Shown: piece after piece, positions 1-64,000 of the stretch
Position numbering within the stretch: the first letter of the stretch is position 1
Layout: each line of letters begins with the position of its first letter
Assembly: GCA_043809745.1 (NCBI GenBank)
Contig: JBDROU010000073.1
Coordinates: forward strand, 7,969 to 71,968
Reading direction: 5' to 3'
Source: a bacterium
GTDB taxonomy: Bacteria > Elusimicrobiota > JBDRMW01 > JBDROU01
DNA: 64,000 bases
Notes under the pieces: model-generated
What the model was told of the DNA's origin: nothing
The model's input: the letters and a program-made list of their open reading frames with translations, nothing else
Databases searched by the model: none
Translations under genes and position numbers: made by a program

Positions 1-513
1 CGTCAGGATTACGAAACATGTGGTGGTCATGAATCGGTAAAAAGCGAAATTCTGGAACATTATGCGTTGTATAAGCAGCTTCACAAGCACAACATACCGG
101 TACGCCTCTATGGTGGTCGAGAAAGTATTCAGGTACGGTTGTATCCACATGGGTTTAGGGAGCTGATTCGTGGATGGAGCAAATCTTTTGCTGCCGGGGC
201 AAACAATACGCCGCGTGAGGTTATGCGTCTTGCATCGATGTGGATATCGGGATTGTGTATGGTTCCCTGTATTCTTGTGGGCATGTTTTTTTTCGGCAGT
301 TTAGCAGAGCTTATTGCAGCTGGAGCATTATACGTTCTGTATGTTCTCCAGATCATTATACATCTTCGGCGACTGGGAAATTTTCCGCTGTGGGCATCTG
401 TAGCCTACCCGATTCCGCTGTTTTTCTTTCTGTGCGTATTCGCGTTGGCGCAATGGCGTCTTAAGCAGAAAGGGGAGGTTGCCTGGAAGGGAAGAAACAT
501 TAAAGTCCCATAA
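1..513 (+). CDS. 3'-end of a gene running in from upstream (frame 1 is open from base 1). C-terminal membrane-anchored part of a probable family-2 glycosyltransferase.
   Basis: No stop codon in frame 1 from position 1 to 513. 'RGWSKS' resembles the GT2 xRW motif. Hydrophobic C-terminal segments (LCMVPCILVGMFFFGSLAELIAAGALYVLYVL). Sits beside photolyase and CrtI-like genes, as GT2 CrtQ-type enzymes do. Confidence 0.4.
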   Translation, partial: RQDYETCGGHESVKSEILEHYALYKQLHKHNIPVRLYGGRESIQVRLYPHGFRELIRGWSKSFAAGANNTPREVMRLASMWISGLCMVPCILVGMFFFGSLAELIAAGALYVLYVLQIIIHLRRLGNFPLWASVAYPIPLFFFLCVFALAQWRLKQKGEVAWKGRNIKVP

Positions 514-556
514 CGGTTTATTGTTCTGTAGCGGTGTTATATTGTATACTATTCCG

Positions 557-1906
557 ATGAGTGTCGATCCACGACGTGTGCATATCCTTACAAAAAAAAC
601 ACCTGGCAAGGGGCCGGTAGTATATTGGATGAGCCGTGATCAGCGTGTGTCAGATAATTGGGCGCTGTTATATGCACATGATGAGGCATTGAAACGTAAG
701 CAAGAACTTATTGTTGTATTCTGTCTTGTACAAGAATTTCTCGGCGCTACAAATCGGCATTACGATTTTATGCTCACAGGGCTGCAAGAAGTCGAGCGAC
801 AGCTTCACCTAAAATCAATACCATTCGTGGTGCGCGTGGGGGAACCAAAGGAGGTGCTTCCAAAGCTGCTGAACGAGTATAAAGCGGGGTTGCTGGTAAC
901 TGATTTTGATCCGTTGCGGATTAAACGGAAATGGAAACGCGAAGTTGCGCGGGAAATTAGCATACCCTTGTGTGAGGTTGATACTCATAACATTGTTCCG
1001 TGTCGATATGCCTCGTTAAAGCAGGAGTATGGGGCATATACCCTCCGTCCAAAGATACGCAGAGTGCTTTATGAGTTCTTATGCAATATACCACCGCTTA
1101 AAAAAAATCCGTCAAAAAAAGGTCGGGTAATCAGGTCCATAAACTGGGAGAAACTGAGAAAATTAGTGCGCATAGGTACAAAATCCAACCCTATTTCATG
1201 GATCATCCCCGGGGAAAAGGCTGCCAAACATGCTTTGATGATCTTTGTTAAAAACCGGCTTAACGACTATTTAAACCTAAGAAATGATCCTACACATAAT
1301 GGACAATCGAATCTTTCTCCGTATCTTCATTTTGGTCATATCGCTGCCCAGCGAGTCGCATGGGAAATTGAGAAGAGTCAAATGCATGAAGGGTCGAAAG
1401 AAGCATTTTTAGAAGAGCTGATTGTGAGAAGAGAGCTTTCAGATAATTTCTGTTTTTATAATCAAGCATATGATTCATTCAGAGGGTTCCCTGCGTGGGG
1501 GCAAAAAACATTGACTGCTCATCGGAAAGATACACGACCATACCGGTATTCTCTGGAGCAGTTGGAGCATGCTCGTACACATGATACCTTGTGGAATGCA
1601 GCCGAGATGCAAATGCTGACTACAGGTAAGATGCACGGATATATGAGAATGTATTGGGCAAAAAAGATATTAGAGTGGTCTTCATCACCTGAACAAGCTC
1701 AGGCGTATGCAATTGCCCTTAATGATCGTTATGAGCTGGATGGGCGGGATCCAAACGGGTATGCAGGTATCGCGTGGGCCATCGGAGGTGTACATGACCG
1801 AGTCTGGGGTGAGCGACCGATATTTGGAAAAATTAGATATATGAGCTATAATGGGTGCAGAAGCAAGTTCTCGGTAGACCGTTATGAAAAAGAACACAAC
1901 GCATGA
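557..1906 (+). CDS. Class II CPD deoxyribodipyrimidine photolyase
   Basis: Strong class II photolyase features: VVYWMSRDQRV..DNWAL near the N-terminus, FAD-binding C-terminal region (WNAAEMQM..TGKMHGYMRMYWAKKILEW, GYAGIAWAIGGVHDRVWGERPIFGKIRYMSYNGC). The ORF track starts at 479, which overlaps the previous gene; the internal ATG at 557 (MSVDPRRVHIL) fits class II N-termini better. Confidence 0.85.
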   Translation: MSVDPRRVHILTKKTPGKGPVVYWMSRDQRVSDNWALLYAHDEALKRKQELIVVFCLVQEFLGATNRHYDFMLTGLQEVERQLHLKSIPFVVRVGEPKEVLPKLLNEYKAGLLVTDFDPLRIKRKWKREVAREISIPLCEVDTHNIVPCRYASLKQEYGAYTLRPKIRRVLYEFLCNIPPLKKNPSKKGRVIRSINWEKLRKLVRIGTKSNPISWIIPGEKAAKHALMIFVKNRLNDYLNLRNDPTHNGQSNLSPYLHFGHIAAQRVAWEIEKSQMHEGSKEAFLEELIVRRELSDNFCFYNQAYDSFRGFPAWGQKTLTAHRKDTRPYRYSLEQLEHARTHDTLWNAAEMQMLTTGKMHGYMRMYWAKKILEWSSSPEQAQAYAIALNDRYELDGRDPNGYAGIAWAIGGVHDRVWGERPIFGKIRYMSYNGCRSKFSVDRYEKEHNA

Positions 1907-1961
1907 CCTTGATTTTTAATATGATTTATTTATACAATTAGTTTTTTAAAAGGATATCAAT

Positions 1962-3479
1962 ATGAAAAAGAAAGTTATTATTGTGGGTGCTGGTCCCGGA
2001 GGGCTCACCGCGGGGATGCTGCTTGCATCACGAGGGCTCGAAGTGGTTGTGGTTGAGAAAGCTGATCGTGTAGGAGGCCGCAACAGATCCATACAGATTG
2101 ATGGTTATACGTTCGATACCGGGCCAACGTTCTTGATGCTGGAATTCATACTGCGGGGTGTTTTCTACGATGCTGGCAAGAAATTAGAAAATTACATTAC
2201 GTTAAAAAAGCTTGATCCAATGTACTGTCTTCGATTTGCCAATGCAACATTGTACCCGACACAAAATCAAGCAAGGATGCGTGAGCAGATCGAGAATTAC
2301 TTTCCCGGCAATGTTCCGGGGTTTGAACGGTTTCTTGTTACTGAAAAACATCGTTTTGAACAACTCTATCCCTGCTTGCAAAAGGCCTACTCAAGCCTTG
2401 CTGCATTTTTTGATCTGAAATTACTGAAAGCGTTACCGTCGCTTTCACTCGGGAAAACCTTATTCGCGAATCTTGGGCGTTATTTTACCGATGATGATCT
2501 AAAAATCGCATTTACCTTTCAATCAAAATATCTCGGAATGTCACCTTGGGAATGCCCTGCGCTTTTTACCATACTTTCTTACATGGAGTATGCGTACGGA
2601 GTTTACCATGTTATGGGAGGGCTTCATAAAATTTCTGAAGCGATGGCGCGAGTTATTCAGGAGTGTGATGGAACGATCCATCTCAAGACGCCGGTAAAAA
2701 AGGTGCTTGTTGAAAAAAAAGTGGCAAAGGGTGTATTGCTCGAAAACGGATCTAAACTCATTGCAGATGATGTAATACTGAATGCCGATTTTAGTTATGC
2801 GGTTGAGCATCTGCTTCCTTTGGAGAGTCTCAAAAAATGGACCCCCAAAGTGCTGGAAAAAAAGCAGTATTCATGTTCAACATTTATGATATACCTAGGG
2901 CTCAAGAAACGCTTGTCGCTCAATCATCATACCATTATTTTTGCCAATGATTACAGAGCCAATGTGGATTCGATCTTTAGCAACAAACCCGTTAGTGATG
3001 ACTTCTCATTCTATATACAGAATGCATCAGTCACGGATCCATCGCTTGCCCCTGAGGGGAAATCAGCCCTCTATGTACTCGTTCCGGTGCCGAATAATCG
3101 AAGTGGTATTGATTGGGAATCGCAAAAAGAAGAATTTAAGAATAAAGTTATCGATACAATTATCAAAAAAACAGGATATGGTAATTTGAGAGACGCTATT
3201 GAGGTAGAGAAGGTGATCTCTCCATATGAATGGGAGCATTCCTATAATGTGTATCGAGCTGCAGAATTTAGCATGGCGCATACATTTAAGCAGTTACTAT
3301 ACTTACGGCCGCATAATCGGTTTGAAGACATTGCTCATTGCTACTTAGTTGGCGGTGGTACTCATCCGGGGAGTGGACTTCCTACAATTTATGAGTCCGG
3401 CAGAATAACATCAGATTTGCTGTGCGATAGCTATGGTATCAGGTATGTATCTGCAAGACGGCTTGATGCACACACATAG
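1962..3479 (+). CDS. Phytoene desaturase-family FAD-dependent oxidoreductase (CrtI/CrtD-like)
   Basis: N-terminal Rossmann dinucleotide motif VIIVGAGPGGLTAG..VVVEKADRVGGR. Length about 505 aa. C-terminal GGGTHPGSGLP typical of the CrtI family. RBS AAGGA 11 nt upstream. Confidence 0.7.
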   Translation: MKKKVIIVGAGPGGLTAGMLLASRGLEVVVVEKADRVGGRNRSIQIDGYTFDTGPTFLMLEFILRGVFYDAGKKLENYITLKKLDPMYCLRFANATLYPTQNQARMREQIENYFPGNVPGFERFLVTEKHRFEQLYPCLQKAYSSLAAFFDLKLLKALPSLSLGKTLFANLGRYFTDDDLKIAFTFQSKYLGMSPWECPALFTILSYMEYAYGVYHVMGGLHKISEAMARVIQECDGTIHLKTPVKKVLVEKKVAKGVLLENGSKLIADDVILNADFSYAVEHLLPLESLKKWTPKVLEKKQYSCSTFMIYLGLKKRLSLNHHTIIFANDYRANVDSIFSNKPVSDDFSFYIQNASVTDPSLAPEGKSALYVLVPVPNNRSGIDWESQKEEFKNKVIDTIIKKTGYGNLRDAIEVEKVISPYEWEHSYNVYRAAEFSMAHTFKQLLYLRPHNRFEDIAHCYLVGGGTHPGSGLPTIYESGRITSDLLCDSYGIRYVSARRLDAHT

Positions 3480-3583
3480 TTTTAACGGAGCTCATCGGAG
3501 TCTTATTAGTGAGTGTAGCTAAAAAAGTAGAATAAATTAGCTTTTTTTATTATATAATTACTCAGTTAAAGACTCATGGGCTT

Positions 3584-5092
3584 ATGAAAAATATTTTACT
3601 TTTCGATAAAATTAATAATTATTGGAATACTATCGGATATCACGCCAAACTTGCTGGTACCCTATTTATTATAACCAGCGTATCGCTTTCCATAATCTTT
3701 ATAAGCCGCTATCATCTTTTAAAGAACGTATTTCACGAACGTACTGTTAACCGGTTGAATACCCTGGGAAAAGTCCTGTCCGAAGAAATAAAAGATAATA
3801 TAGTTGATAATGATATTCCAAATATACGTGAAACCATTGCAATTACCTTGGAGAGCAAAGAGATCCTTTTTATTATTTATGCAAATTCAGACAATACTGT
3901 TATCGTTGCTTCAGATCCGCATCTTGAAAATATCCAAAACAGCAAGAAAGACACTCCCAGTATTAAGTATAAAAAGGGAGGTGTTTTTATCCGGTCGTTT
4001 CCTTTGCTGTTCAAAAATAAATCTCTCGGGTATGTTCAAATTGGATTTTCTGTAGAAAAACTAAGGAATGCCATTCATTACCTTCTGCGGTGGGCTTTTT
4101 TGTTAAATTTGATCGCAATAGTTTTTACCGCAGGAGCAGCCTATTTTTTTTCCAATGTTTTCCTGGCACCTCTTAAAAAAATACGGGAAGTAACATACCT
4201 GATAGCTCATGGAGATTTTACTCATAGGTTAGATATCAAATCGCATGACATTATTGGTGATTTGTCATATGCGTTAAATGATATGGCCGATAAACTCGCA
4301 GGCTTAACAGATAAGCTTCATCAAAAAATCTCTGCAGCAACTGCTGATTTAGAAGCGGCAAATATTGAGCTGCAGAACAAAACAAATCATCTAGTTGAAG
4401 CAAACGAACGGCTAATTAAAATGGACCGTTTGAAATCAGAGTTTGTCTCAATCGTATCACATGAACTTCGCACGCCGCTAACTAATATAATCGGGTTTGC
4501 TAAGACGCTTATGACAATCGAACTTCCTGAAAATAATAAAATGAGGTTTTTAGGGATTATTGAATCTGAAGGGAAAAGGCTTTCGTCTCTTATTGAAGAA
4601 TTTCTTGATATCTCAAAGATAGAAACAGGAAATTTTGAGATTTATCCTGCGTTGGTTAATATACAGGAATTAATGGGCGAAATAATTGAATTGTTTCAAA
4701 ATAAGGACGGCAATGTAATTGACTGCCGTCTCCCCGATTCGCCAGTGGTTGCATCAATAGACCGCAACAGAATAAAGCAGGTTTTGTTGAATATAATCGA
4801 TAATGCAATAAAATATTCTGAGCCTAAAAGCATTGTTCATGTTGATGTGAAAGAAGAACAAAATGAAATATGCATTTCTTTTCGCGACCACGGTCCTGGT
4901 ATACATCCAGATGATTTGCAGAAGCTTTTCCAGAAATTTTACCGTTGCCGAAACAGCCAGACTATGCGCACCCGGGGCAGCGGTCTCGGTTTAGCTATTG
5001 TTGAAGGTATAATCAAGGCACATCGTGGAAGGATATGGGTTGAATCGATAGTGGGGCAAGGAAGTACTTTTTTTATTGCAATACCGAAATAA
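3584..5092 (+). CDS. Membrane sensor histidine kinase (TM-HAMP-HisKA-HATPase_c)
   Basis: N-terminal TM helix, HAMP-like LAPLKKIREVTYLIAHGDFTHRLD, coiled coil, H-box SHELRTPLTNI, and N/G boxes (NLLDNAIKYS-like IIDNAIKYS, GSGLGLAIV). Confidence 0.8.
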   Translation: MKNILLFDKINNYWNTIGYHAKLAGTLFIITSVSLSIIFISRYHLLKNVFHERTVNRLNTLGKVLSEEIKDNIVDNDIPNIRETIAITLESKEILFIIYANSDNTVIVASDPHLENIQNSKKDTPSIKYKKGGVFIRSFPLLFKNKSLGYVQIGFSVEKLRNAIHYLLRWAFLLNLIAIVFTAGAAYFFSNVFLAPLKKIREVTYLIAHGDFTHRLDIKSHDIIGDLSYALNDMADKLAGLTDKLHQKISAATADLEAANIELQNKTNHLVEANERLIKMDRLKSEFVSIVSHELRTPLTNIIGFAKTLMTIELPENNKMRFLGIIESEGKRLSSLIEEFLDISKIETGNFEIYPALVNIQELMGEIIELFQNKDGNVIDCRLPDSPVVASIDRNRIKQVLLNIIDNAIKYSEPKSIVHVDVKEEQNEICISFRDHGPGIHPDDLQKLFQKFYRCRNSQTMRTRGSGLGLAIVEGIIKAHRGRIWVESIVGQGSTFFIAIPK

Positions 5093-5120
5093 CTTAATTT
5101 ATTAGCGAAAGGTGGGATGT

Positions 5121-5519
5121 ATGGAAAACAAAAAAGTCCTTGTGGTTGATGATGATATGTCTATTATTCAATTGATTACTGTTAATCTTGAAGATGACGG
5201 TTGGAACGTTTACCAAGCGCAAGACGGTACTCAGGCGGTGCAGGCGGCTCATCGCGAAAAGCCTTCGGTTATTATACTAGATATCATGCTCCCTGCAGGA
5301 AGCGGACAAAGGGTTTTGGAACATCTTCAGTCATCAACAATAACGGCCTTTATCCCAGTAATTTTAATGTCTGCATTGTCCCAAGAAGATTTGAGAAAAA
5401 AATATTTTTCTTTTGAAAAAACTCTTCAAAAATCAAGGATTGTGGATTTTTTTAGAAAACCTTTTGATATTGAGTTATTAAAAAAATCAGTTAATATGCA
5501 GCATAAAAGTAAACAGTAA
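5121..5519 (+). CDS. Single-domain response regulator (CheY-like receiver with a short C-terminal extension)
   Basis: VLVVDDD acidic pocket, phospho-acceptor Asp in ILDIMLP. RBS AAGGTGGG 5 nt before the ATG at 5121. The ORF track's 5112 start is a GTG that is less likely. Confidence 0.7.
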   Translation: MENKKVLVVDDDMSIIQLITVNLEDDGWNVYQAQDGTQAVQAAHREKPSVIILDIMLPAGSGQRVLEHLQSSTITAFIPVILMSALSQEDLRKKYFSFEKTLQKSRIVDFFRKPFDIELLKKSVNMQHKSKQ

Positions 5520-5765
5520 TATCAGCTATTGCTGTCCAAATTAGATTTAAGATTAATTCTAGTTATATCGAAACACGTTCACTAATAGTGAAAGATACAA
5601 ATTAGTTATATTAATCATAAAACTCTGGAATACGGTTCACAGATTAATAGTCTCAGCAAGCTGCAGTCTTGTTTACTCTTAATTTCGATCTTCGTGTTTA
5701 GATAGACTAATGCCATACGCAAGGAAGATATTTTGTTAGAGTGAAAATATGATAAGGAGATTTGT

Positions 5766-6455
5766 ATGAATGCATATAAGGCTTTATTTTTGTTGTTCAT
5801 TTTTAGTGCTATTTACTCGTGCGCACGGGAAAATGGGATCGGGTCGTATACATTCTCCGGTACGGTGGAAATGACCGAATATTCTGTGGGAGCGCCCGTT
5901 CCGGGACGGATTGCAGAAATATTTGTTGAAGAAGGTCGGGAGATGCGTAAAGGTGAGTTAATTGCCATACTTGATCATTACGAACAGGCAAAACGGGATT
6001 TTGAACGTTCAGAGGCGCTGAAGTCTTCGGGCGGGGTAAGCGCGCAGCAGTACGAACATGATAGGCTTGCAATGGAGGATCAGCGTGTTTCAGCTCCGGT
6101 TGATGGGGTAGTGCTTGTTAAGGTTCGAGAAAAGGGTGAAGTGGTAAATGCCGGTTCCCCGATAGTGGTGTTTGGTGAGCAGGGACAACTGTGGGTAAGG
6201 GTGTTTGTCCCCGAGATTCTCATCAGTCAGGTTTCAATGAATAAAAAAGCAAAAGTAACAGTTGATGGATATAAAGAATCTTTTTCCGGATATGTAAGTT
6301 ATATTTCGACTTCGGCAGAATTCACACCGAGGAATGTGCAAACGCGGGAAGAACGCATATCTCAGACGTTTGCTGTAAAGATAGTCATCAATGCAGGGGC
6401 TATGAATCTCAAGCCCGGTATTGGCGCTGATGTGGTTTTTGAAGCTTCTAAGTGA
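5766..6455 (+). CDS. HlyD-family periplasmic adaptor (membrane fusion) lipoprotein, short form
   Basis: Signal peptide with a Cys (IYSCA), biotinyl/lipoyl-like and beta-barrel segments typical of HlyD_D23 adaptors. Directly followed by ABC ATPase and ABC-2 permease genes. RBS AGGAG. Confidence 0.6.
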   Translation: MNAYKALFLLFIFSAIYSCARENGIGSYTFSGTVEMTEYSVGAPVPGRIAEIFVEEGREMRKGELIAILDHYEQAKRDFERSEALKSSGGVSAQQYEHDRLAMEDQRVSAPVDGVVLVKVREKGEVVNAGSPIVVFGEQGQLWVRVFVPEILISQVSMNKKAKVTVDGYKESFSGYVSYISTSAEFTPRNVQTREERISQTFAVKIVINAGAMNLKPGIGADVVFEASK

Positions 6456-6504
6456 TGAACAGACCACTGTTTTGTGATATAACATCCATGATGCAGGATA
6501 TATT

Positions 6505-7443
6505 ATGAATACTGATGCGGCGATTGAAGCTATAAATATTTCTAAGCATTTTGGAAGCTTGCGGGCAGTCGATCAAGTGAGTTTTAAGATTCCATACGGT
6601 TCAATATTCGGCTATCTGGGAGCAAATGGAGCGGGGAAGAGTACAACGATTCGTGTGCTTGCAGGGATTCTCAAACCAACCGGCGGTACAGCATATGTTG
6701 GCGGCTTTGATGTGGTAAACTATCCGGAGCGCGTGAAACAGTTGATTGGATATGTTTCACAACGCTTTGGCCTTTATGAAGATCTCACTGTTGCAGAAAA
6801 TCTTGCATTTTTTGGCAGTATTTACGGTTTATTTGGTGCGAAGCTCAGTTCACGCATAAAGGATGTGCTTGCCAGTACCGGGCTCCTTCGTTATAGGGAT
6901 ATGCGCGTTGAGACGCTTTCCGGTGGTTTAAAACAACGTCTTGCGCTTGCGAATTCCATCCTCCATGAACCTAGAGTTATATTCCTGGATGAACCGACCG
7001 CGGGTATAGATCCCGTGTCAAGACGCAGTTTATGGGAGCTTTTCTACCAGCTTGCCGAGCAGAACACCGCGCTTTTTGTGACTACCCATTACATGGAAGA
7101 GGCCGAGCGGTGCAACGAGATCGCGATCCTTTCGAACGGGCAGATGCTGTCAAAAGGAACCCCGAAGCAGCTCAAGGAACATATTACCAAGAACATCCTC
7201 GAGATTGAATGCCATCCTTTAATGAAGGCATCTCGGATTTTTAGGAGCCTTCCCGGCGTGTTGAGTGTTACAGCATACGGTTCCGGTCTGCACGTGCATG
7301 CCGTAGAAACACAAAGCGCACTTGAACGCATAACCGCAGCCGCTAAACGCGAGAATATTGATATATACTCAACGAAACCTATACCCGCTTCATTAGAAGA
7401 TGTGTTTGCCACGATTACGGATGATTTATATGAGAAACATTAA
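6505..7443 (+). CDS. ABC transporter ATP-binding protein
   Basis: Walker A GANGAGKST, ABC signature LSGGLKQR, Walker B IFLDEPTAGID. Confidence 0.85.
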   Translation: MNTDAAIEAINISKHFGSLRAVDQVSFKIPYGSIFGYLGANGAGKSTTIRVLAGILKPTGGTAYVGGFDVVNYPERVKQLIGYVSQRFGLYEDLTVAENLAFFGSIYGLFGAKLSSRIKDVLASTGLLRYRDMRVETLSGGLKQRLALANSILHEPRVIFLDEPTAGIDPVSRRSLWELFYQLAEQNTALFVTTHYMEEAERCNEIAILSNGQMLSKGTPKQLKEHITKNILEIECHPLMKASRIFRSLPGVLSVTAYGSGLHVHAVETQSALERITAAAKRENIDIYSTKPIPASLEDVFATITDDLYEKH

Positions 7444-8530
7444 TGCCGTAATGAGAAAAGAGTTTATTCATATCGTGCGCGATAAACGCACACTAATTTT
7501 AATTATCATGATGCCGCTGCTGCAGCTGCTTATATACGGGTTTGCGGTCAATACCGATGTTAAGCATCTCTCAACCGGGCTCTTTGACGAAGATCGGACT
7601 GCGTTAAGCAGGAGGTTGGCAGATAGTTTAGAGCAATCACAATATTTTGATATTACGTTTAAAGTGGAATCCTATGCGCACATGCGTAAACTTCTGGATA
7701 GAGGTTATGTAAAAACGGCGATACATATCCCGCCGCAATTTGCAAAAGAATTGCATGCTGGACGTCAGGGGCAGCTGCAGATGCTTATTGACGGTACCGA
7801 CGCGAATCCCGCTAATGTTGCGCTTTCTGCCGCGCAAGCGGTTGTATCAGACTTTTCTGCCAAAGAAGGTTTAATGGAAACTCTTGTCAATTTGATAGAT
7901 TTCAGACCGCGGTTATGGTATAACCCCGATTTGAAAAGTACCTATTTTTTTATTCCTGGTCTTGTTGGGCTGCTCATTCAATTTCTTATTCCTATGATTA
8001 CCGCTTCAGCGGTGGTACGTGAAAAAGAGAGGGGTAATATCGAACAGCTTCGCGTATCGCCACTTAGGAGCTATGAACTTATGGCGGGTAAGCTCATCCC
8101 TTATACGGTAATCGGCATTTTCGTGGCGCTGCTTATTTTAGGAACAGCTCATTTTCTTTTCAGTGTGCCGATACGAGGTAATCCAATTATACTGCTTGCG
8201 CTTACATTCATTTTTATTTTAGTCTGCTTAGGAATTGGTCTTTTTGCGTCTACTGTTGCCGAGAACCAGCAGCAGTCCGCTCAGATTGTTATGTTTTTTG
8301 CAATGCCGTCCATTTTGTTGTCCGGCTTTATATTTCCGAGAGAAGGTATGCCGAGAATAATTTATTATCTGAGCGAAATAATACCGCTTACGCATTACCT
8401 AAAGATTGTACGAGGTATTGTGCTGAAAGGATTGGGTGTCGCGGATGTCTGGCCTCAGGTTGTTATACTTACCGTAATGGCGGTAATTATAATTTCCGCA
8501 AGTGTCTTGAGATTCCGCAAAAGGACATAA
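7430..8530 (+). CDS. ABC-2 family transporter permease
   Basis: Six predicted TM helices with a large first periplasmic loop, typical of ABC-2 (YhhJ/YadH-like) permeases. The ATG at 7430 overlaps the stop of the ATPase gene (translational coupling). Confidence 0.7.
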   Translation: MRNINAVMRKEFIHIVRDKRTLILIIMMPLLQLLIYGFAVNTDVKHLSTGLFDEDRTALSRRLADSLEQSQYFDITFKVESYAHMRKLLDRGYVKTAIHIPPQFAKELHAGRQGQLQMLIDGTDANPANVALSAAQAVVSDFSAKEGLMETLVNLIDFRPRLWYNPDLKSTYFFIPGLVGLLIQFLIPMITASAVVREKERGNIEQLRVSPLRSYELMAGKLIPYTVIGIFVALLILGTAHFLFSVPIRGNPIILLALTFIFILVCLGIGLFASTVAENQQQSAQIVMFFAMPSILLSGFIFPREGMPRIIYYLSEIIPLTHYLKIVRGIVLKGLGVADVWPQVVILTVMAVIIISASVLRFRKRT

Positions 8531-8809
8531 TATGTTGACTAGAAAAATCAAATATACCGGTATCGGTGTGCATTTTTATTTATGAGTTTATTCGTAGCAT
8601 CATTCTGGCCGCATATCGTCATTTAGAAAACTAGGATGCGGCATATCCGCTCATGATTCGAGATATTAATAATGCTAAGACATCGATTTCGCCGTAGTCA
8701 TATATTTTTCAGAATGACCGCATCGGCGAATTATTTGTCAATGCTCTAGGTAATGCGCTTGGGCGCGGTGTTGAAGTGCGGGTGTCTGAGAAAAAGTTTA
8801 CTGAAGGTA

Positions 8810-11365
8810 ATTATGATTAAAAAATACTTAAATATAGCCGGGATTATAATCAGTATAGTGTTTTTTGCTGCGGCAATTGTATTGCTGCACAAGGAATTGA
8901 GAGGATATCAATATCAGGATATTATTAACAGTATACGGACTGCTTCTTTTTCCCATATTTGCCTTGCTTGTATTTTTACCGTACTGAGTTTCTATTTTAT
9001 GACACTTTATGAAGTATTTGCCTTTCGTTCTATAGATCATCCATTGCCGTTTAAGAAAATCGGGTTTACTTCATTTATTGCGAATGCATTCAGCCATGTG
9101 GTTGGATTTGCCGTGGTTACCGGATCACTAATCCGTTTCAGACAGTATTCTGCATGGGGATTATCTCTTGTTGAAATCGGCAATATTATGGTTGTAAGAT
9201 CAGTATCATTTTGGATGGGGTTTTTCTTAGTATGCGGTTTGCTTTTCACGTTTAATTATAAAGAAGTTTCAGCTATTCCGTATCTGAATCTCCGCACAGC
9301 TGTCTTGATCGGAATTATCTGCCTCCTGCTTGTTATTGGATATCTTATATGGAATAGATATAAGCGGAACATAATCCTTAAAAACATAACAATAAAACTT
9401 CCTGATGTCCAATTCTCGCTTATTCAAATTCTTCTTTCTGCTGTTGATTGGTTTTTGCTTGGATGCGTGTTGTATGTGCTGATGCCTCATTCCATGAAAG
9501 CATCATACGCGCAATTTTTTACTATATTTTTTGTAGCGCAGATCGGTGGTTTTGTCAGCAATGTTCCCGGGGGGCTCGGTGTATTTGAATTGATCATTAT
9601 TTCTTATTTTTCTTCGCAGATACCGGCATCGGATCTTTTAGGGTCATTGGTACTCTACCGTTTTGTGTATTATCTCCTGCCTCTCTGCGCGGCAATGCTT
9701 ATGCTGGGCGCATATGAGGCAAGAATACTGAAGGGTTTTACGAAACGAGCTGTCGCATATTTCGGCGAATTGGCACCAGCATTTATTTCACCGGTATTTT
9801 CTGTATCAGTATTTATAGCAGGATCAATTTTGCTTTTTTCAAGCGCAACACCAACACTCCCCTGGCGTCTGACATTCCTCACGCATTTGCTCCCGCTTCC
9901 GTTTCTTGAGCTCTCCCATTTCACGGGCAGTATTATAGGAATGGGGCTTATGATTCTTGCGCGAGGCCTTTATTACCGATTAAACGGTTCATACATTCTT
10001 TCACTGGTGCTGCTCGGCACGGGAATCCTGGCATCGCTCATGAAAGGGGTTGATTATGAAGAAGCTGTTTTTCTTTCATTGGTGCTCATTGCTTTGATAC
10101 CGAGTCGAAGATATTTTTACCGGGAATCGTCGCTCATTGATGAGAAATTCACTGTAGGATGGATTGCCGCAATAAGTGTTGTGGTAGCCAGTTCAATATG
10201 GCTCGGTTTGTTTTCTTACAAGCATGTTGAATATGCGCATACGCTCTGGTGGGAATTCAGCTTCAGCGCTGATGCATCCCGTTTTCTGCGAGGGAGTGTC
10301 GGTGCGGTGAGTGCTGCACTTGTATTTGGCCTGCTGAAATTATTTCGTCCTCCAGCATATGTTCCACTCCGGCCCACAGAGCAGGAATTACAAAAAGCGT
10401 TTGTTGTTGCGCAGACATTCCCTTATACGTATGCCCAGCTTGCGTGTTTGGGTGATAAGGAACTCCTCTTTAATGATAAAGGGGATTCATTTATCATGTT
10501 CAGTATCGAAGGCAGATCGTGGATCAGTATGGGAGATCCCGTTGGTCCAGAAACCGGGATTGGTGAGCTTCTATGGAATTTTGTCGAGCGATGCGATCAG
10601 CATAACGCATGGCCTATTTTTTATGAAATATCAGAAAAAACTATCCATTACTATCTGGATATGGGCATAAATTGTGTTAAATTGGGAGAGGAAGCGCGGG
10701 TTTCAGTGGACTCATTCGCTATTCAGGATAGCGCGCATAAATCGCTCCGTCATTCAGTAAATCGAATTGAAAAAGACGGGTATGTGTTTGATGTCGTTCA
10801 ACCTTATCAGGACAAAATGTTCTATGACTCATTGCAGAAAGTTTCAGATGAATGGCTGCGGAGCAGAAAGACAAGGGAAAAAGGATTCTCACTGGGGTTT
10901 TTTAATCGGGAATATCTGAGACGGCATTCTATCGGGATTGTTCAGAAAGAAGGAATTATTGCAGCCTTTTCAAATATATGGCTCGGCGCGGAAAAAGAAG
11001 AATTTTCTGTAGATCTTATGAGACAGGTGCATGACGCACCGAATGGTATGATGGATTATCTTTTTGTTCAGCTTTTACTCTGGGGCAAGGAACAAGGATT
11101 CAGATGGTTTAATTTAGGCATGGCGCCTCTATCAGGGTTGGAAAACCGGCCCCTGGCTCCTTTATGGAATAAAATAGGCACCTTTGTTTTCCGGCATGGA
11201 GAGCATTTTTATAATTTCCAGGGGCTGCGCGCTTATAAGGAAAAGTTTAATCCCGTGTGGAAGCCAAAATACCTCGCCTCTCCTGGGGGATTGGCGTTAG
11301 CCCGTGTCTTTGCCGATCTTGCGGTGCTTGTATCGGGTGGGGTGAAAGGGGTTATTGCCAGATAA
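8810..11365 (+). CDS. mprF: MprF-like bifunctional aminoacyl-phosphatidylglycerol flippase/synthase
   Basis: About 850 aa: polytopic N-terminal membrane domain (about 14 TM helices) plus a roughly 330-aa soluble C-terminal domain. The ATG at 8810 (MIKKYL) with AAGG upstream is preferred over the 8753 ORF start. Confidence 0.6.
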   Translation: MMIKKYLNIAGIIISIVFFAAAIVLLHKELRGYQYQDIINSIRTASFSHICLACIFTVLSFYFMTLYEVFAFRSIDHPLPFKKIGFTSFIANAFSHVVGFAVVTGSLIRFRQYSAWGLSLVEIGNIMVVRSVSFWMGFFLVCGLLFTFNYKEVSAIPYLNLRTAVLIGIICLLLVIGYLIWNRYKRNIILKNITIKLPDVQFSLIQILLSAVDWFLLGCVLYVLMPHSMKASYAQFFTIFFVAQIGGFVSNVPGGLGVFELIIISYFSSQIPASDLLGSLVLYRFVYYLLPLCAAMLMLGAYEARILKGFTKRAVAYFGELAPAFISPVFSVSVFIAGSILLFSSATPTLPWRLTFLTHLLPLPFLELSHFTGSIIGMGLMILARGLYYRLNGSYILSLVLLGTGILASLMKGVDYEEAVFLSLVLIALIPSRRYFYRESSLIDEKFTVGWIAAISVVVASSIWLGLFSYKHVEYAHTLWWEFSFSADASRFLRGSVGAVSAALVFGLLKLFRPPAYVPLRPTEQELQKAFVVAQTFPYTYAQLACLGDKELLFNDKGDSFIMFSIEGRSWISMGDPVGPETGIGELLWNFVERCDQHNAWPIFYEISEKTIHYYLDMGINCVKLGEEARVSVDSFAIQDSAHKSLRHSVNRIEKDGYVFDVVQPYQDKMFYDSLQKVSDEWLRSRKTREKGFSLGFFNREYLRRHSIGIVQKEGIIAAFSNIWLGAEKEEFSVDLMRQVHDAPNGMMDYLFVQLLLWGKEQGFRWFNLGMAPLSGLENRPLAPLWNKIGTFVFRHGEHFYNFQGLRAYKEKFNPVWKPKYLASPGGLALARVFADLAVLVSGGVKGVIAR

Positions 11366-11420
11366 ATATGTTTACGCAGTAGAAAACAATATTAAGAAAA
11401 AATAATTTGGCAAAATAATA

Positions 11421-12179
11421 ATGTTTAAATTAAAAAGTATTAAGACACAATTAATCTTATTCTTGATGATCTTTGCGCTGTATCTTTTCATTAAGGACAA
11501 TGATTTTTCGTTTTTGAGCGCGACCTTGGTTGCGGTTGTCGGTGCATTGATAGTTGAATCTATGATTATTTATTTTAAAACGAAAAAATTTACTGTAACT
11601 GAAAGTTCGATTATTACCGGTTTTATTGTTGGATATGTGCTTTCAGCAGATGAGGCATGGTGGGTATTCGCGGTTAGTTCAGCAGTTGCTATTGGCTCGA
11701 AATATTTGATTCGATTCCGAAAAAAGCATATATTTAATCCCTCGGCCTTTGGAATATTATCCGTGATCATGTTATTCGGTGTGTCTACGCAGTGGAAAGG
11801 AACATACGCATGGTATGCGCTGATTCCCTGGGGATTATATGCGGCATATAGAATCAGAAAACTGGAAATACTTACCGGCTATGCTGCTGTTGCCCTGATA
11901 TTGTTTGGTTTTCAAGCATTTTTGCAAGGAGGTGGATTATGGCATATTTTCGGATATTTTAGCTATTTTTTAATCTCTATCATGATAATTGAGCCCAAAA
12001 CGGCTCCTATAACGCCAGCTGGAAAGTATCTTTTTGGTGCAGGTATTTCAGCGCTTATTTTCATATTTACAGAACTCGGAACAAGTTATGATGTTGAGTT
12101 AATGAGCCTATTGATTATGAATGCCGCTATACTGCTATTTGGTAGAAAACATATATTGAAAAAGGAGGTAGTGCAATGA
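11421..12179 (+). CDS. Hypothetical polytopic integral membrane protein
   Basis: Six to seven hydrophobic helices, no recognisable catalytic motif. Translationally coupled to the next small gene. Confidence 0.45.
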   Translation: MFKLKSIKTQLILFLMIFALYLFIKDNDFSFLSATLVAVVGALIVESMIIYFKTKKFTVTESSIITGFIVGYVLSADEAWWVFAVSSAVAIGSKYLIRFRKKHIFNPSAFGILSVIMLFGVSTQWKGTYAWYALIPWGLYAAYRIRKLEILTGYAAVALILFGFQAFLQGGGLWHIFGYFSYFLISIMIIEPKTAPITPAGKYLFGAGISALIFIFTELGTSYDVELMSLLIMNAAILLFGRKHILKKEVVQ

Positions 12180-12556
12180 AAAAGATGTTAGGTTTATCAA
12201 TGGTTTTTAGTTTCTTATTTGTGGTCGTTTCACAGTTGCAGGCGCATCCGCCGTCCGATATCAAAATCACTTTTGATACGGAAACAAAAATGCTTGATGC
12301 GGTCATTTCCCATGCTGTGAGCAATCCGATCAAACATTTCATCAAGAAGGTAGATGTGGGTTTGAATGGAATGGAGATAATTTCACAGAGCATTTCGCGG
12401 GAGGACAATAATGATACTCAGACGGTGCGTTATCTTATTCCTGATGCTAAAGTCGGTGATGAAATCAGCGTTGAAGGATATTGCAGCATTAGCGGCAAAC
12501 TAACAAAAAAAATTACGGTGCAGAGTAAAAAGGCAAAAGCGGACAGCAATAAATAG
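12176..12556 (+). CDS. Small secreted protein (signal peptide), unknown function
   Basis: RBS AAGGAGG 9 nt upstream. N-terminal signal peptide MKKMLGLSMVFSFLFVVVSQLQA|HPP. Start codon overlaps the stop of the upstream membrane-protein gene. Confidence 0.45.
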   Translation: MKKMLGLSMVFSFLFVVVSQLQAHPPSDIKITFDTETKMLDAVISHAVSNPIKHFIKKVDVGLNGMEIISQSISREDNNDTQTVRYLIPDAKVGDEISVEGYCSISGKLTKKITVQSKKAKADSNK

Positions 12557-12750
12557 TATCAAGCCTATGAAATATTCTGCCGGCATAATATGCTGAATAT
12601 TTATGGGATGTTCCGGATGAAGGAATCATAAGAGCTTAACACAGGGTTCAAGGACTAACCTTTGAATGATCTGAAAGAAGGATTTTCATCCATGGGTGAA
12701 ATATTTGATTAGTTTATGATAATTGTTAATTTATAGCATATTATCTTAAA

Positions 12751-14220
12751 ATGAAAAAATACTTTTTAATAATTCCATTTCTTATTTTTCAATTTGTTGA
12801 GAAAATTTGCTCCCAATTATTAATTCCTGCAGGTGTTGTTGAAACCGGACAGGCAGCAGTAGTTCTTTTTGATCCCTCGGTTTGGTCAGACAACCCGGAT
12901 AGAATTGTTGAAGGGATAAACGGGGAGCGGATTAGAGCGAACGAAATTTATGAGCAATGGAAGAACCCTGCAATTGTAGTTTATGGCGGTTCTGCGGTAC
13001 CGAGAGGACATAAATATTATGAATTGAGCATTGAAACAGGTAAGGTTATCTGGAACAGCGGATTTTCAATTCGTTCGGGTGCAGGTCCGGGCATTATGGA
13101 GGGATGTTCGATAGGAGCCAATGAGGCTAGAGGAAAGAGGCATCCTTCGAATGATGTTGACATTCAGGGTATTAGGATACAACTGCCTTTTGAGCAAAAG
13201 ACCAATCGCTATGTGGATGTTGTTGAGTATTATAATTATATGATTACACGAAAACTTGCTTTGAGCTTAAATACTAAAGGTGCTGTGTTTTTCCCCGGAG
13301 GGCCCGGTACATTCGATGAATTTTTTGAAGAGTGGCGCCGGAATGGTTTATTTGTGCTTATGGGGAGTGATTTTTGGATACCGTTTGTTAATGCGCTGTC
13401 AAATAGTCTAAAAAGTGCAGAGATATACGTTGGAGAATTTCCCAAAATAACGGATTCTCCTGAAGAGGCAATCAATTACATTAAAAAGAAATCAGAAAAG
13501 AAAAGAGTTACCCATTACGATAAAAAGCGGATTATAAGAATAAACAAAGAATTTACAGAAGATATGCAGCAATTAAGCCGTTTATCACCGGCTATTACAT
13601 TTCTTGGTAATCCTAAAAATAACCATCCGGCACTCAAAAATTTAGAAGATTTAATATATATGTTATTGGATAGTAGAATGCCGGTTCGTACAGGGAGTAA
13701 AGGTGCCTTATTTGAAACTGTTAGTCATTGTATTCGGGATGCTGATGATCTTCACTCGTTGCAAATTGCTATGATGGCATCTCCTAAAAGAAGGAGAATG
13801 ATGGTAAAGAAAGAGGTCCTTAATTATTTATTTCCCACCAGTGATGTCAATCATCGAGTTCTGCTGGTAGAGAATTCAAAGGCTTTTATCTTTATACCTG
13901 GCGGGATTGAAACAATGTGCCAGCTTTTCGATTTTCTTGATTTAATGAAATGTGAGAAAATACAGGATCGTCCTATTATACTTATGGACAGAAGCTTTTG
14001 GCAGCCGATTGTTGACGCCTTGAATGATATAGCGAACAACCCCAATTTCCCAGTAATCGAACCTCAACATCTCGAATCTATTCATGTTGCAGATACAGCA
14101 AATGAAGTATTTAACATATTAATTGCAAAAGGGGTGGTGCCCTCAACTAAATTTGCTGCAAATATCAATATTAATAGAATATCGTTAAGAAAGGATGCTG
14201 TAATATCAAATAGTAATTAA
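12751..14220 (+). CDS. Tandem LOG-family (TIGR00730 Rossmann-fold nucleotide-binding) protein: intact N-terminal LOG domain plus degenerate C-terminal LOG-like domain
   Basis: Domain 1 carries both LOG signatures (SGAGPGIMEGCSIGA like GGGxxGLMGA; FFPGGPGTFDEFFEEW like PGGxGTxEE) and the MxxRK element. Domain 2 keeps the fold register (VRTGSKGALFETV; IFIPGGIETMCQLFDFL) but has substituted motif residues. Confidence 0.7.
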   Translation: MKKYFLIIPFLIFQFVEKICSQLLIPAGVVETGQAAVVLFDPSVWSDNPDRIVEGINGERIRANEIYEQWKNPAIVVYGGSAVPRGHKYYELSIETGKVIWNSGFSIRSGAGPGIMEGCSIGANEARGKRHPSNDVDIQGIRIQLPFEQKTNRYVDVVEYYNYMITRKLALSLNTKGAVFFPGGPGTFDEFFEEWRRNGLFVLMGSDFWIPFVNALSNSLKSAEIYVGEFPKITDSPEEAINYIKKKSEKKRVTHYDKKRIIRINKEFTEDMQQLSRLSPAITFLGNPKNNHPALKNLEDLIYMLLDSRMPVRTGSKGALFETVSHCIRDADDLHSLQIAMMASPKRRRMMVKKEVLNYLFPTSDVNHRVLLVENSKAFIFIPGGIETMCQLFDFLDLMKCEKIQDRPIILMDRSFWQPIVDALNDIANNPNFPVIEPQHLESIHVADTANEVFNILIAKGVVPSTKFAANININRISLRKDAVISNSN

Positions 14221-14324
14221 AGTAAAGGAAGTCTCAAGTATTGGAAAATGAAATGGTGTATTGTCAGAGTTGTCTAAAGAAATTCCATATCCGAGATCAG
14301 ATCTGGGGAGTATCATTACATTAG

Positions 14325-16115
14325 ATGAAAAATATTGTCTGTCCGATAGCTGTTTTTCTGTTATTCTGCTCTGCGCCAAATCCGTTGACCTTCGCCGGCA
14401 ATATAACATTGTGCTATCACCAATTTGATTATTCATTGCATTCACTGTATTCAGTCTTGCCTGAGGTTTTTGAATGGCAGCTTTCATATATCCAAAGCAA
14501 AAAAATACCGTTTGCATCGCTTTCTGATATGATGAGGCGGTATTCATGGCTGCCTCAAAAAGAAAAAACGGATGTTTGTATCACTGTAGATGATGGCTGG
14601 CGAGATTTCATGAATGTGACTCCTATTTTACAGCAAAAAAGAATCCCTGCAACATTATTTCTTTACCCTGCTGTTATTAATAAAAGTAAAGATTATCTTA
14701 ACTTGGATGAGTTATCAGTGCTTAAAAAGCAGAAACTGGTCGATTTTGGATGCCACAGTTATACCCATGCGCTGTTAAAGAGAAAAGATGAGGTATTTCT
14801 GAAGCGGGAGATTGTTGATTCAAAAAAGGAGCTGGAAAAGACATTAGGGAGGAAAATGCAGGCGTTCGCCTATCCCTATGGTGTTACATCAGAAAAAGCG
14901 GTTGCGCTTGTAAAAAAGCAGTATAAAGTTGCATTTAAGATAAATCCGGAGCCGAATAACCGTAAAACTGATAAATACTTGATTAACAGATATACCGTAT
15001 TTAAAAACACGACATTTGGGGAGTTCAAAAGTTATATTGATGCTCTTGACGGTAGTACAACGCGGGAGACATTTGCAGTTGAAAGCCTGGGGATTGTGAA
15101 AGACGAAAAGCGCGGATTTCAGTATGCACGTATTAGGCTGCACAAGTATGCACCGCAGAAAATAATGAAGACAGTGCTTATTATGCCGAATTCGTCTTTA
15201 GGCCCCGGATGGGCATATAAAATAATACCTATGCTTATTCAAGAGAATTGTGAAGTATATGTCATGGAGTACAGATCTGCCAATATTCCATTTTACCGTA
15301 CTGATTATACACTGGCTCTTATTCAATCCTGGGGTTTGCAGACGTATGTCGATGATACAACTCTACTGTTTGATACGCTTCTAAAGAGAAGGAAAAAAAT
15401 TACAGTCATTACCTGGGGGGATGGATTTGATATAATGACGGCTGTATATAAGTCTGATCAAAAATACAAACAGTTCGTTGAAAGAATTATCGCAGTAAAT
15501 CCGTCTATACTTGAAAAGAATCAGTTCGGAAAAACTTACGCTGAACAGCTTGCATATTATAACAAACTGATTTCTCAAAAGAAGCATGCATCACCGACAT
15601 TTGATTCTTTCCTTGAGGTAAAGACGCTTTGTGATCTGGCTATTCTGCGGCCAAATGATGCAAGCCCGTTTGCCCACAAATATAAATCCGATAATATTAC
15701 GAATGAGATGCTCCTTGAAAGAGTATTCGAGCAGCAAGATTATCCTGTGCTTGCAATACGAAGAAATGTATCTGAATATTCATCACAGGATTTCAGGGAT
15801 GCTTTCTTTCAAAAACTCCCTTTATTTAGTATGATTGTGCCAACAGTGCTGAGGCGGGATATATGTAAGGGTTTTACTCGCAGGTATCAAGTAGCTGTAA
15901 AGGGGGCAGATAGCAAACTTGGGCTTACTGCCGATTTGCTTTGTTCAAAGACGTTCAATCCAAATGGTATACGGATACAAACGGTACTATTAGATAAGAA
16001 GATCTGCAATATTCATAATTTGCAGAATTTGTCTACAATTGAGATTCTGCTTTCGAATAAGGGAAATGGGATTATAAGGGATATAGTCAAAAATGCTGGG
16101 ATCTCAAATAAATGA
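14325..16115 (+). CDS. Secreted polysaccharide deacetylase (NodB homology domain) with about 350-aa C-terminal extension of unknown function
   Basis: Signal peptide. NodB motif 1 CITVDDGWRD and motif 2 HSYTHALL. No recognisable motifs in the C-terminal half. Confidence 0.65.
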   Translation: MKNIVCPIAVFLLFCSAPNPLTFAGNITLCYHQFDYSLHSLYSVLPEVFEWQLSYIQSKKIPFASLSDMMRRYSWLPQKEKTDVCITVDDGWRDFMNVTPILQQKRIPATLFLYPAVINKSKDYLNLDELSVLKKQKLVDFGCHSYTHALLKRKDEVFLKREIVDSKKELEKTLGRKMQAFAYPYGVTSEKAVALVKKQYKVAFKINPEPNNRKTDKYLINRYTVFKNTTFGEFKSYIDALDGSTTRETFAVESLGIVKDEKRGFQYARIRLHKYAPQKIMKTVLIMPNSSLGPGWAYKIIPMLIQENCEVYVMEYRSANIPFYRTDYTLALIQSWGLQTYVDDTTLLFDTLLKRRKKITVITWGDGFDIMTAVYKSDQKYKQFVERIIAVNPSILEKNQFGKTYAEQLAYYNKLISQKKHASPTFDSFLEVKTLCDLAILRPNDASPFAHKYKSDNITNEMLLERVFEQQDYPVLAIRRNVSEYSSQDFRDAFFQKLPLFSMIVPTVLRRDICKGFTRRYQVAVKGADSKLGLTADLLCSKTFNPNGIRIQTVLLDKKICNIHNLQNLSTIEILLSNKGNGIIRDIVKNAGISNK

Positions 16116-16171
16116 AAATGGGAAAGTAATATGGATGTTCGAGAAGTAAAAAATAAATAGGGAGGTGCAGC

Positions 16172-16636
16172 ATGAAGTTAATTAGCATGTTGGTGTTAGG
16201 TTGTTTGGTGGCATCCTTAGCGGGTTACCAAGTGATGGCACAGGAGCACAAAGACGGTATGATGGGGCAGGAAATGATGCAGGATAAAGAGATGGTAAAA
16301 GACATGGATAAAGACATGGGAAAAAAGATGGGAAAAGACATGAAAATGGGCAGGGATAAGTCTATGCATAAAGGGGAAGGCAAGATGATGGGGAAGTGTC
16401 CTATGCATGAAAAAATGATGAAAATGATGATGGAAAGGGAACTAATTGCAACCAGCGATGGAGGGGTTGTCTTGATGATGGGTAATAAACTTTTGAAATA
16501 TGATAAAAATTTGAATTTGAAGAAAGAAATAGAGCTCAAAATGGATATGGAAAGCATGCGTGAAATGAAAGAGCAGATGAAAGAAAATTGCCCAATGAAT
16601 AAAAAAATGATGGATCAAAATATTGAAGAAAAGTAG
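16172..16636 (+). CDS. Methionine-rich secreted protein (putative periplasmic Cu(I)/Ag(I)-binding protein)
   Basis: Strong RBS GGGAGG. Signal peptide MKLISMLVLGCLVASLAGYQVMA. Mature part dominated by MxxM/DM/KM repeats plus CPMHEKMMKMMM and CPMNKKMM motifs. Codon-level repeats (gataaagacatgg-type). Confidence 0.6.
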   Translation: MKLISMLVLGCLVASLAGYQVMAQEHKDGMMGQEMMQDKEMVKDMDKDMGKKMGKDMKMGRDKSMHKGEGKMMGKCPMHEKMMKMMMERELIATSDGGVVLMMGNKLLKYDKNLNLKKEIELKMDMESMREMKEQMKENCPMNKKMMDQNIEEK

Positions 16637-16976
16637 AGAGTTGCGAATACTGTGCACGCATATCGAATTCCTTTATTGAAGCGATAAACCCAAAGTGCTT
16701 GATACATATTAATCATTCCATTCAAAAATGAAAAAAATTTTTAATGCACATTTGTTTTCAGTTCATTTTCTTTTCTATAAGTTGTATTTTGATTGTGGCA
16801 GGACTATCAAAAAAGTTGGTCAAGTTTAACTAAATTAGATACTAGTGCTGGTTTAATCCCATCCGAATAGTATTATTAGAATCGTTAAATCAAAAATTCA
16901 CACCGGTCATATTAACCAAAAAAGCTATATTTTATATCTTAAAATCAGGTAATAATAATTTACGTAAAAATATTAC

Positions 16977-17005
16977 TTGACAAATTAATAGTTATGATAT
17001 ATACT
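16977..17005 (+). promoter_or_regulatory. Near-consensus sigma70 promoter (TTGACA-17-TATACT) with an inverted repeat AATAGT-N10-ACTATT overlapping the -10; putative MarR autoregulatory operator
   Basis: ttgaca at 16977-16982, 17-nt spacer, tatact at 17000-17005. About 45 nt upstream of the marR-like start, inside a roughly 420-bp AT-rich intergenic region. Confidence 0.55.
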
Positions 17006-17053
17006 ATTTATAAGTAAACAATATGTGCGAAGCATCCTGAGGAGGATTCTTTT

Positions 17054-17485
17054 ATGAGTTCACGTAAAATTGAAACTGCGAACAAGAGTATTTTGGAAAT
17101 TATTAAAGCATCGAATAACTTGTTAAAAATTGGCGATCAATTTTTCAAACCATTTAATATAACAGCAACTCAATATAATGTGCTTGTTATTTTGAAAGAG
17201 AACAAAAAGAAAATCAGCCAGCAAGAGCTCGGTTCGCAACTTGTTGTCACGCGTTCCGATATTACAGGAATAGTTGATCGGCTTGAGAAATATGGATATG
17301 TTAAGAGAGTTCCTCATAATAGTGACAGAAGAATAAAACTGCTTGAAATCACCAACAAGGGAAATGATTTAATTAATTTAGTAGAGCCCCAATATTTTGA
17401 AAAAGTGAATAAGATAATAAAGGCTTTAAGTATTGAGGAGTTGGAAAATATAACATTTGCATTGAAACGATTCCAACTTACCTAA
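17054..17485 (+). CDS. MarR-family winged-helix transcriptional regulator
   Basis: 143 aa. Central wHTH (ISQQELGSQLVVTRSDITGIVDRLEKYGYVKR) typical of MarR. RBS GAGGAGG. Confidence 0.8.
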   Translation: MSSRKIETANKSILEIIKASNNLLKIGDQFFKPFNITATQYNVLVILKENKKKISQQELGSQLVVTRSDITGIVDRLEKYGYVKRVPHNSDRRIKLLEITNKGNDLINLVEPQYFEKVNKIIKALSIEELENITFALKRFQLT

Positions 17486-18345
17486 TGGGTGACCATATGA
17501 TATTCATTTTTAGGCAGATTATAATATTGCCTCTCATAATTATAAGCTTCTATAAACTCGTATATGCATCAGATCTAGATTTACATAAAATAAAGATTAC
17601 CTATATAGGACATGCCACTACAGTTATCGAGTATAGAAACAGATTAATCTTGACAGATCCGTTTTTTAAGGATAAATTGTTTCTCCAAAAAAGGAAAATA
17701 CTTCCCGCTTTATTTGTTGAAGAACTGCCTAAAATAGACATAATTCTCATTAGTCACACCCACCCTGATCATTTTGACCTAAGCGCAATAAAAGCATTGA
17801 AAAATAAGCCAATTGTGGTTATGCCATGGAATAGGGGCAAAGAGTTGAAAAACGCGGGATTTACTGTTGTAGAATTAGAACCGTATAGGTGCTATACCTA
17901 TAACCAGTATACCATCACTGCGGTTCCTGCTAAACATATGTTTGGAAATTGTTTAGGATATATCATATCAACACCAGATGCGGTGATTTACTTTCCCGGA
18001 GATACAGATTTGTTTAAAGGAATCGATAAATTAAAGGATTATAAAATAGATGTTATGCTCATGCCATTTGCAGGTACCCCTATTGTTGGTTCTATTTGGA
18101 CGAGCAGGCGAGCAGTAAAAGTCGTTGAGATGCTTAAACCTAAAACTGTTATACCGATCCACTGGGGCACATTTGTGAGATTGTGGACTCCAAAGGAACC
18201 GCCGACTCCTTATGCTTTTAGTGCTGATATGAAGGAGCAGATTCCGGAATGCAGTTGTGCAATCTTGCAAGTTGGCGAAGCATTTGAAACAACTCATATT
18301 GTCAGTCAAATAATTATTGATGGAGATAATAATAATAATGATTAA
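17485..18345 (+). CDS. MBL-fold metallo-hydrolase
   Basis: HxHxDH motif in ILISHTHPDHFD. N-terminal signal/anchor. Start overlaps the marR stop (TAATG). Confidence 0.7.
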   Translation: MGDHMIFIFRQIIILPLIIISFYKLVYASDLDLHKIKITYIGHATTVIEYRNRLILTDPFFKDKLFLQKRKILPALFVEELPKIDIILISHTHPDHFDLSAIKALKNKPIVVMPWNRGKELKNAGFTVVELEPYRCYTYNQYTITAVPAKHMFGNCLGYIISTPDAVIYFPGDTDLFKGIDKLKDYKIDVMLMPFAGTPIVGSIWTSRRAVKVVEMLKPKTVIPIHWGTFVRLWTPKEPPTPYAFSADMKEQIPECSCAILQVGEAFETTHIVSQIIIDGDNNNND

Positions 18346-19330
18346 TAATATAGATGCAAAATATGATATCCATGTTCATGTTGTTGGTGATGGCAGCTCC
18401 GGCAGCGGGTGTTGGATGCGGCTCACACCATGGCAGAGATTGCTTTCTAAGGTTATGCTTTCAAATATTGATTTACCGTCAAATGCCCTTAAAACCAATT
18501 TTGATGTTCTGTACGCAGATCGCTTAATAAAATGGGTTGAGGAATCATCTCTTGATTATTTCGTTATCCTGGCGGAAGATCAAGCATATGATGAAAATGG
18601 AAAGGTAATACAAGGAGCAACATCTTTTTATGTGCCCAATGATTATATTTTCGAACTTTCGAAACGATGTCCGAAGTTGCTACCTGGTATATCTATACAT
18701 CCTGCTAGACCCGATGCGCTGGATGAACTTGAAAGGTGTTTAGAAAAGGGTGCTGTACTCTTAAAAATTCTTCCAAATTCAAAAAATATTGACTGCAAAA
18801 GCAAACAATATAAACGTTTTTGGGAGAGGATGGCAGAAGTAAGACTGCCGCTTCTTGCGCACACAGGGGGAGAACATACGGTACCTATTATAAGGAAGGA
18901 TCTCAGCACCCCTCAAATTCTTGAATATCCCTTGCAGTGCGGCGTTACAGTCATAGCAGCTCATTCGGGTACGAAAAGCGGTATTTTTGATGAAGATTTT
19001 TTCCCACTATTTGTGGAAATGCTTAACCGATATCCAAATTTTTATGGGGACATAAGTGCCTTTAATATTCCACTTCGCAGTAAGTACATCAAAGGAACTG
19101 TCTGCGAGGAAATCAGCAGCAGGCTGCTTCACGGCAGTGATTTCCCTGTTCCTATACAAGGGCTCTGGCCATGGCTTAGAGGATTAATTGAGAGTGATGC
19201 GTATAAAACGATACAAAGCGTGCATAATAGCCTTGAACGGGATTATATCATTAAAAAGGCGGTAGGTTATCCGGAAGCAGTTTTTTTGAGGGCTAAAAAT
19301 ATTTTGAGATTACATCAATTGCCAATTTAA
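18338..19330 (+). CDS. Amidohydrolase-2-type metal-dependent TIM-barrel hydrolase
   Basis: HVHVVG near the N-terminus (metal-binding HxH), LAHTGGEH, later His/Asp ligands (AAHSG, HGSDFP). The start at 18338 overlaps the upstream stop, which fits an operon with marR and the MBL gene. Confidence 0.5.
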   Translation: MINNIDAKYDIHVHVVGDGSSGSGCWMRLTPWQRLLSKVMLSNIDLPSNALKTNFDVLYADRLIKWVEESSLDYFVILAEDQAYDENGKVIQGATSFYVPNDYIFELSKRCPKLLPGISIHPARPDALDELERCLEKGAVLLKILPNSKNIDCKSKQYKRFWERMAEVRLPLLAHTGGEHTVPIIRKDLSTPQILEYPLQCGVTVIAAHSGTKSGIFDEDFFPLFVEMLNRYPNFYGDISAFNIPLRSKYIKGTVCEEISSRLLHGSDFPVPIQGLWPWLRGLIESDAYKTIQSVHNSLERDYIIKKAVGYPEAVFLRAKNILRLHQLPI

Positions 19331-19343
19331 TGGAGGTATTCGT

Positions 19344-22300
19344 ATGCAATCCGAAAATGATATAAGGACTTTTCCGAGGGGCTTTATCCCCTTTATAGCA
19401 ACACAGTTTTTTGGCGCGTTCAATGATAATGCATTTAAGCTGCTTGTTGTGCTGGTGGCTGTTTCAATGCTCCCCAGTTCAGATGCTAATGCTGCCGCGC
19501 GGTTTGTGTCCCTCGGATCAATGCTGCTCATTATCCCATTTCTTGTTTTTGCGTCTTTTGCGGGGTGGCTCTCTGATAAATATTCGAAAAAAAAGGTGAT
19601 GGTGGGTACAAAGTTACTTGAAATAGTCATAATGCTTATCGCTATTGTGGGTATTTACATGCAAAATCTTTTTGTCTTGTTTTCATGCATCTTTCTTCTT
19701 GGATTACAGAGTACAATATTCGGACCGGCGAAGTATGGGATATTACCTGAGATACTTTCACCTGAAGCGCTTTCAAGAGGCAATGGCATATTAGCAGGAT
19801 TTACGTTCTTAGCAATTGTGCTGGGTACTGCTTTTGGAGGTGTACTGAAACCCATATTCCAGGATAATCTCGTAGTGATTGGTTTCATTTTACTAAGTAT
19901 TGCGGTAATAGGGTTTCTTACCTCGCTGTTTATACATCCCGCAAAATCATCAGATCCATATAAATCGTTATCACTTAATCCTCTCAGCCCTGTTATAAAG
20001 ACGATAAAAGAACATTATAAGAATAAATATCTTATGGCACCGATAACCGGTCTTGTGTATTTTTGGTTCTTAGGTGCTCTTATTCAAATGACATTACTTT
20101 TATTTTCACAGACAGAATTGCAGCTGGATGATATACGGATTGGTATTTTGCTTGCTGTTATGGCTTTGAGTGCAGGTGTGGGAAGTGTATTGGCAGGCAG
20201 ATTTTCCGAACGTAAGGTAGAAATAGGACTTGTGCCGCTTGGTGCTATGGGAATGAGCGTTTCATTATTATTGTTTCCCGCAGTAGCGCATTCATATATA
20301 CATGTTCTTTGCTTGAGTGCTCTATCTGGAATGTTTGCAGGCTTTTTTGCTTTACCGCTTAATGCGATAGTACAATTTGAATCACCAGCTGCCAAAAGAG
20401 GCGGCATACTCGCATCAGTAAACTTTTTGACCTTTACAGGAATACTCGCGGCATCATTTCTTTTCCCATATTTCACAACTTACTTTCACCTGAAGCCTTC
20501 AATAATACTGTTTGTATTTGGGTGTGTGACATTAGCGATTTCTACTTATTTATGTATTTGGCTTGAGGAATTTTTAGTCAGATTTCTTCTGTGGCTTTTA
20601 ACCCATACTATTTACAAGATAAGGATTGTCGGGAGGGAGAATTTACCTTATCAGGGACCGGCATTACTGGTTGCAAATCATATGTCATTTATTGATGCCT
20701 TGCTTATAGGAGCGGTTATACCGAGGTTTATCCGATTTATAATGCATAAGAGTTTATTTGAAATACCGGTGTTGCATCACTTTACAAAAATACTGCATGC
20801 GATTCCGATTGCGCCGGGCAAGCAGATGAAAGAAGCACTTGATAAAGCAGCCAGCGAACTGCAAAAAGGGGAGTTGGTTTGTATATTTCCTGAAGGACAG
20901 ATAACAAGGACAGGCGGTTTGCTTGAATTCAAAAGAGGAATGGAAGAAATTGCTAGAAATAGCAATGCGCCGATTATTCCGATACATCTCGATAATGTAT
21001 GGGGAAGTCTCTTTTCTTATGAAAAAAAGAGATTTTTTTGGAAGATGCCTAAAAAATTACCGTATCCGGTAACTGTTTCATTCGGGAAACCGCTTCCGTC
21101 TAACGCTTCATCCGATACTGTACGCATGCACGTTATGGATCTAGGCGCTCAGTCATTTCCCTTAAGGCCGTCATTAAGCGAAAATTTGGTAGATGGAATG
21201 ATGTGGGTGACAAGAAAGCGTTGGAATAAAAAAGCGATGAGTGATACATTGGGGCTTGAGTTAAGCTATGGAAGACTGCTAACTTTATGTTTATTACTTA
21301 AAAATAAGTTAAAAAAGCTGCTTAATATGAATGAGCCGGCATTGCCAGACTTAAAACGGCATGCGGTGGGGATTGTGCTTCCAGCCGGTATCGCAGGAGC
21401 TGCTGCCAATATCTCAGTGCTTTTGAGCGGATATGTGCCAATTAATCTGAATTTTACAAGTTCAGAAGAAAGCATACATCATGCTGCCAATGTGTGTAAG
21501 ATAAAATATATAATTACCTCAAAAAAGTTTCTGGGCAAAATTAACATCAAACTTCCGGGGCAGTTAATTTTTATTGAGGAGTTATTCAAGAACATAAGCA
21601 CGCTCGAAAAGGCATTAGCCTATAGCATACTCAAAATTTTGCCATTTTCGCTTTTGCGTTTGATCACGGGTACATATAAGATGAACGCCGATGATGTTGT
21701 TACGGTTTTGTTTTCATCCGGTTCAACAGGGATACCCAAAGGAGTAATGCTTACGCACAAGAATATTCGTTCGAATGCAGAAGGATTAAGCCAGGTATTC
21801 GATGTGAATAGATATGATTGCATAGCTGGAATATTGCCACTTTTTCATTCATTTGGATTTACGGGTACCATTTGGTTCCCTTTGCTGAACGGTTTTTCAG
21901 CTGCATATCATCCTAACCCGCTTGATGCGAAAGTCGTAGGGCAAATGGTGCAGAAAGAACACTGCACAATTCTGCTGGCTACGCCAACATTCTTATCATT
22001 GTATAAAAAGAAAATTAATCCTGAGCAATTTAAAACGCTCCACACTATCATTGTCGGGGCTGAAAAGCTTGAAGCGGATCTGGCAAAAAAAGTTGAGGAT
22101 ACATATCATGTAAAGGTTCGCGAAGGATACGGGGCAACAGAACTCTCGCCGGTAGCAGCACTTAACATAGCTGATGTAACGTTACCTGGGATTAATCAGG
22201 TTGGGACGAAAATTGGTACAATCGGTAATCCTATCCCCGGGGTATGCGCGCGAATTATCAGGCAGTTGGAAAATGGAAATGATCTCATGCCTGATTTCGA

Positions 22301-22802
22301 AAACTGTGCTCCGTTCGGAGAAATGGGGATGCTTTGGATCAGCGGGCATGGAGTAATGAAGGGGTATTGCGGACAACCAGAGCTTACTGATAAAGTAATT
22401 AAAAAAGGATGGTATAAAACTGGTGATCTTGCAAGTATAGATAAGGCAGGATTTATTACATTTCATGGACGGATTTCGCGTTTTTCTAAAATTGCCGGTG
22501 AGATGGTGCCACATCAAAAAATTGAAGAATTGCTGCGTAAAAATGCGCCAGAAGGTATTCATCTTGCAGTTACGGGGATTACTGATATGAACCAAAAAGA
22601 GCATCTAATAGTCTTATATACTGGAGAATTTGATTGCGAGAATGCATATTCAGAACTACGTAAAGCAAACATTCCAAATTTGTGGATACCTGCGAAAAAG
22701 AACTTTTTTAGAATCGACATGCTTCCCGTTTTGGGAACAGGAAAATTAGATCTAAAGAGTTTACAGGAATTAGCTAAGAAATATTTTGATAATGCATCTT
22801 GA
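19344..22802 (+). CDS. Tri-domain fusion: MFS lysophospholipid transporter (LplT-like) + PlsC-type acyltransferase + acyl-ACP/AMP-forming synthetase (Aas-like)
   Basis: N-terminal about 400 aa with 12 TM helices and an LplT-like QFFGAFNDNA motif. Acyltransferase HX4D motif (LVANHMSFID) and FPEGQITRTGG. AMP-binding motifs VLFSSGSTGIPKGVMLTHKNI and REGYGATE. RBS GGAGG. Confidence 0.75.
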   Translation: MQSENDIRTFPRGFIPFIATQFFGAFNDNAFKLLVVLVAVSMLPSSDANAAARFVSLGSMLLIIPFLVFASFAGWLSDKYSKKKVMVGTKLLEIVIMLIAIVGIYMQNLFVLFSCIFLLGLQSTIFGPAKYGILPEILSPEALSRGNGILAGFTFLAIVLGTAFGGVLKPIFQDNLVVIGFILLSIAVIGFLTSLFIHPAKSSDPYKSLSLNPLSPVIKTIKEHYKNKYLMAPITGLVYFWFLGALIQMTLLLFSQTELQLDDIRIGILLAVMALSAGVGSVLAGRFSERKVEIGLVPLGAMGMSVSLLLFPAVAHSYIHVLCLSALSGMFAGFFALPLNAIVQFESPAAKRGGILASVNFLTFTGILAASFLFPYFTTYFHLKPSIILFVFGCVTLAISTYLCIWLEEFLVRFLLWLLTHTIYKIRIVGRENLPYQGPALLVANHMSFIDALLIGAVIPRFIRFIMHKSLFEIPVLHHFTKILHAIPIAPGKQMKEALDKAASELQKGELVCIFPEGQITRTGGLLEFKRGMEEIARNSNAPIIPIHLDNVWGSLFSYEKKRFFWKMPKKLPYPVTVSFGKPLPSNASSDTVRMHVMDLGAQSFPLRPSLSENLVDGMMWVTRKRWNKKAMSDTLGLELSYGRLLTLCLLLKNKLKKLLNMNEPALPDLKRHAVGIVLPAGIAGAAANISVLLSGYVPINLNFTSSEESIHHAANVCKIKYIITSKKFLGKINIKLPGQLIFIEELFKNISTLEKALAYSILKILPFSLLRLITGTYKMNADDVVTVLFSSGSTGIPKGVMLTHKNIRSNAEGLSQVFDVNRYDCIAGILPLFHSFGFTGTIWFPLLNGFSAAYHPNPLDAKVVGQMVQKEHCTILLATPTFLSLYKKKINPEQFKTLHTIIVGAEKLEADLAKKVEDTYHVKVREGYGATELSPVAALNIADVTLPGINQVGTKIGTIGNPIPGVCARIIRQLENGNDLMPDFENCAPFGEMGMLWISGHGVMKGYCGQPELTDKVIKKGWYKTGDLASIDKAGFITFHGRISRFSKIAGEMVPHQKIEELLRKNAPEGIHLAVTGITDMNQKEHLIVLYTGEFDCENAYSELRKANIPNLWIPAKKNFFRIDMLPVLGTGKLDLKSLQELAKKYFDNAS

Positions 22803-22829
22803 ATTTAAATTGTAAATGGAGGAGCTTCT

Positions 22830-23438
22830 ATGCCAAGTATTTATGAACTGAAACCGCTTTTTCAAAATATTCTGAAACCATTTATGAGATTGCTTTATAA
22901 ATTAAAGGTTACTCCCAACCAAGTTACTATTATAAGTGTAGTGCTTTCGTGTTTAGTAGGGATGTTGGTATTTTTTTATGTTGAAGCTGTATGGATATTT
23001 TATTTAGTTCCTGTTTTCCTTTTTATTCGCATGGGCATGAATGCATTGGATGGGATGCTTGCAAAGGAATATCATATGCGAACTAATATTGGTGTGTTTT
23101 TGAACGAGTTGGGAGATATTGTATCTGATATATTTTTATACAGTCCGCTTATTACATTAGTAGGAACATTCAATTGGCTTATTATTGGGACAGTCCTACT
23201 GAGCGTTATAAGTGAAGCTACAGGGATGGTAGCTGTCCAGATTGGTGCAAAAAGAAGATTTGATGGACCTATGGGTAAAAGTGATCGTGCTTTTTGGTTT
23301 GGTTTGATTTATTTACTTTTGGGATTAGGAATAAAATCAGGCATGTGGATTAATTATGTTGTTATAGTCATCATGATTTTTCTTCTGGTAACAATTAATA
23401 ACCGGATAAAAAATGCTCTAAAGGAGGTGTGTAAATGA
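22830..23438 (+). CDS. CDP-alcohol phosphatidyltransferase family protein (divergent signature)
   Basis: NALDGMLAKEYHMRTNIGVFLNELGDIVSD matches D-G-x2-A-[RK]-x8-G-x3-[DN]-x3-D, with Lys for Arg and Asn for the first Asp of the final DxxxD. 202 aa with 4-6 TM helices. RBS GGAGG. Confidence 0.6.
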   Translation: MPSIYELKPLFQNILKPFMRLLYKLKVTPNQVTIISVVLSCLVGMLVFFYVEAVWIFYLVPVFLFIRMGMNALDGMLAKEYHMRTNIGVFLNELGDIVSDIFLYSPLITLVGTFNWLIIGTVLLSVISEATGMVAVQIGAKRRFDGPMGKSDRAFWFGLIYLLLGLGIKSGMWINYVVIVIMIFLLVTINNRIKNALKEVCK

Positions 23439-24415
23439 ATTACATAGGAAAATATTTCCCAGTTTTCAACCAAGAATTTTTCTTACAGCTTGCTGGTGTT
23501 ATGATGCTTACACTTAGCGGAATAGCTGCTATTTTGATTATTGCGACTCTCGTGGTATTTATAATGAAACGTGTAAGACCAGAGAAAGATTTTACTGAAC
23601 TTGAGCAAAGAATAAAGAGTTGGTGGATTATGGCAAGCATCTTTTTTCTTGCCATTATATTAAGTAAAAATGCTTCGATAATATTTTTTGCATTCGTAAG
23701 TTTTCTTGCACTAAAAGAATATTTTTCTGTTATTGAAACAAGACGCGCCGACAGACGCGTTTTGCTCTGGGCATATATTGCTATCCCAATTCAGTATTAT
23801 TGGATTGCTGCTGGCTGGTATGGTATGTTTATTATTTTTGTGCCGGTTTATATGTTTCTTTTTCTTCCATTACGAATGGTTCTTGTCGGAGAAACACAAG
23901 GATTTCTCAAAGCCGCAGGAACAATTCATTGGGGATTAATGAAAACAGTATTCTGTTTAGGGCATGTGGCTTACCTTTTGGCGCTACCTGCTGCTAATAA
24001 CCCAATTGGTGGAAGTGCGGCATTAGTTCTGTATCTTGTGATGCTCACTGAATTGAATGATGTTGCTCAATTTATGTTTGGTAAGATGTTTGGTAAACAT
24101 AAGGTGGTTCCTCAGGTAAGTCCTAAAAAAACATGGGAAGGATTATTAGGCGGTATTGGTACCACTATATGTCTTGCATTCTTGCTTGGGCCATATTTTA
24201 CACCGATGAATAGGTTAGAATCGCTATTTGCTGGTATTATTATTGGCTTGGGTGGATTCATAGGGGATATTGTTATGTCAGCGGTTAAACGTGATACTGG
24301 TATAAAAGATAGTTCTGATTTATTGCCAGGGCATGGTGGTATTTTGGATCGCATTGACAGCTTGATGTATACGGCACCTTTGTTTTTCCACTATATTTAC
24401 TATTTATATTTTTAA
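23435..24415 (+). CDS. Phosphatidate cytidylyltransferase (CDP-diacylglycerol synthase, CdsA family)
   Basis: CDS signature SAVKRDTGIKDSSDLLPGHGGILDRIDSL near the C-terminus. Polytopic membrane protein. ATGA overlap with the upstream gene. RBS AAGGAGG. Confidence 0.75.
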   Translation: MNYIGKYFPVFNQEFFLQLAGVMMLTLSGIAAILIIATLVVFIMKRVRPEKDFTELEQRIKSWWIMASIFFLAIILSKNASIIFFAFVSFLALKEYFSVIETRRADRRVLLWAYIAIPIQYYWIAAGWYGMFIIFVPVYMFLFLPLRMVLVGETQGFLKAAGTIHWGLMKTVFCLGHVAYLLALPAANNPIGGSAALVLYLVMLTELNDVAQFMFGKMFGKHKVVPQVSPKKTWEGLLGGIGTTICLAFLLGPYFTPMNRLESLFAGIIIGLGGFIGDIVMSAVKRDTGIKDSSDLLPGHGGILDRIDSLMYTAPLFFHYIYYLYF

Positions 24416-24426
24416 AAGGATAAGTT

Positions 24427-25068
24427 ATGCAGCGATTAATCAGATTTTTGTTTTTTTTGCTAATTGTAAAACCACTTCTGCTCATAGTACTTGGAATAAA
24501 TATACGGTATCGTGAACGTTTGCCAAATAGTGGTCCTGCGATTATTTGTGCAAATCACAACAGTCACTTGGACACATTGGTACTAATAACGTTGTTCTCA
24601 TGTAAGATATTTAATTCTATTCGGCCTGTTGCAGCACGTGATTATTTCTGCTGTTCTCCATTCCTATCATGGTTTTCAAAGTATATAATGCAAATAATAC
24701 CTCTTGATAGGAAGTTTGGGACATATCATGCTGATCCATTTAAGGAAATTTCGGAATCATTGGATAACAACGAAGTTGTCATTATTTATCCAGAAGGCAG
24801 TAGGGGTGAACCGGAAAGGTTGTCACAATTCAAAAATGGGATTTATCACCTTGCAAAAAAGCATCCTCAAGTACCAATTGTGCCCATATTTATGCATGGA
24901 TTGGGAAAGGCTCTCCCACGTAATGAATGGCTTCTTGTACCTTTCTTTTGTGATGTGTTTGTTGGGGAAATATTACATTTTGTTGAAGATCGAAAAGACT
25001 TTATGCATACATTAGAAGAAAGTATTCAAAGACTCGGAGCAGAAGGTCAATTTAAGGAATGGTATTAG
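24427..25068 (+). CDS. 1-acyl-sn-glycerol-3-phosphate acyltransferase (PlsC family)
   Basis: HX4D motif in ICANHNSHLDTLVL. Motif III YPEGSRG. 213 aa. Confidence 0.7.
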   Translation: MQRLIRFLFFLLIVKPLLLIVLGINIRYRERLPNSGPAIICANHNSHLDTLVLITLFSCKIFNSIRPVAARDYFCCSPFLSWFSKYIMQIIPLDRKFGTYHADPFKEISESLDNNEVVIIYPEGSRGEPERLSQFKNGIYHLAKKHPQVPIVPIFMHGLGKALPRNEWLLVPFFCDVFVGEILHFVEDRKDFMHTLEESIQRLGAEGQFKEWY

Positions 25069-25070
25069 TT

Positions 25071-26129
25071 ATGTGTAACTTTTTTCTAAGCAGATTATGT
25101 TTTAGCTATCAATTCTTAATCATTTCTATCATATTATTTCTTGCTGTCATAGTAGGACTAATTTCCCCATCAAAGTTGTCTTCTGCAGATGATCAATTTA
25201 AACCAACTTTTTCAATTAGTAATGTTAAAAACTCAATGAGAAAGCTTGACCTAGAAAAAGAAGCAAAATACTCATCTCCCATATTAAAATATTTCAATAC
25301 TTATAATTTACCCGTTGAATCAAAACAACATTATTTTGGATATTTCTATGTTAAGGAATGGAAATTAGCAGGTCATGTGTTCATGCCAGAAAATCTTAAA
25401 GCGACAGTGTTTGTGCTCCACGGATTATTTGATCACTCAGGGTATCAAAGTAATGTAATCAGAATATTACTTGAGCATAATTATGCAGTAGCATTATTTG
25501 ACCTGCCAGGGCATGGTTTGTCATCAGGTGATAAAGTATCAATTAATGATTTTTCTGATTATGTATTTATATTCAATGAATTCTTGAAAAAATATAGCGC
25601 TCACCTGCCAAAACCATACCATATAATAGCGCACAGTACAGGCTGTTCAATCGTATATGAATATATTTATCATGAAAAAGAGCACCCCTTTGATAAGATA
25701 GTCTTTCTCACACCACTTATTCATTCGCAGCAATGGGTTATTTCAAAAATATCATATATTTGTTTTGGTTGGTTCCTTAAAAATGTCCCAAGAACTTTTC
25801 GAGATAGTACAAATTCTAAGAATTTTAACGACTTTTTAATTAATGACCCGCTGCAATATAAAAAAGTTCCACTTACTTTTGTAAAGGCACTGTTCAATTG
25901 GAATAAGCGCATAGAATACTATGAAGTAATTAATCAAGACATATACATTATTCAAGGAGACCAAGATTCCATAGTAGATTGGAAATATAATGTTTCATAT
26001 TTGACTAAAAAAATACCCACAGCAAAAGTAAATATTATTAAAAATGGCAAACATCATTTGCAAAATGAAATTGAACCTATTAGAACGAATGTTTTGAATC
26101 ATATGATTAAATATATTGAAAAAGATTGA
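25071..26129 (+). CDS. Membrane-anchored alpha/beta hydrolase (lysophospholipase / monoacylglycerol-lipase family)
   Basis: N-terminal TM anchor. Oxyanion-hole HGLFDHSG. Nucleophile elbow AHSTG. Asp and His later (QGDQDSIV; GKHHL). The ATG at 25071 lies right after the upstream stop. Confidence 0.6.
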   Translation: MCNFFLSRLCFSYQFLIISIILFLAVIVGLISPSKLSSADDQFKPTFSISNVKNSMRKLDLEKEAKYSSPILKYFNTYNLPVESKQHYFGYFYVKEWKLAGHVFMPENLKATVFVLHGLFDHSGYQSNVIRILLEHNYAVALFDLPGHGLSSGDKVSINDFSDYVFIFNEFLKKYSAHLPKPYHIIAHSTGCSIVYEYIYHEKEHPFDKIVFLTPLIHSQQWVISKISYICFGWFLKNVPRTFRDSTNSKNFNDFLINDPLQYKKVPLTFVKALFNWNKRIEYYEVINQDIYIIQGDQDSIVDWKYNVSYLTKKIPTAKVNIIKNGKHHLQNEIEPIRTNVLNHMIKYIEKD

Positions 26130-26149
26130 TTACAAAAGGAGGATTTATA

Positions 26150-27883
26150 ATGGAAACTCATAATTACGCAGAGGAGTTCATGACCAATTGGGACGGCACA
26201 CAGTTATTTTATCGTTCGTGGGTTCCAAAGATTCAGACTGATAAAGCTGTAATTCTATTTCATCGTGGACACGAGCATTCAGGAAGATTATTGGAACTTG
26301 TGGAAAAGCTTGCATTAAAAGATTTTGCAATTTTTGCGTGGGATTCTCGAGGAAATGGAAAATCACCAGGCCCAAGAGATTATGCAGAGCATTTTTCAAT
26401 ATATGCTAAAGATGCCAATACTTTTGTGAATTATATATCTAGGAAGTTTAAGATCCCTATTAATAATATGGTAGTTATAGCAAATAGCGTGGGAGGTGTA
26501 ATTGTAAGTGCTTGGGTTCATGACTATGCTCCTCCAATAAAAGCTCTTATCTTAGCCGCACCGGCATTCAGAATTAAACTTTATGTGCCTTTTGCAATCC
26601 CGTTGTTAAGGATTGGTCTTAAGTTTGGATTGATTAAATATGTTACAAGTTATGTAAAGTCTAAAGTCTTGACTCATGATAAAGAAGAGCAGGATAAATT
26701 TAATAATGATCCAATGATAACAAAATCTATATCTACCAATATATTGATCGATTGTTTTGATATTTCAAAACGTATTATTGCGGATGCTGGCGCTATCCGC
26801 ATACCGACACTTATATTGGCAGCCGGATCTGATTGGGTGGTAAGATTATCTGCACAAAAAAAATTCTTTAATAGGTTATCATCAAAAATTAAAGAATGGG
26901 AATTTTATCCAAAGTTTTATCATGCGATATTTCACGAAAAGGAACGGGAAGCACCCATTAAGAGAACAAGAGAGTTTATTATAAAAGTATTTAATACTAC
27001 TCAACCCCTCTCCACACTCGTAAGAGCAGATGAAGAGGGCTATTCCAAAGACTGTTATGACGACATCAAAAAAACGACATTCAATCCTATATTTCAACTT
27101 AACAGATTGTTGCTCAAGACGATAGGCATATTCAGTAAAGGTATACGGTTGGGTTGGGAAACAGGTTTCGACTCAGGAGTAACATTAAATTATGTCTATG
27201 ATAACAAACCACAAGGTTTTTCAATTATTGGTAGACTTATTGATGTTGCATATCTAGAAAGTATCGGTTGGAAGGGAATACGTCAAAGAAGAGTAAATAT
27301 AGAAAATATGCTTAGTAATGTAATTGATTTGTTGTTAAGAGAAAATATGCCAATAAATCTCTTTGACATAGCATCAGGGCCCGGTCTGTACATCTTAAAT
27401 GTACTAAGGGAATATTCCAATAAGCCAGTTACAGCAAGGTTACGTGATTATAGTCCTCTTAACATTGAAGAAGGTAAAGCACTTGCCGCAGAGATGAAGT
27501 TAGAAAATGTAAATTATGAACAAGCTGATGCATTCAATAGAGATTCTTACAAAAATATAACTCCCAAACCTACAATTGCTATATGTTCAGGTTTACATGA
27601 ATTGTTTCCCAAAAACAAACCAGTGCTTAATTCATTTAAAGGAATATATGAGTGCATGGCAGATGGAGGATATCTAATTTATACAAATCAACCATGGCAT
27701 CCACAGCAAGAGTATATTGCTCGAGTTTTGACAAATAGAGAAGGCAAGCCATGGATAATGAGGTGTAGAACGCAAGAGGAAATGGATTCGTTAGTACGTG
27801 AAGCAGGATTTGAGAAAATTGATATGGAGATTGATCAATGGGGTATTTTCACAGTATCTTTAGCAAAGAAAAAAAGTCATTAA
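26150..27883 (+). CDS. Fusion: alpha/beta hydrolase (lysophospholipase-like) + class I SAM-dependent methyltransferase
   Basis: N-terminal half: HRGHEHSG, nucleophile ANSVGG. C-terminal half: SAM motif I LFDIASGPGLY with a downstream acidic motif. RBS AAGGAGG positions the ATG at 26150. Confidence 0.6.
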   Translation: METHNYAEEFMTNWDGTQLFYRSWVPKIQTDKAVILFHRGHEHSGRLLELVEKLALKDFAIFAWDSRGNGKSPGPRDYAEHFSIYAKDANTFVNYISRKFKIPINNMVVIANSVGGVIVSAWVHDYAPPIKALILAAPAFRIKLYVPFAIPLLRIGLKFGLIKYVTSYVKSKVLTHDKEEQDKFNNDPMITKSISTNILIDCFDISKRIIADAGAIRIPTLILAAGSDWVVRLSAQKKFFNRLSSKIKEWEFYPKFYHAIFHEKEREAPIKRTREFIIKVFNTTQPLSTLVRADEEGYSKDCYDDIKKTTFNPIFQLNRLLLKTIGIFSKGIRLGWETGFDSGVTLNYVYDNKPQGFSIIGRLIDVAYLESIGWKGIRQRRVNIENMLSNVIDLLLRENMPINLFDIASGPGLYILNVLREYSNKPVTARLRDYSPLNIEEGKALAAEMKLENVNYEQADAFNRDSYKNITPKPTIAICSGLHELFPKNKPVLNSFKGIYECMADGGYLIYTNQPWHPQQEYIARVLTNREGKPWIMRCRTQEEMDSLVREAGFEKIDMEIDQWGIFTVSLAKKKSH

Positions 27884-29169
27884 TAACAAAGCAGATCGCT
27901 GCAGCAATCGGTTTATCGCTGCTTTTTATTATTGTCTATGGAACATGTAACTGGATCACCTCACTGAGGACTGATGTCGGTACTCTTTATTTCAACTGGG
28001 AACGACTCATGCCATTCATACCGATTATGATTGTTCCATATATGTCTATTGACCTTTTTTTCCTGGGAGCACCTTTTCTTTGTAGAAATTCCAGAGAACT
28101 AACTGTATTTTCCCAGCGGGTTATTGCAGCTATACTTATAGCAGGTGGTTTTTTTTTAATAATGCCTTTGAAGTTCGCATTTGCAAGACCTGTTGTAACG
28201 GGCTGGTTAGGTCCTATTTATCAATTGCTTTATGTTTTTGACCATCCTTATAATTTATTCCCATCACTTCACATCACATTACGTACAATTCTGGCATATT
28301 TATATGCAAGCAAGACAAAAGGATTCTTAAGGATATTAGTCCATATTTGGTTTAGTTTAATAGGTTTTTCTACAGTTTTTACATATCAACACCATGTTCT
28401 AGATGTAGTGGGAGGATTTATTCTTGCGGCTTTTATATTCTATTTATTTAGAGAAAAGAAACAGGCTAAAATACAAGCGGGAAATTTTCGGGTAGGCACA
28501 TATTATCTTTTGGGGTCTATTGTATCAGTAATGCTTGCTTATTTGGTTTGGCCTTGGGGTGTTATTTTTTTATGGCCTGGCATTAGTTGTGGAATTATTA
28601 CTTTCGGTTATTTTGGAATGGGACCAGTAATATATAAAAAAGAATCCGGCAAATTGCCCCTTAGTTCAAAAGTGATACTCTTGCCTTGTGTATTGGGACA
28701 ATATGTATCACTGCTTTATTATAAAAAGGCATGTAACCCATGGGATGAGGTTGTTAAGGGTGTTTATATCGGAAGGATGCTTAATAGCCAAGAAGTGAAA
28801 CAAGTATTGAACCAAGGTGTATGTGCTGTAGTTGATCTTACTGCTGAATTTAGTGAGCAGAAAGATTTCATATCACAGAATTATATAAATATTCAAATTC
28901 TTGATCTCACTCCTCCAACACAGGATCAAATTAGAACTGCTGTTAATTTTATAGATCATTTCTCAAAAAAGTGTACTGTATATATTCATTGTAAAATTGG
29001 CTATTCCCGTACAGCTGTTATTACAGGGGCATTTTTAATTAAAGCAGGATATGCGAAAACAGTCAACGAAGCAATTAGCCTTATGAGAAACTTCAGACCA
29101 ACTCTTGTTGTTCGAAAGGAAGCAAGAAAAGTATTGGAAGAATTTGTAGCATTTGGAGTTTATACATGA
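27838..29169 (+). CDS. Fusion: PAP2-superfamily membrane phosphatase domain + C-terminal dual-specificity (CX5R) phosphatase domain (PTPMT1-like)
   Basis: PAP2 motifs PSLHIT (PSGH-like) and TYQHHVLDVVGG (SRx5Hx3D-like) within a 6-TM region. C-terminal HCKIGYSRT P-loop (HCxxGxxR[ST]). The ORF overlaps the upstream gene by 46 nt. Confidence 0.6.
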   Translation: MGYFHSIFSKEKKSLITKQIAAAIGLSLLFIIVYGTCNWITSLRTDVGTLYFNWERLMPFIPIMIVPYMSIDLFFLGAPFLCRNSRELTVFSQRVIAAILIAGGFFLIMPLKFAFARPVVTGWLGPIYQLLYVFDHPYNLFPSLHITLRTILAYLYASKTKGFLRILVHIWFSLIGFSTVFTYQHHVLDVVGGFILAAFIFYLFREKKQAKIQAGNFRVGTYYLLGSIVSVMLAYLVWPWGVIFLWPGISCGIITFGYFGMGPVIYKKESGKLPLSSKVILLPCVLGQYVSLLYYKKACNPWDEVVKGVYIGRMLNSQEVKQVLNQGVCAVVDLTAEFSEQKDFISQNYINIQILDLTPPTQDQIRTAVNFIDHFSKKCTVYIHCKIGYSRTAVITGAFLIKAGYAKTVNEAISLMRNFRPTLVVRKEARKVLEEFVAFGVYT

Positions 29170-29237
29170 AAAATTATAATAATGTATTAGGTATTTATAA
29201 AAAAGCAGATGAAACTGTAAAGGACGTTCCTAAAAAT

Positions 29238-30635
29238 TTATATGAGATATTCTTCCTTGTATTCCGGGGTGATTATCTCGCTGGATAAATTTGATTTTAG
29301 TGTTTGCGAAAATTCAACGACTGCGTTTTCTTCGCCGTGCAGCACAAAAATCTTTTTGGGTTTCTTTTTAAAATTGGAGATCCATCTCATAAGTTCATTT
29401 TTATCCGCATGTGCGGAGAAACCGTTTATTTTTTCTATCCGGGCATAAACCGGATAGTTATCTCCCAGGATTCTCACCTTAGCGGGTTTTTCTAGTATCT
29501 CGCGGCCTAATGTCCCTTCAGCCTGATATCCTACGAATAATATAGTGCTCTCTTTGCGGCTGATGTTGTTAATTAGATGGTATTTAATTCTTCCGCCCGT
29601 GCACATTCCGGATCCGGCCATAACGACGGATGTCCTTTTAGCGCTGTTGATGTTTTTCGAATCATTAGCGGTAGGTGTTGTCTTAAGCAGCGGAAAGCTG
29701 AATAACGAATAAGAATTGTTTAAGTGGGTTTGAGCCTCTTTGTCGAAATAACTTGAATATTTCTTAAATACTTCTGTTACGTTAATGGCCATAGGGCTGT
29801 CTACAAAAACGGTAAGTTGGGGAATTTTCTTTTGGCGCAGCAATATGCCCAAACTGTAAATAAGTTCCTGCGCCCGTTCGATTGCAAATGACGGAATTAT
29901 GATGTTGCCGCCGGCTTTGTGAGTTTCTAGGATCACTTTTTGAATTTTTTCAAGTGCGGTACTTTCATTTTCATGAATCCTGTTTCCGTACGTTGATTCC
30001 ATGAAAACGTGATCTGCCTTTTCAAAAAGTGTTGGGTCTTTTAATATAGGACGATTCCATCTGCCGATATCCCCAGAAAATATATAAATTTCACGATTGC
30101 TGCCGCTATCTTTACGCAGTTCAATCATCGCGGAACCGAGAATATGTCCTGCATCGTAAAAAATAGCCCGCAGATCCTTAGTAACAGCGAATTCTTTTTT
30201 ATACGATATCGGCTCAAAAAGCGAAATGGCTTTTTCAGCATCCCGAACAGTGTAAAGAGGGATTTCCGGATATGGGCTTGATGTCCTCTTTTTTCTGTGC
30301 CGTTTTCGTTTGTATTCGATATCTGATTCTTGAAGATGCGCGGAATCAAGCAAGGCAATTTTAGCTATTTCTGCGGTAGGCGGTGTACAGTATATCTTCC
30401 CCCTGTATCCTTCACGAACCAGTTTTGGAAGATAACCGCAATGATCGATATGAGCGTGGGTCAAAAGGACGCATTCTATGTTCCCGGGGTCGATCGGGAA
30501 TTCCTCCCAGTTGCGAGAACGGAATTTTCTTTCCTGATATAGCCCGCAATCAATTAAAATATATTTTCCGTTATTTTCAAGCAGGAATCGGGAGCCGGTT
30601 ACGTTTTTCGCAGCTCCTAAAAATTTAATTTTCAT
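29238..30635 (-). CDS. Beta-CASP family MBL-fold ribonuclease (RNA-metabolising metallo-beta-lactamase)
   Basis: HxHxDH in LLTHAHIDHCG. About 465 aa. Beta-CASP insertion and C-terminal His motifs (FSAHAD). Confidence 0.7.
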   Translation of the reverse strand: MKIKFLGAAKNVTGSRFLLENNGKYILIDCGLYQERKFRSRNWEEFPIDPGNIECVLLTHAHIDHCGYLPKLVREGYRGKIYCTPPTAEIAKIALLDSAHLQESDIEYKRKRHRKKRTSSPYPEIPLYTVRDAEKAISLFEPISYKKEFAVTKDLRAIFYDAGHILGSAMIELRKDSGSNREIYIFSGDIGRWNRPILKDPTLFEKADHVFMESTYGNRIHENESTALEKIQKVILETHKAGGNIIIPSFAIERAQELIYSLGILLRQKKIPQLTVFVDSPMAINVTEVFKKYSSYFDKEAQTHLNNSYSLFSFPLLKTTPTANDSKNINSAKRTSVVMAGSGMCTGGRIKYHLINNISRKESTILFVGYQAEGTLGREILEKPAKVRILGDNYPVYARIEKINGFSAHADKNELMRWISNFKKKPKKIFVLHGEENAVVEFSQTLKSNLSSEIITPEYKEEYLI

Positions 30636-30801
30636 AATATTTATTTCTCAACTTAACATTTATAATATCAGGGAAAACTGCTTTTCTTTTGCAGCGAGTC
30701 TGCGATAACAAACCGAATTATACTACAAATGCATAGAGTTATCAATTTTTTATATTACTATTTTTGTGTTTATTTTGTATGATGTTCAAATCCAATAATT
30801 T

Positions 30802-32538
30802 ATGAAACCTTCCTTCAAGCTAATTTTGATATATATTCTATTTATGGGCTTTGTTTTTCCTGATAATGTTTTGGGGAAACTTACCGTAAAGATAGAAGGC
30901 ATATCCGGTGAGCTTCTCAATAATGTGCGCGCATACATTTCACTCGAAGAGAAAAAGAATGAGATAACTCTGGACGAAACGGGAATAAAAAAACTCTACA
31001 ATCAAGCACCTCAAGAGATACGGAAGGCGCTGGAAGTTTTCGGTTATTATAGTCCTGAAATAATCTCTAAACTTGAAACTGAAAAAAATGACTGGATAGC
31101 CAAATTTATAATACAACCGGGGTTGCCCGTTATTGTAAAGGAAGTTGATTTTGCAATAACAGGAGAAGGAAAAGAGGATAAAATATTAACCTCATTAATA
31201 GCTGTGATTAAAGCAGGTGATCCGTTTAATCATGGTTTATATGAAAAAACAAAGCGTGTGCTGCTTGATGCAGCGCAGGAACACGGGTTTTTTGATGCTC
31301 ATTTTACTTTGCATAAGGTTAAAATTGACAGAACAGCTAGGGAGTGCGTTATTATTTTATATTTTGATACCGGTCCGAAATATTATTTCGGCCGCGTGCA
31401 ATTCTTTCAAGAGGGATTTGATGATCGATATTTACAGCGTTTTGTTCCATTTAAAGAAGGAGAGCCGTATTCTGCGGATAAGATACTGGCATTACGCAAT
31501 GCTCTAGATATGAGCGAACATTTTACTTCTGTTGATATTTCATTAAGACATGAGCTGCAAACTAACAGAGTGATTCCTGTAAAAATTTCGGGTATTGTAC
31601 GTAAAAAGTATAACGCTACGACCGGTATAGGCTACGGAACCGATATGGGAATGAGAGGTAGTCTCGAGTGGGAAAACCGCAGGGTAGACGGGATGGGGCA
31701 TCGCTTCAAGACCAAGATCCAAGCTTCGCAAATCAGCAAGAGTATACAAGCGAGTTATGATATTCCGCTTTTGTTGCCTCTTACCGATAAGCTTTCGTAT
31801 CAGGCTGGGTTGAGAGAAGAACTTACGGATACCGCCCGTACGAAGACGACAATTGTGGGTGTCAAACGCAGCAAGAAGCTGCGTTCTAGTTGGTTTAATA
31901 CCCTTTTCCTTGATTTCCAGGATGAGTTCTTTACCGTTGCAAACGAAAAAGACAGATCGACACTGGTAATACCGGGTGTAAATTGGACGTATACAAAGGC
32001 TGATGCGCTCCCTTATCCAAAAAAAGGAATGAAGTTGGGTATTGAGTTAAAAGGTTCAGAAAAATATATTGCATCAAGCGTCAGTTTTTTGCAGGCGCAA
32101 ACCAGCGGCAAGATAATTCGGCAACTTTTTGGCGAAAACCGGATATTTATTCGCGGAGAAGCGGGAACGACCGCTGTGAGAGATTTTAACAGCCTGCCGC
32201 CGACTATACGGTTTTTTACCGGAGGCGATAACAGCGTAAGAGGTTTCGGCTATAATGCGCTGGCACCGAAGGACGAAAATGGAAATGTTATCGGAGGGCA
32301 TTCCCTGCTTGTAGGAAGTATCGAGTATGAGATTAAGTTATTTGAGAAATTGCGGATATCGGTATTTTATGATGCAGGAGCTGCGCTTGATGTTTGGAAG
32401 CAATATTTGAATAAGGGAGTGGGTGTGGGTCTAAGGTGGCGTTCCCCGGTCGGCCCTATACGAATCGATCTGGCATTCCCGATAACAGATAAAGAAAGAA
32501 ACTATCGAATTCATTTTAATATGGAGCCGGACTTATGA
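30802..32538 (+). CDS. tamA: TamA-like Omp85-family outer-membrane protein (translocation and assembly module)
   Basis: Signal peptide. 578 aa, consistent with 3 POTRA domains plus a 16-strand barrel. Omp85 barrel motif FFTGGDNSVRGFGY. C-terminal aromatic-rich strand. Overlapping start with the downstream TamB-like gene. Confidence 0.65.
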   Translation: MKPSFKLILIYILFMGFVFPDNVLGKLTVKIEGISGELLNNVRAYISLEEKKNEITLDETGIKKLYNQAPQEIRKALEVFGYYSPEIISKLETEKNDWIAKFIIQPGLPVIVKEVDFAITGEGKEDKILTSLIAVIKAGDPFNHGLYEKTKRVLLDAAQEHGFFDAHFTLHKVKIDRTARECVIILYFDTGPKYYFGRVQFFQEGFDDRYLQRFVPFKEGEPYSADKILALRNALDMSEHFTSVDISLRHELQTNRVIPVKISGIVRKKYNATTGIGYGTDMGMRGSLEWENRRVDGMGHRFKTKIQASQISKSIQASYDIPLLLPLTDKLSYQAGLREELTDTARTKTTIVGVKRSKKLRSSWFNTLFLDFQDEFFTVANEKDRSTLVIPGVNWTYTKADALPYPKKGMKLGIELKGSEKYIASSVSFLQAQTSGKIIRQLFGENRIFIRGEAGTTAVRDFNSLPPTIRFFTGGDNSVRGFGYNALAPKDENGNVIGGHSLLVGSIEYEIKLFEKLRISVFYDAGAALDVWKQYLNKGVGVGLRWRSPVGPIRIDLAFPITDKERNYRIHFNMEPDL

Positions 32539-35500
32539 GCGTAAAAAGATTTTTTCTGTTTATGGCGATTTTGTGTACCGTGGTTCTGCTTGGTTTTGTG
32601 TTTGTTTTCTTTACTGAGACGGGAACACGAATAGTGATAAATACTGTACTTGCAAAATTTATCCAAAATGCACATGCGGAAAAAATATCAGGTAAATTCG
32701 GCAGATTTATAAACCTGCAGAAATTTGCCTATGAAGACGATAATTATATTATAAAAGCTGAAGAAATTTCTATAACTTGGCGGCCTTTCATGCTCATAAA
32801 AAAGAAGCTTGTTGTTTCGCAATGCAAAGGAAAGTCAATATCAGTTATCAAAAAATCGAATGCGCCAAAAGAAGTAAAATTATCAGAAGAGAAGGAAGTT
32901 AAAGTGCTTCCATTGCAAGTTCAAGTGGATGATTTGGATTTTATTAAGGTGTCTTTTTCCGAAAATGGCACTAGCATTTTTGCTGAAAATTTATCAATAT
33001 CCGGCATGTTGAATATGGACGATTTTCGAGTTACTGCAGGCTGGAGGAATGCTCATATAGAAAGAAGTCTCAAGGCTATAGCGGCGAGTGTTGAGGGAGA
33101 TCTGCAAGCTCAGGGGACACTCGCTGTATATACTGTAGAAGGCATGTGCGCATTTTCAGGTGAATTTGTACCGGATGCGCGCTTAAAGTTCAAAGCGAAT
33201 GGAACCGGTAAAGGTATATCACTAGAGAAACTAGCCGTAGACACTTTAGACGGCAGTATAACCGGAGAGGGGTCGGTTGCGTGGATGCCGGAATTAGCAT
33301 GGGACTTAAATTTATACGCTAAACGGTTGTTACTTGAGAAAAAATGGGATAATCTTCAGGGGATTATAAGCTTTGGTTGCAGTACTAAGGGTGTATCCGG
33401 GCAAAAGATTAATGGTATTTTCTTAATTAAAGATATTGAGGGATCGATGCAGCATCAGCAGCTTAAAGGCAGTGCTCGAATCGAAATTAAAGATAATTAT
33501 ATTGTTAATAGTCTGATAAAAATCAATGCCGGAGAGGCTAAGTTATTTCTTAAAGGCGGGGCAGCTGCTTTATGGGATCTCGTATGGGAAATAAATATAC
33601 CCAGTTTGTCAAAATTGCTGAGAGAAAGCAAAGGGCTTATTATTGGCAGCGGTTCAATTTTGGGAGAGAGAAATAAGCCGCAGATTCAAGGTACGCTTTA
33701 TGCTGAGCAAGTCTCAATCATGAATGCCGGTGTTGCCCGATCGCGGACTGAGTTTTTTCTTGATATGTCGAAAATGCGGACATCGACTTTCAGATGCTTT
33801 TGCGACAATTTAAATTATGGGGATACAGTAATCAAGGAGGTGTCGCTTGATGCGCAAGGCAGTGAGACAAACCATGAAATTAAGCTGAATTTAATTCAAA
33901 ACAATTATACAGCTCGCATTGTGTTTGTTGGGGGATACAATTATAAACTATGGGAAGGCAAAATTTCACAGGCAGAAATAAGCAGCGATCGTTTTGGTTT
34001 GTGGAATCTGCGGGATGCGGCTCGTTTAAGCATTTCCCGGGATCAGCAATTAATTGATGGTATATGCATGATGCAAAATGATTCAGAGATATGCGGTAAT
34101 TTGTTTCGCAGCAACTCGGGAGCCTTAAATCTGCAAGGCACAATTTCACGATTACCGCTTACAGTTTTTGAAACGTGGTATCCGGAATCTTTGAATGCAT
34201 CGGGTTTGGTGCAAGGTTTATTTGAATATAAGGCTGATCGCGGTTTTCACAGCGCCCATGTCCAGCTGACTTCGGAAAAAGGTTCTGTGTCGTACGAATC
34301 TCAAAAACAAAAACTAACATCATTGAATTATTCAAATGCGGATGTTGAAGTTCTTTCAGATAACGATAAGTTGAAGGCAAATATTACTGCTAATTTAGCA
34401 GATGGTGATAATGCGGACATTTCTCTTGAAATGACTCCATTTAATACCGGACCCGGGTTTGGCAAAAACAATTTAAATGGTAAGGTAAATATAAAATTGA
34501 GCAAGCTTGAGTTTGTTTCATCATTTGTGCCTTATCTAACAGATGTTTCGGGGATTCTTGTTGTTAATGCCGACATAACCGGTACAGTGAGCCAGCCAGT
34601 TATAACCGGGCTTGCGCAGATCGAGAAAGGGATGGCAAATTTAAGACAGATCGGTATAAAACTAAGTAATGCGGGAATTAAGTGTAATGCCGGTCAGGAT
34701 CAGCATATAGATTTTTTAGTCGTTTCGGAATCGGGAACCGGGAACTTAAAGGCAGAAGGCAGCGCGGTATATACAAAATTGCCGCTTGAGTATCTGGATA
34801 CTTCGATTAATGGCAATCTATTTGAGCTGATTAATCTGCCTGAGTTGCAGTTAATCGTATCGCCGAAACTGAACGCAAAATATTTTGACAATAAATTTGA
34901 TATTTCAGGTAATGTAGCTATACCAAAAGCAAAACTTACAATTCCTGAAATAAAGGCGGGAGCGGTTCCAACTTCTGATGATGTAGTGTTTGAAGACGAA
35001 AAAGAAGAACAGAGCAAAAGGAAGAGAGCTTTTTATTCAGATATGCGGATTGATGTAAAGGTAACGTTCGGCGATAATGTGGTTTTCGAAGGTTACGGTT
35101 TGAAAGCAAAAATATATGGAAATTTGAGACTCATTCAAGAAGCAGGCAAAAGTACACTTGCCCAAGGGGAGCTCCGTGTTGCGGAAGGTTCGTATACGGC
35201 ATATGGCCAAAAACTAAAAATAATTCAAGGGAAAGTCATTTTTGAAGGTCCGGTCACTAACCCTGAAATTGATGTAAAAGCAATACGTCAAACAGGTTCT
35301 GTAGTTGCGGGTATTCGAGTAACAGGCATGCTTCGCTCGCCGCAAATAACGCTTTTTAGCGAGCCAGCGATGTCTCAGGCAGATATGCTTTCCTACCTCC
35401 TTTTGGGGAGACCTCTGAAGCAGGCTTCGACGAAAGAAGGAAGACACCTCACTAATGCAATTGCGGTGCTGCAGCTTGCGGGAGGCCAGCAGCTCACAAA

Positions 35501-35741
35501 ATATATAGGCAGATATTTTGGATTAGAGGAAATTCAGTTTGAAAGTTCTCCCTCAACAGGTGAAACAAGCCTAATATTAGGCAGGCCAATAACATCAAAA
35601 CTGTATATGAACTACGTCATGACGCCGTTTAGTACAGGAGCTGCAATCAGGTTCAGGTATTATGTAAATCCAAAACTTACGCTTCAAGCAGAAAGCGGTC
35701 AATTAAGCGGAATGGATGCTTTATTTAACTTTGATTACTAG
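32535..35741 (+). CDS. tamB: TamB-like inner-membrane-anchored translocation/assembly protein (DUF490 C-terminus)
   Basis: 1068 aa. N-terminal signal-anchor. Long beta-rich repetitive body. C-terminal DUF490-like segment. ATGA-coupled to tamA. Confidence 0.6.
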   Translation: MSVKRFFLFMAILCTVVLLGFVFVFFTETGTRIVINTVLAKFIQNAHAEKISGKFGRFINLQKFAYEDDNYIIKAEEISITWRPFMLIKKKLVVSQCKGKSISVIKKSNAPKEVKLSEEKEVKVLPLQVQVDDLDFIKVSFSENGTSIFAENLSISGMLNMDDFRVTAGWRNAHIERSLKAIAASVEGDLQAQGTLAVYTVEGMCAFSGEFVPDARLKFKANGTGKGISLEKLAVDTLDGSITGEGSVAWMPELAWDLNLYAKRLLLEKKWDNLQGIISFGCSTKGVSGQKINGIFLIKDIEGSMQHQQLKGSARIEIKDNYIVNSLIKINAGEAKLFLKGGAAALWDLVWEINIPSLSKLLRESKGLIIGSGSILGERNKPQIQGTLYAEQVSIMNAGVARSRTEFFLDMSKMRTSTFRCFCDNLNYGDTVIKEVSLDAQGSETNHEIKLNLIQNNYTARIVFVGGYNYKLWEGKISQAEISSDRFGLWNLRDAARLSISRDQQLIDGICMMQNDSEICGNLFRSNSGALNLQGTISRLPLTVFETWYPESLNASGLVQGLFEYKADRGFHSAHVQLTSEKGSVSYESQKQKLTSLNYSNADVEVLSDNDKLKANITANLADGDNADISLEMTPFNTGPGFGKNNLNGKVNIKLSKLEFVSSFVPYLTDVSGILVVNADITGTVSQPVITGLAQIEKGMANLRQIGIKLSNAGIKCNAGQDQHIDFLVVSESGTGNLKAEGSAVYTKLPLEYLDTSINGNLFELINLPELQLIVSPKLNAKYFDNKFDISGNVAIPKAKLTIPEIKAGAVPTSDDVVFEDEKEEQSKRKRAFYSDMRIDVKVTFGDNVVFEGYGLKAKIYGNLRLIQEAGKSTLAQGELRVAEGSYTAYGQKLKIIQGKVIFEGPVTNPEIDVKAIRQTGSVVAGIRVTGMLRSPQITLFSEPAMSQADMLSYLLLGRPLKQASTKEGRHLTNAIAVLQLAGGQQLTKYIGRYFGLEEIQFESSPSTGETSLILGRPITSKLYMNYVMTPFSTGAAIRFRYYVNPKLTLQAESGQLSGMDALFNFDY

Positions 35742-35836
35742 GGACATGCATTGTGCGATTCTTTAGTAATTAATAGTTTTACTTTTTAATGAATTTAATA
35801 TGTTATAATTGCCAATATAAAAAAGATAACGGATTC

Positions 35837-36622
35837 TTACCCCAGCACTTTTCTTAATTTCTTAAATCTTTCATATATATCTTGTCTTAAGTTATCAACA
35901 TATTCATCAATTCCATTTTCCTCTTCTACCAAAAGACAGCCTTTACTGGAAATCCTTTCAAAAAACATATTAATATTTTCTGAAACGCTCTTTAGGTATT
36001 CTCTTTTTCTATAGGCAGATATTTCTTCTAAAATCGCGCCAATATCTGGTGCATATCGTAAAATAAAATAGATGTAATACAAATCTTTTGCCTGCTTTTC
36101 TATATTATCCCTTTCGATAAAAGTTGCTCCTTTATGGTACAAAAAAGCTGATGGTTTTGGGCAATTAACTAGATAGGTCTTTTTATTTTTCAAATAGTGA
36201 ATCTTTATCGAAATCCGGTGTTTCAGGAGAAAATCAAATTTATCGATTTTGTTTATATGTATCTGGCTGCCCACCATTTTTTTGATTGCATTAATATCCG
36301 CTGCAGGATAAGTAATAAATTCTACCGGGATTTTTTCCTTTTGCAACACAACTGGGAATATCTTGCCTATTTCCATATGACGCTCTTTGTAATTTAAAGA
36401 AGAAAGAGCTTCAAAAATCGTCTTCGGGTAGTCACTGGAAATTGATTGATCTACACCAAAATCAATATCAACAGTAGTAACCGGTTTTCTAACAACAGTT
36501 TTCCAAAGAAAGTTTGAGTAAATATGAGGTATCCATCCACCAACAAGCGTAAGGTTGGGAAGGTAATCGTTAATGTCTTCAAGCACACTAAAAAATACTG
36601 ATTCAATCTTTTTAAGATTCAT
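35837..36622 (-). CDS. Minimal nucleotidyltransferase-fold protein, candidate AbiEii-like toxin
   Basis: N-terminal Gly motif LTLVGGWIPHIY and acidic pair TVDIDFGV (hG[GS]...DxD of pol-beta superfamily NTases). Second gene of a two-gene minus-strand cassette, overlapping the upstream gene by 11 nt. Confidence 0.45.
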   Translation of the reverse strand: MNLKKIESVFFSVLEDINDYLPNLTLVGGWIPHIYSNFLWKTVVRKPVTTVDIDFGVDQSISSDYPKTIFEALSSLNYKERHMEIGKIFPVVLQKEKIPVEFITYPAADINAIKKMVGSQIHINKIDKFDFLLKHRISIKIHYLKNKKTYLVNCPKPSAFLYHKGATFIERDNIEKQAKDLYYIYFILRYAPDIGAILEEISAYRKREYLKSVSENINMFFERISSKGCLLVEEENGIDEYVDNLRQDIYERFKKLRKVLG

Positions 36623-37298
36623 ACAAATCCTTACCTTTTTCCTCCAGAATCTGCTTTAAGTACTCAGCATGTTCTTGCCCGCGGGGGATAAAATTATATA
36701 GATCCAAGTAGAGTTGGAGGTTAGAAACAACTTTGTATCCCTTTATCATTTGTACATTATAGAATATGCTTTTCTTGTAATGTGGTAAAATAATATGAAT
36801 ATTGCCGCCTCTTACAAGCTCCTTCAAATCAAGGTGCTGGCAAAAATTCAAAAAATCCTTGTTCCATATTTCATGACTAAAATATAAATATACGTGGTCC
36901 GTTATTACAAAGGAAGTCGTCAAATTGGCGCCTGAATGGAGAGTGAGTGCATAGGGCTTGCTTTTTAAGTAGTCTTTAATCTTTGGTAAGATATTTTTAT
37001 TTGGTGAATAATATGTGCTGACTTTATTTAATTCAAAACGATATGCCCTTAACCAAGCATTCACTAAATCCTGTTTGCTTGTAAGGAGCGCATAACTATC
37101 TGGACCACGCTTAACACGCTCTATGTAGCCTCTTTTTGCCATGGTCTCAAGTACTCCGTGAGCCATACCCAGGCTTACGCCATTTTTATCTGTAAAATCA
37201 CGTGTTACCCATTTCTTATTCGGACTAGCCAGCATTTTTCTCAAAATCAAAGACGCTTTGTCAGCAAAAATATTCCGCAAAATATTTGAACTACTCAT
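36612..37298 (-). CDS. Winged-HTH DNA-binding protein, candidate AbiEi-like antitoxin/autoregulator
   Basis: N-terminal wHTH (LILRKMLASPNKKWVTRDFTDKNGVSLGMAHGVLETMAKRGYIERVKRG). RBS AAGGAG 8 nt before the ATG at 37298 (rc); the 37307 GTG of the ORF track is less likely. Confidence 0.45.
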   Translation of the reverse strand: MSSSNILRNIFADKASLILRKMLASPNKKWVTRDFTDKNGVSLGMAHGVLETMAKRGYIERVKRGPDSYALLTSKQDLVNAWLRAYRFELNKVSTYYSPNKNILPKIKDYLKSKPYALTLHSGANLTTSFVITDHVYLYFSHEIWNKDFLNFCQHLDLKELVRGGNIHIILPHYKKSIFYNVQMIKGYKVVSNLQLYLDLYNFIPRGQEHAEYLKQILEEKGKDLYES

Positions 37299-37299
37299 A

Positions 37300-37365
37300 A
37301 TGTTCACTCCTTATATATGTTCACTGTATAGTGAACATTATATACTAAGTAAACATTGTTGTCAA
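37300..37365 (-). promoter_or_regulatory. Consensus sigma70 promoter (TTGACA-17-TATAAT on minus strand) with palindromic operator ATGTTCACT-N4-AGTGAACAT plus a third half-site overlapping RBS/start
   Basis: Minus-strand TTGACA is rc of 37360-37365, TATAAT is rc of 37337-37342, exact 17-nt spacer. Perfect 9-bp inverted repeat at 37317-37338. Extra half-site at 37300-37308. Confidence 0.6.
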
Positions 37366-37699
37366 GGAGTTTAATGGTCTGTGTATAAGTCGAGGTCGGA
37401 GTTGGGAGATCATGTTTGGTTTGACATTAAAGTGAGCATAACCTGTCCTGAATATAGTCTAAGGGGAGAGGTGCCTCCTTTGATTGAAAAGAAAAATAAT
37501 TTTTAATTTGCCAAAAATAAAGATGTCAAAATAAAGCTTAACCTTTAATTGATAAATTTGCTAGAATCTTCTACAAAATCAGCCAGTGTTAAGTTCTTAT
37601 TTTCTGGCATAACCGCATAGAAAGAAAAAAACAAATATGTATGCCCGAAATGCGGTCAGTAAATTGGAATGACAAAATGAAGTTTTAAAAGGGGGTAAA

Positions 37700-40090
37700 A
37701 TGCCTGCAATACGAGAGAGAAAAGTAACATCAAGCGCATCAAAAGAGCTTTTAGAGCGTATAAATCGGTACTGGATGGCTGCTAATTATTTGTCAGTAGG
37801 TCAGATTTATCTCATGGATAATCCCTTGCTCGCAGAAGAGCTGAAAAAGGAACATATAAAGCCTAAACTGCTTGGGCATTGGGGCACAACACCGGGTCTT
37901 AACTTTATATATGTTCATCTAAATAGAATTATAAAAGAGGAGGATTTAAATGTACTTTATTTAACAGGTCCTGGTCATGGCGGCCCTGCTCTTGTTGCGA
38001 ATACATATCTGGAAGGGACATACAGTGAATTTTATCCTGAGATCTCCCAGGACGCTGAAGGCATGAGAAAACTCTTCAAGCAGTTCTCTTTTCCCGGAGG
38101 TATTTCAAGCCATGTAGGACCTGAAACACCGGGGTCCATACACGAAGGAGGGGAACTCGGTTACGCGCTGTCACATGCATTTGGGGCCGCGTTTGATAAT
38201 CCCGATCTGATCGTTGCTTGTGTTATAGGTGACGGGGAAGCTGAGACAGGCCCTCTTGCCACCGCCTGGCATTCAAATAAATTCTTGAACCCGATTAATG
38301 ATGGAGCGGTACTGCCGATACTGCACCTTAACGGCTATAAAATAGCAAATCCAACCATTCTTGCAAGAATAAGCGGCGAAGAACTGGAGTCTTTATTCAA
38401 GGGATATGGGTATAAACCGTATTTTGTTGAAGGTTCAGACCCTCAAGAGATGCACAAGCGTATGTTTGAGACTATGGATATGGTTGTGGATGATATAAAA
38501 ACAATTCAAAACAATGCCCGTACAAAGGGGTTTCAAGGAAGACCCCGGTGGCCGATGATTGTTCTTAGGACCCCGAAGGGATGGACAGGACCGAAAGAAG
38601 TAGACGGAAAAAAAACAGAGGGTTATTGGAGAAGTCATCAGGTGCCTTTTGCGGAGTTGGATACTAATCCAAATCATCTCAGACTTCTGGAAGATTGGTT
38701 GAAGAGCTATAAGCCCGAAGAGCTATTCGACGCACAGGGTGCTCTGCGCACGGAATTGGCAGAGCTTGCTCCAACAGGTATTCGACGGATGGGTGCAAAT
38801 CCCCACGCAAATGGAGGTGCGTTATTAAAGGATTTGAGACTACCTGATTTCCGTACGTATGCTGTTGAATTTACTCAGCCAGGTTCGGTTCTGAAAGAAG
38901 CGCCTCGTGTTATGGGGGGGTTCTTGAGGGATGTGATGAAAATGAACAGCAAGCAGAAAAACTTTCGTGTGGTTGGACCGGATGAAGTTAATTCAAATAG
39001 GCTGGGAGCTTTGTTCGAAGTTACCAACAGAACGTGGCTGGGTGAGATTCTCCCTGAGGATGACCATCTAGCACCTGACGGGCGGGTGATGGAGATCTTA
39101 AGCGAGCATACCTGCCAGGGTTGGCTTGAAGGATATATTCTTACGGGCAGGCACGGTTTATTCACTTCATATGAAGCTTTTATTCATATAATCGATTCGA
39201 TGTTTAATCAACATGCAAAATGGCTTAAAATAACCCGTAATGAAATTCCCTGGAGAAGACCGTTAGCTTCTTTGAATATACTTCTCTCCTCTCATGTATG
39301 GCATCAGGATCACAACGGCTTCAGCCATCAGGATCCCGGATTTATTGATCATGTGGTAAATAAGAAAGCGGAAGTTGTGCGCGTGTACTTTCCGCCTGAT
39401 GCAAATACGCTGCTTTCAGTCACCGACCATTGTCTTCGCAGCAAACATTATGTGAATGTTATTGTTACCGGTAAAAAGGAGCAGCCGCAATGGCTTTCAA
39501 TGGAAGATGCCATTAAGCACTGCACATCGGGTTTAAGTATCTGGGAATGGGCTAGCAACGATAAGGGATCGGAACCCGATGTGGTTATGGCATGCTGTGG
39601 CGATGTGCCGACGCTTGAGGTGCTGGCGGCTGTTAAGATACTGATGGCATATGATCCGGAACTTAAGATTCGTGTAGTTAATGTGGTTGATCTCATGACA
39701 CTGCAGCCTAAATATACGCATCCTCACGGTTTTTCAGATAAAGATTTTGATATCATCTTTACTAAAGATAAACCGATTATATTCGCTTATCACGGATATC
39801 CGACGCTTATTCACCGGCTTACCTACAAAAGAACAAATTACAGAAATTTACATGTGAGGGGTTACAAAGAAGAAGGTACGATTACAACATTTTTTGATAT
39901 GCTTGTAAGGAATGATCTGGATCGCTTTCATTTAGTGGGTGATGTGGTTGATCGTGTTCCCAAATTGGGATCTAAGGCAGCATACATTAAACAAGCAATT
40001 CGTGAAAAGTTGATCGAACACAAAGAATATATAAGAAAACACGGTGAGGATATGCCTGAGATCCTTAATTGGAAGTGGAACAATAAGTAA
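37700..40090 (+). CDS. xfp: Xylulose-5-phosphate/fructose-6-phosphate phosphoketolase
   Basis: 796 aa. Diagnostic N-terminal [16 protein letters not shown]-binding GDGE region. RBS AAAGGGGG. Confidence 0.9.
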
Positions 40091-40197
40091 TAGGTCAAAA
40101 GCATTTCTTACGGGGCTGTAAATGAATAATATACAAGAAAGTATGACAGAACTAAGTATAGAACCAATTGATTATATTTCTAAGGAATAAAAATTTT

Positions 40198-42366
40198 ATG
40201 AGCGAGAAACGGTTTGGAGCATTTGAAGGCGTATTTACACCGACGATTTTAAGCATACTCGGCGTTATCATGTATTTGCGCCTGGGGTGGGTGGTAGGCA
40301 ATGTCGGACTGCTAATGGCAGTTGTCATTATATGTCTGAGCAACGTAATAACAATAGCAACCGGTCTTTCGATATCGAGCATTGTCACCAATATAAATGT
40401 TGGGGCTGGCGGCGCGTATTCGGTTATTTCAAAATCATTCGGGTTGTCGCTTGGCGGTGCTGTTGGAATACCGCTTTATATTGCGCAGGCGGTCTCTGTT
40501 GCGTTTTATATTACCGGTTTTGCAGAATGTTGGGCGTGGGTGTTCCCGGCTCACAATATGTTGTTTGTATCACTTACACTTTGGATAATTTTGCTTGTTG
40601 TTACCTATGTAAGTGCGCGGATTGCTTTTCGGATGCAGTATGCTATTATGGCTATCATTGTGCTGTCGCTGGTTTCCATATTTCTCGGGAAACCTGTTGC
40701 CGCTGCAGTTGTATCTGTACATACTGAGCCGGTAGCTCGGTTGGGCTTCTGGGTAGTATTTGCTGTGTTCTTTCCAGCGGTTACCGGGATACTTGCGGGT
40801 ACGAGCATGTCCGGTGAATTGGAAAAGCCCGAACGGGCGATACCCATTGGGACGCTTTCTGCGATTTTCTTAAGTTTTCTTATATATATTGCGGTGGCAT
40901 ACTGGTTTTCTGCGGTTGGGACCCAACAAGAACTCATTGCAAATACGAATATAGTTGTTGAAAAAAGCAGATGGCAGATTATAGTCGTTCTGGGTATAAT
41001 GGGTGCGACCCTCTCTTCCGCGCTTTCAATGTTTGTTGCTTCACCCCGTACGCTCCTGGCGCTTGGGAAGAACAGAACGGTGCCGTTTTGGCGGGGATTC
41101 GCGCATGTCAATAAGCGTGGCGAGCCATCGATAAGTATCATTGTTACTGCGTTGATTGCAGCTGGAACGTTGTTTCTGGGTACTCTGGATACGATAGCCA
41201 CGTTTCTGACCATGATTTTTTTGGTGACGTATGGGCTTATCAATGTGGCAGTTTTAGTTGAGCAGAGTATTGGTATAGTAAGCTTTCGGCCGTCGTTGAG
41301 ATTTCCTGTGCTGACGCCTTTTGTAGGGTTTGTCGGCTGTCTGCTAGTAATGTTTCTGATTAACTGGAAAGCAAGCGTGATAGCGTGCGCTGTGATAGCA
41401 GCAATATATATGATCTTAATCCAAAAAGAATCGGGCCGATACTGGCCGGATATTCGGAAAGGTTTTTTCATCCATGTTGCGGAGCAGTCTCTTAAAGCAG
41501 CAGATCGGTTTCCATATTACCCGAAGATTTGGAAGCCGAATGTGCTCATTCCGGTGAAGAAGGTTCGCCTCTGGCCGGGTCTTATGAACTTGATTAACGG
41601 ATTATGCCTACCATCAGGAAGAGTCACATTTTTCACCATAGTTGAGAAAAAATCGAATGGACAAATGTTGAATGGCACTGAATCAAAAATGCGGAGTAAC
41701 GGACCGGTTGTCGGAGATGTGGAAGACGACTTAAAGTCTGTAAGCGTGTCGCTTCAGGAGAAAGGGCTTTTGGTCTCTCATGCTGTGGTTGAATCACCCA
41801 GATTTATTGACGGTTTTCAGGCGGTTGTTCAAAGCCTTCGAGGTTCGTTTTTCCCGCCGAATGTACTTTTTGTCAAAGCCGGTTCTACGTCGTCAAGCGA
41901 TGCGGAGCTTGAGGAAATTTTTAAGCGGGTGAAACAGATGAATATGGGCATCATCATCTTTAAATCGCATCCTGAGAAAGGATTCGGGGAACAGCGTGTC
42001 ATCAATGTGTGGATACGCACGTTAAGCGGTAATGTCGGTCTCTCAATATTGGCGGCGTTACAGCTTGAGAGAAACTGGGATGGTGTACTTCGCCTCTCCC
42101 ACGCGATCTGTGAGGAAAAGAGCAGGAGTAGTGTCTATGAATACCTTTCTCGTTTGAAGGAAAGCTTCCGACTTCCAAAGGACACTGAAATACAGATTCT
42201 TGTCGGTTCGTTTGAGGAGGCATTCAAGCACGTAGCTCCTGCGGACGTAAATATATTTGGGCTTAGCGATGACATACGCCTTGCTTTCGTGAGATCTATT
42301 TCTGAAAAGATTGACACCGCTGCCATATTTGTAAAAGATTCAAAACAAGAAAGCATCAATGCATAG
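40198..42366 (+). CDS. SLC12-like cation:chloride cotransporter homologue (APC superfamily permease with large cytoplasmic C-terminal domain)
   Basis: N-terminus GAFEGVFTPTILSILGVIMYLRLGWVVG closely resembles the SLC12 TM1 signature. 12 TM helices plus a roughly 250-aa soluble tail. RBS AAGGA places the ATG at 40198. Confidence 0.55.
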   Translation: MSEKRFGAFEGVFTPTILSILGVIMYLRLGWVVGNVGLLMAVVIICLSNVITIATGLSISSIVTNINVGAGGAYSVISKSFGLSLGGAVGIPLYIAQAVSVAFYITGFAECWAWVFPAHNMLFVSLTLWIILLVVTYVSARIAFRMQYAIMAIIVLSLVSIFLGKPVAAAVVSVHTEPVARLGFWVVFAVFFPAVTGILAGTSMSGELEKPERAIPIGTLSAIFLSFLIYIAVAYWFSAVGTQQELIANTNIVVEKSRWQIIVVLGIMGATLSSALSMFVASPRTLLALGKNRTVPFWRGFAHVNKRGEPSISIIVTALIAAGTLFLGTLDTIATFLTMIFLVTYGLINVAVLVEQSIGIVSFRPSLRFPVLTPFVGFVGCLLVMFLINWKASVIACAVIAAIYMILIQKESGRYWPDIRKGFFIHVAEQSLKAADRFPYYPKIWKPNVLIPVKKVRLWPGLMNLINGLCLPSGRVTFFTIVEKKSNGQMLNGTESKMRSNGPVVGDVEDDLKSVSVSLQEKGLLVSHAVVESPRFIDGFQAVVQSLRGSFFPPNVLFVKAGSTSSSDAELEEIFKRVKQMNMGIIIFKSHPEKGFGEQRVINVWIRTLSGNVGLSILAALQLERNWDGVLRLSHAICEEKSRSSVYEYLSRLKESFRLPKDTEIQILVGSFEEAFKHVAPADVNIFGLSDDIRLAFVRSISEKIDTAAIFVKDSKQESINA

Positions 42367-42431
42367 AAATTATATAAAGAGAGAAGTGGGAAAGATCTCA
42401 CTCGTAATTAAAAATTTTCTGGAGGGATTCT

Positions 42432-43307
42432 ATGGAACCAAATAATTTTATACAACTTGTTAAAAAAATGCTTTACCTTACCATTATTACAATTAATAAT
42501 ACGCACGTTACAGTTCTGTCTCTTTTCCTTTTTATATTTCTTTTGTTCTTTTTGATTCTCGCAGCAAATTTTATTTCTAAGGTCGTTATGAAAAAGGTGC
42601 TCTCAAGATTCATGTTCGATAAGAGCGTCAACTATGCCATAAGCCGTATAATATATTATATGCTTGTGTTTGCAAGCGTGGTGTTTGCATTCCAATTTAT
42701 AGGTATAGATTTCAGCGGGTTGGTTGTGGTTTTTGGGTTTCTGTCTGTTGGTATCGGTTTCGGTCTTCAAAATATTACTTCGAATTTTGTTTCCGGAATC
42801 ATATTGCTTTTGGAAAGGCCTGTGAAAATTGGAGACCGTGTAAGTGTGGGTACTAATGAAGGGGATGTTTTAGAGATTAATATGAGGTCTACTATTATTA
42901 GGTCTCTTGAAAATATATCAATTATTGTGCCAAATTCAGATTTGATTGCTTCACCTGTAATTAACTGGTCGCACGGCGACAAAAAAGTAAGGCTTGGGAT
43001 AAATGTGGGCATTTCTTATCAAAGCGATGTTGCAAAAGCTATGAATGTGTTGCTGGAAGTCGCGAAAAATAATAAAGATGTGCTCAAAAGTCCTGAACCG
43101 TTCGTGCGGTTTATGGAATTCGGCGATTCCTCGTTAAATATGCTTCTTGGAGCTTGGATAGATGATCCAAAAGATTTTTACAGCGTGCGTTCAGATTTGA
43201 ACTGTGCTATTGTAGAGGAGTTTAGAAAACACAAAATTGAAATACCGTTCCCGCAACGGGATGTGAACTTCCGTTATCCGATACCGGCTTCATCACCCAA
43301 ACTATAA
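42432..43307 (+). CDS. Small-conductance mechanosensitive channel (MscS family)
   Basis: Three TM helices followed by the conserved MscS beta domain (VKIGDRVSVG..GDVLEINMRSTIIRSLENISIIVPNSDL). Confidence 0.75.
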   Translation: MEPNNFIQLVKKMLYLTIITINNTHVTVLSLFLFIFLLFFLILAANFISKVVMKKVLSRFMFDKSVNYAISRIIYYMLVFASVVFAFQFIGIDFSGLVVVFGFLSVGIGFGLQNITSNFVSGIILLLERPVKIGDRVSVGTNEGDVLEINMRSTIIRSLENISIIVPNSDLIASPVINWSHGDKKVRLGINVGISYQSDVAKAMNVLLEVAKNNKDVLKSPEPFVRFMEFGDSSLNMLLGAWIDDPKDFYSVRSDLNCAIVEEFRKHKIEIPFPQRDVNFRYPIPASSPKL

Positions 43308-43368
43308 GGATGCTTAAGCAGCTTTATGGTGTAATGCAGATCAGTAATATCTATGCGTTTTTTTTCGG

Positions 43369-43602
43369 TTACTGTCCTTGCTGTGTTTGATCGTGAACCA
43401 AACCTTTTTTGCGGTGTCTGTGTAGAAACGTAAGCAAAGCGCCCACAATAATTCCAATTAAGAATGAACTAAAAAGAATTATCGCCCTGCTGGTTTCAAA
43501 TGACCACAAAAGTAATTTTATTTCTACGACTTCGTAGTTTTGAGTAGTAAAAATAACTAAAAGAAGAAGCAAAAAAAGTGTAATAATTAATTTCCAATAC
43601 AT
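43369..43602 (-). CDS. Small two-TM membrane protein, unknown function
   Basis: 77-aa ORF with two hydrophobic helices immediately downstream of corA on the same strand. Weak evidence. Confidence 0.3.
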   Translation of the reverse strand: MYWKLIITLFLLLLLVIFTTQNYEVVEIKLLLWSFETSRAIILFSSFLIGIIVGALLTFLHRHRKKGLVHDQTQQGQ

Positions 43603-43614
43603 GATTACCTCCGA

Positions 43615-44679
43615 TTACAGCCATTTTTTCTTTCTGAAAAATAAGATCAATGCCATTCCAATTCCCAAAAACAGGATCCAAACAGCGATATAACCGTATT
43701 CCCATTCCAGTTCTGGCATATATTTAAAATTCATGCCGTAAATACCTGCAATGAAAGTGAGTGGAATGAAAATTGTGGCAATGATTGTTAGTACTTTCAT
43801 AATTTCGTTCATTCTGTTGCTGACACTTGATAGATAGATGTCAATCATCCCGGAAACCATATCGCGGTGGGTTTCGATCGTATCAAGTATTTGGATTGTA
43901 TGTTCGTATAAATCTCTGATATATAGCTTAGTTGCTTTTTTTATGAGTGTGGAATCTGAACGCTCTAATTTTACGACTACCTCCCGCAAAGGCCATATGG
44001 ATTTTCGAAGCATGATCAAATCATGTTTAATAGTATAAATTTTATTTAACGTTCGGTGCGTTGGGTTCGATAAGAGTTCAATTTCGATTTCTTCAATCCC
44101 GTCATTAAGTTCTTCCAAGACCACAAAATAGTAGTCGATGATTATATCAACAAGCGAATAGAGAAGGTAGTCTGCTTCCAATTTTCTTGTTCTCCATTTT
44201 GAATTCTTGATGCGCTCCCGAATGGGGGCAAAGAGGTCGTCTATGTGCTCCTTAAAAGAAAAGACGAGATTTTTTCCCAGCAGCAAACTGATTTGTTGAG
44301 AGTTTAGTTCATGGGTATCTTTGTTGTAAGAAAAAGCAGCTAATACAATAAAGAGATACTTTTCAAGGTCATCAAATTTAGGGCGATGGGAAGTATTGTG
44401 TATGTCTTCCAAAATAAGGGGATGCAGTTCGAGGTTTTGCCCGAGTTTCTCTAAAACGGGAACAGTATTAAGATTTTCAATATTTATCCAGGTGGTGGTA
44501 GTGGATTTGAGAAGCGGAAAACTTTCTTCGATTGTGCCAATTTCTTCATCTGTGAATTTTTTTTCATCAAAATCAACAACAGTGATTCGAGAAGATTCAG
44601 CTTTTTTTTCAATCGCAGGCATAAGCGTGCCTGGCTCGAGTCCTGCTTTTTTTGTGAATTTATTAAAAAATAATTTCAT
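43615..44679 (-). CDS. corA: CorA-family magnesium/cobalt transporter
   Basis: 354 aa. Two C-terminal TM helices with the GMN motif (YGMNFKYMPEL). Acidic N-terminal cytoplasmic domain. Confidence 0.85.
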   Translation of the reverse strand: MKLFFNKFTKKAGLEPGTLMPAIEKKAESSRITVVDFDEKKFTDEEIGTIEESFPLLKSTTTTWINIENLNTVPVLEKLGQNLELHPLILEDIHNTSHRPKFDDLEKYLFIVLAAFSYNKDTHELNSQQISLLLGKNLVFSFKEHIDDLFAPIRERIKNSKWRTRKLEADYLLYSLVDIIIDYYFVVLEELNDGIEEIEIELLSNPTHRTLNKIYTIKHDLIMLRKSIWPLREVVVKLERSDSTLIKKATKLYIRDLYEHTIQILDTIETHRDMVSGMIDIYLSSVSNRMNEIMKVLTIIATIFIPLTFIAGIYGMNFKYMPELEWEYGYIAVWILFLGIGMALILFFRKKKWL

Positions 44680-45008
44680 TAAAATACTATTAGCAGATAG
44701 TTAGAAATAACAAATAAACATACGGATTTAATCGCATACTTATACCCATGTTTTATTTTGATAAAAATTAGAGTACATTATTTATTGAGAAAGATCAAGT
44801 ATTTTTAATTTCTATAGAGTGCATTTTTTATGCTTGAAAACAGCGCAAATTAATAGATATAATAGGGTGCCTCTAAAATAATAAAATTGAGTATTTTTAT
44901 AGTAATATTGAAAATAAATTTACTGGTATTTTGTCGAAAAATAAAGAAAATAAGATATGCATTTTAATTACTTAAACAACGGTATATTCGTATGAGAAGG
45001 ATAGGTGT

Positions 45009-45677
45009 ATGCGTATTTTAGTTGTTGAAGATGAAAAAAAGATAGCGAGTTTTATTCAACGCGGTTTGAAGGAACATCACTATGCTGTAGATATCGCTTA
45101 TAATGGCGAGAGAGCTTCCGAACTAATAGATCTAAATTCGTATGATTTAATGCTTCTAGACCTCATGCTGCCCGATAAAGATGGAGTTGCTTTCTGCAAA
45201 GAGATCAGAAATAAAAAAATCAACATTCCTATTCTAATGCTTACCGCGCGTGATGCGGTTAAAGACAAAGTTTTGGGTTTAAACGCTGGAGCCGATGATT
45301 ACTTAACTAAACCGTTTGCGTTTGAGGAGCTGCTTGCCCGTATTCGCTCTCTGTTAAGAAGGAAAGAGGATGAAAAAGGAACGGTTATAAAGGTGCATGA
45401 TCTGGAGTTGGATCGGCTTACCCATGGCGTTATGCGGGGAGGGAAAAAAATTGAGTTGACCAGCAAGGAGTATTCACTGCTTGAATACCTTATGATTCAT
45501 AAGAATCAGGTTGTTACCAGGACTATGGTATCAGAACATGTGTGGAATGAGGATTTCGATACATTTACAAACGTAATAGATGTTTATATAACACATTTGC
45601 GGAATAAAATTGATAAGGGATTTGAAAAAGCATTAATACATACAGTACGTGGAAGCGGGTATGTTATTAAAGGTTAA
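45009..45677 (+). CDS. OmpR-family response regulator (receiver + winged-helix DNA-binding)
   Basis: MRILVVEDE, phospho-acceptor LMLLDLMLP. C-terminal wHTH (LTSKEYSLLEYL..VVTRT..VW..R..VDVYITHLRNKID..IHTVRGSGY). Confidence 0.85.
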   Translation: MRILVVEDEKKIASFIQRGLKEHHYAVDIAYNGERASELIDLNSYDLMLLDLMLPDKDGVAFCKEIRNKKINIPILMLTARDAVKDKVLGLNAGADDYLTKPFAFEELLARIRSLLRRKEDEKGTVIKVHDLELDRLTHGVMRGGKKIELTSKEYSLLEYLMIHKNQVVTRTMVSEHVWNEDFDTFTNVIDVYITHLRNKIDKGFEKALIHTVRGSGYVIKG

Positions 45678-45685
45678 GTGTGTTT

Positions 45686-47164
45686 ATGTTTAATTCAATT
45701 AAGTTCAAAATTTCGGTTCTTTATACTTTTTTATTGGGCATAATTTTATTGATTTTTAGCGGCATATTATATTTTTCTCTTTATTATACACTTTACGAAG
45801 AGATTGATGCTGCGCTGAAAATAAAAGTTTACGAAATTAATAAAATATTTGATTCTTATATCAATATAATAGGTAATGATCAGGAAGCAAAAGATTTTAT
45901 TTTCAAGCGGACTATTCGGTTTGAAGGCAAACATCCCGAACAACAAAAGCTGCGGGCAGTCGAAAAAGAATGGCTCAGAATAGCTGATAAATATGATCTT
46001 AGACAGGATTATATTCTAATCTATAATGATCAGGGAGAACTGGTTGTTAATTCAACTAATATAGGGGACAGCATTTTCAAAATAGCAAACAGTAATTTAG
46101 AATTACTGTCGCACGATGATCAAATATTCAGTAATATTAATGTTAAAAAAAGAAAATACCGCGCTATTGATACCGTATTATATACTGCTGATGGGGAAAG
46201 ATATATTATTAGAATAGCGACCTCGCTAAAACCGACCATGAGCATACTAGGGAATAGAGTATTTTTTATTATATTAACTATACCGATTATACTGCTGTTA
46301 TCAAGTTTTTTTGGTTTAGTTATTGCTAAGAGAATACTTACCCCTGTAATGGAAATAACTAATGCCGCGCGCAGGATTACCCATGAAGATTTTTCAGCGA
46401 GAGTCAAAGATAAAAATATCGATGTTGAGATGAAATATCTCGTTGATTCATTTAATGAAATGATTTCTCGGCTTGAGCAGTCTTTTGAATATGTTGCGGA
46501 ATTTAGTTCCCATGTCGCTCATGAACTCAAAACCCCGCTAGCAATAATGAGGGGTGAATCTGAGATGGTATTGCAGAAAGACAGGGATGTTGAGGAATAC
46601 AAAAGAGTAATAAACGTATCTTTGGAAGAAATTAAGAGAATGCTTAAAACTATTGATGATCTGTTGTTGCTTACCAGATTGGAGTGCAGTCCAGAATATT
46701 TTAGTTTCGAACGGTTCAATTTAGCATCCTTTGTGAGTGAACTGTCTGAACAAATCAAATTAGTTGCGGCAGATAAAAACATAACGGTTTCATATGTCTC
46801 AGAAAGTGATTCGATATATATTAATGGAGATAGGCATCATATAAGGCGGATGTTGTTGAATTTGCTGCATAATGCAGTAAAGTTCACTTTATCAGGAGGG
46901 TCTATTGTTGTTGTCTTATCGCAAGATAATGCGGGTGCTGTTATTTCAATTAAGGATTCAGGAATTGGGATTGCGAAAAAAGATCTTAACAAAATCTTTA
47001 ATAAATTTTTTCATATTAATCGGACCGGCAATGAACTTGAGCCGGGTAATGGATTGGGTTTAAGTATCGCTGATACTATCGTAAAAATTCATAGAGGACG
47101 AATCGATGTTCAAAGTGAAATTCAAAAAGGCTCGACCTTCACCGTTTATCTTCCAAAAGCATAA
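45686..47164 (+). CDS. Sensor histidine kinase (two TM helices, periplasmic sensor, HisKA, HATPase_c)
   Basis: H-box SHVAHELKTPLAI. N box LLHNAVKFT. G boxes GIGIA and GNGLGLSIA. ATG at 45686, 9 nt after the regulator's stop. Confidence 0.8.
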   Translation: MFNSIKFKISVLYTFLLGIILLIFSGILYFSLYYTLYEEIDAALKIKVYEINKIFDSYINIIGNDQEAKDFIFKRTIRFEGKHPEQQKLRAVEKEWLRIADKYDLRQDYILIYNDQGELVVNSTNIGDSIFKIANSNLELLSHDDQIFSNINVKKRKYRAIDTVLYTADGERYIIRIATSLKPTMSILGNRVFFIILTIPIILLLSSFFGLVIAKRILTPVMEITNAARRITHEDFSARVKDKNIDVEMKYLVDSFNEMISRLEQSFEYVAEFSSHVAHELKTPLAIMRGESEMVLQKDRDVEEYKRVINVSLEEIKRMLKTIDDLLLLTRLECSPEYFSFERFNLASFVSELSEQIKLVAADKNITVSYVSESDSIYINGDRHHIRRMLLNLLHNAVKFTLSGGSIVVVLSQDNAGAVISIKDSGIGIAKKDLNKIFNKFFHINRTGNELEPGNGLGLSIADTIVKIHRGRIDVQSEIQKGSTFTVYLPKA

Positions 47165-47409
47165 TTTTGCAATCGCAGATCATTAAAATATTTTAATGTA
47201 AAAATAATCTTCCGCTCATGATTAACCTGCTACACTAATAAAGAAAATAGATTGTGTTAAGAAAAAACATTTTTCGTTGAAATAGATGAGAGATCTCATA
47301 GGTGAGTTGCGGTATAAATTTTATCAAACGAATAATCGTAAAAAACTCCTCTCTGTATTTGATAATGAAAAAACAATTTGAAACAGAGAAGGATTAAGGA
47401 GGATGAATC

Positions 47410-47745
47410 GTGAGTAAGTTACTTGCAACACTGCTGATGGCGGTAGTTTTGGGAATGTTTTCTTCATGTAATCCGGCCGAAGAAAATGAAGTGAACATTA
47501 AGGGCGATGAATCGATTGAACAGGAATCATACCCTCAGTGGGAATCGGAAATAGATTCCTCAGAAGCTGATGAGAAGGACAATGAATCGATTGATTATGA
47601 ATCTTACCCCGAGTCGGAATCGGAAATAGATTCCTCAGAAGAATACGATGAAGAGGGGGTTGCTTCCGAAGAGGAGTCCGAAGAAGACGAAGAAGACTTG
47701 TCTGCAGATGAAAAGATTGTGCCCCAGAAGGTTATTGAGAAATAA
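47410..47745 (+). CDS. Highly acidic putative lipoprotein with two 25-aa tandem repeats
   Basis: RBS AAGGAGG 8 nt before the GTG at 47410. Signal peptide ending in a lipobox-like FSSC. Mature protein more than 40% D/E/S. Repeat (E/N)ESI(E/D)..ESYP..ESEIDSSE appears twice. Confidence 0.5.
   Translation: MSKLLATLLMAVVLGMFSSCNPAEENEVNIKGDESIEQESYPQWESEIDSSEADEKDNESIDYESYPESESEIDSSEEYDEEGVASEEESEEDEEDLSADEKIVPQKVIEK
47506..47655 (+). repeat. Two tandem copies of a roughly 75-bp coding repeat inside the acidic lipoprotein gene
   Basis: gatgaatcgattgaa...gaatcataccctcagtgggaatcggaaatagattcctcagaag (47506-47566) against aatgaatcgattgat...gaatcttaccccgagtcggaatcggaaatagattcctcagaag (47581-47641); cores about 90% identical. 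Confidence 0.7.
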
Positions 47746-47970
47746 CCGACTCTATATTAAGAGATTTGCGTTGTGGTGAATTCAAACGAGTATATAATGC
47801 TTAATACTTCTATGGAAAACCTTTCATATTTTACAAATCATTGGATAAGCAGAACTTAAAATATGATCAGTAATGCAGAAGTTGTTTCAAATACTGGAGT
47901 GTGTTTACATGAGGATTAATTGGAGGTATCAGTTTGACATTTATAAAGATCTCATTCAAAAGGGGGCAAT

Positions 47971-48357
47971 GTGAAGACGATACTTATTATTGATGATGAA
48001 AAAAGAATCCGGGCTGTGTATAAAGCGATTTTGCTTAAAGAAGGATATCAAGTGCTTGAAGCATCCAATGCGGTGGAAGGGCGGGACAAGATTAAGCTTG
48101 GAGATGTTAATCTTGTGCTGCTTGATATAAAAATGGCAGAAATAGGAGGAAATGTTTTATATGAAGTCATCCGTTCTTTCCATAAAGAGGTAATGGTAAT
48201 AGTTTCAAGCGTTCTCCCAATCATTGAACAAATGAAAATGGTGCCGAGCGCGTTCGACTATCATGATAAAGCAGACGGTAATGATATACTCCTGCGCAAA
48301 GTGGAAAAAGCATTCTGCCAAGAAGATCCAAAATCATATAAATATGGGGGTACATGA
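47971..48357 (+). CDS. Orphan single-domain response regulator (receiver only)
   Basis: ILIIDDEKRIR, phospho-acceptor LVLLDIKMA. 128 aa. GTG start with RBS AAGGGGG. No cognate kinase adjacent. Confidence 0.6.
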   Translation: MKTILIIDDEKRIRAVYKAILLKEGYQVLEASNAVEGRDKIKLGDVNLVLLDIKMAEIGGNVLYEVIRSFHKEVMVIVSSVLPIIEQMKMVPSAFDYHDKADGNDILLRKVEKAFCQEDPKSYKYGGT

Positions 48358-48546
48358 GAAGTCAATGGTCATAATTTGAGAGATCTCTATGATCGTAGAT
48401 TATGATGATCAAAAATGCAGGGAGTAAATATTACTGGCATGTTCTTTTAATGTTTTTTGAAATCAGGAGGCGGTGAGTAATTTTAGATTAAGCAAGAGCT
48501 AAATATATACAGCAATAATTTTCGTACCTAAAAGGAGGTTTGTATT

Positions 48547-49017
48547 ATGATTATGAAAAATATTACAGTTGTGTTATTTTGTGCGTTCAGTTTGTGTATT
48601 TCGTGTCTATTATGGGCTGAGCGGGAAAGAGACCAATCGCTGGTGTCTGCTTTGGAACTGAAAGGAGTTGTTGATGAAATAGCATCTAACGGGAGCTATA
48701 TAATACTTTTAGAAGACATTGGCAAAGGCAAGACGAAAGAAATAAAAATAAACACTACAAAAGAATGGATTGATGATAATAATTTGGAAGAATCAGATTC
48801 AGTTATGATATTAGTCGAAAAAGCGAATAATAAATTGATGGCTGTTGAGGTTGAGTTTATTGATTTCGACGATAATAATCAAGAAATTGGCGCAAGTGAA
48901 GATGACGAACAAGAGGTAGAAGATGAAACTGATCAAGATTCTGAGATGGAATATGAAATTGAGCCCAAATATGAAGACGAACGAAAAATAGATTCAGAAT
49001 TTAACAAGACTTATTGA
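48547..49017 (+). CDS. Secreted protein with highly acidic C-terminal tail, unknown function
   Basis: RBS AAGGAGG. Signal peptide MIMKNITVVLFCAFSLCISCLLWA. C-terminal 60 aa about 50% D/E (EDDEQEVEDETDQDSEMEYEIEPKYEDE). Confidence 0.5.
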   Translation: MIMKNITVVLFCAFSLCISCLLWAERERDQSLVSALELKGVVDEIASNGSYIILLEDIGKGKTKEIKINTTKEWIDDNNLEESDSVMILVEKANNKLMAVEVEFIDFDDNNQEIGASEDDEQEVEDETDQDSEMEYEIEPKYEDERKIDSEFNKTY

Positions 49018-49183
49018 AAATATGATTCAGATCAAACTTCAGCCATAAGGTTTTCTCCATGTAGGACTGCAATAACTCTGTACTTGAATAGCAAATACAA
49101 TATAGAATATAATATGCATATTGTGCTTTCCGCAATAGCTGGCAAATCGGTTTCCGTTTTTAAGCAATAGGAAGGAGTAGCTA

Positions 49184-51178
49184 ATGATTAATAAAGATAT
49201 TCAGGGAAGAAGAAAAGTAATTATTGAACAGGTGCTTCCTCAGGTTGAGGAAGGCAGGTATGCTGTTAAGCGAGTGATTGGCGAGAAAATTTTGGTGACT
49301 GCGAATATATTCACAGACGGGCATGATGCGATCAGCGGACGAGTGCTTTTTAAGAAGGTCGAGGATACCAACTGGCAAGAAGCTATTATGGAATTTTTAG
49401 AAAATGATTGCTGGAAAGGTGAATTTCGGGTTGAATCAGTAGGCAGGTATGTGTTTACGGTTGAAGCATGGGTTGATAAATTTTCTAGCTGGATGAGTGT
49501 CTTAAAAAAGAAACATCAAGCCAGTCAAGATTTGTCATTGGAGTTTCTGATTGGAAGTGGTTTAATTGATGATGCGGCCAAGAAAGCGGATGGAAACGAT
49601 AAGAAAAAACTTATGGAGTGGAGTGCTTTGTTTAAGAGTAAATCTGAAAACAAGAAAAAATTAACTCTGGTTATCAGCAAAGAGTTTTCTTCTCTTGTGC
49701 AGAAATACCCTGATCGGAATTTCGCTACTAGGTATGAAAAAGAATTAGGCGTGGTGGTGGATAGGGATAAAGCCCGATTCAGTTCTTGGTATGAGATGTT
49801 TCCTCGTTCTGTGTTTAAGAAGAAAGGTAAAAAAGGCAACTTTAAGGATTTTGAGGAACTTATTCCGAAAATAGCAGAGATGGGGTTTGATGTTTTATAT
49901 CTGCCTCCTGTTCATCCTATCGGTGAAACCAAGCGAAAAGGTAAAAACAATGCTGTCGTTGCGTTACCGGATGATGTAGGAAGCCCGTGGGCAATCGGAT
50001 CACGTTTCGGTGGTCATAAGGCTATCCATCCCGAACTTGGTGATCTTAAAGATTTTCAAAAACTTGTGAGAACGGCAAAAGAACACAATATTGAAATTGC
50101 GCTCGATCTTGCATATCAGTGCTCCCCGGATCATCCTTATGTTAGCGAACATCCTGAATGGTTTTTGTGGGATCCGGATGGCACAGTCAAATGTGCGGAA
50201 AATCCGCCTAAGAAGTATGAGGATATTATTCCGTTTAATTTTAAAACCGATGATTGGAAATCATTATGGGAAGAACTTAAATCGATTGTAGAATATTGGA
50301 TTGATAAAGGTATTAATATATTTCGTGTTGATAATCCGCACACAAAACCGTTTGTTTTTTGGGAATGGCTGATAAATGAGGTCAAGAGCAAATATCCGGA
50401 TGTATTGTTCCTCGCCGAAGCCTTTACGCGGCCGAAGGTGATGTACCGTTTAGGCAAGCTGGGATTCACACAGTCTTATACTTATTTTACGTGGAGGTCC
50501 ACAAAGAAGGAACTCATAGATTATCTTAAAGAATTAACCGCTACGGAAGTAAAGGAATTTTTCAGGCCGAATTTTTGGCCAAATACACCGGATATTCTTC
50601 CCGAACACCTACAATACGGCGGAAGACCAGCGTTTTTAATACGCGCGGTGCTTGCGGGAACACTCTCTTCAAATTACGGGTTGTACTCGCCCGCATTCGA
50701 TCTTTGCATAAGTGAAGCACTGGAAGGCAGAGAAGAATATTTTAACTCGGAGAAATATGAAATAAAGAATTGGGATCTGGAAGTTCCGCATAGTATTTCA
50801 GATTTTCTTGCTCAGCTAAATGCTATTCGGCGCGACAATGCGGCGCTTCAAGAAACTAACAATATCAAATTTTATGAAACTGATAATGAGTATCTTCTTT
50901 TTTACGGCAAAACAACCGAAGATCTTTCCAATTTAATCATGGTGGTAGTTAATCTCGATCCTTATCACAAACAAGTCGGTTGGGTAAAAATGCCGATCAA
51001 GCAGTTAGGCATAGATGAAGACAAACCATATTTGGCGCATGATCTAATCGGAGGCGGGAAATATGTATGGCACGGCGAATGGAATTATGTGGAACTTGAT
51101 CCTCAATCTTTGCCATTTCATATTTTAAAAATAAAAATAAAGCTTAAACGCGAGTCTGATTTTGATTATTTTATGTAA
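49184..51178 (+). CDS. glgE: Alpha-1,4-glucan:maltose-1-phosphate maltosyltransferase
   Basis: N-terminal GlgE-specific domain (IFTDGHDAISGRVLF; FTVEAWVDKFSSW, parallel to actinobacterial GlgE FREGHDAV / YTVEAWGD). GH13 catalytic core (NIFRVDNPHTKP, FLAEAF). 664 aa. Confidence 0.8.
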   Translation: MINKDIQGRRKVIIEQVLPQVEEGRYAVKRVIGEKILVTANIFTDGHDAISGRVLFKKVEDTNWQEAIMEFLENDCWKGEFRVESVGRYVFTVEAWVDKFSSWMSVLKKKHQASQDLSLEFLIGSGLIDDAAKKADGNDKKKLMEWSALFKSKSENKKKLTLVISKEFSSLVQKYPDRNFATRYEKELGVVVDRDKARFSSWYEMFPRSVFKKKGKKGNFKDFEELIPKIAEMGFDVLYLPPVHPIGETKRKGKNNAVVALPDDVGSPWAIGSRFGGHKAIHPELGDLKDFQKLVRTAKEHNIEIALDLAYQCSPDHPYVSEHPEWFLWDPDGTVKCAENPPKKYEDIIPFNFKTDDWKSLWEELKSIVEYWIDKGINIFRVDNPHTKPFVFWEWLINEVKSKYPDVLFLAEAFTRPKVMYRLGKLGFTQSYTYFTWRSTKKELIDYLKELTATEVKEFFRPNFWPNTPDILPEHLQYGGRPAFLIRAVLAGTLSSNYGLYSPAFDLCISEALEGREEYFNSEKYEIKNWDLEVPHSISDFLAQLNAIRRDNAALQETNNIKFYETDNEYLLFYGKTTEDLSNLIMVVVNLDPYHKQVGWVKMPIKQLGIDEDKPYLAHDLIGGGKYVWHGEWNYVELDPQSLPFHILKIKIKLKRESDFDYFM

Positions 51179-51207
51179 TATAGAAAAAGCAGCAGAAAGG
51201 TAAAAAC

Positions 51208-54200
51208 ATGAAGGAAGAATCACTATGGTATAAAGATGCTATTATATACCAGACACATGTGAAATGTTTTTATGATTCGAATAATGATGGGATAGGGGAT
51301 TTTAAGGGTCTTACTGAAAAACTTGATTACCTGGAAAATCTCGGTGTCAATGCTATATGGCTGCTGCCTTTTTACCCATCGCCGTTAAAAGATGATGGAT
51401 ATGATATTTCTGATTTTTACAACCTCAACAAAGAATACGGCACATTGCATGATTTCCGTGTTTTCCTAAACGAAGCGCATAAGCGCGGAATCCGCATTAT
51501 TACAGAGCTTGTGGTGAATCACACCTCTGATCAGCATATGTGGTTTAAGCGCGCCCGCGAATCACCCCCTGGTTCGCTTTTCCGCAATTATTATGTATGG
51601 AGTGACTCGGTTGAGAAATATAAAGAGGCAAGGATTATATTCCAGGACTTTGAAAAATCTAACTGGGCTTGGGACCCAGAGTTAAAGCAATATTATTGGC
51701 ATCGGTTTTTTTTCCACCAACCAGATCTTAATTATAACAATCCTGCGGTGCAGAAAGCGATATTTCGGGTGATTGAGCATTGGATGAATATGGGTGTGGA
51801 TGGGATGCGGCTCGATGCGGTTCCCTATCTGTTTGAACGGGAGGGTACCAATTGTGAGAACCTTCCGGAAACCTATGCTTTTTTAAGGAAACTGCGTTCG
51901 TTTGTTGATTCAAAATATCAAAACAAAATGCTTTTAGGAGAAGCGAATCAATGGCCGGAGGATGCCGCACAATATTTTGGATCCGGTGATATGTGTCATA
52001 TGGCGTTTCATTTTCCGCTCATGCCGCGTATGTATATGGCATTATGGATGGAAAACAGATTCCCTATAATTGATATACTTGAACAGACCCCGCAAATACC
52101 AGATACGGCCCAATGGGCGATTTTTTTGAGAAATCATGATGAGCTCACTCTTGAGATGGTTACAGATGAAGAACGTGATTACATGTACAGGGTTTATGCG
52201 AAAGACCCTGCGGCTCGCATTAATTTGGGGATTCGAAGAAGGCTTGCGCCGCTGCTTGGCAACAGTAGGCGAAAGATCGAACTGATGAATATGCTCCTTT
52301 TTTCGTTTCCGGGTACCCCGATTATATACTACGGGGATGAGATCGGCATGGGGGATAATTATTATCTTGGGGACCGCAACGGTGTGCGTACCCCCATGCA
52401 ATGGAGTGCGGACAAATCGGCTGGATTTTCTCGGGCAAATCCCCAGCGGTTGTATTCACCAATCATTATCGATCCGGAGTACCATTATGAAGCAGTCAAC
52501 GTAGAAAACCAGGAAAAAAATCCTTCTTCGCTGCTCTGGTGGATGAGAAGAATGATCGCGATGCGCAAACGCTATAAAGCATTCTCCCGCGGAAGCATGG
52601 AATTTTTGCTTCCGCAAAATCCGAATATTCTTGCTTTTATTCGATCATATAATAATGAACATATACTGGTGATTGTTAATCTTTCGCGCTTCTCGCAGGT
52701 AACCGAATGCGAGCTCTCAAAATTTGTGGGGTATATGCCTCAGGATGTGTTCAGTAAAAACTTCTTCCCTGTTATAAAAGAAAGTCCGTATTTGTTAATG
52801 ATGGGCCCCCATGATTACTACTGGTTTCATTTAAGGAAAGTTGAGGAACCTGTTAGAATTGGTGAAGAGGAAACTCTGCCTGAGCTTGCTTTTTCTGTAA
52901 GTTGGGAATCAATATTTTTGGGAAAGAGCAGAGATAAATTAGAAGGAGAGATTCTGCCGAAATATCTTGACAAATGCAGGTGGTTTAGCGGGAAAGCGCT
53001 CGGTATACAGCGGATACAAATTTCAGACCACATACCGATTAGCAAGGATGCAGATACATCATACCTGTTGATCCTTGAAGTGCTTTTTAGGGGTGGATTG
53101 CCGGTACAATACGTGCTTCCGATTTCGTTTGCGCATAAGGAAATGGCTGATCTCATTGTTAAAGAATATCCGCAGTCAGCCATAGCCCTCATGAAGGGTG
53201 GTGAATCGGAAGGCCTTCTCTACGATGCTATGTATGATGAAGAGTTCCGAAAAGCTCTTCTGAACTTTATGGCGCAGCGGAAAAGAATTCATACCAAGCA
53301 AAAAGGAGTCCTTGTTGGATATGCAGGAGCACATTTCAAGGAGAATGTGAAAGAGATTCCATTGGGAAAATCATTGGTTTTAAAGGGTGAGCAGAGCAAT
53401 ACATCTGTACTTTACGGGAATGAACTCTTTTTTAAGTTATATCGCAAGCTTGATGAAGGGGAAAATCCTGATCTTGAGCTTTCAAAGTTTATAACTGAAA
53501 GGACCTCATTTACACAAGTGCCTCCATTTGCCGGGGCAATCGAATTCAGAAAGCCGGGTGTCGAACCGATAGCAATTGGTATGCTGCAGGGTTTGGTTAC
53601 AAATCAAGGTGATTTGTGGAAGAATACGCTTGATTTTATCGGCAGGTATTATGAAGCTATTCTTTCTCAAACGCCGTCAATCGCTGGTTTAGGGGATTTG
53701 CCGCAACCGCTTACGCCGCTTTCGTTGGATAATATCCCTGAAAATGTGGTAGAGCTTATAGGGAGGGTATATCTTGAACTTGCGGCGCGTTTAGGTACGA
53801 GAACCGCCGAATTGCACAAAGCTTTTGCTTCTGATATGAAAGATCCAGATTTTATGCCAGAATCATTTACACGTCTTTATCAGCGTTCGCTTTTTCAATC
53901 CATGCAGAGCCTTGCTAAAAAAGGTTTGGAGTTACTGAAAAACAATTTAGCTAAATTATCAGAAGAAATGAAAGAAAGCGCTCGAGAAGTGCTCCTTGTA
54001 GAAAAGAAAATTATTAGCGAATTCAAACAGCTGCTATCAAAAGATATTTCTGTGAAAAGGATAAGAATACACGGTGATCTTCATCTCGGGCAGGTGCTTT
54101 TTACAGGTAATGATGTAATCTTCATTGATTTCGAAGGAGAACCTGCCAGGTCTATCAGTCAAAGGCGTTCCAAACACTCAGCTATAAAGGACGTAGCAGG

Positions 54201-54513
54201 TATCATGCGTTCATTCCATTATGCGAGTTACAGTGAGTTATTCAGGAAACTTGCTGTAGAACAAAAAGATCGCGCCCTTCTTTTGCCGTGGGCGGAGGTT
54301 TGGTATATGTTTGTAAGCGGGGTGTATCTCCACGCGTACAGGGAATCAGTGAAAGGTGCTTCATTTGTGCCTGCCGACGATAAAGAGTTCATGATACTTT
54401 TAAGGGCTTTTATGCTGGAAAAAGCGGTGTATGAACTCATGTATGAATTGAATAACCGTCCTAGATGGGTTGATATACCGCTCTATGCTATAAAACAATT
54501 GGTTAAGGAGTAA
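51208..54513 (+). CDS. treS: Trehalose synthase (TreS, GH13) fused to maltokinase (Pep2/Mak)
   Basis: N-terminus WYKDAIIYQTHVKCFYDSNNDGIGDFKGLTEKLDYLENLGVNAIWLLPFYPSPLKDDGYDISDFY is canonical TreS. C-terminal roughly 450 aa has a maltokinase/aminoglycoside-phosphotransferase-like fold (IHGDLHLGQVLF, DFEGEP). 1101 aa total. Confidence 0.8.
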   Translation: MKEESLWYKDAIIYQTHVKCFYDSNNDGIGDFKGLTEKLDYLENLGVNAIWLLPFYPSPLKDDGYDISDFYNLNKEYGTLHDFRVFLNEAHKRGIRIITELVVNHTSDQHMWFKRARESPPGSLFRNYYVWSDSVEKYKEARIIFQDFEKSNWAWDPELKQYYWHRFFFHQPDLNYNNPAVQKAIFRVIEHWMNMGVDGMRLDAVPYLFEREGTNCENLPETYAFLRKLRSFVDSKYQNKMLLGEANQWPEDAAQYFGSGDMCHMAFHFPLMPRMYMALWMENRFPIIDILEQTPQIPDTAQWAIFLRNHDELTLEMVTDEERDYMYRVYAKDPAARINLGIRRRLAPLLGNSRRKIELMNMLLFSFPGTPIIYYGDEIGMGDNYYLGDRNGVRTPMQWSADKSAGFSRANPQRLYSPIIIDPEYHYEAVNVENQEKNPSSLLWWMRRMIAMRKRYKAFSRGSMEFLLPQNPNILAFIRSYNNEHILVIVNLSRFSQVTECELSKFVGYMPQDVFSKNFFPVIKESPYLLMMGPHDYYWFHLRKVEEPVRIGEEETLPELAFSVSWESIFLGKSRDKLEGEILPKYLDKCRWFSGKALGIQRIQISDHIPISKDADTSYLLILEVLFRGGLPVQYVLPISFAHKEMADLIVKEYPQSAIALMKGGESEGLLYDAMYDEEFRKALLNFMAQRKRIHTKQKGVLVGYAGAHFKENVKEIPLGKSLVLKGEQSNTSVLYGNELFFKLYRKLDEGENPDLELSKFITERTSFTQVPPFAGAIEFRKPGVEPIAIGMLQGLVTNQGDLWKNTLDFIGRYYEAILSQTPSIAGLGDLPQPLTPLSLDNIPENVVELIGRVYLELAARLGTRTAELHKAFASDMKDPDFMPESFTRLYQRSLFQSMQSLAKKGLELLKNNLAKLSEEMKESAREVLLVEKKIISEFKQLLSKDISVKRIRIHGDLHLGQVLFTGNDVIFIDFEGEPARSISQRRSKHSAIKDVAGIMRSFHYASYSELFRKLAVEQKDRALLLPWAEVWYMFVSGVYLHAYRESVKGASFVPADDKEFMILLRAFMLEKAVYELMYELNNRPRWVDIPLYAIKQLVKE

Positions 54514-54515
54514 GC

Positions 54516-56450
54516 ATGGCAGGTAGAATGAAATCAAAGACCTTGGTATATAATGATATTTCTCTTTTTACTGAATATGATGTTCATCTATTCTGTGAAG
54601 GGAATCACTTTAATATCGCTGAAAAGCTCGGTGCTCATATACTAACACATAATGAAATGGAAGGAACGTATTTTGCGCTCTGGGCTCCGAATGCTTCAGA
54701 AGTATCGGTAGTTGGAGATTTTAATAGTTGGAAGCAGGGGATGCATCAACTTAATGTCAGATGGGATAGCTCCGGTATTTGGGAAGGATTCATTCCTGAT
54801 GTCGGTCATGGTACGAAGTATAAATTTCAAATTATTTCCAAAAATAAAAAATACAAGGCTGCTAAATGTGATCCATTCGCGCGTTTTCATGAAATTCCTC
54901 CCAAGACCGCTTCGCTGGTTTGGGATATGTCATATATATGGAATGATGATGAATGGATGAAAACTCGTGCAAAACGCAATGCATTGGATGCGCCAATTTC
55001 AATTTATGAGGTACATCTTGGTTCATGGCAGAGGGTGCCTGAAGATGAAAACAGATTCCTTACTTATAGGGAAGTTGCACCAAAACTTGCAGCATATGTT
55101 AAAGAGATGGGCTTTACACATGTTGAATTTTTGCCGGTAATGGAACATCCATTTTATGGTTCCTGGGGCTATCAGATTACGGGTTATTTTTCCCCTACCG
55201 CACGTTATGGAAAACCTCAGGATTTTATGTACCTTATGGACTATTTGCATCAGCAGGAAATTGGGGTGATACTTGATTGGGTTCCTTCACATTTCCCCGA
55301 TGATGAACATGGACTTGTATATTTTGACGGAACTCATCTTTTTGAACATAAGGATCCGCGCAAAGGGTTCCATCCTGACTGGAACAGTTATATTTTCAAT
55401 TATGGCAGAAATGAGGTAAAGAATTTTCTTATCAACAATGCACTTTTTTGGTTTGAAACCTATCATGTGGACGGCCTGCGTGTGGATGCGGTGGCTTCAA
55501 TGTTATATCTTAATTATTCCAGAAAAGAAGGCGAGTGGGTGCCCAATCAGTATGGAGGAAGGGAAAACCTGGAAGCTATTCAGTTTATGAGGCAGCTGAA
55601 CCAGGTAGTTTATGAACACCATCCTGATGTACAGACCTTTGCGGAAGAATCAACTGCCTGGCCGATGGTATCAAGGCCAACATATGTTGGGGGACTTGGT
55701 TTTGGTTTTAAATGGAATATGGGCTGGATGCATGATACTCTGGCGTTTTTGCAGAATGATCCAGTTTACCGGAAATATCATCATAATCAGCTTACATTTA
55801 CCGCATGGTATGCATTCGCAGAAAATTTTGTTCTACCGCTCTCTCATGATGAAGTAGCGCATGGTAAAGGATCGCTGCTGCAAAAGATGCCGCAGGATGA
55901 CTGGCAGAAGCATGCAAACTTAAAACTGCTTTTTGGATTCATGTATGCTCATCCGGGAAAGAAACTCCTTTTTATGGGAGGCGAGTTCGGACAATGGAAT
56001 GAGTGGACGCACGATCAGAGTTTGGACTGGCATTTACTGGGAAGCCCGTTTCATCAACATATGCAGAAATGGGTGAAAGATCTCAATATGTTTTACATCC
56101 GCGCATCTGCCCTCTATGAGATTGACTATTCTCAGGAAAGTTTTGAATGGATTGATTCTGCTGACTCTGAGAATAGTGTAATTTCTTTTGTGAGAAAGGG
56201 TAAGAATCCCGGTGAATGTGTTTTAGTTGTCTGCAATTTCACCCCTATACCACGGCACAATTATAGGATTGGTGTGCCGCTTAAAGGTACCTGGCAAGAA
56301 GTGCTTAATAGTGATGCCAAGGAATATGGGGGGAGCTCCCATGGCAACTTTGGCAGCGTAAAGACCGCTGCGATCGGTTCGCACGGCAGGTATTTTGGCC
56401 TTTCAATAACTGTTCCTCCATTAGGTGTTGTTTTTTTCATACATAAGTAA
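54516..56450 (+). CDS. glgB: 1,4-alpha-glucan branching enzyme (short-form GlgB)
   Basis: CBM48 plus GH13 core with DGLRVDAVASMLY, FMGGEFGQWNEW and C-terminal beta domain. 644 aa. Confidence 0.85.
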   Translation: MAGRMKSKTLVYNDISLFTEYDVHLFCEGNHFNIAEKLGAHILTHNEMEGTYFALWAPNASEVSVVGDFNSWKQGMHQLNVRWDSSGIWEGFIPDVGHGTKYKFQIISKNKKYKAAKCDPFARFHEIPPKTASLVWDMSYIWNDDEWMKTRAKRNALDAPISIYEVHLGSWQRVPEDENRFLTYREVAPKLAAYVKEMGFTHVEFLPVMEHPFYGSWGYQITGYFSPTARYGKPQDFMYLMDYLHQQEIGVILDWVPSHFPDDEHGLVYFDGTHLFEHKDPRKGFHPDWNSYIFNYGRNEVKNFLINNALFWFETYHVDGLRVDAVASMLYLNYSRKEGEWVPNQYGGRENLEAIQFMRQLNQVVYEHHPDVQTFAEESTAWPMVSRPTYVGGLGFGFKWNMGWMHDTLAFLQNDPVYRKYHHNQLTFTAWYAFAENFVLPLSHDEVAHGKGSLLQKMPQDDWQKHANLKLLFGFMYAHPGKKLLFMGGEFGQWNEWTHDQSLDWHLLGSPFHQHMQKWVKDLNMFYIRASALYEIDYSQESFEWIDSADSENSVISFVRKGKNPGECVLVVCNFTPIPRHNYRIGVPLKGTWQEVLNSDAKEYGGSSHGNFGSVKTAAIGSHGRYFGLSITVPPLGVVFFIHK

Positions 56451-56468
56451 TTCGCGTATGCTATTTTT

Positions 56469-58301
56469 ATGAATAAAAAAATCTATCCACATTCAATAAT
56501 GAAGGTATACAAAGGAGAAAGTATTTTTCCGGGGCTTGTATTGGGTAATGCTGAAGTGGTAAAAAATATGCTTACATTCGAGAAAAGACTTACCACAATT
56601 ACTCAAGATTCGGTAGAGCAAGAAAAGAATAGATTCAATAAAGCTGTAGAGATTTCCGTAAATGAACTTAAAGAGTTATTAAAAAAGTCAAGTGACATTG
56701 TTGAGAAGCAGGTAAGAGACATTTTCAATGTGCATCTGCAGATTTTAAATGACGAGGTATTTATTCGTGAGATTTTAAATAATATTAAGTCTGAATTACT
56801 TAATTCAGAAGGAGCAATTACTGCGGCGGTTGAGCAATATAAGCAGAACTTCTCTAACTCGGCTTCTGAACAGATAAAGGCAAAAATTGCCGATTTAGTT
56901 GATATCAAACAGCGTTTAATATCTCATTTATATGTTGCTTCAACCCAGGAAACAATGGAGGGAATAAAGAAAAAAACTTCTCTTAATGAAGCGATAATAC
57001 TTGTCACGCAAATGCTTTTGCCTTCTACATTAGCGTCACTTGATAGAAATAAAGTTAAAGGTATTGTAACTGAGTTGGGAAGTAAATATTCTCACAGCGC
57101 GGTGATAGCTCATTCGCTCGGTATACCAATTATATTTGATGTAAATAATGTAGTAAGTAACATTCAAGATGAGGACGAGCTTATTGTTGATGGGACATCT
57201 GGTACCGTGTTTTTGCATCCCACCGAAGAGCTAAAGGGAAAATATAAAAAAGCAAAAGAAAAATTTATTGAATATCAGAATATTCTTGATTCTCAGAAAA
57301 AATCGCCGGCGGTAACACAAGATAGAAAAAAAATAGAGCTCTATGCAAATGTCGGCATGATTGAAGATTTGGACAAGGCATTGCAAAACAATGCGGATGG
57401 GGTGGGGCTTTTTAGAACCGAAATACCATTTCTTTTGATCAAACAATTCCCAGACGAAAGATTACAGGTTAAAATATTTAGAAAAGTTGTTGAGGGAATG
57501 AAGGGCAAGCCGGTGGGTATTCGCCTGTTTGATATCGGATCTGATAAGGTGGTTAGTTATCTTCCAATCGCAAAAGAGCTGAATCCCAATCTGGGATGGA
57601 GAGCAATTCGTATTTTTTTGGATAATCCCGATCTGTTAAAAATTCATATGCGCGCAATCCTTAAGGCAAGCGCTTACGGAAATGCAAAAGTTATTATTCC
57701 CATGGTATGTATACTAGAAGAAGTGCTTGCGATAAAACAGATGTTGTATGAGGTAAGCAAAGAACTTGAGCGGGATGGCGAACCATTTAAAAAAGATATA
57801 CAGCTGGGTATTATGATTGAGGTGCCTTCGGCTGTTTTGATTGCAGAACACTTAATTAAAGAGGTTGATTTTTTTTGTGTTGGAACAAATGATTTGATTC
57901 AATATACGCTTGCGATTGACAGAGATAACCCCCGTGTTTCTAAATACTTTGATCCTTTAAGCCCACCCATTATACAAATGCTTCAGAAGATTGCGTGTGT
58001 AACAAAACAAGAAAGAAAAGATTTATATATATGCGGCATGATGGCTGCCGAACCGCTCTATATTCCGTTGCTTATAGGCATGGGATACGAAAAACTTAGC
58101 GTTAATCCCCATGCAATCGGGATAGCAAAAGATATTATAAGAAATATTTCTTTTGATGATGCAGAGATTTTAGCGCAAGAAATTATAAAAAAGAAGACAG
58201 GCCTCGAGATAAAAGAGATACTGGTTGAATACTTTAGCAGAATTGAAAAAACATACGATATATATTTCCATTCATTAGGAGAAGTTGCAAATAAATGTTA
58301 A
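56469..58301 (+). CDS. Phosphoenolpyruvate--protein phosphotransferase-like enzyme (PtsI/Enzyme I family), orphan
   Basis: Phospho-His mobile domain GSKYSHSAVIAHSLGIPII (like GGRTSHAAIIAR). PEP-binding TIM barrel motifs GVGLFRTEIPFL and CVGTNDLIQYTLAIDR. No HPr or EII genes in the window. Confidence 0.65.
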   Translation: MNKKIYPHSIMKVYKGESIFPGLVLGNAEVVKNMLTFEKRLTTITQDSVEQEKNRFNKAVEISVNELKELLKKSSDIVEKQVRDIFNVHLQILNDEVFIREILNNIKSELLNSEGAITAAVEQYKQNFSNSASEQIKAKIADLVDIKQRLISHLYVASTQETMEGIKKKTSLNEAIILVTQMLLPSTLASLDRNKVKGIVTELGSKYSHSAVIAHSLGIPIIFDVNNVVSNIQDEDELIVDGTSGTVFLHPTEELKGKYKKAKEKFIEYQNILDSQKKSPAVTQDRKKIELYANVGMIEDLDKALQNNADGVGLFRTEIPFLLIKQFPDERLQVKIFRKVVEGMKGKPVGIRLFDIGSDKVVSYLPIAKELNPNLGWRAIRIFLDNPDLLKIHMRAILKASAYGNAKVIIPMVCILEEVLAIKQMLYEVSKELERDGEPFKKDIQLGIMIEVPSAVLIAEHLIKEVDFFCVGTNDLIQYTLAIDRDNPRVSKYFDPLSPPIIQMLQKIACVTKQERKDLYICGMMAAEPLYIPLLIGMGYEKLSVNPHAIGIAKDIIRNISFDDAEILAQEIIKKKTGLEIKEILVEYFSRIEKTYDIYFHSLGEVANKC

Positions 58302-58528
58302 AATCGCGTGAGAAAGCCTTCCGTACATGAATGTTCCCGAATTTTTTCTGGACAATTCAAAGATCCCCTAAAGGTTTCTAATATATAGTTATAACTGCCA
58401 TATCATATTAAAAAAAAGAATATTATTTAACTCTGAAATACTGATTTGAACCATTTTAGATTTAGCGAAAAATAGCCAAAATTTCTTACATTATTTTACA
58501 AGAATTTTACATGATATTTACTTGCAGA

Positions 58529-58537
58529 TGCTATAAT
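58529..58537 (+). promoter_or_regulatory. Extended -10 promoter element TGcTATAAT upstream of the two-gene hypothetical operon
   Basis: tgctataat at 58529-58537 within a 385-bp AT-rich intergenic region, about 150 nt upstream of the 58687 start. Confidence 0.4.
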
Positions 58538-58686
58538 ATATGGCATATATAAAATTAAAGGTTAAAATTTTAGCGGCTTCACTATTTTTATGTCCATGTC
58601 TATAGAGCTAGCTATCGGGTATCTGTTTTCGGTAAAACTATTTAAAATTTAAGAACAGTTAAGCAGTCAATTTAGAAGATAACTTT

Positions 58687-60456
58687 ATGAAATATTTAGT
58701 CTGCAGGAGTATTTTGTTATTAATTGGGTTATATTTATTCGAAAGCAGCGCTTATTCCTACAATCTGCTTAAGCCGTTAGGAACCGCTGAATCGGGTAGT
58801 GATTTAATTGAGTTATTTGACGAAGAAAATAATAGTGAAAATAGTGAAAAGATTACAGGGTATATTGCTTTTGTAATCGGAGATAGAAGAATAAGATTTT
58901 CAGTGAATGGGTATACAAAAGGTAAATTGATATGCACGCGGGATGATAAAGACAAAAATATTGTCAGGATTCATCCTGTCAAAGGGAGTTCAAAATCTCA
59001 CCTTGAGATTAAAAGAATTGAAAATGAAATAGTTGTTGCTTTTATTGATTTTGATATTGAACCTGGTATAGGTCCCAAAAGGATCGGTGAATTTCATGAG
59101 ACAATGAAACCAGATGAATATAATCAACGTTTTCCTATTCTGGAAACATATCTGGCTGGAAGAGAATTAATTGATTTAGCAAACGGAATATCGAATAAGC
59201 ATAATCGGGAGGAAGGGGTGTTTGAGTTACTTGAGAAGCTTGCGGTAAGCAGGCCCAGTTTGAAAAGCGTATTAGCCAAAAGAACGGATATTTGTGATTT
59301 TGCAATATATTTTCCAGAAAATGTTAGTAATAGAATTCACCCGGTGTATATATTAAGAGATAAAGTAAGGAATTCAAGATTTGTTGCTCTTGTGGATGAG
59401 AACAATCCTGATAATCGAATTGTATTTGAATCCTATGACACTAAAACATTTCTTTTAAATGGGAATGAGAAAGTAGAAATGCCGGATGAAGATGCTAAAC
59501 AAAAAAAGCAAATTTCTTTGTACAATCTGAAATCTATCGATGGTTTTGCAAAGAAGCTAACATGCAGGAAATTAGCTGCTATAAATCTCTCGAAATATTT
59601 GGGGTATAATTCGGGCGTAAGTTTCGCGAGGGGCATTTCGTTAAATTTTAAAAAAAGTCTTAAAACCCGAGATAATTTGAAATTGATTACATTGGCTCAT
59701 AGAGATATGGCTGGACGCAGGAGTTCGTTCCCAATATATTTAGTTGATTTGGGAGCATTGGAGGAATTTGAATTAAAAGGTAATGAAAAAGAGACAATGA
59801 CTTTGGAAGAAGTAAATGACTCTAACGGCAAATATATTGCATTTAAAAAAACTGATATTAGGGTATTTCCGGAATGGCTTACTGATATTCAGCAGGACAG
59901 ATATGAATATTTTAGAAGAATTGTTGAGATTACGGATAAGGAAACTGTTTATGAAGTATACCGCAGACTGGATCAAGATGATCGTATAACCTCGATACAT
60001 ATTGCAGATGATAACAAAACATTTACTGTAGAAGGTTTGGAGATTAATAGCAAACCTATTGTATTTAAAGCGATGCATTTTCATTTAAGCCTTCTGTTAT
60101 ATGCAATGTGCGATTATATTGAAACCTATAATATTGAAAAAATTGTAATATCAGAATCATTAAAGAATGTAGCTATAAATAATTTGGAAGAAATGATTGA
60201 AGCTGGTTGGGGAAGTGTCCCATTGGAATTTGTTCCTGAAAATATTGACGGAGAAGAAGCCTGGTTTGCGAAAGAAAGAAAAAAGTATTATTGGAATATG
60301 TCGAGAACTGATGATTTGGATGTAAAAGAAAGGAAAGCAAAACAGGCCCTATTAAAGATGCAAGATAATCTATTCGTATTTTTCCCGGTTAGCATGAGAT
60401 CCAAACCGGCATTAGAAATCGGGCAAAATATGCAGATAATTGACACATCAAAATAA
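58687..60456 (+). CDS. Large secreted hypothetical protein (589 aa), no recognisable domain
   Basis: Signal peptide MKYLVCRSILLLIGLYLFESSAYS. K/E/D/N-rich. No catalytic motifs recognised. Confidence 0.5.
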   Translation: MKYLVCRSILLLIGLYLFESSAYSYNLLKPLGTAESGSDLIELFDEENNSENSEKITGYIAFVIGDRRIRFSVNGYTKGKLICTRDDKDKNIVRIHPVKGSSKSHLEIKRIENEIVVAFIDFDIEPGIGPKRIGEFHETMKPDEYNQRFPILETYLAGRELIDLANGISNKHNREEGVFELLEKLAVSRPSLKSVLAKRTDICDFAIYFPENVSNRIHPVYILRDKVRNSRFVALVDENNPDNRIVFESYDTKTFLLNGNEKVEMPDEDAKQKKQISLYNLKSIDGFAKKLTCRKLAAINLSKYLGYNSGVSFARGISLNFKKSLKTRDNLKLITLAHRDMAGRRSSFPIYLVDLGALEEFELKGNEKETMTLEEVNDSNGKYIAFKKTDIRVFPEWLTDIQQDRYEYFRRIVEITDKETVYEVYRRLDQDDRITSIHIADDNKTFTVEGLEINSKPIVFKAMHFHLSLLLYAMCDYIETYNIEKIVISESLKNVAINNLEEMIEAGWGSVPLEFVPENIDGEEAWFAKERKKYYWNMSRTDDLDVKERKAKQALLKMQDNLFVFFPVSMRSKPALEIGQNMQIIDTSK

Positions 60457-60526
60457 AAAAGATGAAAACAAAAGTTAATGCTTACTTTTATTTCCGGGCA
60501 ACTTAAATTTTGTCATAGGTAAGTGT

Positions 60527-61969
60527 ATGAGAATGCCAATATTATTAATACGTTTTTCATTGATATGCATGCTAGTTCTCATTAATGAACCAGTTTTTGC
60601 TTTAGCGCCGCCGGCCATTCCATTGGATTTATCAAAGCAACGGAATGCAGGTGTTCCCAAGCAGGGCGATGTTAATAGAGAGCAATTAATAGAGCGTGTG
60701 ATGCAGCTTGCATATAGCGATGCTCCAATAGGGGTTGAAGAAGAAAAGATGATTGCAACATTGATGGAGTACGGGACTCACGACCCCGATGTTCAAAGGG
60801 CGATAATGACTTTGTCTTGGAAGAGGAAGATCCCTGTTGGAGGGGTGTTCGATAACTTTTACTTGGACGGGGTTAAAGTTGCAGTTGTGCCTGATAAAAA
60901 TTTACGAATTTCATACGAACGCGGGCCGATATTTGAAAGTTGTTTTCCTTTAGAGAAACAGGGTATGATAATTGAGACTCATCCTGATGATATAGCTGTG
61001 CATACAGCATGTGTTACAAAAGAGATTATAAAACGAGTAACGGGTGATATTTCGATTCAAGAATCAGAAGTTCAAGAGCCCAAAGTATATTACTGTTCAG
61101 GTAAATATCCGTTTTTAGTCACCGCAATTCCTGACGCGGCCGGGGTGAGTAATCAGTATGTTCATTCGGAGCTGGTTAACCTGCCCGCTGAAATAAGGAA
61201 TAAGAGCTTTGATGAAATAAAGCAGTGGATACGAGTGAAAGAAGCTGAAGATTGCATTAAACGGTTGCAGCTGCCTGAACCGTATTATTCAAATTTAATG
61301 ATAAAATTACCGGTAAAGAAGCCAAAAATTGAAGGAGAAAGGTTATTGTCATACGAAACAATTTTTAAAGAACCCTCAGCTGATATATGCCAGCAAATTG
61401 AAAAATATGTAATTGAACATCTGGCTGGTTACTACATAATGGTACATCCTTTCAGCTATCACCCGCACCACCGCTCTATTACCAAGGAATTCCTTAAGGC
61501 GATATGGCGTCATAATAGGGATGCTGATATATACTTTTGGTCAGCTGGCAAAGTGTATGATATTATGAAATTTCAACCTAATGTGGTGTTTCTTTACGGC
61601 CCGGATTATGAAAATCATAAGGAATCCATAGTAGTAGATTCATTCCCGTCACAGAATGCCCGTCAGGATATCCCCCTATATTATGCTGACATGGTTAGAA
61701 ATAAAGCGAGAAAAGCTGCAAAAAAAATATATAAAATTTTGACACCAATATATGGGGATGAATATATTAACGCACTGGAGCTTCTTTTCCCTTACGCCGA
61801 AAGGCTAATTAAAGTAAAACTATCAGAATGGGATGGGAACGGTAAATTTCAAGACCAATTGAATGGTATATCGCATGTGCTTTTCCAACCTCCAGAATTA
61901 CATATCAGCCAGAAATTAGTACCTCAGCTAAATCCCAAGGTAATGAAATTACAAAATAATTCTTTATAG
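60527..61969 (+). CDS. Secreted hypothetical protein (480 aa), no recognisable domain
   Basis: Signal peptide MRMPILLIRFSLICMLVLINEPVFALA. Several Cys and His-rich patches (HPFSYHPHHR). Same strand and operon-like spacing with the previous gene. Confidence 0.5.
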   Translation: MRMPILLIRFSLICMLVLINEPVFALAPPAIPLDLSKQRNAGVPKQGDVNREQLIERVMQLAYSDAPIGVEEEKMIATLMEYGTHDPDVQRAIMTLSWKRKIPVGGVFDNFYLDGVKVAVVPDKNLRISYERGPIFESCFPLEKQGMIIETHPDDIAVHTACVTKEIIKRVTGDISIQESEVQEPKVYYCSGKYPFLVTAIPDAAGVSNQYVHSELVNLPAEIRNKSFDEIKQWIRVKEAEDCIKRLQLPEPYYSNLMIKLPVKKPKIEGERLLSYETIFKEPSADICQQIEKYVIEHLAGYYIMVHPFSYHPHHRSITKEFLKAIWRHNRDADIYFWSAGKVYDIMKFQPNVVFLYGPDYENHKESIVVDSFPSQNARQDIPLYYADMVRNKARKAAKKIYKILTPIYGDEYINALELLFPYAERLIKVKLSEWDGNGKFQDQLNGISHVLFQPPELHISQKLVPQLNPKVMKLQNNSL

Positions 61970-62000
61970 TGAGATCTCAATAGTAGTATGGGGGCATATA

Positions 62001-63113
62001 TTAGAATGATTCATTGTAGAAGAAATAAAATGCGTTGGCTTCATCGCCGGATTCGGTTGAGTTTACCGCAAAATCTAGTCTGATGTTGATATTTTCTTTG
62101 GAGTTTACCGTGTATCTAATTCCTAAGCCCCCTGCTTTTTTCATGCCCTTAAACAATCTATCGCTGAAAACAGGCGCAACCTGAGCAAAGCCGCCGAACA
62201 GCACTAATCCTAAGCGTTCATAGATTGGGGTGCGGTATTCGCTCTGAATCCCAAAAAAGTGCTTATCCCTGTATCTTCCTGAGGTATACCCTCTGAGAAG
62301 TGAGCTTCCTCCAAGAAATGGAAGGTTTTGAAACGGCACATTACCTTTGCAACTGTCCACAATTCCATTAATGCCAACTACCTGTTTCCCGGTTATATTA
62401 ATAAAATGCTTGGCATTAAGGTGCAGTTTTTTGTAATCATTGTCGCTGCCTAACCAATCTTCATAAGAAATAATCTCAAGATTTATAAGAGAACCGCTTA
62501 AAGTATAAAATACATTGTCACGGGTGTCCATGCTTACCGAAAATCCAATTCCGGAAGAGCGGTCTGAACCGCTGCCGACCACGAGATTGTTCTCAAGTTT
62601 ACCACCTCGTTCTTTATCAGAGATTGTATATTTATCAAAATCAAACAGCGCCCCGATATACAAATTATCAGTTATTCCTTTTGCAGCGCCCAGTTTTATA
62701 GAAACGCTGTGAGAAGTATAATCTTCTTTCATAGAAAAAGTTGTATCTGGGCCTATCCCGTAAAAACTATCCGGGAATTTGGATAATTTGATTTTATTCT
62801 TAAACCTCCACGATCCATCGAGCTTATAAATTGTGCTGTCAAGTACAGCAATTATCTGATTCTCCTGAGTAATTAACAAAGGCCCCTGAATAGTATCAGG
62901 TTTGTTATCTGCGACTCCTTTGTCTCTAACCAATATGCCTAGAATACCTAATCCAGTTTTTGTATCAGGAGAGTAGAAAAATACCGGTATGAATATCTTG
63001 TCCCAAGATGATTTGGTATTTCCTTGCTTTTCAAAATTAGCAGCGAAACATATGTGCGGTAATAAAGTTATTATAATTAAAACAATGATATTTAATAAAC
63101 GAATCGCTTTCAT
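62001..63113 (-). CDS. Barrel-only (POTRA-less) Omp85-family outer-membrane protein
   Basis: Signal peptide. Omp85 barrel motif LGGSSLLRGYTSGRY (compare tamA GGDNSVRGFGY in this window). Alternating amphipathic strands. C-terminal ...FYFFYNESF. Only 370 aa, too short for POTRA domains. Confidence 0.5.
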   Translation of the reverse strand: MKAIRLLNIIVLIIITLLPHICFAANFEKQGNTKSSWDKIFIPVFFYSPDTKTGLGILGILVRDKGVADNKPDTIQGPLLITQENQIIAVLDSTIYKLDGSWRFKNKIKLSKFPDSFYGIGPDTTFSMKEDYTSHSVSIKLGAAKGITDNLYIGALFDFDKYTISDKERGGKLENNLVVGSGSDRSSGIGFSVSMDTRDNVFYTLSGSLINLEIISYEDWLGSDNDYKKLHLNAKHFINITGKQVVGINGIVDSCKGNVPFQNLPFLGGSSLLRGYTSGRYRDKHFFGIQSEYRTPIYERLGLVLFGGFAQVAPVFSDRLFKGMKKAGGLGIRYTVNSKENINIRLDFAVNSTESGDEANAFYFFYNESF

Positions 63114-63499
63114 AATACATTAACCCCTTTGCCTAAAAGAAAAGTATGCCCTTGTTTGGTAATAATAGTTCCTTCCACAGCTACTTCTTTATTTTCCAGT
63201 TGGGGTATAGCAAAGTTAGAGGCATTTAAGTCAATATATATCTCGCCGGAAGAGTCTTTTAAATAGAACCAGCAGCCTGTTGGGCATTCAACTGAAATTT
63301 GACCTTTTACTAATACGTTTTTATCTTTGAATTTAGATGGATATTTCAAGATGCTTCCTATTGAGGTTGGTTCAGTAAGCGCAATATCTTTCCCGAATTT
63401 ATTTTCGGATACGCAACCGGCGCTGCTCACTATAAAACCTATAAAAAATATTCCGCTAAGAATATTTATATCTATCATTTTCCTGGACCCATAAGACAA
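63110..63499 (-). CDS. Small secreted/lipoprotein-like protein with CxxGC pair (possible OB-fold BOF/YgiW-like), unknown function
   Basis: Signal/anchor with Cys (SSAGC). VLVKGQISVECPTGCWFYLKDSSGEIYIDL resembles OB-fold BOF proteins. ATGA-coupled downstream of the Omp85-like gene. Confidence 0.35.
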   Translation of the reverse strand: MSYGSRKMIDINILSGIFFIGFIVSSAGCVSENKFGKDIALTEPTSIGSILKYPSKFKDKNVLVKGQISVECPTGCWFYLKDSSGEIYIDLNASNFAIPQLENKEVAVEGTIITKQGHTFLLGKGVNVL

Positions 63500-63695
63500 T
63501 TATAACAATATCAAAATCATTTAGAAAGAATATATATCTGCGTATGTTCAGTTTGCGATTGATAGTAAATCAGAATATATAGTAATATTGTTAATGAGTT
63601 AATTTGTTAAATAGTAAAAATGGTTTAATTTAGGTAATCGAATTTAGTCAAATCAGTATTAATATATACTAAAGATTAAGCGGGGGATAAATAAG

Positions 63696-64000
63696 ATGCT
63701 GGGAAAAAATGATTTAAGAGGGAAATTGCCATTTGTTGAAAGGGTAGCTAATGTTGAAAAGATATTTTTAAGAGGGAGGCGGCATAGAGGAGAGGACTTA
63801 GAAAGCGCAGTAAGAATATTTTTGGAATTTTTAAGAGGATATGAATCTATGGATTTTAACGGTCCATGCGTAACAGTGTTTGGTTCATCTAAATTTAAGG
63901 AAAATCACCCTTATTACAAGATGGCTAGAGAACTTGGCAGAAGATTGGCAGAAAAGGGATTTGTGGTTATGACCGGTGGAGGACCTGGTATTATGGAAGC
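63696..64000 (+). CDS. LOG-family (TIGR00730) protein, 5' part only (runs off the window)
   Basis: Open frame from the ATG at 63696 to the window end. VTVFGSS...GFVVMTGGGPGIMEA matches the LOG N-terminal motifs. GGGGG-containing RBS upstream. Confidence 0.6.
   Translation, partial: MLGKNDLRGKLPFVERVANVEKIFLRGRRHRGEDLESAVRIFLEFLRGYESMDFNGPCVTVFGSSKFKENHPYYKMARELGRRLAEKGFVVMTGGGPGIME

Follow-up and report, generated by a model that had tools for sequence, protein, structure and literature searches.

Gene organization of the locus

The window, that is, the whole 64-kb stretch of DNA that was analyzed, contains between tamB and xfp two overlapping genes on the minus strand, encoding a winged helix-turn-helix (wHTH) protein and a nucleotidyltransferase (NTase). 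The corresponding features are the following:

35742–35836, no strand: AT-rich spacer of 95 nt between the convergent stop codons of tamB and the NTase gene, 24% GC
35837–36622, minus strand: NTase gene, putative toxin (open reading frame of 261 aa)
36612–36622, minus strand: 11-nt overlap of the two genes, from the ATG of the NTase gene to the stop codon of the wHTH gene, read from the sequence
36632–36628, minus strand: NTase ribosome-binding site (RBS), AAGGA, read from the sequence
36612–37298, minus strand: wHTH/AbiEi_2 gene, putative antitoxin and autorepressor (open reading frame of 228 aa from the ATG)
37307–37312, minus strand: wHTH RBS, AAGGAG, 8 nt 5' of the ATG at 37298, read from the sequence

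Two overlapping minus-strand reading frames had been reported here by the first-pass annotation, and both lie at the claimed places with a genuine 11-nt overlap; the flanking genes do encode TamA/TamB and Xfp, and the flanking spacers are AT-rich as had been described, with 24% (35742–35836) and 33% GC (37299–37699) compared with 38.6% for the window. The same annotation took these for the only two minus-strand genes, which is incorrect because the reading frames 29238–30635, 43615–44679, and 62001–63113 also lie on that strand; what can be retained is that they form the only minus-strand pair within 30.8–43.3 kb. The reading frame 29238–30635 encodes a β-CASP RNase.

In its longest form the wHTH reading frame begins at a GTG and spans 36612–37307 on the minus strand. 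Translation almost certainly begins instead at the ATG of position 37298, since this codon is preceded by AAGGAG at a distance of 8 nt and a length of 228 residues is found in nearly all partner homologues; the AGGAG of this site is kept in the related loci. The RBS of the NTase gene lies within the end of the wHTH gene and, together with the overlap, makes translational coupling of the two genes probable. An identical 11-nt overlap occurs in two related loci (L001 and L002), and the genes overlap or abut in the others. With 422 homologues for the NTase and 1241 for the wHTH protein, and with dN/dS values of 0.16–0.20 against the closest homologue, which indicate purifying selection on both genes, these are real genes and not chance reading frames; dS exceeds 1 and is equal for both genes, synonymous sites being saturated. 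No convincing intrinsic terminator was found 3' of the NTase gene in the 95-nt spacer, a third gene is absent, and the region 35000–38500 gave no Rfam match.

Promoter and putative operator

Upstream of the wHTH gene the following elements were recognized:

37337–37365, minus strand: sigma-70 promoter, perfect consensus (12/12 match)
37299–37357, minus strand: putative operator read from the sequence, four TGTTCAC half-sites that form two nested inverted repeats
37355–37349, minus strand: half-site 1, inside the promoter spacer
37337–37331, minus strand: half-site 2, abutting the -10 box
37324–37318, minus strand: half-site 3, forming with half-site 2 the perfect palindrome GTTCAC-N6-GTGAAC
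37307–37301, minus strand: half-site 4, between the RBS and the ATG

The promoter consists of a -35 box TTGACA (37365–37360), a spacer of 17 nt, and a -10 box TATAAT (37342–37337). Across 42 loci the columns of both boxes are conserved, and among non-coding columns those of the half-sites are conserved best, although synonymous sites are saturated. The 64-kb window contains four exact matches to ATGTTCAC, three of them within the operator and the fourth, at 47491, being a lone half-site; the perfect palindrome occurs only once, and no further operator sites were found elsewhere in the window. The superposition of conserved half-sites on a consensus promoter points to autorepression, that is, to repression by the wHTH protein of its own promoter through the putative operator.

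The winged-helix protein

The wHTH protein exceeds the threshold of the Pfam family AbiEi_2 (PF09952; 27.2 bits for a cutoff of 21), the domain extending over residues 75–219 and aligning with positions 2–139 of the 143 positions of the profile. It is preceded by a predicted N-terminal winged helix at approximately residues 14–71. PF09952 corresponds to COG4861 (PMC7251935), which is a predicted class of AbiEi-type antitoxins, and the identical protein in the NCBI database (P0121) bears the name 'type IV toxin-antitoxin system AbiEi family antitoxin'. In the AF2 model, residues 14–71 form a succession of three helices and two strands with pLDDT values of about 70–80, the mean of the whole model being only 60. 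Foldseek matches of this model are all winged-helix regulators, with E values of at least 0.02, and weak matches to MarR and to the AbiEi model of PADLOC fall on residues 21–68. Since the C-terminal domain was modeled with a pLDDT of 60, the model lends no structural support to a docking of the antitoxin on the toxin.

The nucleotidyltransferase

Judged from its profile match and its motifs, the second protein is a Pol-β-fold nucleotidyltransferase of the PF12281/GSU2403 family. It exceeds the threshold of NTP_transf_8 (PF12281; 40.5 bits for a cutoff of 26.3) over positions 19–200 of the 218 of the profile; the same family is matched by 57 of 63 diverse NTase relatives, seven of which match AbiEii too. 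The protein itself misses the AbiEii threshold (PF08843; 21.4 instead of 22.5 bits, E = 2.6e-4), the alignment being co-linear between residues 49–213 and profile positions 33–195 of 238. The identical protein in the NCBI database (P0001) is named 'GSU2403 family nucleotidyltransferase fold protein', and the pair is already annotated there as an AbiEi antitoxin with a GSU2403 NTase.

The first-pass annotation had described the pair as AbiE-like and had pointed to PF13338 and PF08843. The kinship stands, AbiEi_2 being matched above threshold and the families being related, but the placement does not: PF08843 remains below its cutoff, and the pair belongs to a sister branch, PF09952 + PF12281, and not to PF13338 + PF08843. 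Neither protein was called by the AbiE models of PADLOC. An MNT/HEPN pair, whose families had also been named there for a profile search, was rejected because the partner is a wHTH/AbiEi_2 protein and not a HEPN protein; in Pfam no HEPN or MNT family matched either protein at E values up to 1.

The hGG...DxD signature that had been claimed is present as V27-G28-G29-x22-D52-I-D54 (motifs I/II), and the key residues of the protein are G28-G29, T50, D52, D54, E101, K164, R171, K179, and D180. In an alignment of NTases reaching down to 20% identity, G28, G29, D54, K164, and D180 show no variation, T50, D52, and K179 are conserved in at least 90% of the sequences, and R171 is invariant among close homologues. 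Motif III is represented by K164-x6-R171, with the same spacing as K173/R180 in AbiEii. Motif IV departs from the pentad +DxxD and has the sequence K179-D180-L-Y-Y183: its K-D pair is conserved and keeps the register, the distance from R to K being 8 residues both here and in AbiEii, but the equivalent of D192 in AbiEii is an invariant tyrosine, Tyr183. Thr50 is located two residues before D52, at the end of the loop 40–52 and just before strand 53–57 of the model, and is a candidate phosphoacceptor, matching the threonine that is autophosphorylated in AbiEii.

The AF2 model of the NTase has a pLDDT of 92.6. Its sole significant fold match in the PDB is Pb27 (5uvd; Foldseek, E = 4e-4, probability 1.00); low-ranking matches include aminoglycoside nucleotidyltransferases and terminal uridylyltransferases, and no MenT or AbiEii chain appears in the top 50. 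Searches of solved structures with phmmer and with two profiles returned nothing significant, the profile search against the PDB giving E values of 0.48 for AbiEii (9hlo_B) and 1.2 for MenT1 (8an4). BLASTP against AbiEii gave E = 0.22, and HHalign comparisons with L002 AbiEii and S. agalactiae AbiEii were non-significant, covering only the catalytic strand or being out of register.

Several of these features would suit a pair made of a transcription factor and a non-toxic NTase, in which the wHTH protein would only regulate an ANT-like enzyme modifying small molecules, proteins, or RNA in stress or resistance, without any link to toxin-antitoxin (TA) systems. The Asp of motif IV that is essential in AbiEii is replaced by Tyr, the PF08843 match is sub-threshold with no match in PADLOC, Pb27 is alone in being a significant fold match with aminoglycoside and uridylyl transferases following at lower rank, and members of the DUF1814 superfamily, ANT(2'')-Ia and Pb27 among them, also exist outside TA systems. 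We nevertheless regard a non-toxic NTase as unlikely: the partner possesses an AbiEi_2 C-terminal domain besides its wHTH, and a consensus promoter under the predicted tight autorepression is a layout typical of TA modules.

Pairing, decay, and distribution among related loci

The pair was compared with 45 related loci from about ten phyla, 41 of which come with upstream sequence. In each of these 41 loci the wHTH gene lies directly upstream of the NTase gene, so that the order given by the first-pass annotation, wHTH first and NTase second, is a general one; the flanks of the related loci are unrelated to one another. The limits of homology were determined by searching 47 loci with the cassette in blastn: in loci that contain both ends, homology starts at window positions 37340–37377 and ends at 35843–35913, and no conservation was found across the related loci 5' of the -35 box. 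The unit so delimited is:

35837–37372, minus strand: conserved, horizontally shared unit of about 1.53 kb, extending from the -35 box to the stop codon of the NTase gene (blastn)

The two genes differ in their decay. All 41 loci retain an undamaged wHTH gene, whereas in four of them (L038, L042, L045, and L047) the NTase gene has undergone truncation, frameshift, or deletion. This asymmetry of 4 versus 0 would fit an NTase of toxin type, though it is only suggestive. The frameshift of L042 is located in an A-run and may be an assembly error. The fact that decay is seen only in the NTase gene is a further argument against a non-toxic NTase, as are the obligate pairing with overlapping genes and the passage of the unit across phyla as a promoter and two genes, without cargo or substrate genes.

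In 12 of the 45 related loci, a conserved 229-aa metallophosphoesterase of the PPP family (Ser/Thr phosphatases) is encoded 5–11 nt past the NTase stop codon. No trace of a phosphatase gene was detected in the 95-nt spacer of the window, and about three quarters of the related loci, including the closest relative (L003), have the two-gene form. The window copy might then be a reduced or domesticated derivative of a wHTH/NTase/PPP-phosphatase system, with a permanently silenced NTase, persisting as an addiction remnant or as a regulator only and no longer acting as an inducible toxin. The occurrence of the third gene elsewhere and its absence here would agree with such a reduction, as would the reversal by a phosphatase, in vitro, of the silencing of AbiEii by phosphorylation. 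We hold this to be very improbable, given the prevalence of the two-gene form, the intactness of both window genes under purifying selection, and the fact that a host phosphatase could substitute, as proposed for S. agalactiae.

The same operons allow another reading, to which we give little credence, namely that the whole branch is mechanistically distinct, combining the Tyr of motif IV with an in-operon phosphatase that would re-activate the NTase phosphorylated on Thr50, the window representing a version with two genes only, dependent on a phosphatase of the host. The invariant Tyr in place of the motif IV Asp would in that case imply an altered chemistry or another substrate, and the system would, if this is true, constitute a three-component circuit of toxin, antitoxin, and re-activator.

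Mobility and the tamB–xfp junction

According to the first-pass annotation, the cassette is a mobile-acquired module. Acquisition is supported indirectly by the copies in about ten phyla, by their unrelated flanks, and by the isolation of the neighboring gene, the best homologue of TamB in a protein search of 5.8 billion proteins having at most 26% identity; a scan of genome contigs with TamB found no relative. The base composition, on the other hand, is not anomalous. GC and GC3 of both genes fall within the range of the window (z = −1.65 for the NTase gene and −0.6 for the wHTH gene), and compositional evidence for acquisition was dropped, the cassette being no outlier in GC. Neither phage, plasmid, nor IMG/VR matches to the cassette were found, nor any integrase, transposase, tRNA, or flanking repeats next to it, and the flanking inverted repeats correspond to AT-rich matches at chance level.

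This ordinary composition and the lack of integrase, transposase, tRNA, and flanking repeats are also what would be expected of an old, vertically inherited resident of the tamB–xfp interval, and no related genome was found that could reveal an empty site. Such residency is nonetheless improbable. Indeed, the cassette has 86% nucleotide identity to one copy with entirely different flanks, and its proteins have 64–75% identity to copies in Omnitrophota, Planctomycetia, Aminicenantes, WOR-3, and others; the adjoining TamB has no homologue above the 26% mentioned, and homology ends at the promoter on one side and at the stop codon on the other. Such identities of 64–86% in about ten phyla, whose bacteria are mostly uncultured, make the module a marker of recent gene flow among them.

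Proposed mode of action

We consider it likely, from the gene arrangement and the family assignments, that the pair is a self-contained, autoregulated, bicistronic module of TA type, belonging to the PF09952/PF12281 branch of the AbiE/MenAT superfamily. The toxicity of the NTase, its RNA target, the mode of its neutralization, and any anti-phage role we infer as follows. The consensus sigma-70 promoter would drive both genes as one translationally coupled transcript. The 228-aa protein would bind the four TGTTCAC half-sites through its N-terminal winged helix and, since the bound half-sites would extend from the promoter spacer across the -10/start region to the interval between RBS and ATG, the operon would repress itself. 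The C-terminal AbiEi_2 domain would neutralize the NTase, most likely by docking over the active site and bringing about autophosphorylation of Thr50 in a type VII mode, the AbiEi/AbiEii and MenA/MenT pairs serving as the model here; alternatively, the domain may simply block the active site. Once released, the NTase (261 aa) would attach nucleotides to the 3' end of an RNA, most likely to the acceptor end of tRNA by analogy with MenT and AbiEii, and the resulting stop of translation and growth would serve addiction and/or abortive infection.

For the host genome the cassette is of little weight, being one more horizontally spread module of addiction or defence type. The COG4861/PF12281 branch gains an operator model built on four TGTTCAC half-sites, T50 as a candidate phosphoacceptor, and the description of a deviating motif IV. 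Moreover, the operons that carry the phosphatase as a third gene provide a natural setting for testing the recent proposal that toxins of this kind are switched by reversible autophosphorylation.

Comparison with known systems

The AbiE systems of L. lactis and S. agalactiae associate a COG5340 antitoxin with an NTase toxin of the DUF1814/COG2253 type (PMC3985639; 10.64898/2026.01.19.700257). In S. agalactiae AbiEii, T65 is the phosphoacceptor, and D67 and D69 are catalytic. Neither toxicity nor GTP binding of AbiEii can do without D192, and silencing of AbiEii by phosphorylation is undone by a phosphatase in vitro. For S. agalactiae a host-encoded phosphatase has been proposed, and AbiE of this species gave no protection against 32 coliphages. 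The label 'type IV', which the first-pass annotation applied to the pair, is probably outdated, since a 2026 preprint (10.64898/2026.01.19.700257) reclassifies AbiE as type VII.

Like the window pair, AbiE is bicistronic with the antitoxin gene first, its antitoxin combines an N-terminal wHTH with a C-terminal neutralizing domain (predicted in the window protein), and its promoter contains inverted repeats, as negative autoregulation requires. The two NTases share the GG...DxD, K-x6-R, and K-D motifs, K173-R180-K188-D189 of AbiEii and K164-R171-K179-D180 of the window NTase having the same spacing, and the catalytic strand STVDIDF of AbiEii corresponds to TTVDIDF, phosphoacceptor Thr included. 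On the other hand, the AbiE antitoxin is COG5340/PF13338 whereas that of the window is PF09952/COG4861, the gap between GG and DxD is 15 residues in AbiEii and 22 in the window, motif IV ends in the essential Asp192 in the former and in Tyr in the latter, and the AbiE operator comprises two 23-bp repeats instead of four 7-bp half-sites in nested symmetry. The AbiEii chain 9hlo_B has no significant profile or Foldseek match to the window NTase.

The MenAT systems of Mycobacterium tuberculosis (MenT1, MenT3, and MenT4; PMC7450476, PMC11375011) are the source of the mechanistic model applied here. MenT NTases block translation by extending tRNA 3' ends, their antitoxins are diverse, and S78 of MenT3 and T39 of MenT1 are Ser/Thr phosphoacceptors. 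As predicted for the window protein, MenT is an NTase of the DUF1814 superfamily with a Ser/Thr phosphoacceptor just before the catalytic Asp. However, the window NTase has no detectable sequence match to MenT1 (8an4), and MenA1 lacks a wHTH such as the one predicted in the putative antitoxin of the window. Pb27 of Paracoccidioides brasiliensis is likewise NTase-like and of the DUF1814 superfamily, and is a significant fold match, but with TM-scores of only 0.41 and 0.48 and 14% identity; it is fungal and has no antitoxin partner.

Neither a COG4861 antitoxin nor a PF12281 NTase that has been characterized experimentally was found in the literature searched. COG4861–COG4849 gene pairs have been predicted, with a STRING association of 99% (Dy et al. 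2014, PMC3985639). In these pairs an antitoxin of the same family as that of the window stands ahead of a predicted NTase, which is of the PF08843/COG4849 type whereas the partner in the window is PF12281.

Gene organization between tamB and xfp

Inspection of the interval between tamB (stop at 35741) and xfp (start at 37700) in the window reveals a cassette of two minus-strand genes with the following features.

Features of the cassette
37365–37337, minus: sigma-70 promoter, perfect consensus (TTGACA, 17 nt, TATAAT), upstream of the wHTH gene
36612–37307, minus: wHTH gene, 231-aa ORF counted from GTG, 228 aa from the ATG at 37298
35837–36622, minus: NTase gene, 261-aa ORF
AAGGA, 5 nt ahead of the NTase ATG, minus: NTase ribosome-binding site (RBS)

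Both ORFs are genuine genes, since the wHTH and NTase proteins have 1241 and 422 database homologues, respectively, and dN/dS against the closest copy is 0.16 and 0.20 (dS being nearly equal, 0.47 and 0.49). For the wHTH gene the likeliest start is the ATG at 37298, which yields a 228-aa product, because AAGGAG is found 8 nt upstream and the homologous partner genes are nearly all of this length; the mechanically called GTG (37307) lies within half-site 4 of the putative operator and overlaps the RBS. The 11-nt overlap of the coding sequences noticed in the first-pass annotation is confirmed and is shared by the related loci L001 and L002. Also confirmed are the AT-rich spacers (24% GC for 35742–35836 and 33% for 37299–37699, vs. 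38.6% for the window) and the flanking genes: TamB matches PF04357, and Xfp, a phosphoketolase, has all three XFP domains; TamA, with Omp85 plus POTRA_TamA domains, also flanks the cassette. The two genes had been described as the only ones on the minus strand in a long plus-strand run; a beta-CASP RNase gene (29238–30635) is also on that strand, and they are the sole minus-strand pair in 30.8–43.3 kb. A 288-aa minus-strand ORF (40605–41471), antisense within a cation-chloride cotransporter-like permease gene (40168–42366), is probably a spurious shadow ORF.

Family assignment and catalytic residues

Residues 75–219 of the wHTH protein match AbiEi_2 (PF09952; 27.2 bits vs. a Pfam threshold of 21). 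Its first 70 residues are predicted to form a helix-helix-helix-strand-strand winged helix, within a model that is weak as a whole (pLDDT 60) and whose Foldseek matches are all winged-helix regulators, none significant. The NTase matches NTP_transf_8 (PF12281) above threshold (40.5 bits vs. 26.3) and aligns co-linearly with AbiEii (PF08843) at 21.4 bits, slightly short of the 22.5 cutoff. The AbiEi/AbiEii assignment first proposed finds support in these related families; PADLOC and NCBIfam searches of both proteins gave no further significant match. By these profiles the cassette belongs to PF09952 and PF12281. PF09952 corresponds to COG4861, for which Dy et al. (2014) predicted a second class of AbiEi-like antitoxins with NTase partners. 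The NTase family is small (364 representatives at E ≤1e-3 among 1.84 billion cluster representatives). Identical proteins are named "type IV toxin-antitoxin system AbiEi family antitoxin" and "GSU2403 family nucleotidyltransferase fold protein" at NCBI. The literature searched contained studies of neither PF12281 nor COG4861 antitoxins.

AF2 models the NTase with high confidence scores (pLDDT 92.6, pTM 0.90). The model's only significant PDB match by Foldseek is Pb27 (5uvd; E 4e-4, TM 0.41/0.48), classed as a DUF1814-superfamily NTase in the AbiE literature, and MenT and AbiEii chains are absent from its top 50 PDB fold matches. In the family alignment, which extends down to 20% identity, G28, G29, D54, K164 and D180 are invariant and W30, Y35, T50, D52, F102 and K179 at least 90% conserved, in support of the hGG...DxD signature read from the sequence at the outset. 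The residues were compared with S. agalactiae AbiEii, taken from the PDB alignment of 9hlo_B and renumbered to published residues.

Motifs of the NTase and of AbiEii
Catalytic strand: this NTase T49-T50-V-D52-I-D54-F; AbiEii S64-T65-V-D67-I-D69-F
Motif III and start of motif IV: this NTase K164-x6-R171-x7-K179-D180; AbiEii K173-x6-R180-x7-K188-D189

In AbiEii, T65 is the autophosphorylated residue and D67/D69 are catalytic. On the other hand, the GG-to-DxD spacer comprises 22 residues here vs. 15 in AbiEii, and motif IV reads KDLYY, so that the essential AbiEii D192 corresponds to the invariant Tyr183. The NTase departs from AbiEii in two membership features, the PF08843 score and the final Asp of motif IV. 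As profile comparisons with AbiEii and with MenT1 are not significant by themselves, we regard it as a remote sister of AbiEii outside PF08843.

Promoter and putative operator

Four TGTTCAC half-sites are centred at −54, −36, −23 and −6 from the wHTH ATG, spanning the promoter spacer, the −10/start region and the RBS-ATG interval. The first two point one way and the last two the other, so that the four make up a pair of inverted repeats nested about a common dyad. The two inner sites compose a perfect palindrome (GTTCAC-N6-GTGAAC) that occurs only once in the 64 kb. Exact ATGTTCAC octamers number four in the window, of which three fall in this 39-bp stretch; the remaining one (47491–47498) is a lone half-site without inverted partner, so that nothing suggests a second operator for the wHTH protein within these 64 kb. 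Alignment of the upstream regions of 41 related loci and the window reveals conservation of the −35 box, the four half-sites, the −10 box, the RBS and the ATG, which ends directly upstream of the −35 box. Since synonymous sites are saturated between most of these loci (dS above 1), this non-coding conservation reflects selection. The layout is the one expected under negative autoregulation by the wHTH protein.

Related loci and probable horizontal spread

A scan with the NTase alignment, in which each species was represented by one genome, yielded 45 related loci, the majority from Omnitrophota and the others from Aminicenantes, Planctomycetia, WOR-3, Elusimicrobiota, Thermodesulfobacteriota, Krumholzibacteriia, Actinomycetota, Atribacterota and Spirochaetes, labels that MAG binning of short contigs can falsify (many loci are on contigs of 30–250 kb). 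In each of the 41 loci with sequence ahead of the NTase gene, its immediate upstream neighbour is the wHTH gene, in keeping with the gene order initially noted. DNA homology to the window extends from 37340–37377 to 35843–35913, which delimits the shared unit as the promoter plus the two genes (~1.53 kb); no terminal repeats or recombinase belonging to it were found. The flanks vary widely, their 141 ORFs matching 147 Pfam families; a few are other genes of toxin-antitoxin type (Fic, HicB, HEPN, AAA_14/DUF4143).

The closest copy of the cassette shows 86% DNA identity and lies between entirely different neighbours, whereas the closest homologue of the window TamB (32535–35741) among 5.8 billion proteins, the identical MAG protein aside, is only 26% identical. 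Scanning one genome per GTDB species for TamB likewise recovered no relative; the window therefore derives from a very poorly sampled lineage. On present data, horizontal acquisition is best supported by the contrast between cassette and TamB; the mobile origin suggested earlier gains from it and from the unrelated flanks, but not from base composition, which is uninformative.

The Omnitrophota contig L002, with a 73%-identical copy, has two more AbiE-like pairs within 6 kb. In one (9631–11251), a 257-aa ORF precedes a 284-aa AbiEii protein (PF08843); in the other (12822–13803), a 106-aa ORF precedes a second NTase of PF12281, 226 aa long. Together they make up a small island of NTase toxin modules with differing upstream partners.

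Four loci carry a disrupted NTase gene, with the wHTH gene intact in 41 of 41; the reverse occurs in no locus.

Disrupted NTase genes in related loci
L038:1147–1719: C-terminus replaced after about residue 192
L042:6001–6778: frameshift in an A-run, possibly an assembly error
L045:6001–6384: truncated after residue 128
L047:6001–6589: residues 89–144 deleted

Such NTase-only decay would be expected if the NTase were harmful without its partner and, in these small numbers, is consistent with tolerated toxin loss.

A phosphatase gene in related operons

In 12 of the 45 loci, a PPP-family metallophosphoesterase gene (~229–235 aa) begins 5–11 nt after the NTase stop on the same strand; it is absent from the window copy. 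The product matches PF00149, with GDIHG…GDVCDG motifs and weak ApaH and PrpA-like/Ser/Thr-phosphatase matches, and the copies are 68–86% identical to one another.

Metallophosphoesterase genes in related loci
L004:6796–7485 (= L002:8796–9485)
L005:2158–2847
L007:5971–6678
L008:6509–7198
L012:1666–2361
L014:3398–3916
L016:6795–7304
L017:6795–7484
L020:6275–6982
L023:4323–4391 (partial)
L043:568–867
L044:399–1088

Comparison with AbiE and MenAT

On the model of AbiE and MenAT, the wHTH/AbiEi_2 protein would repress the operon and neutralise the NTase. Once released, the NTase would add to the 3' ends of RNA, with tRNA CCA ends as the likeliest target, and bring translation to a halt; toxicity, target and phosphorylation of this NTase are inferred from these systems. 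For MenT1, MenT3 and AbiEii, the antitoxin silences the toxin by inducing it to autophosphorylate a Ser/Thr just before the catalytic strand (a 2024 paper; 2026 preprint, 10.64898/2026.01.19.700257), and the conservation of T50 makes this mode plausible here. As reversible phosphorylation has just been reported for AbiEii, the in-operon phosphatase is a natural candidate for a built-in re-activator of the autophosphorylated toxin; no report of such an arrangement was found in the literature searched. Phage defence is the weakest inference, since PADLOC does not call the cassette as a system, it is absent from the phage, plasmid and IMG/VR collections searched, and S. agalactiae AbiE gave no protection against 32 coliphages.

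Both genes had already been labelled by annotation pipelines and the class of gene pair predicted by Dy et al. (2014). The cassette would work like AbiE; AbiEi exerts negative autoregulation at two inverted repeats in its own promoter, whereas here four TGTTCAC half-sites would serve as the operator.
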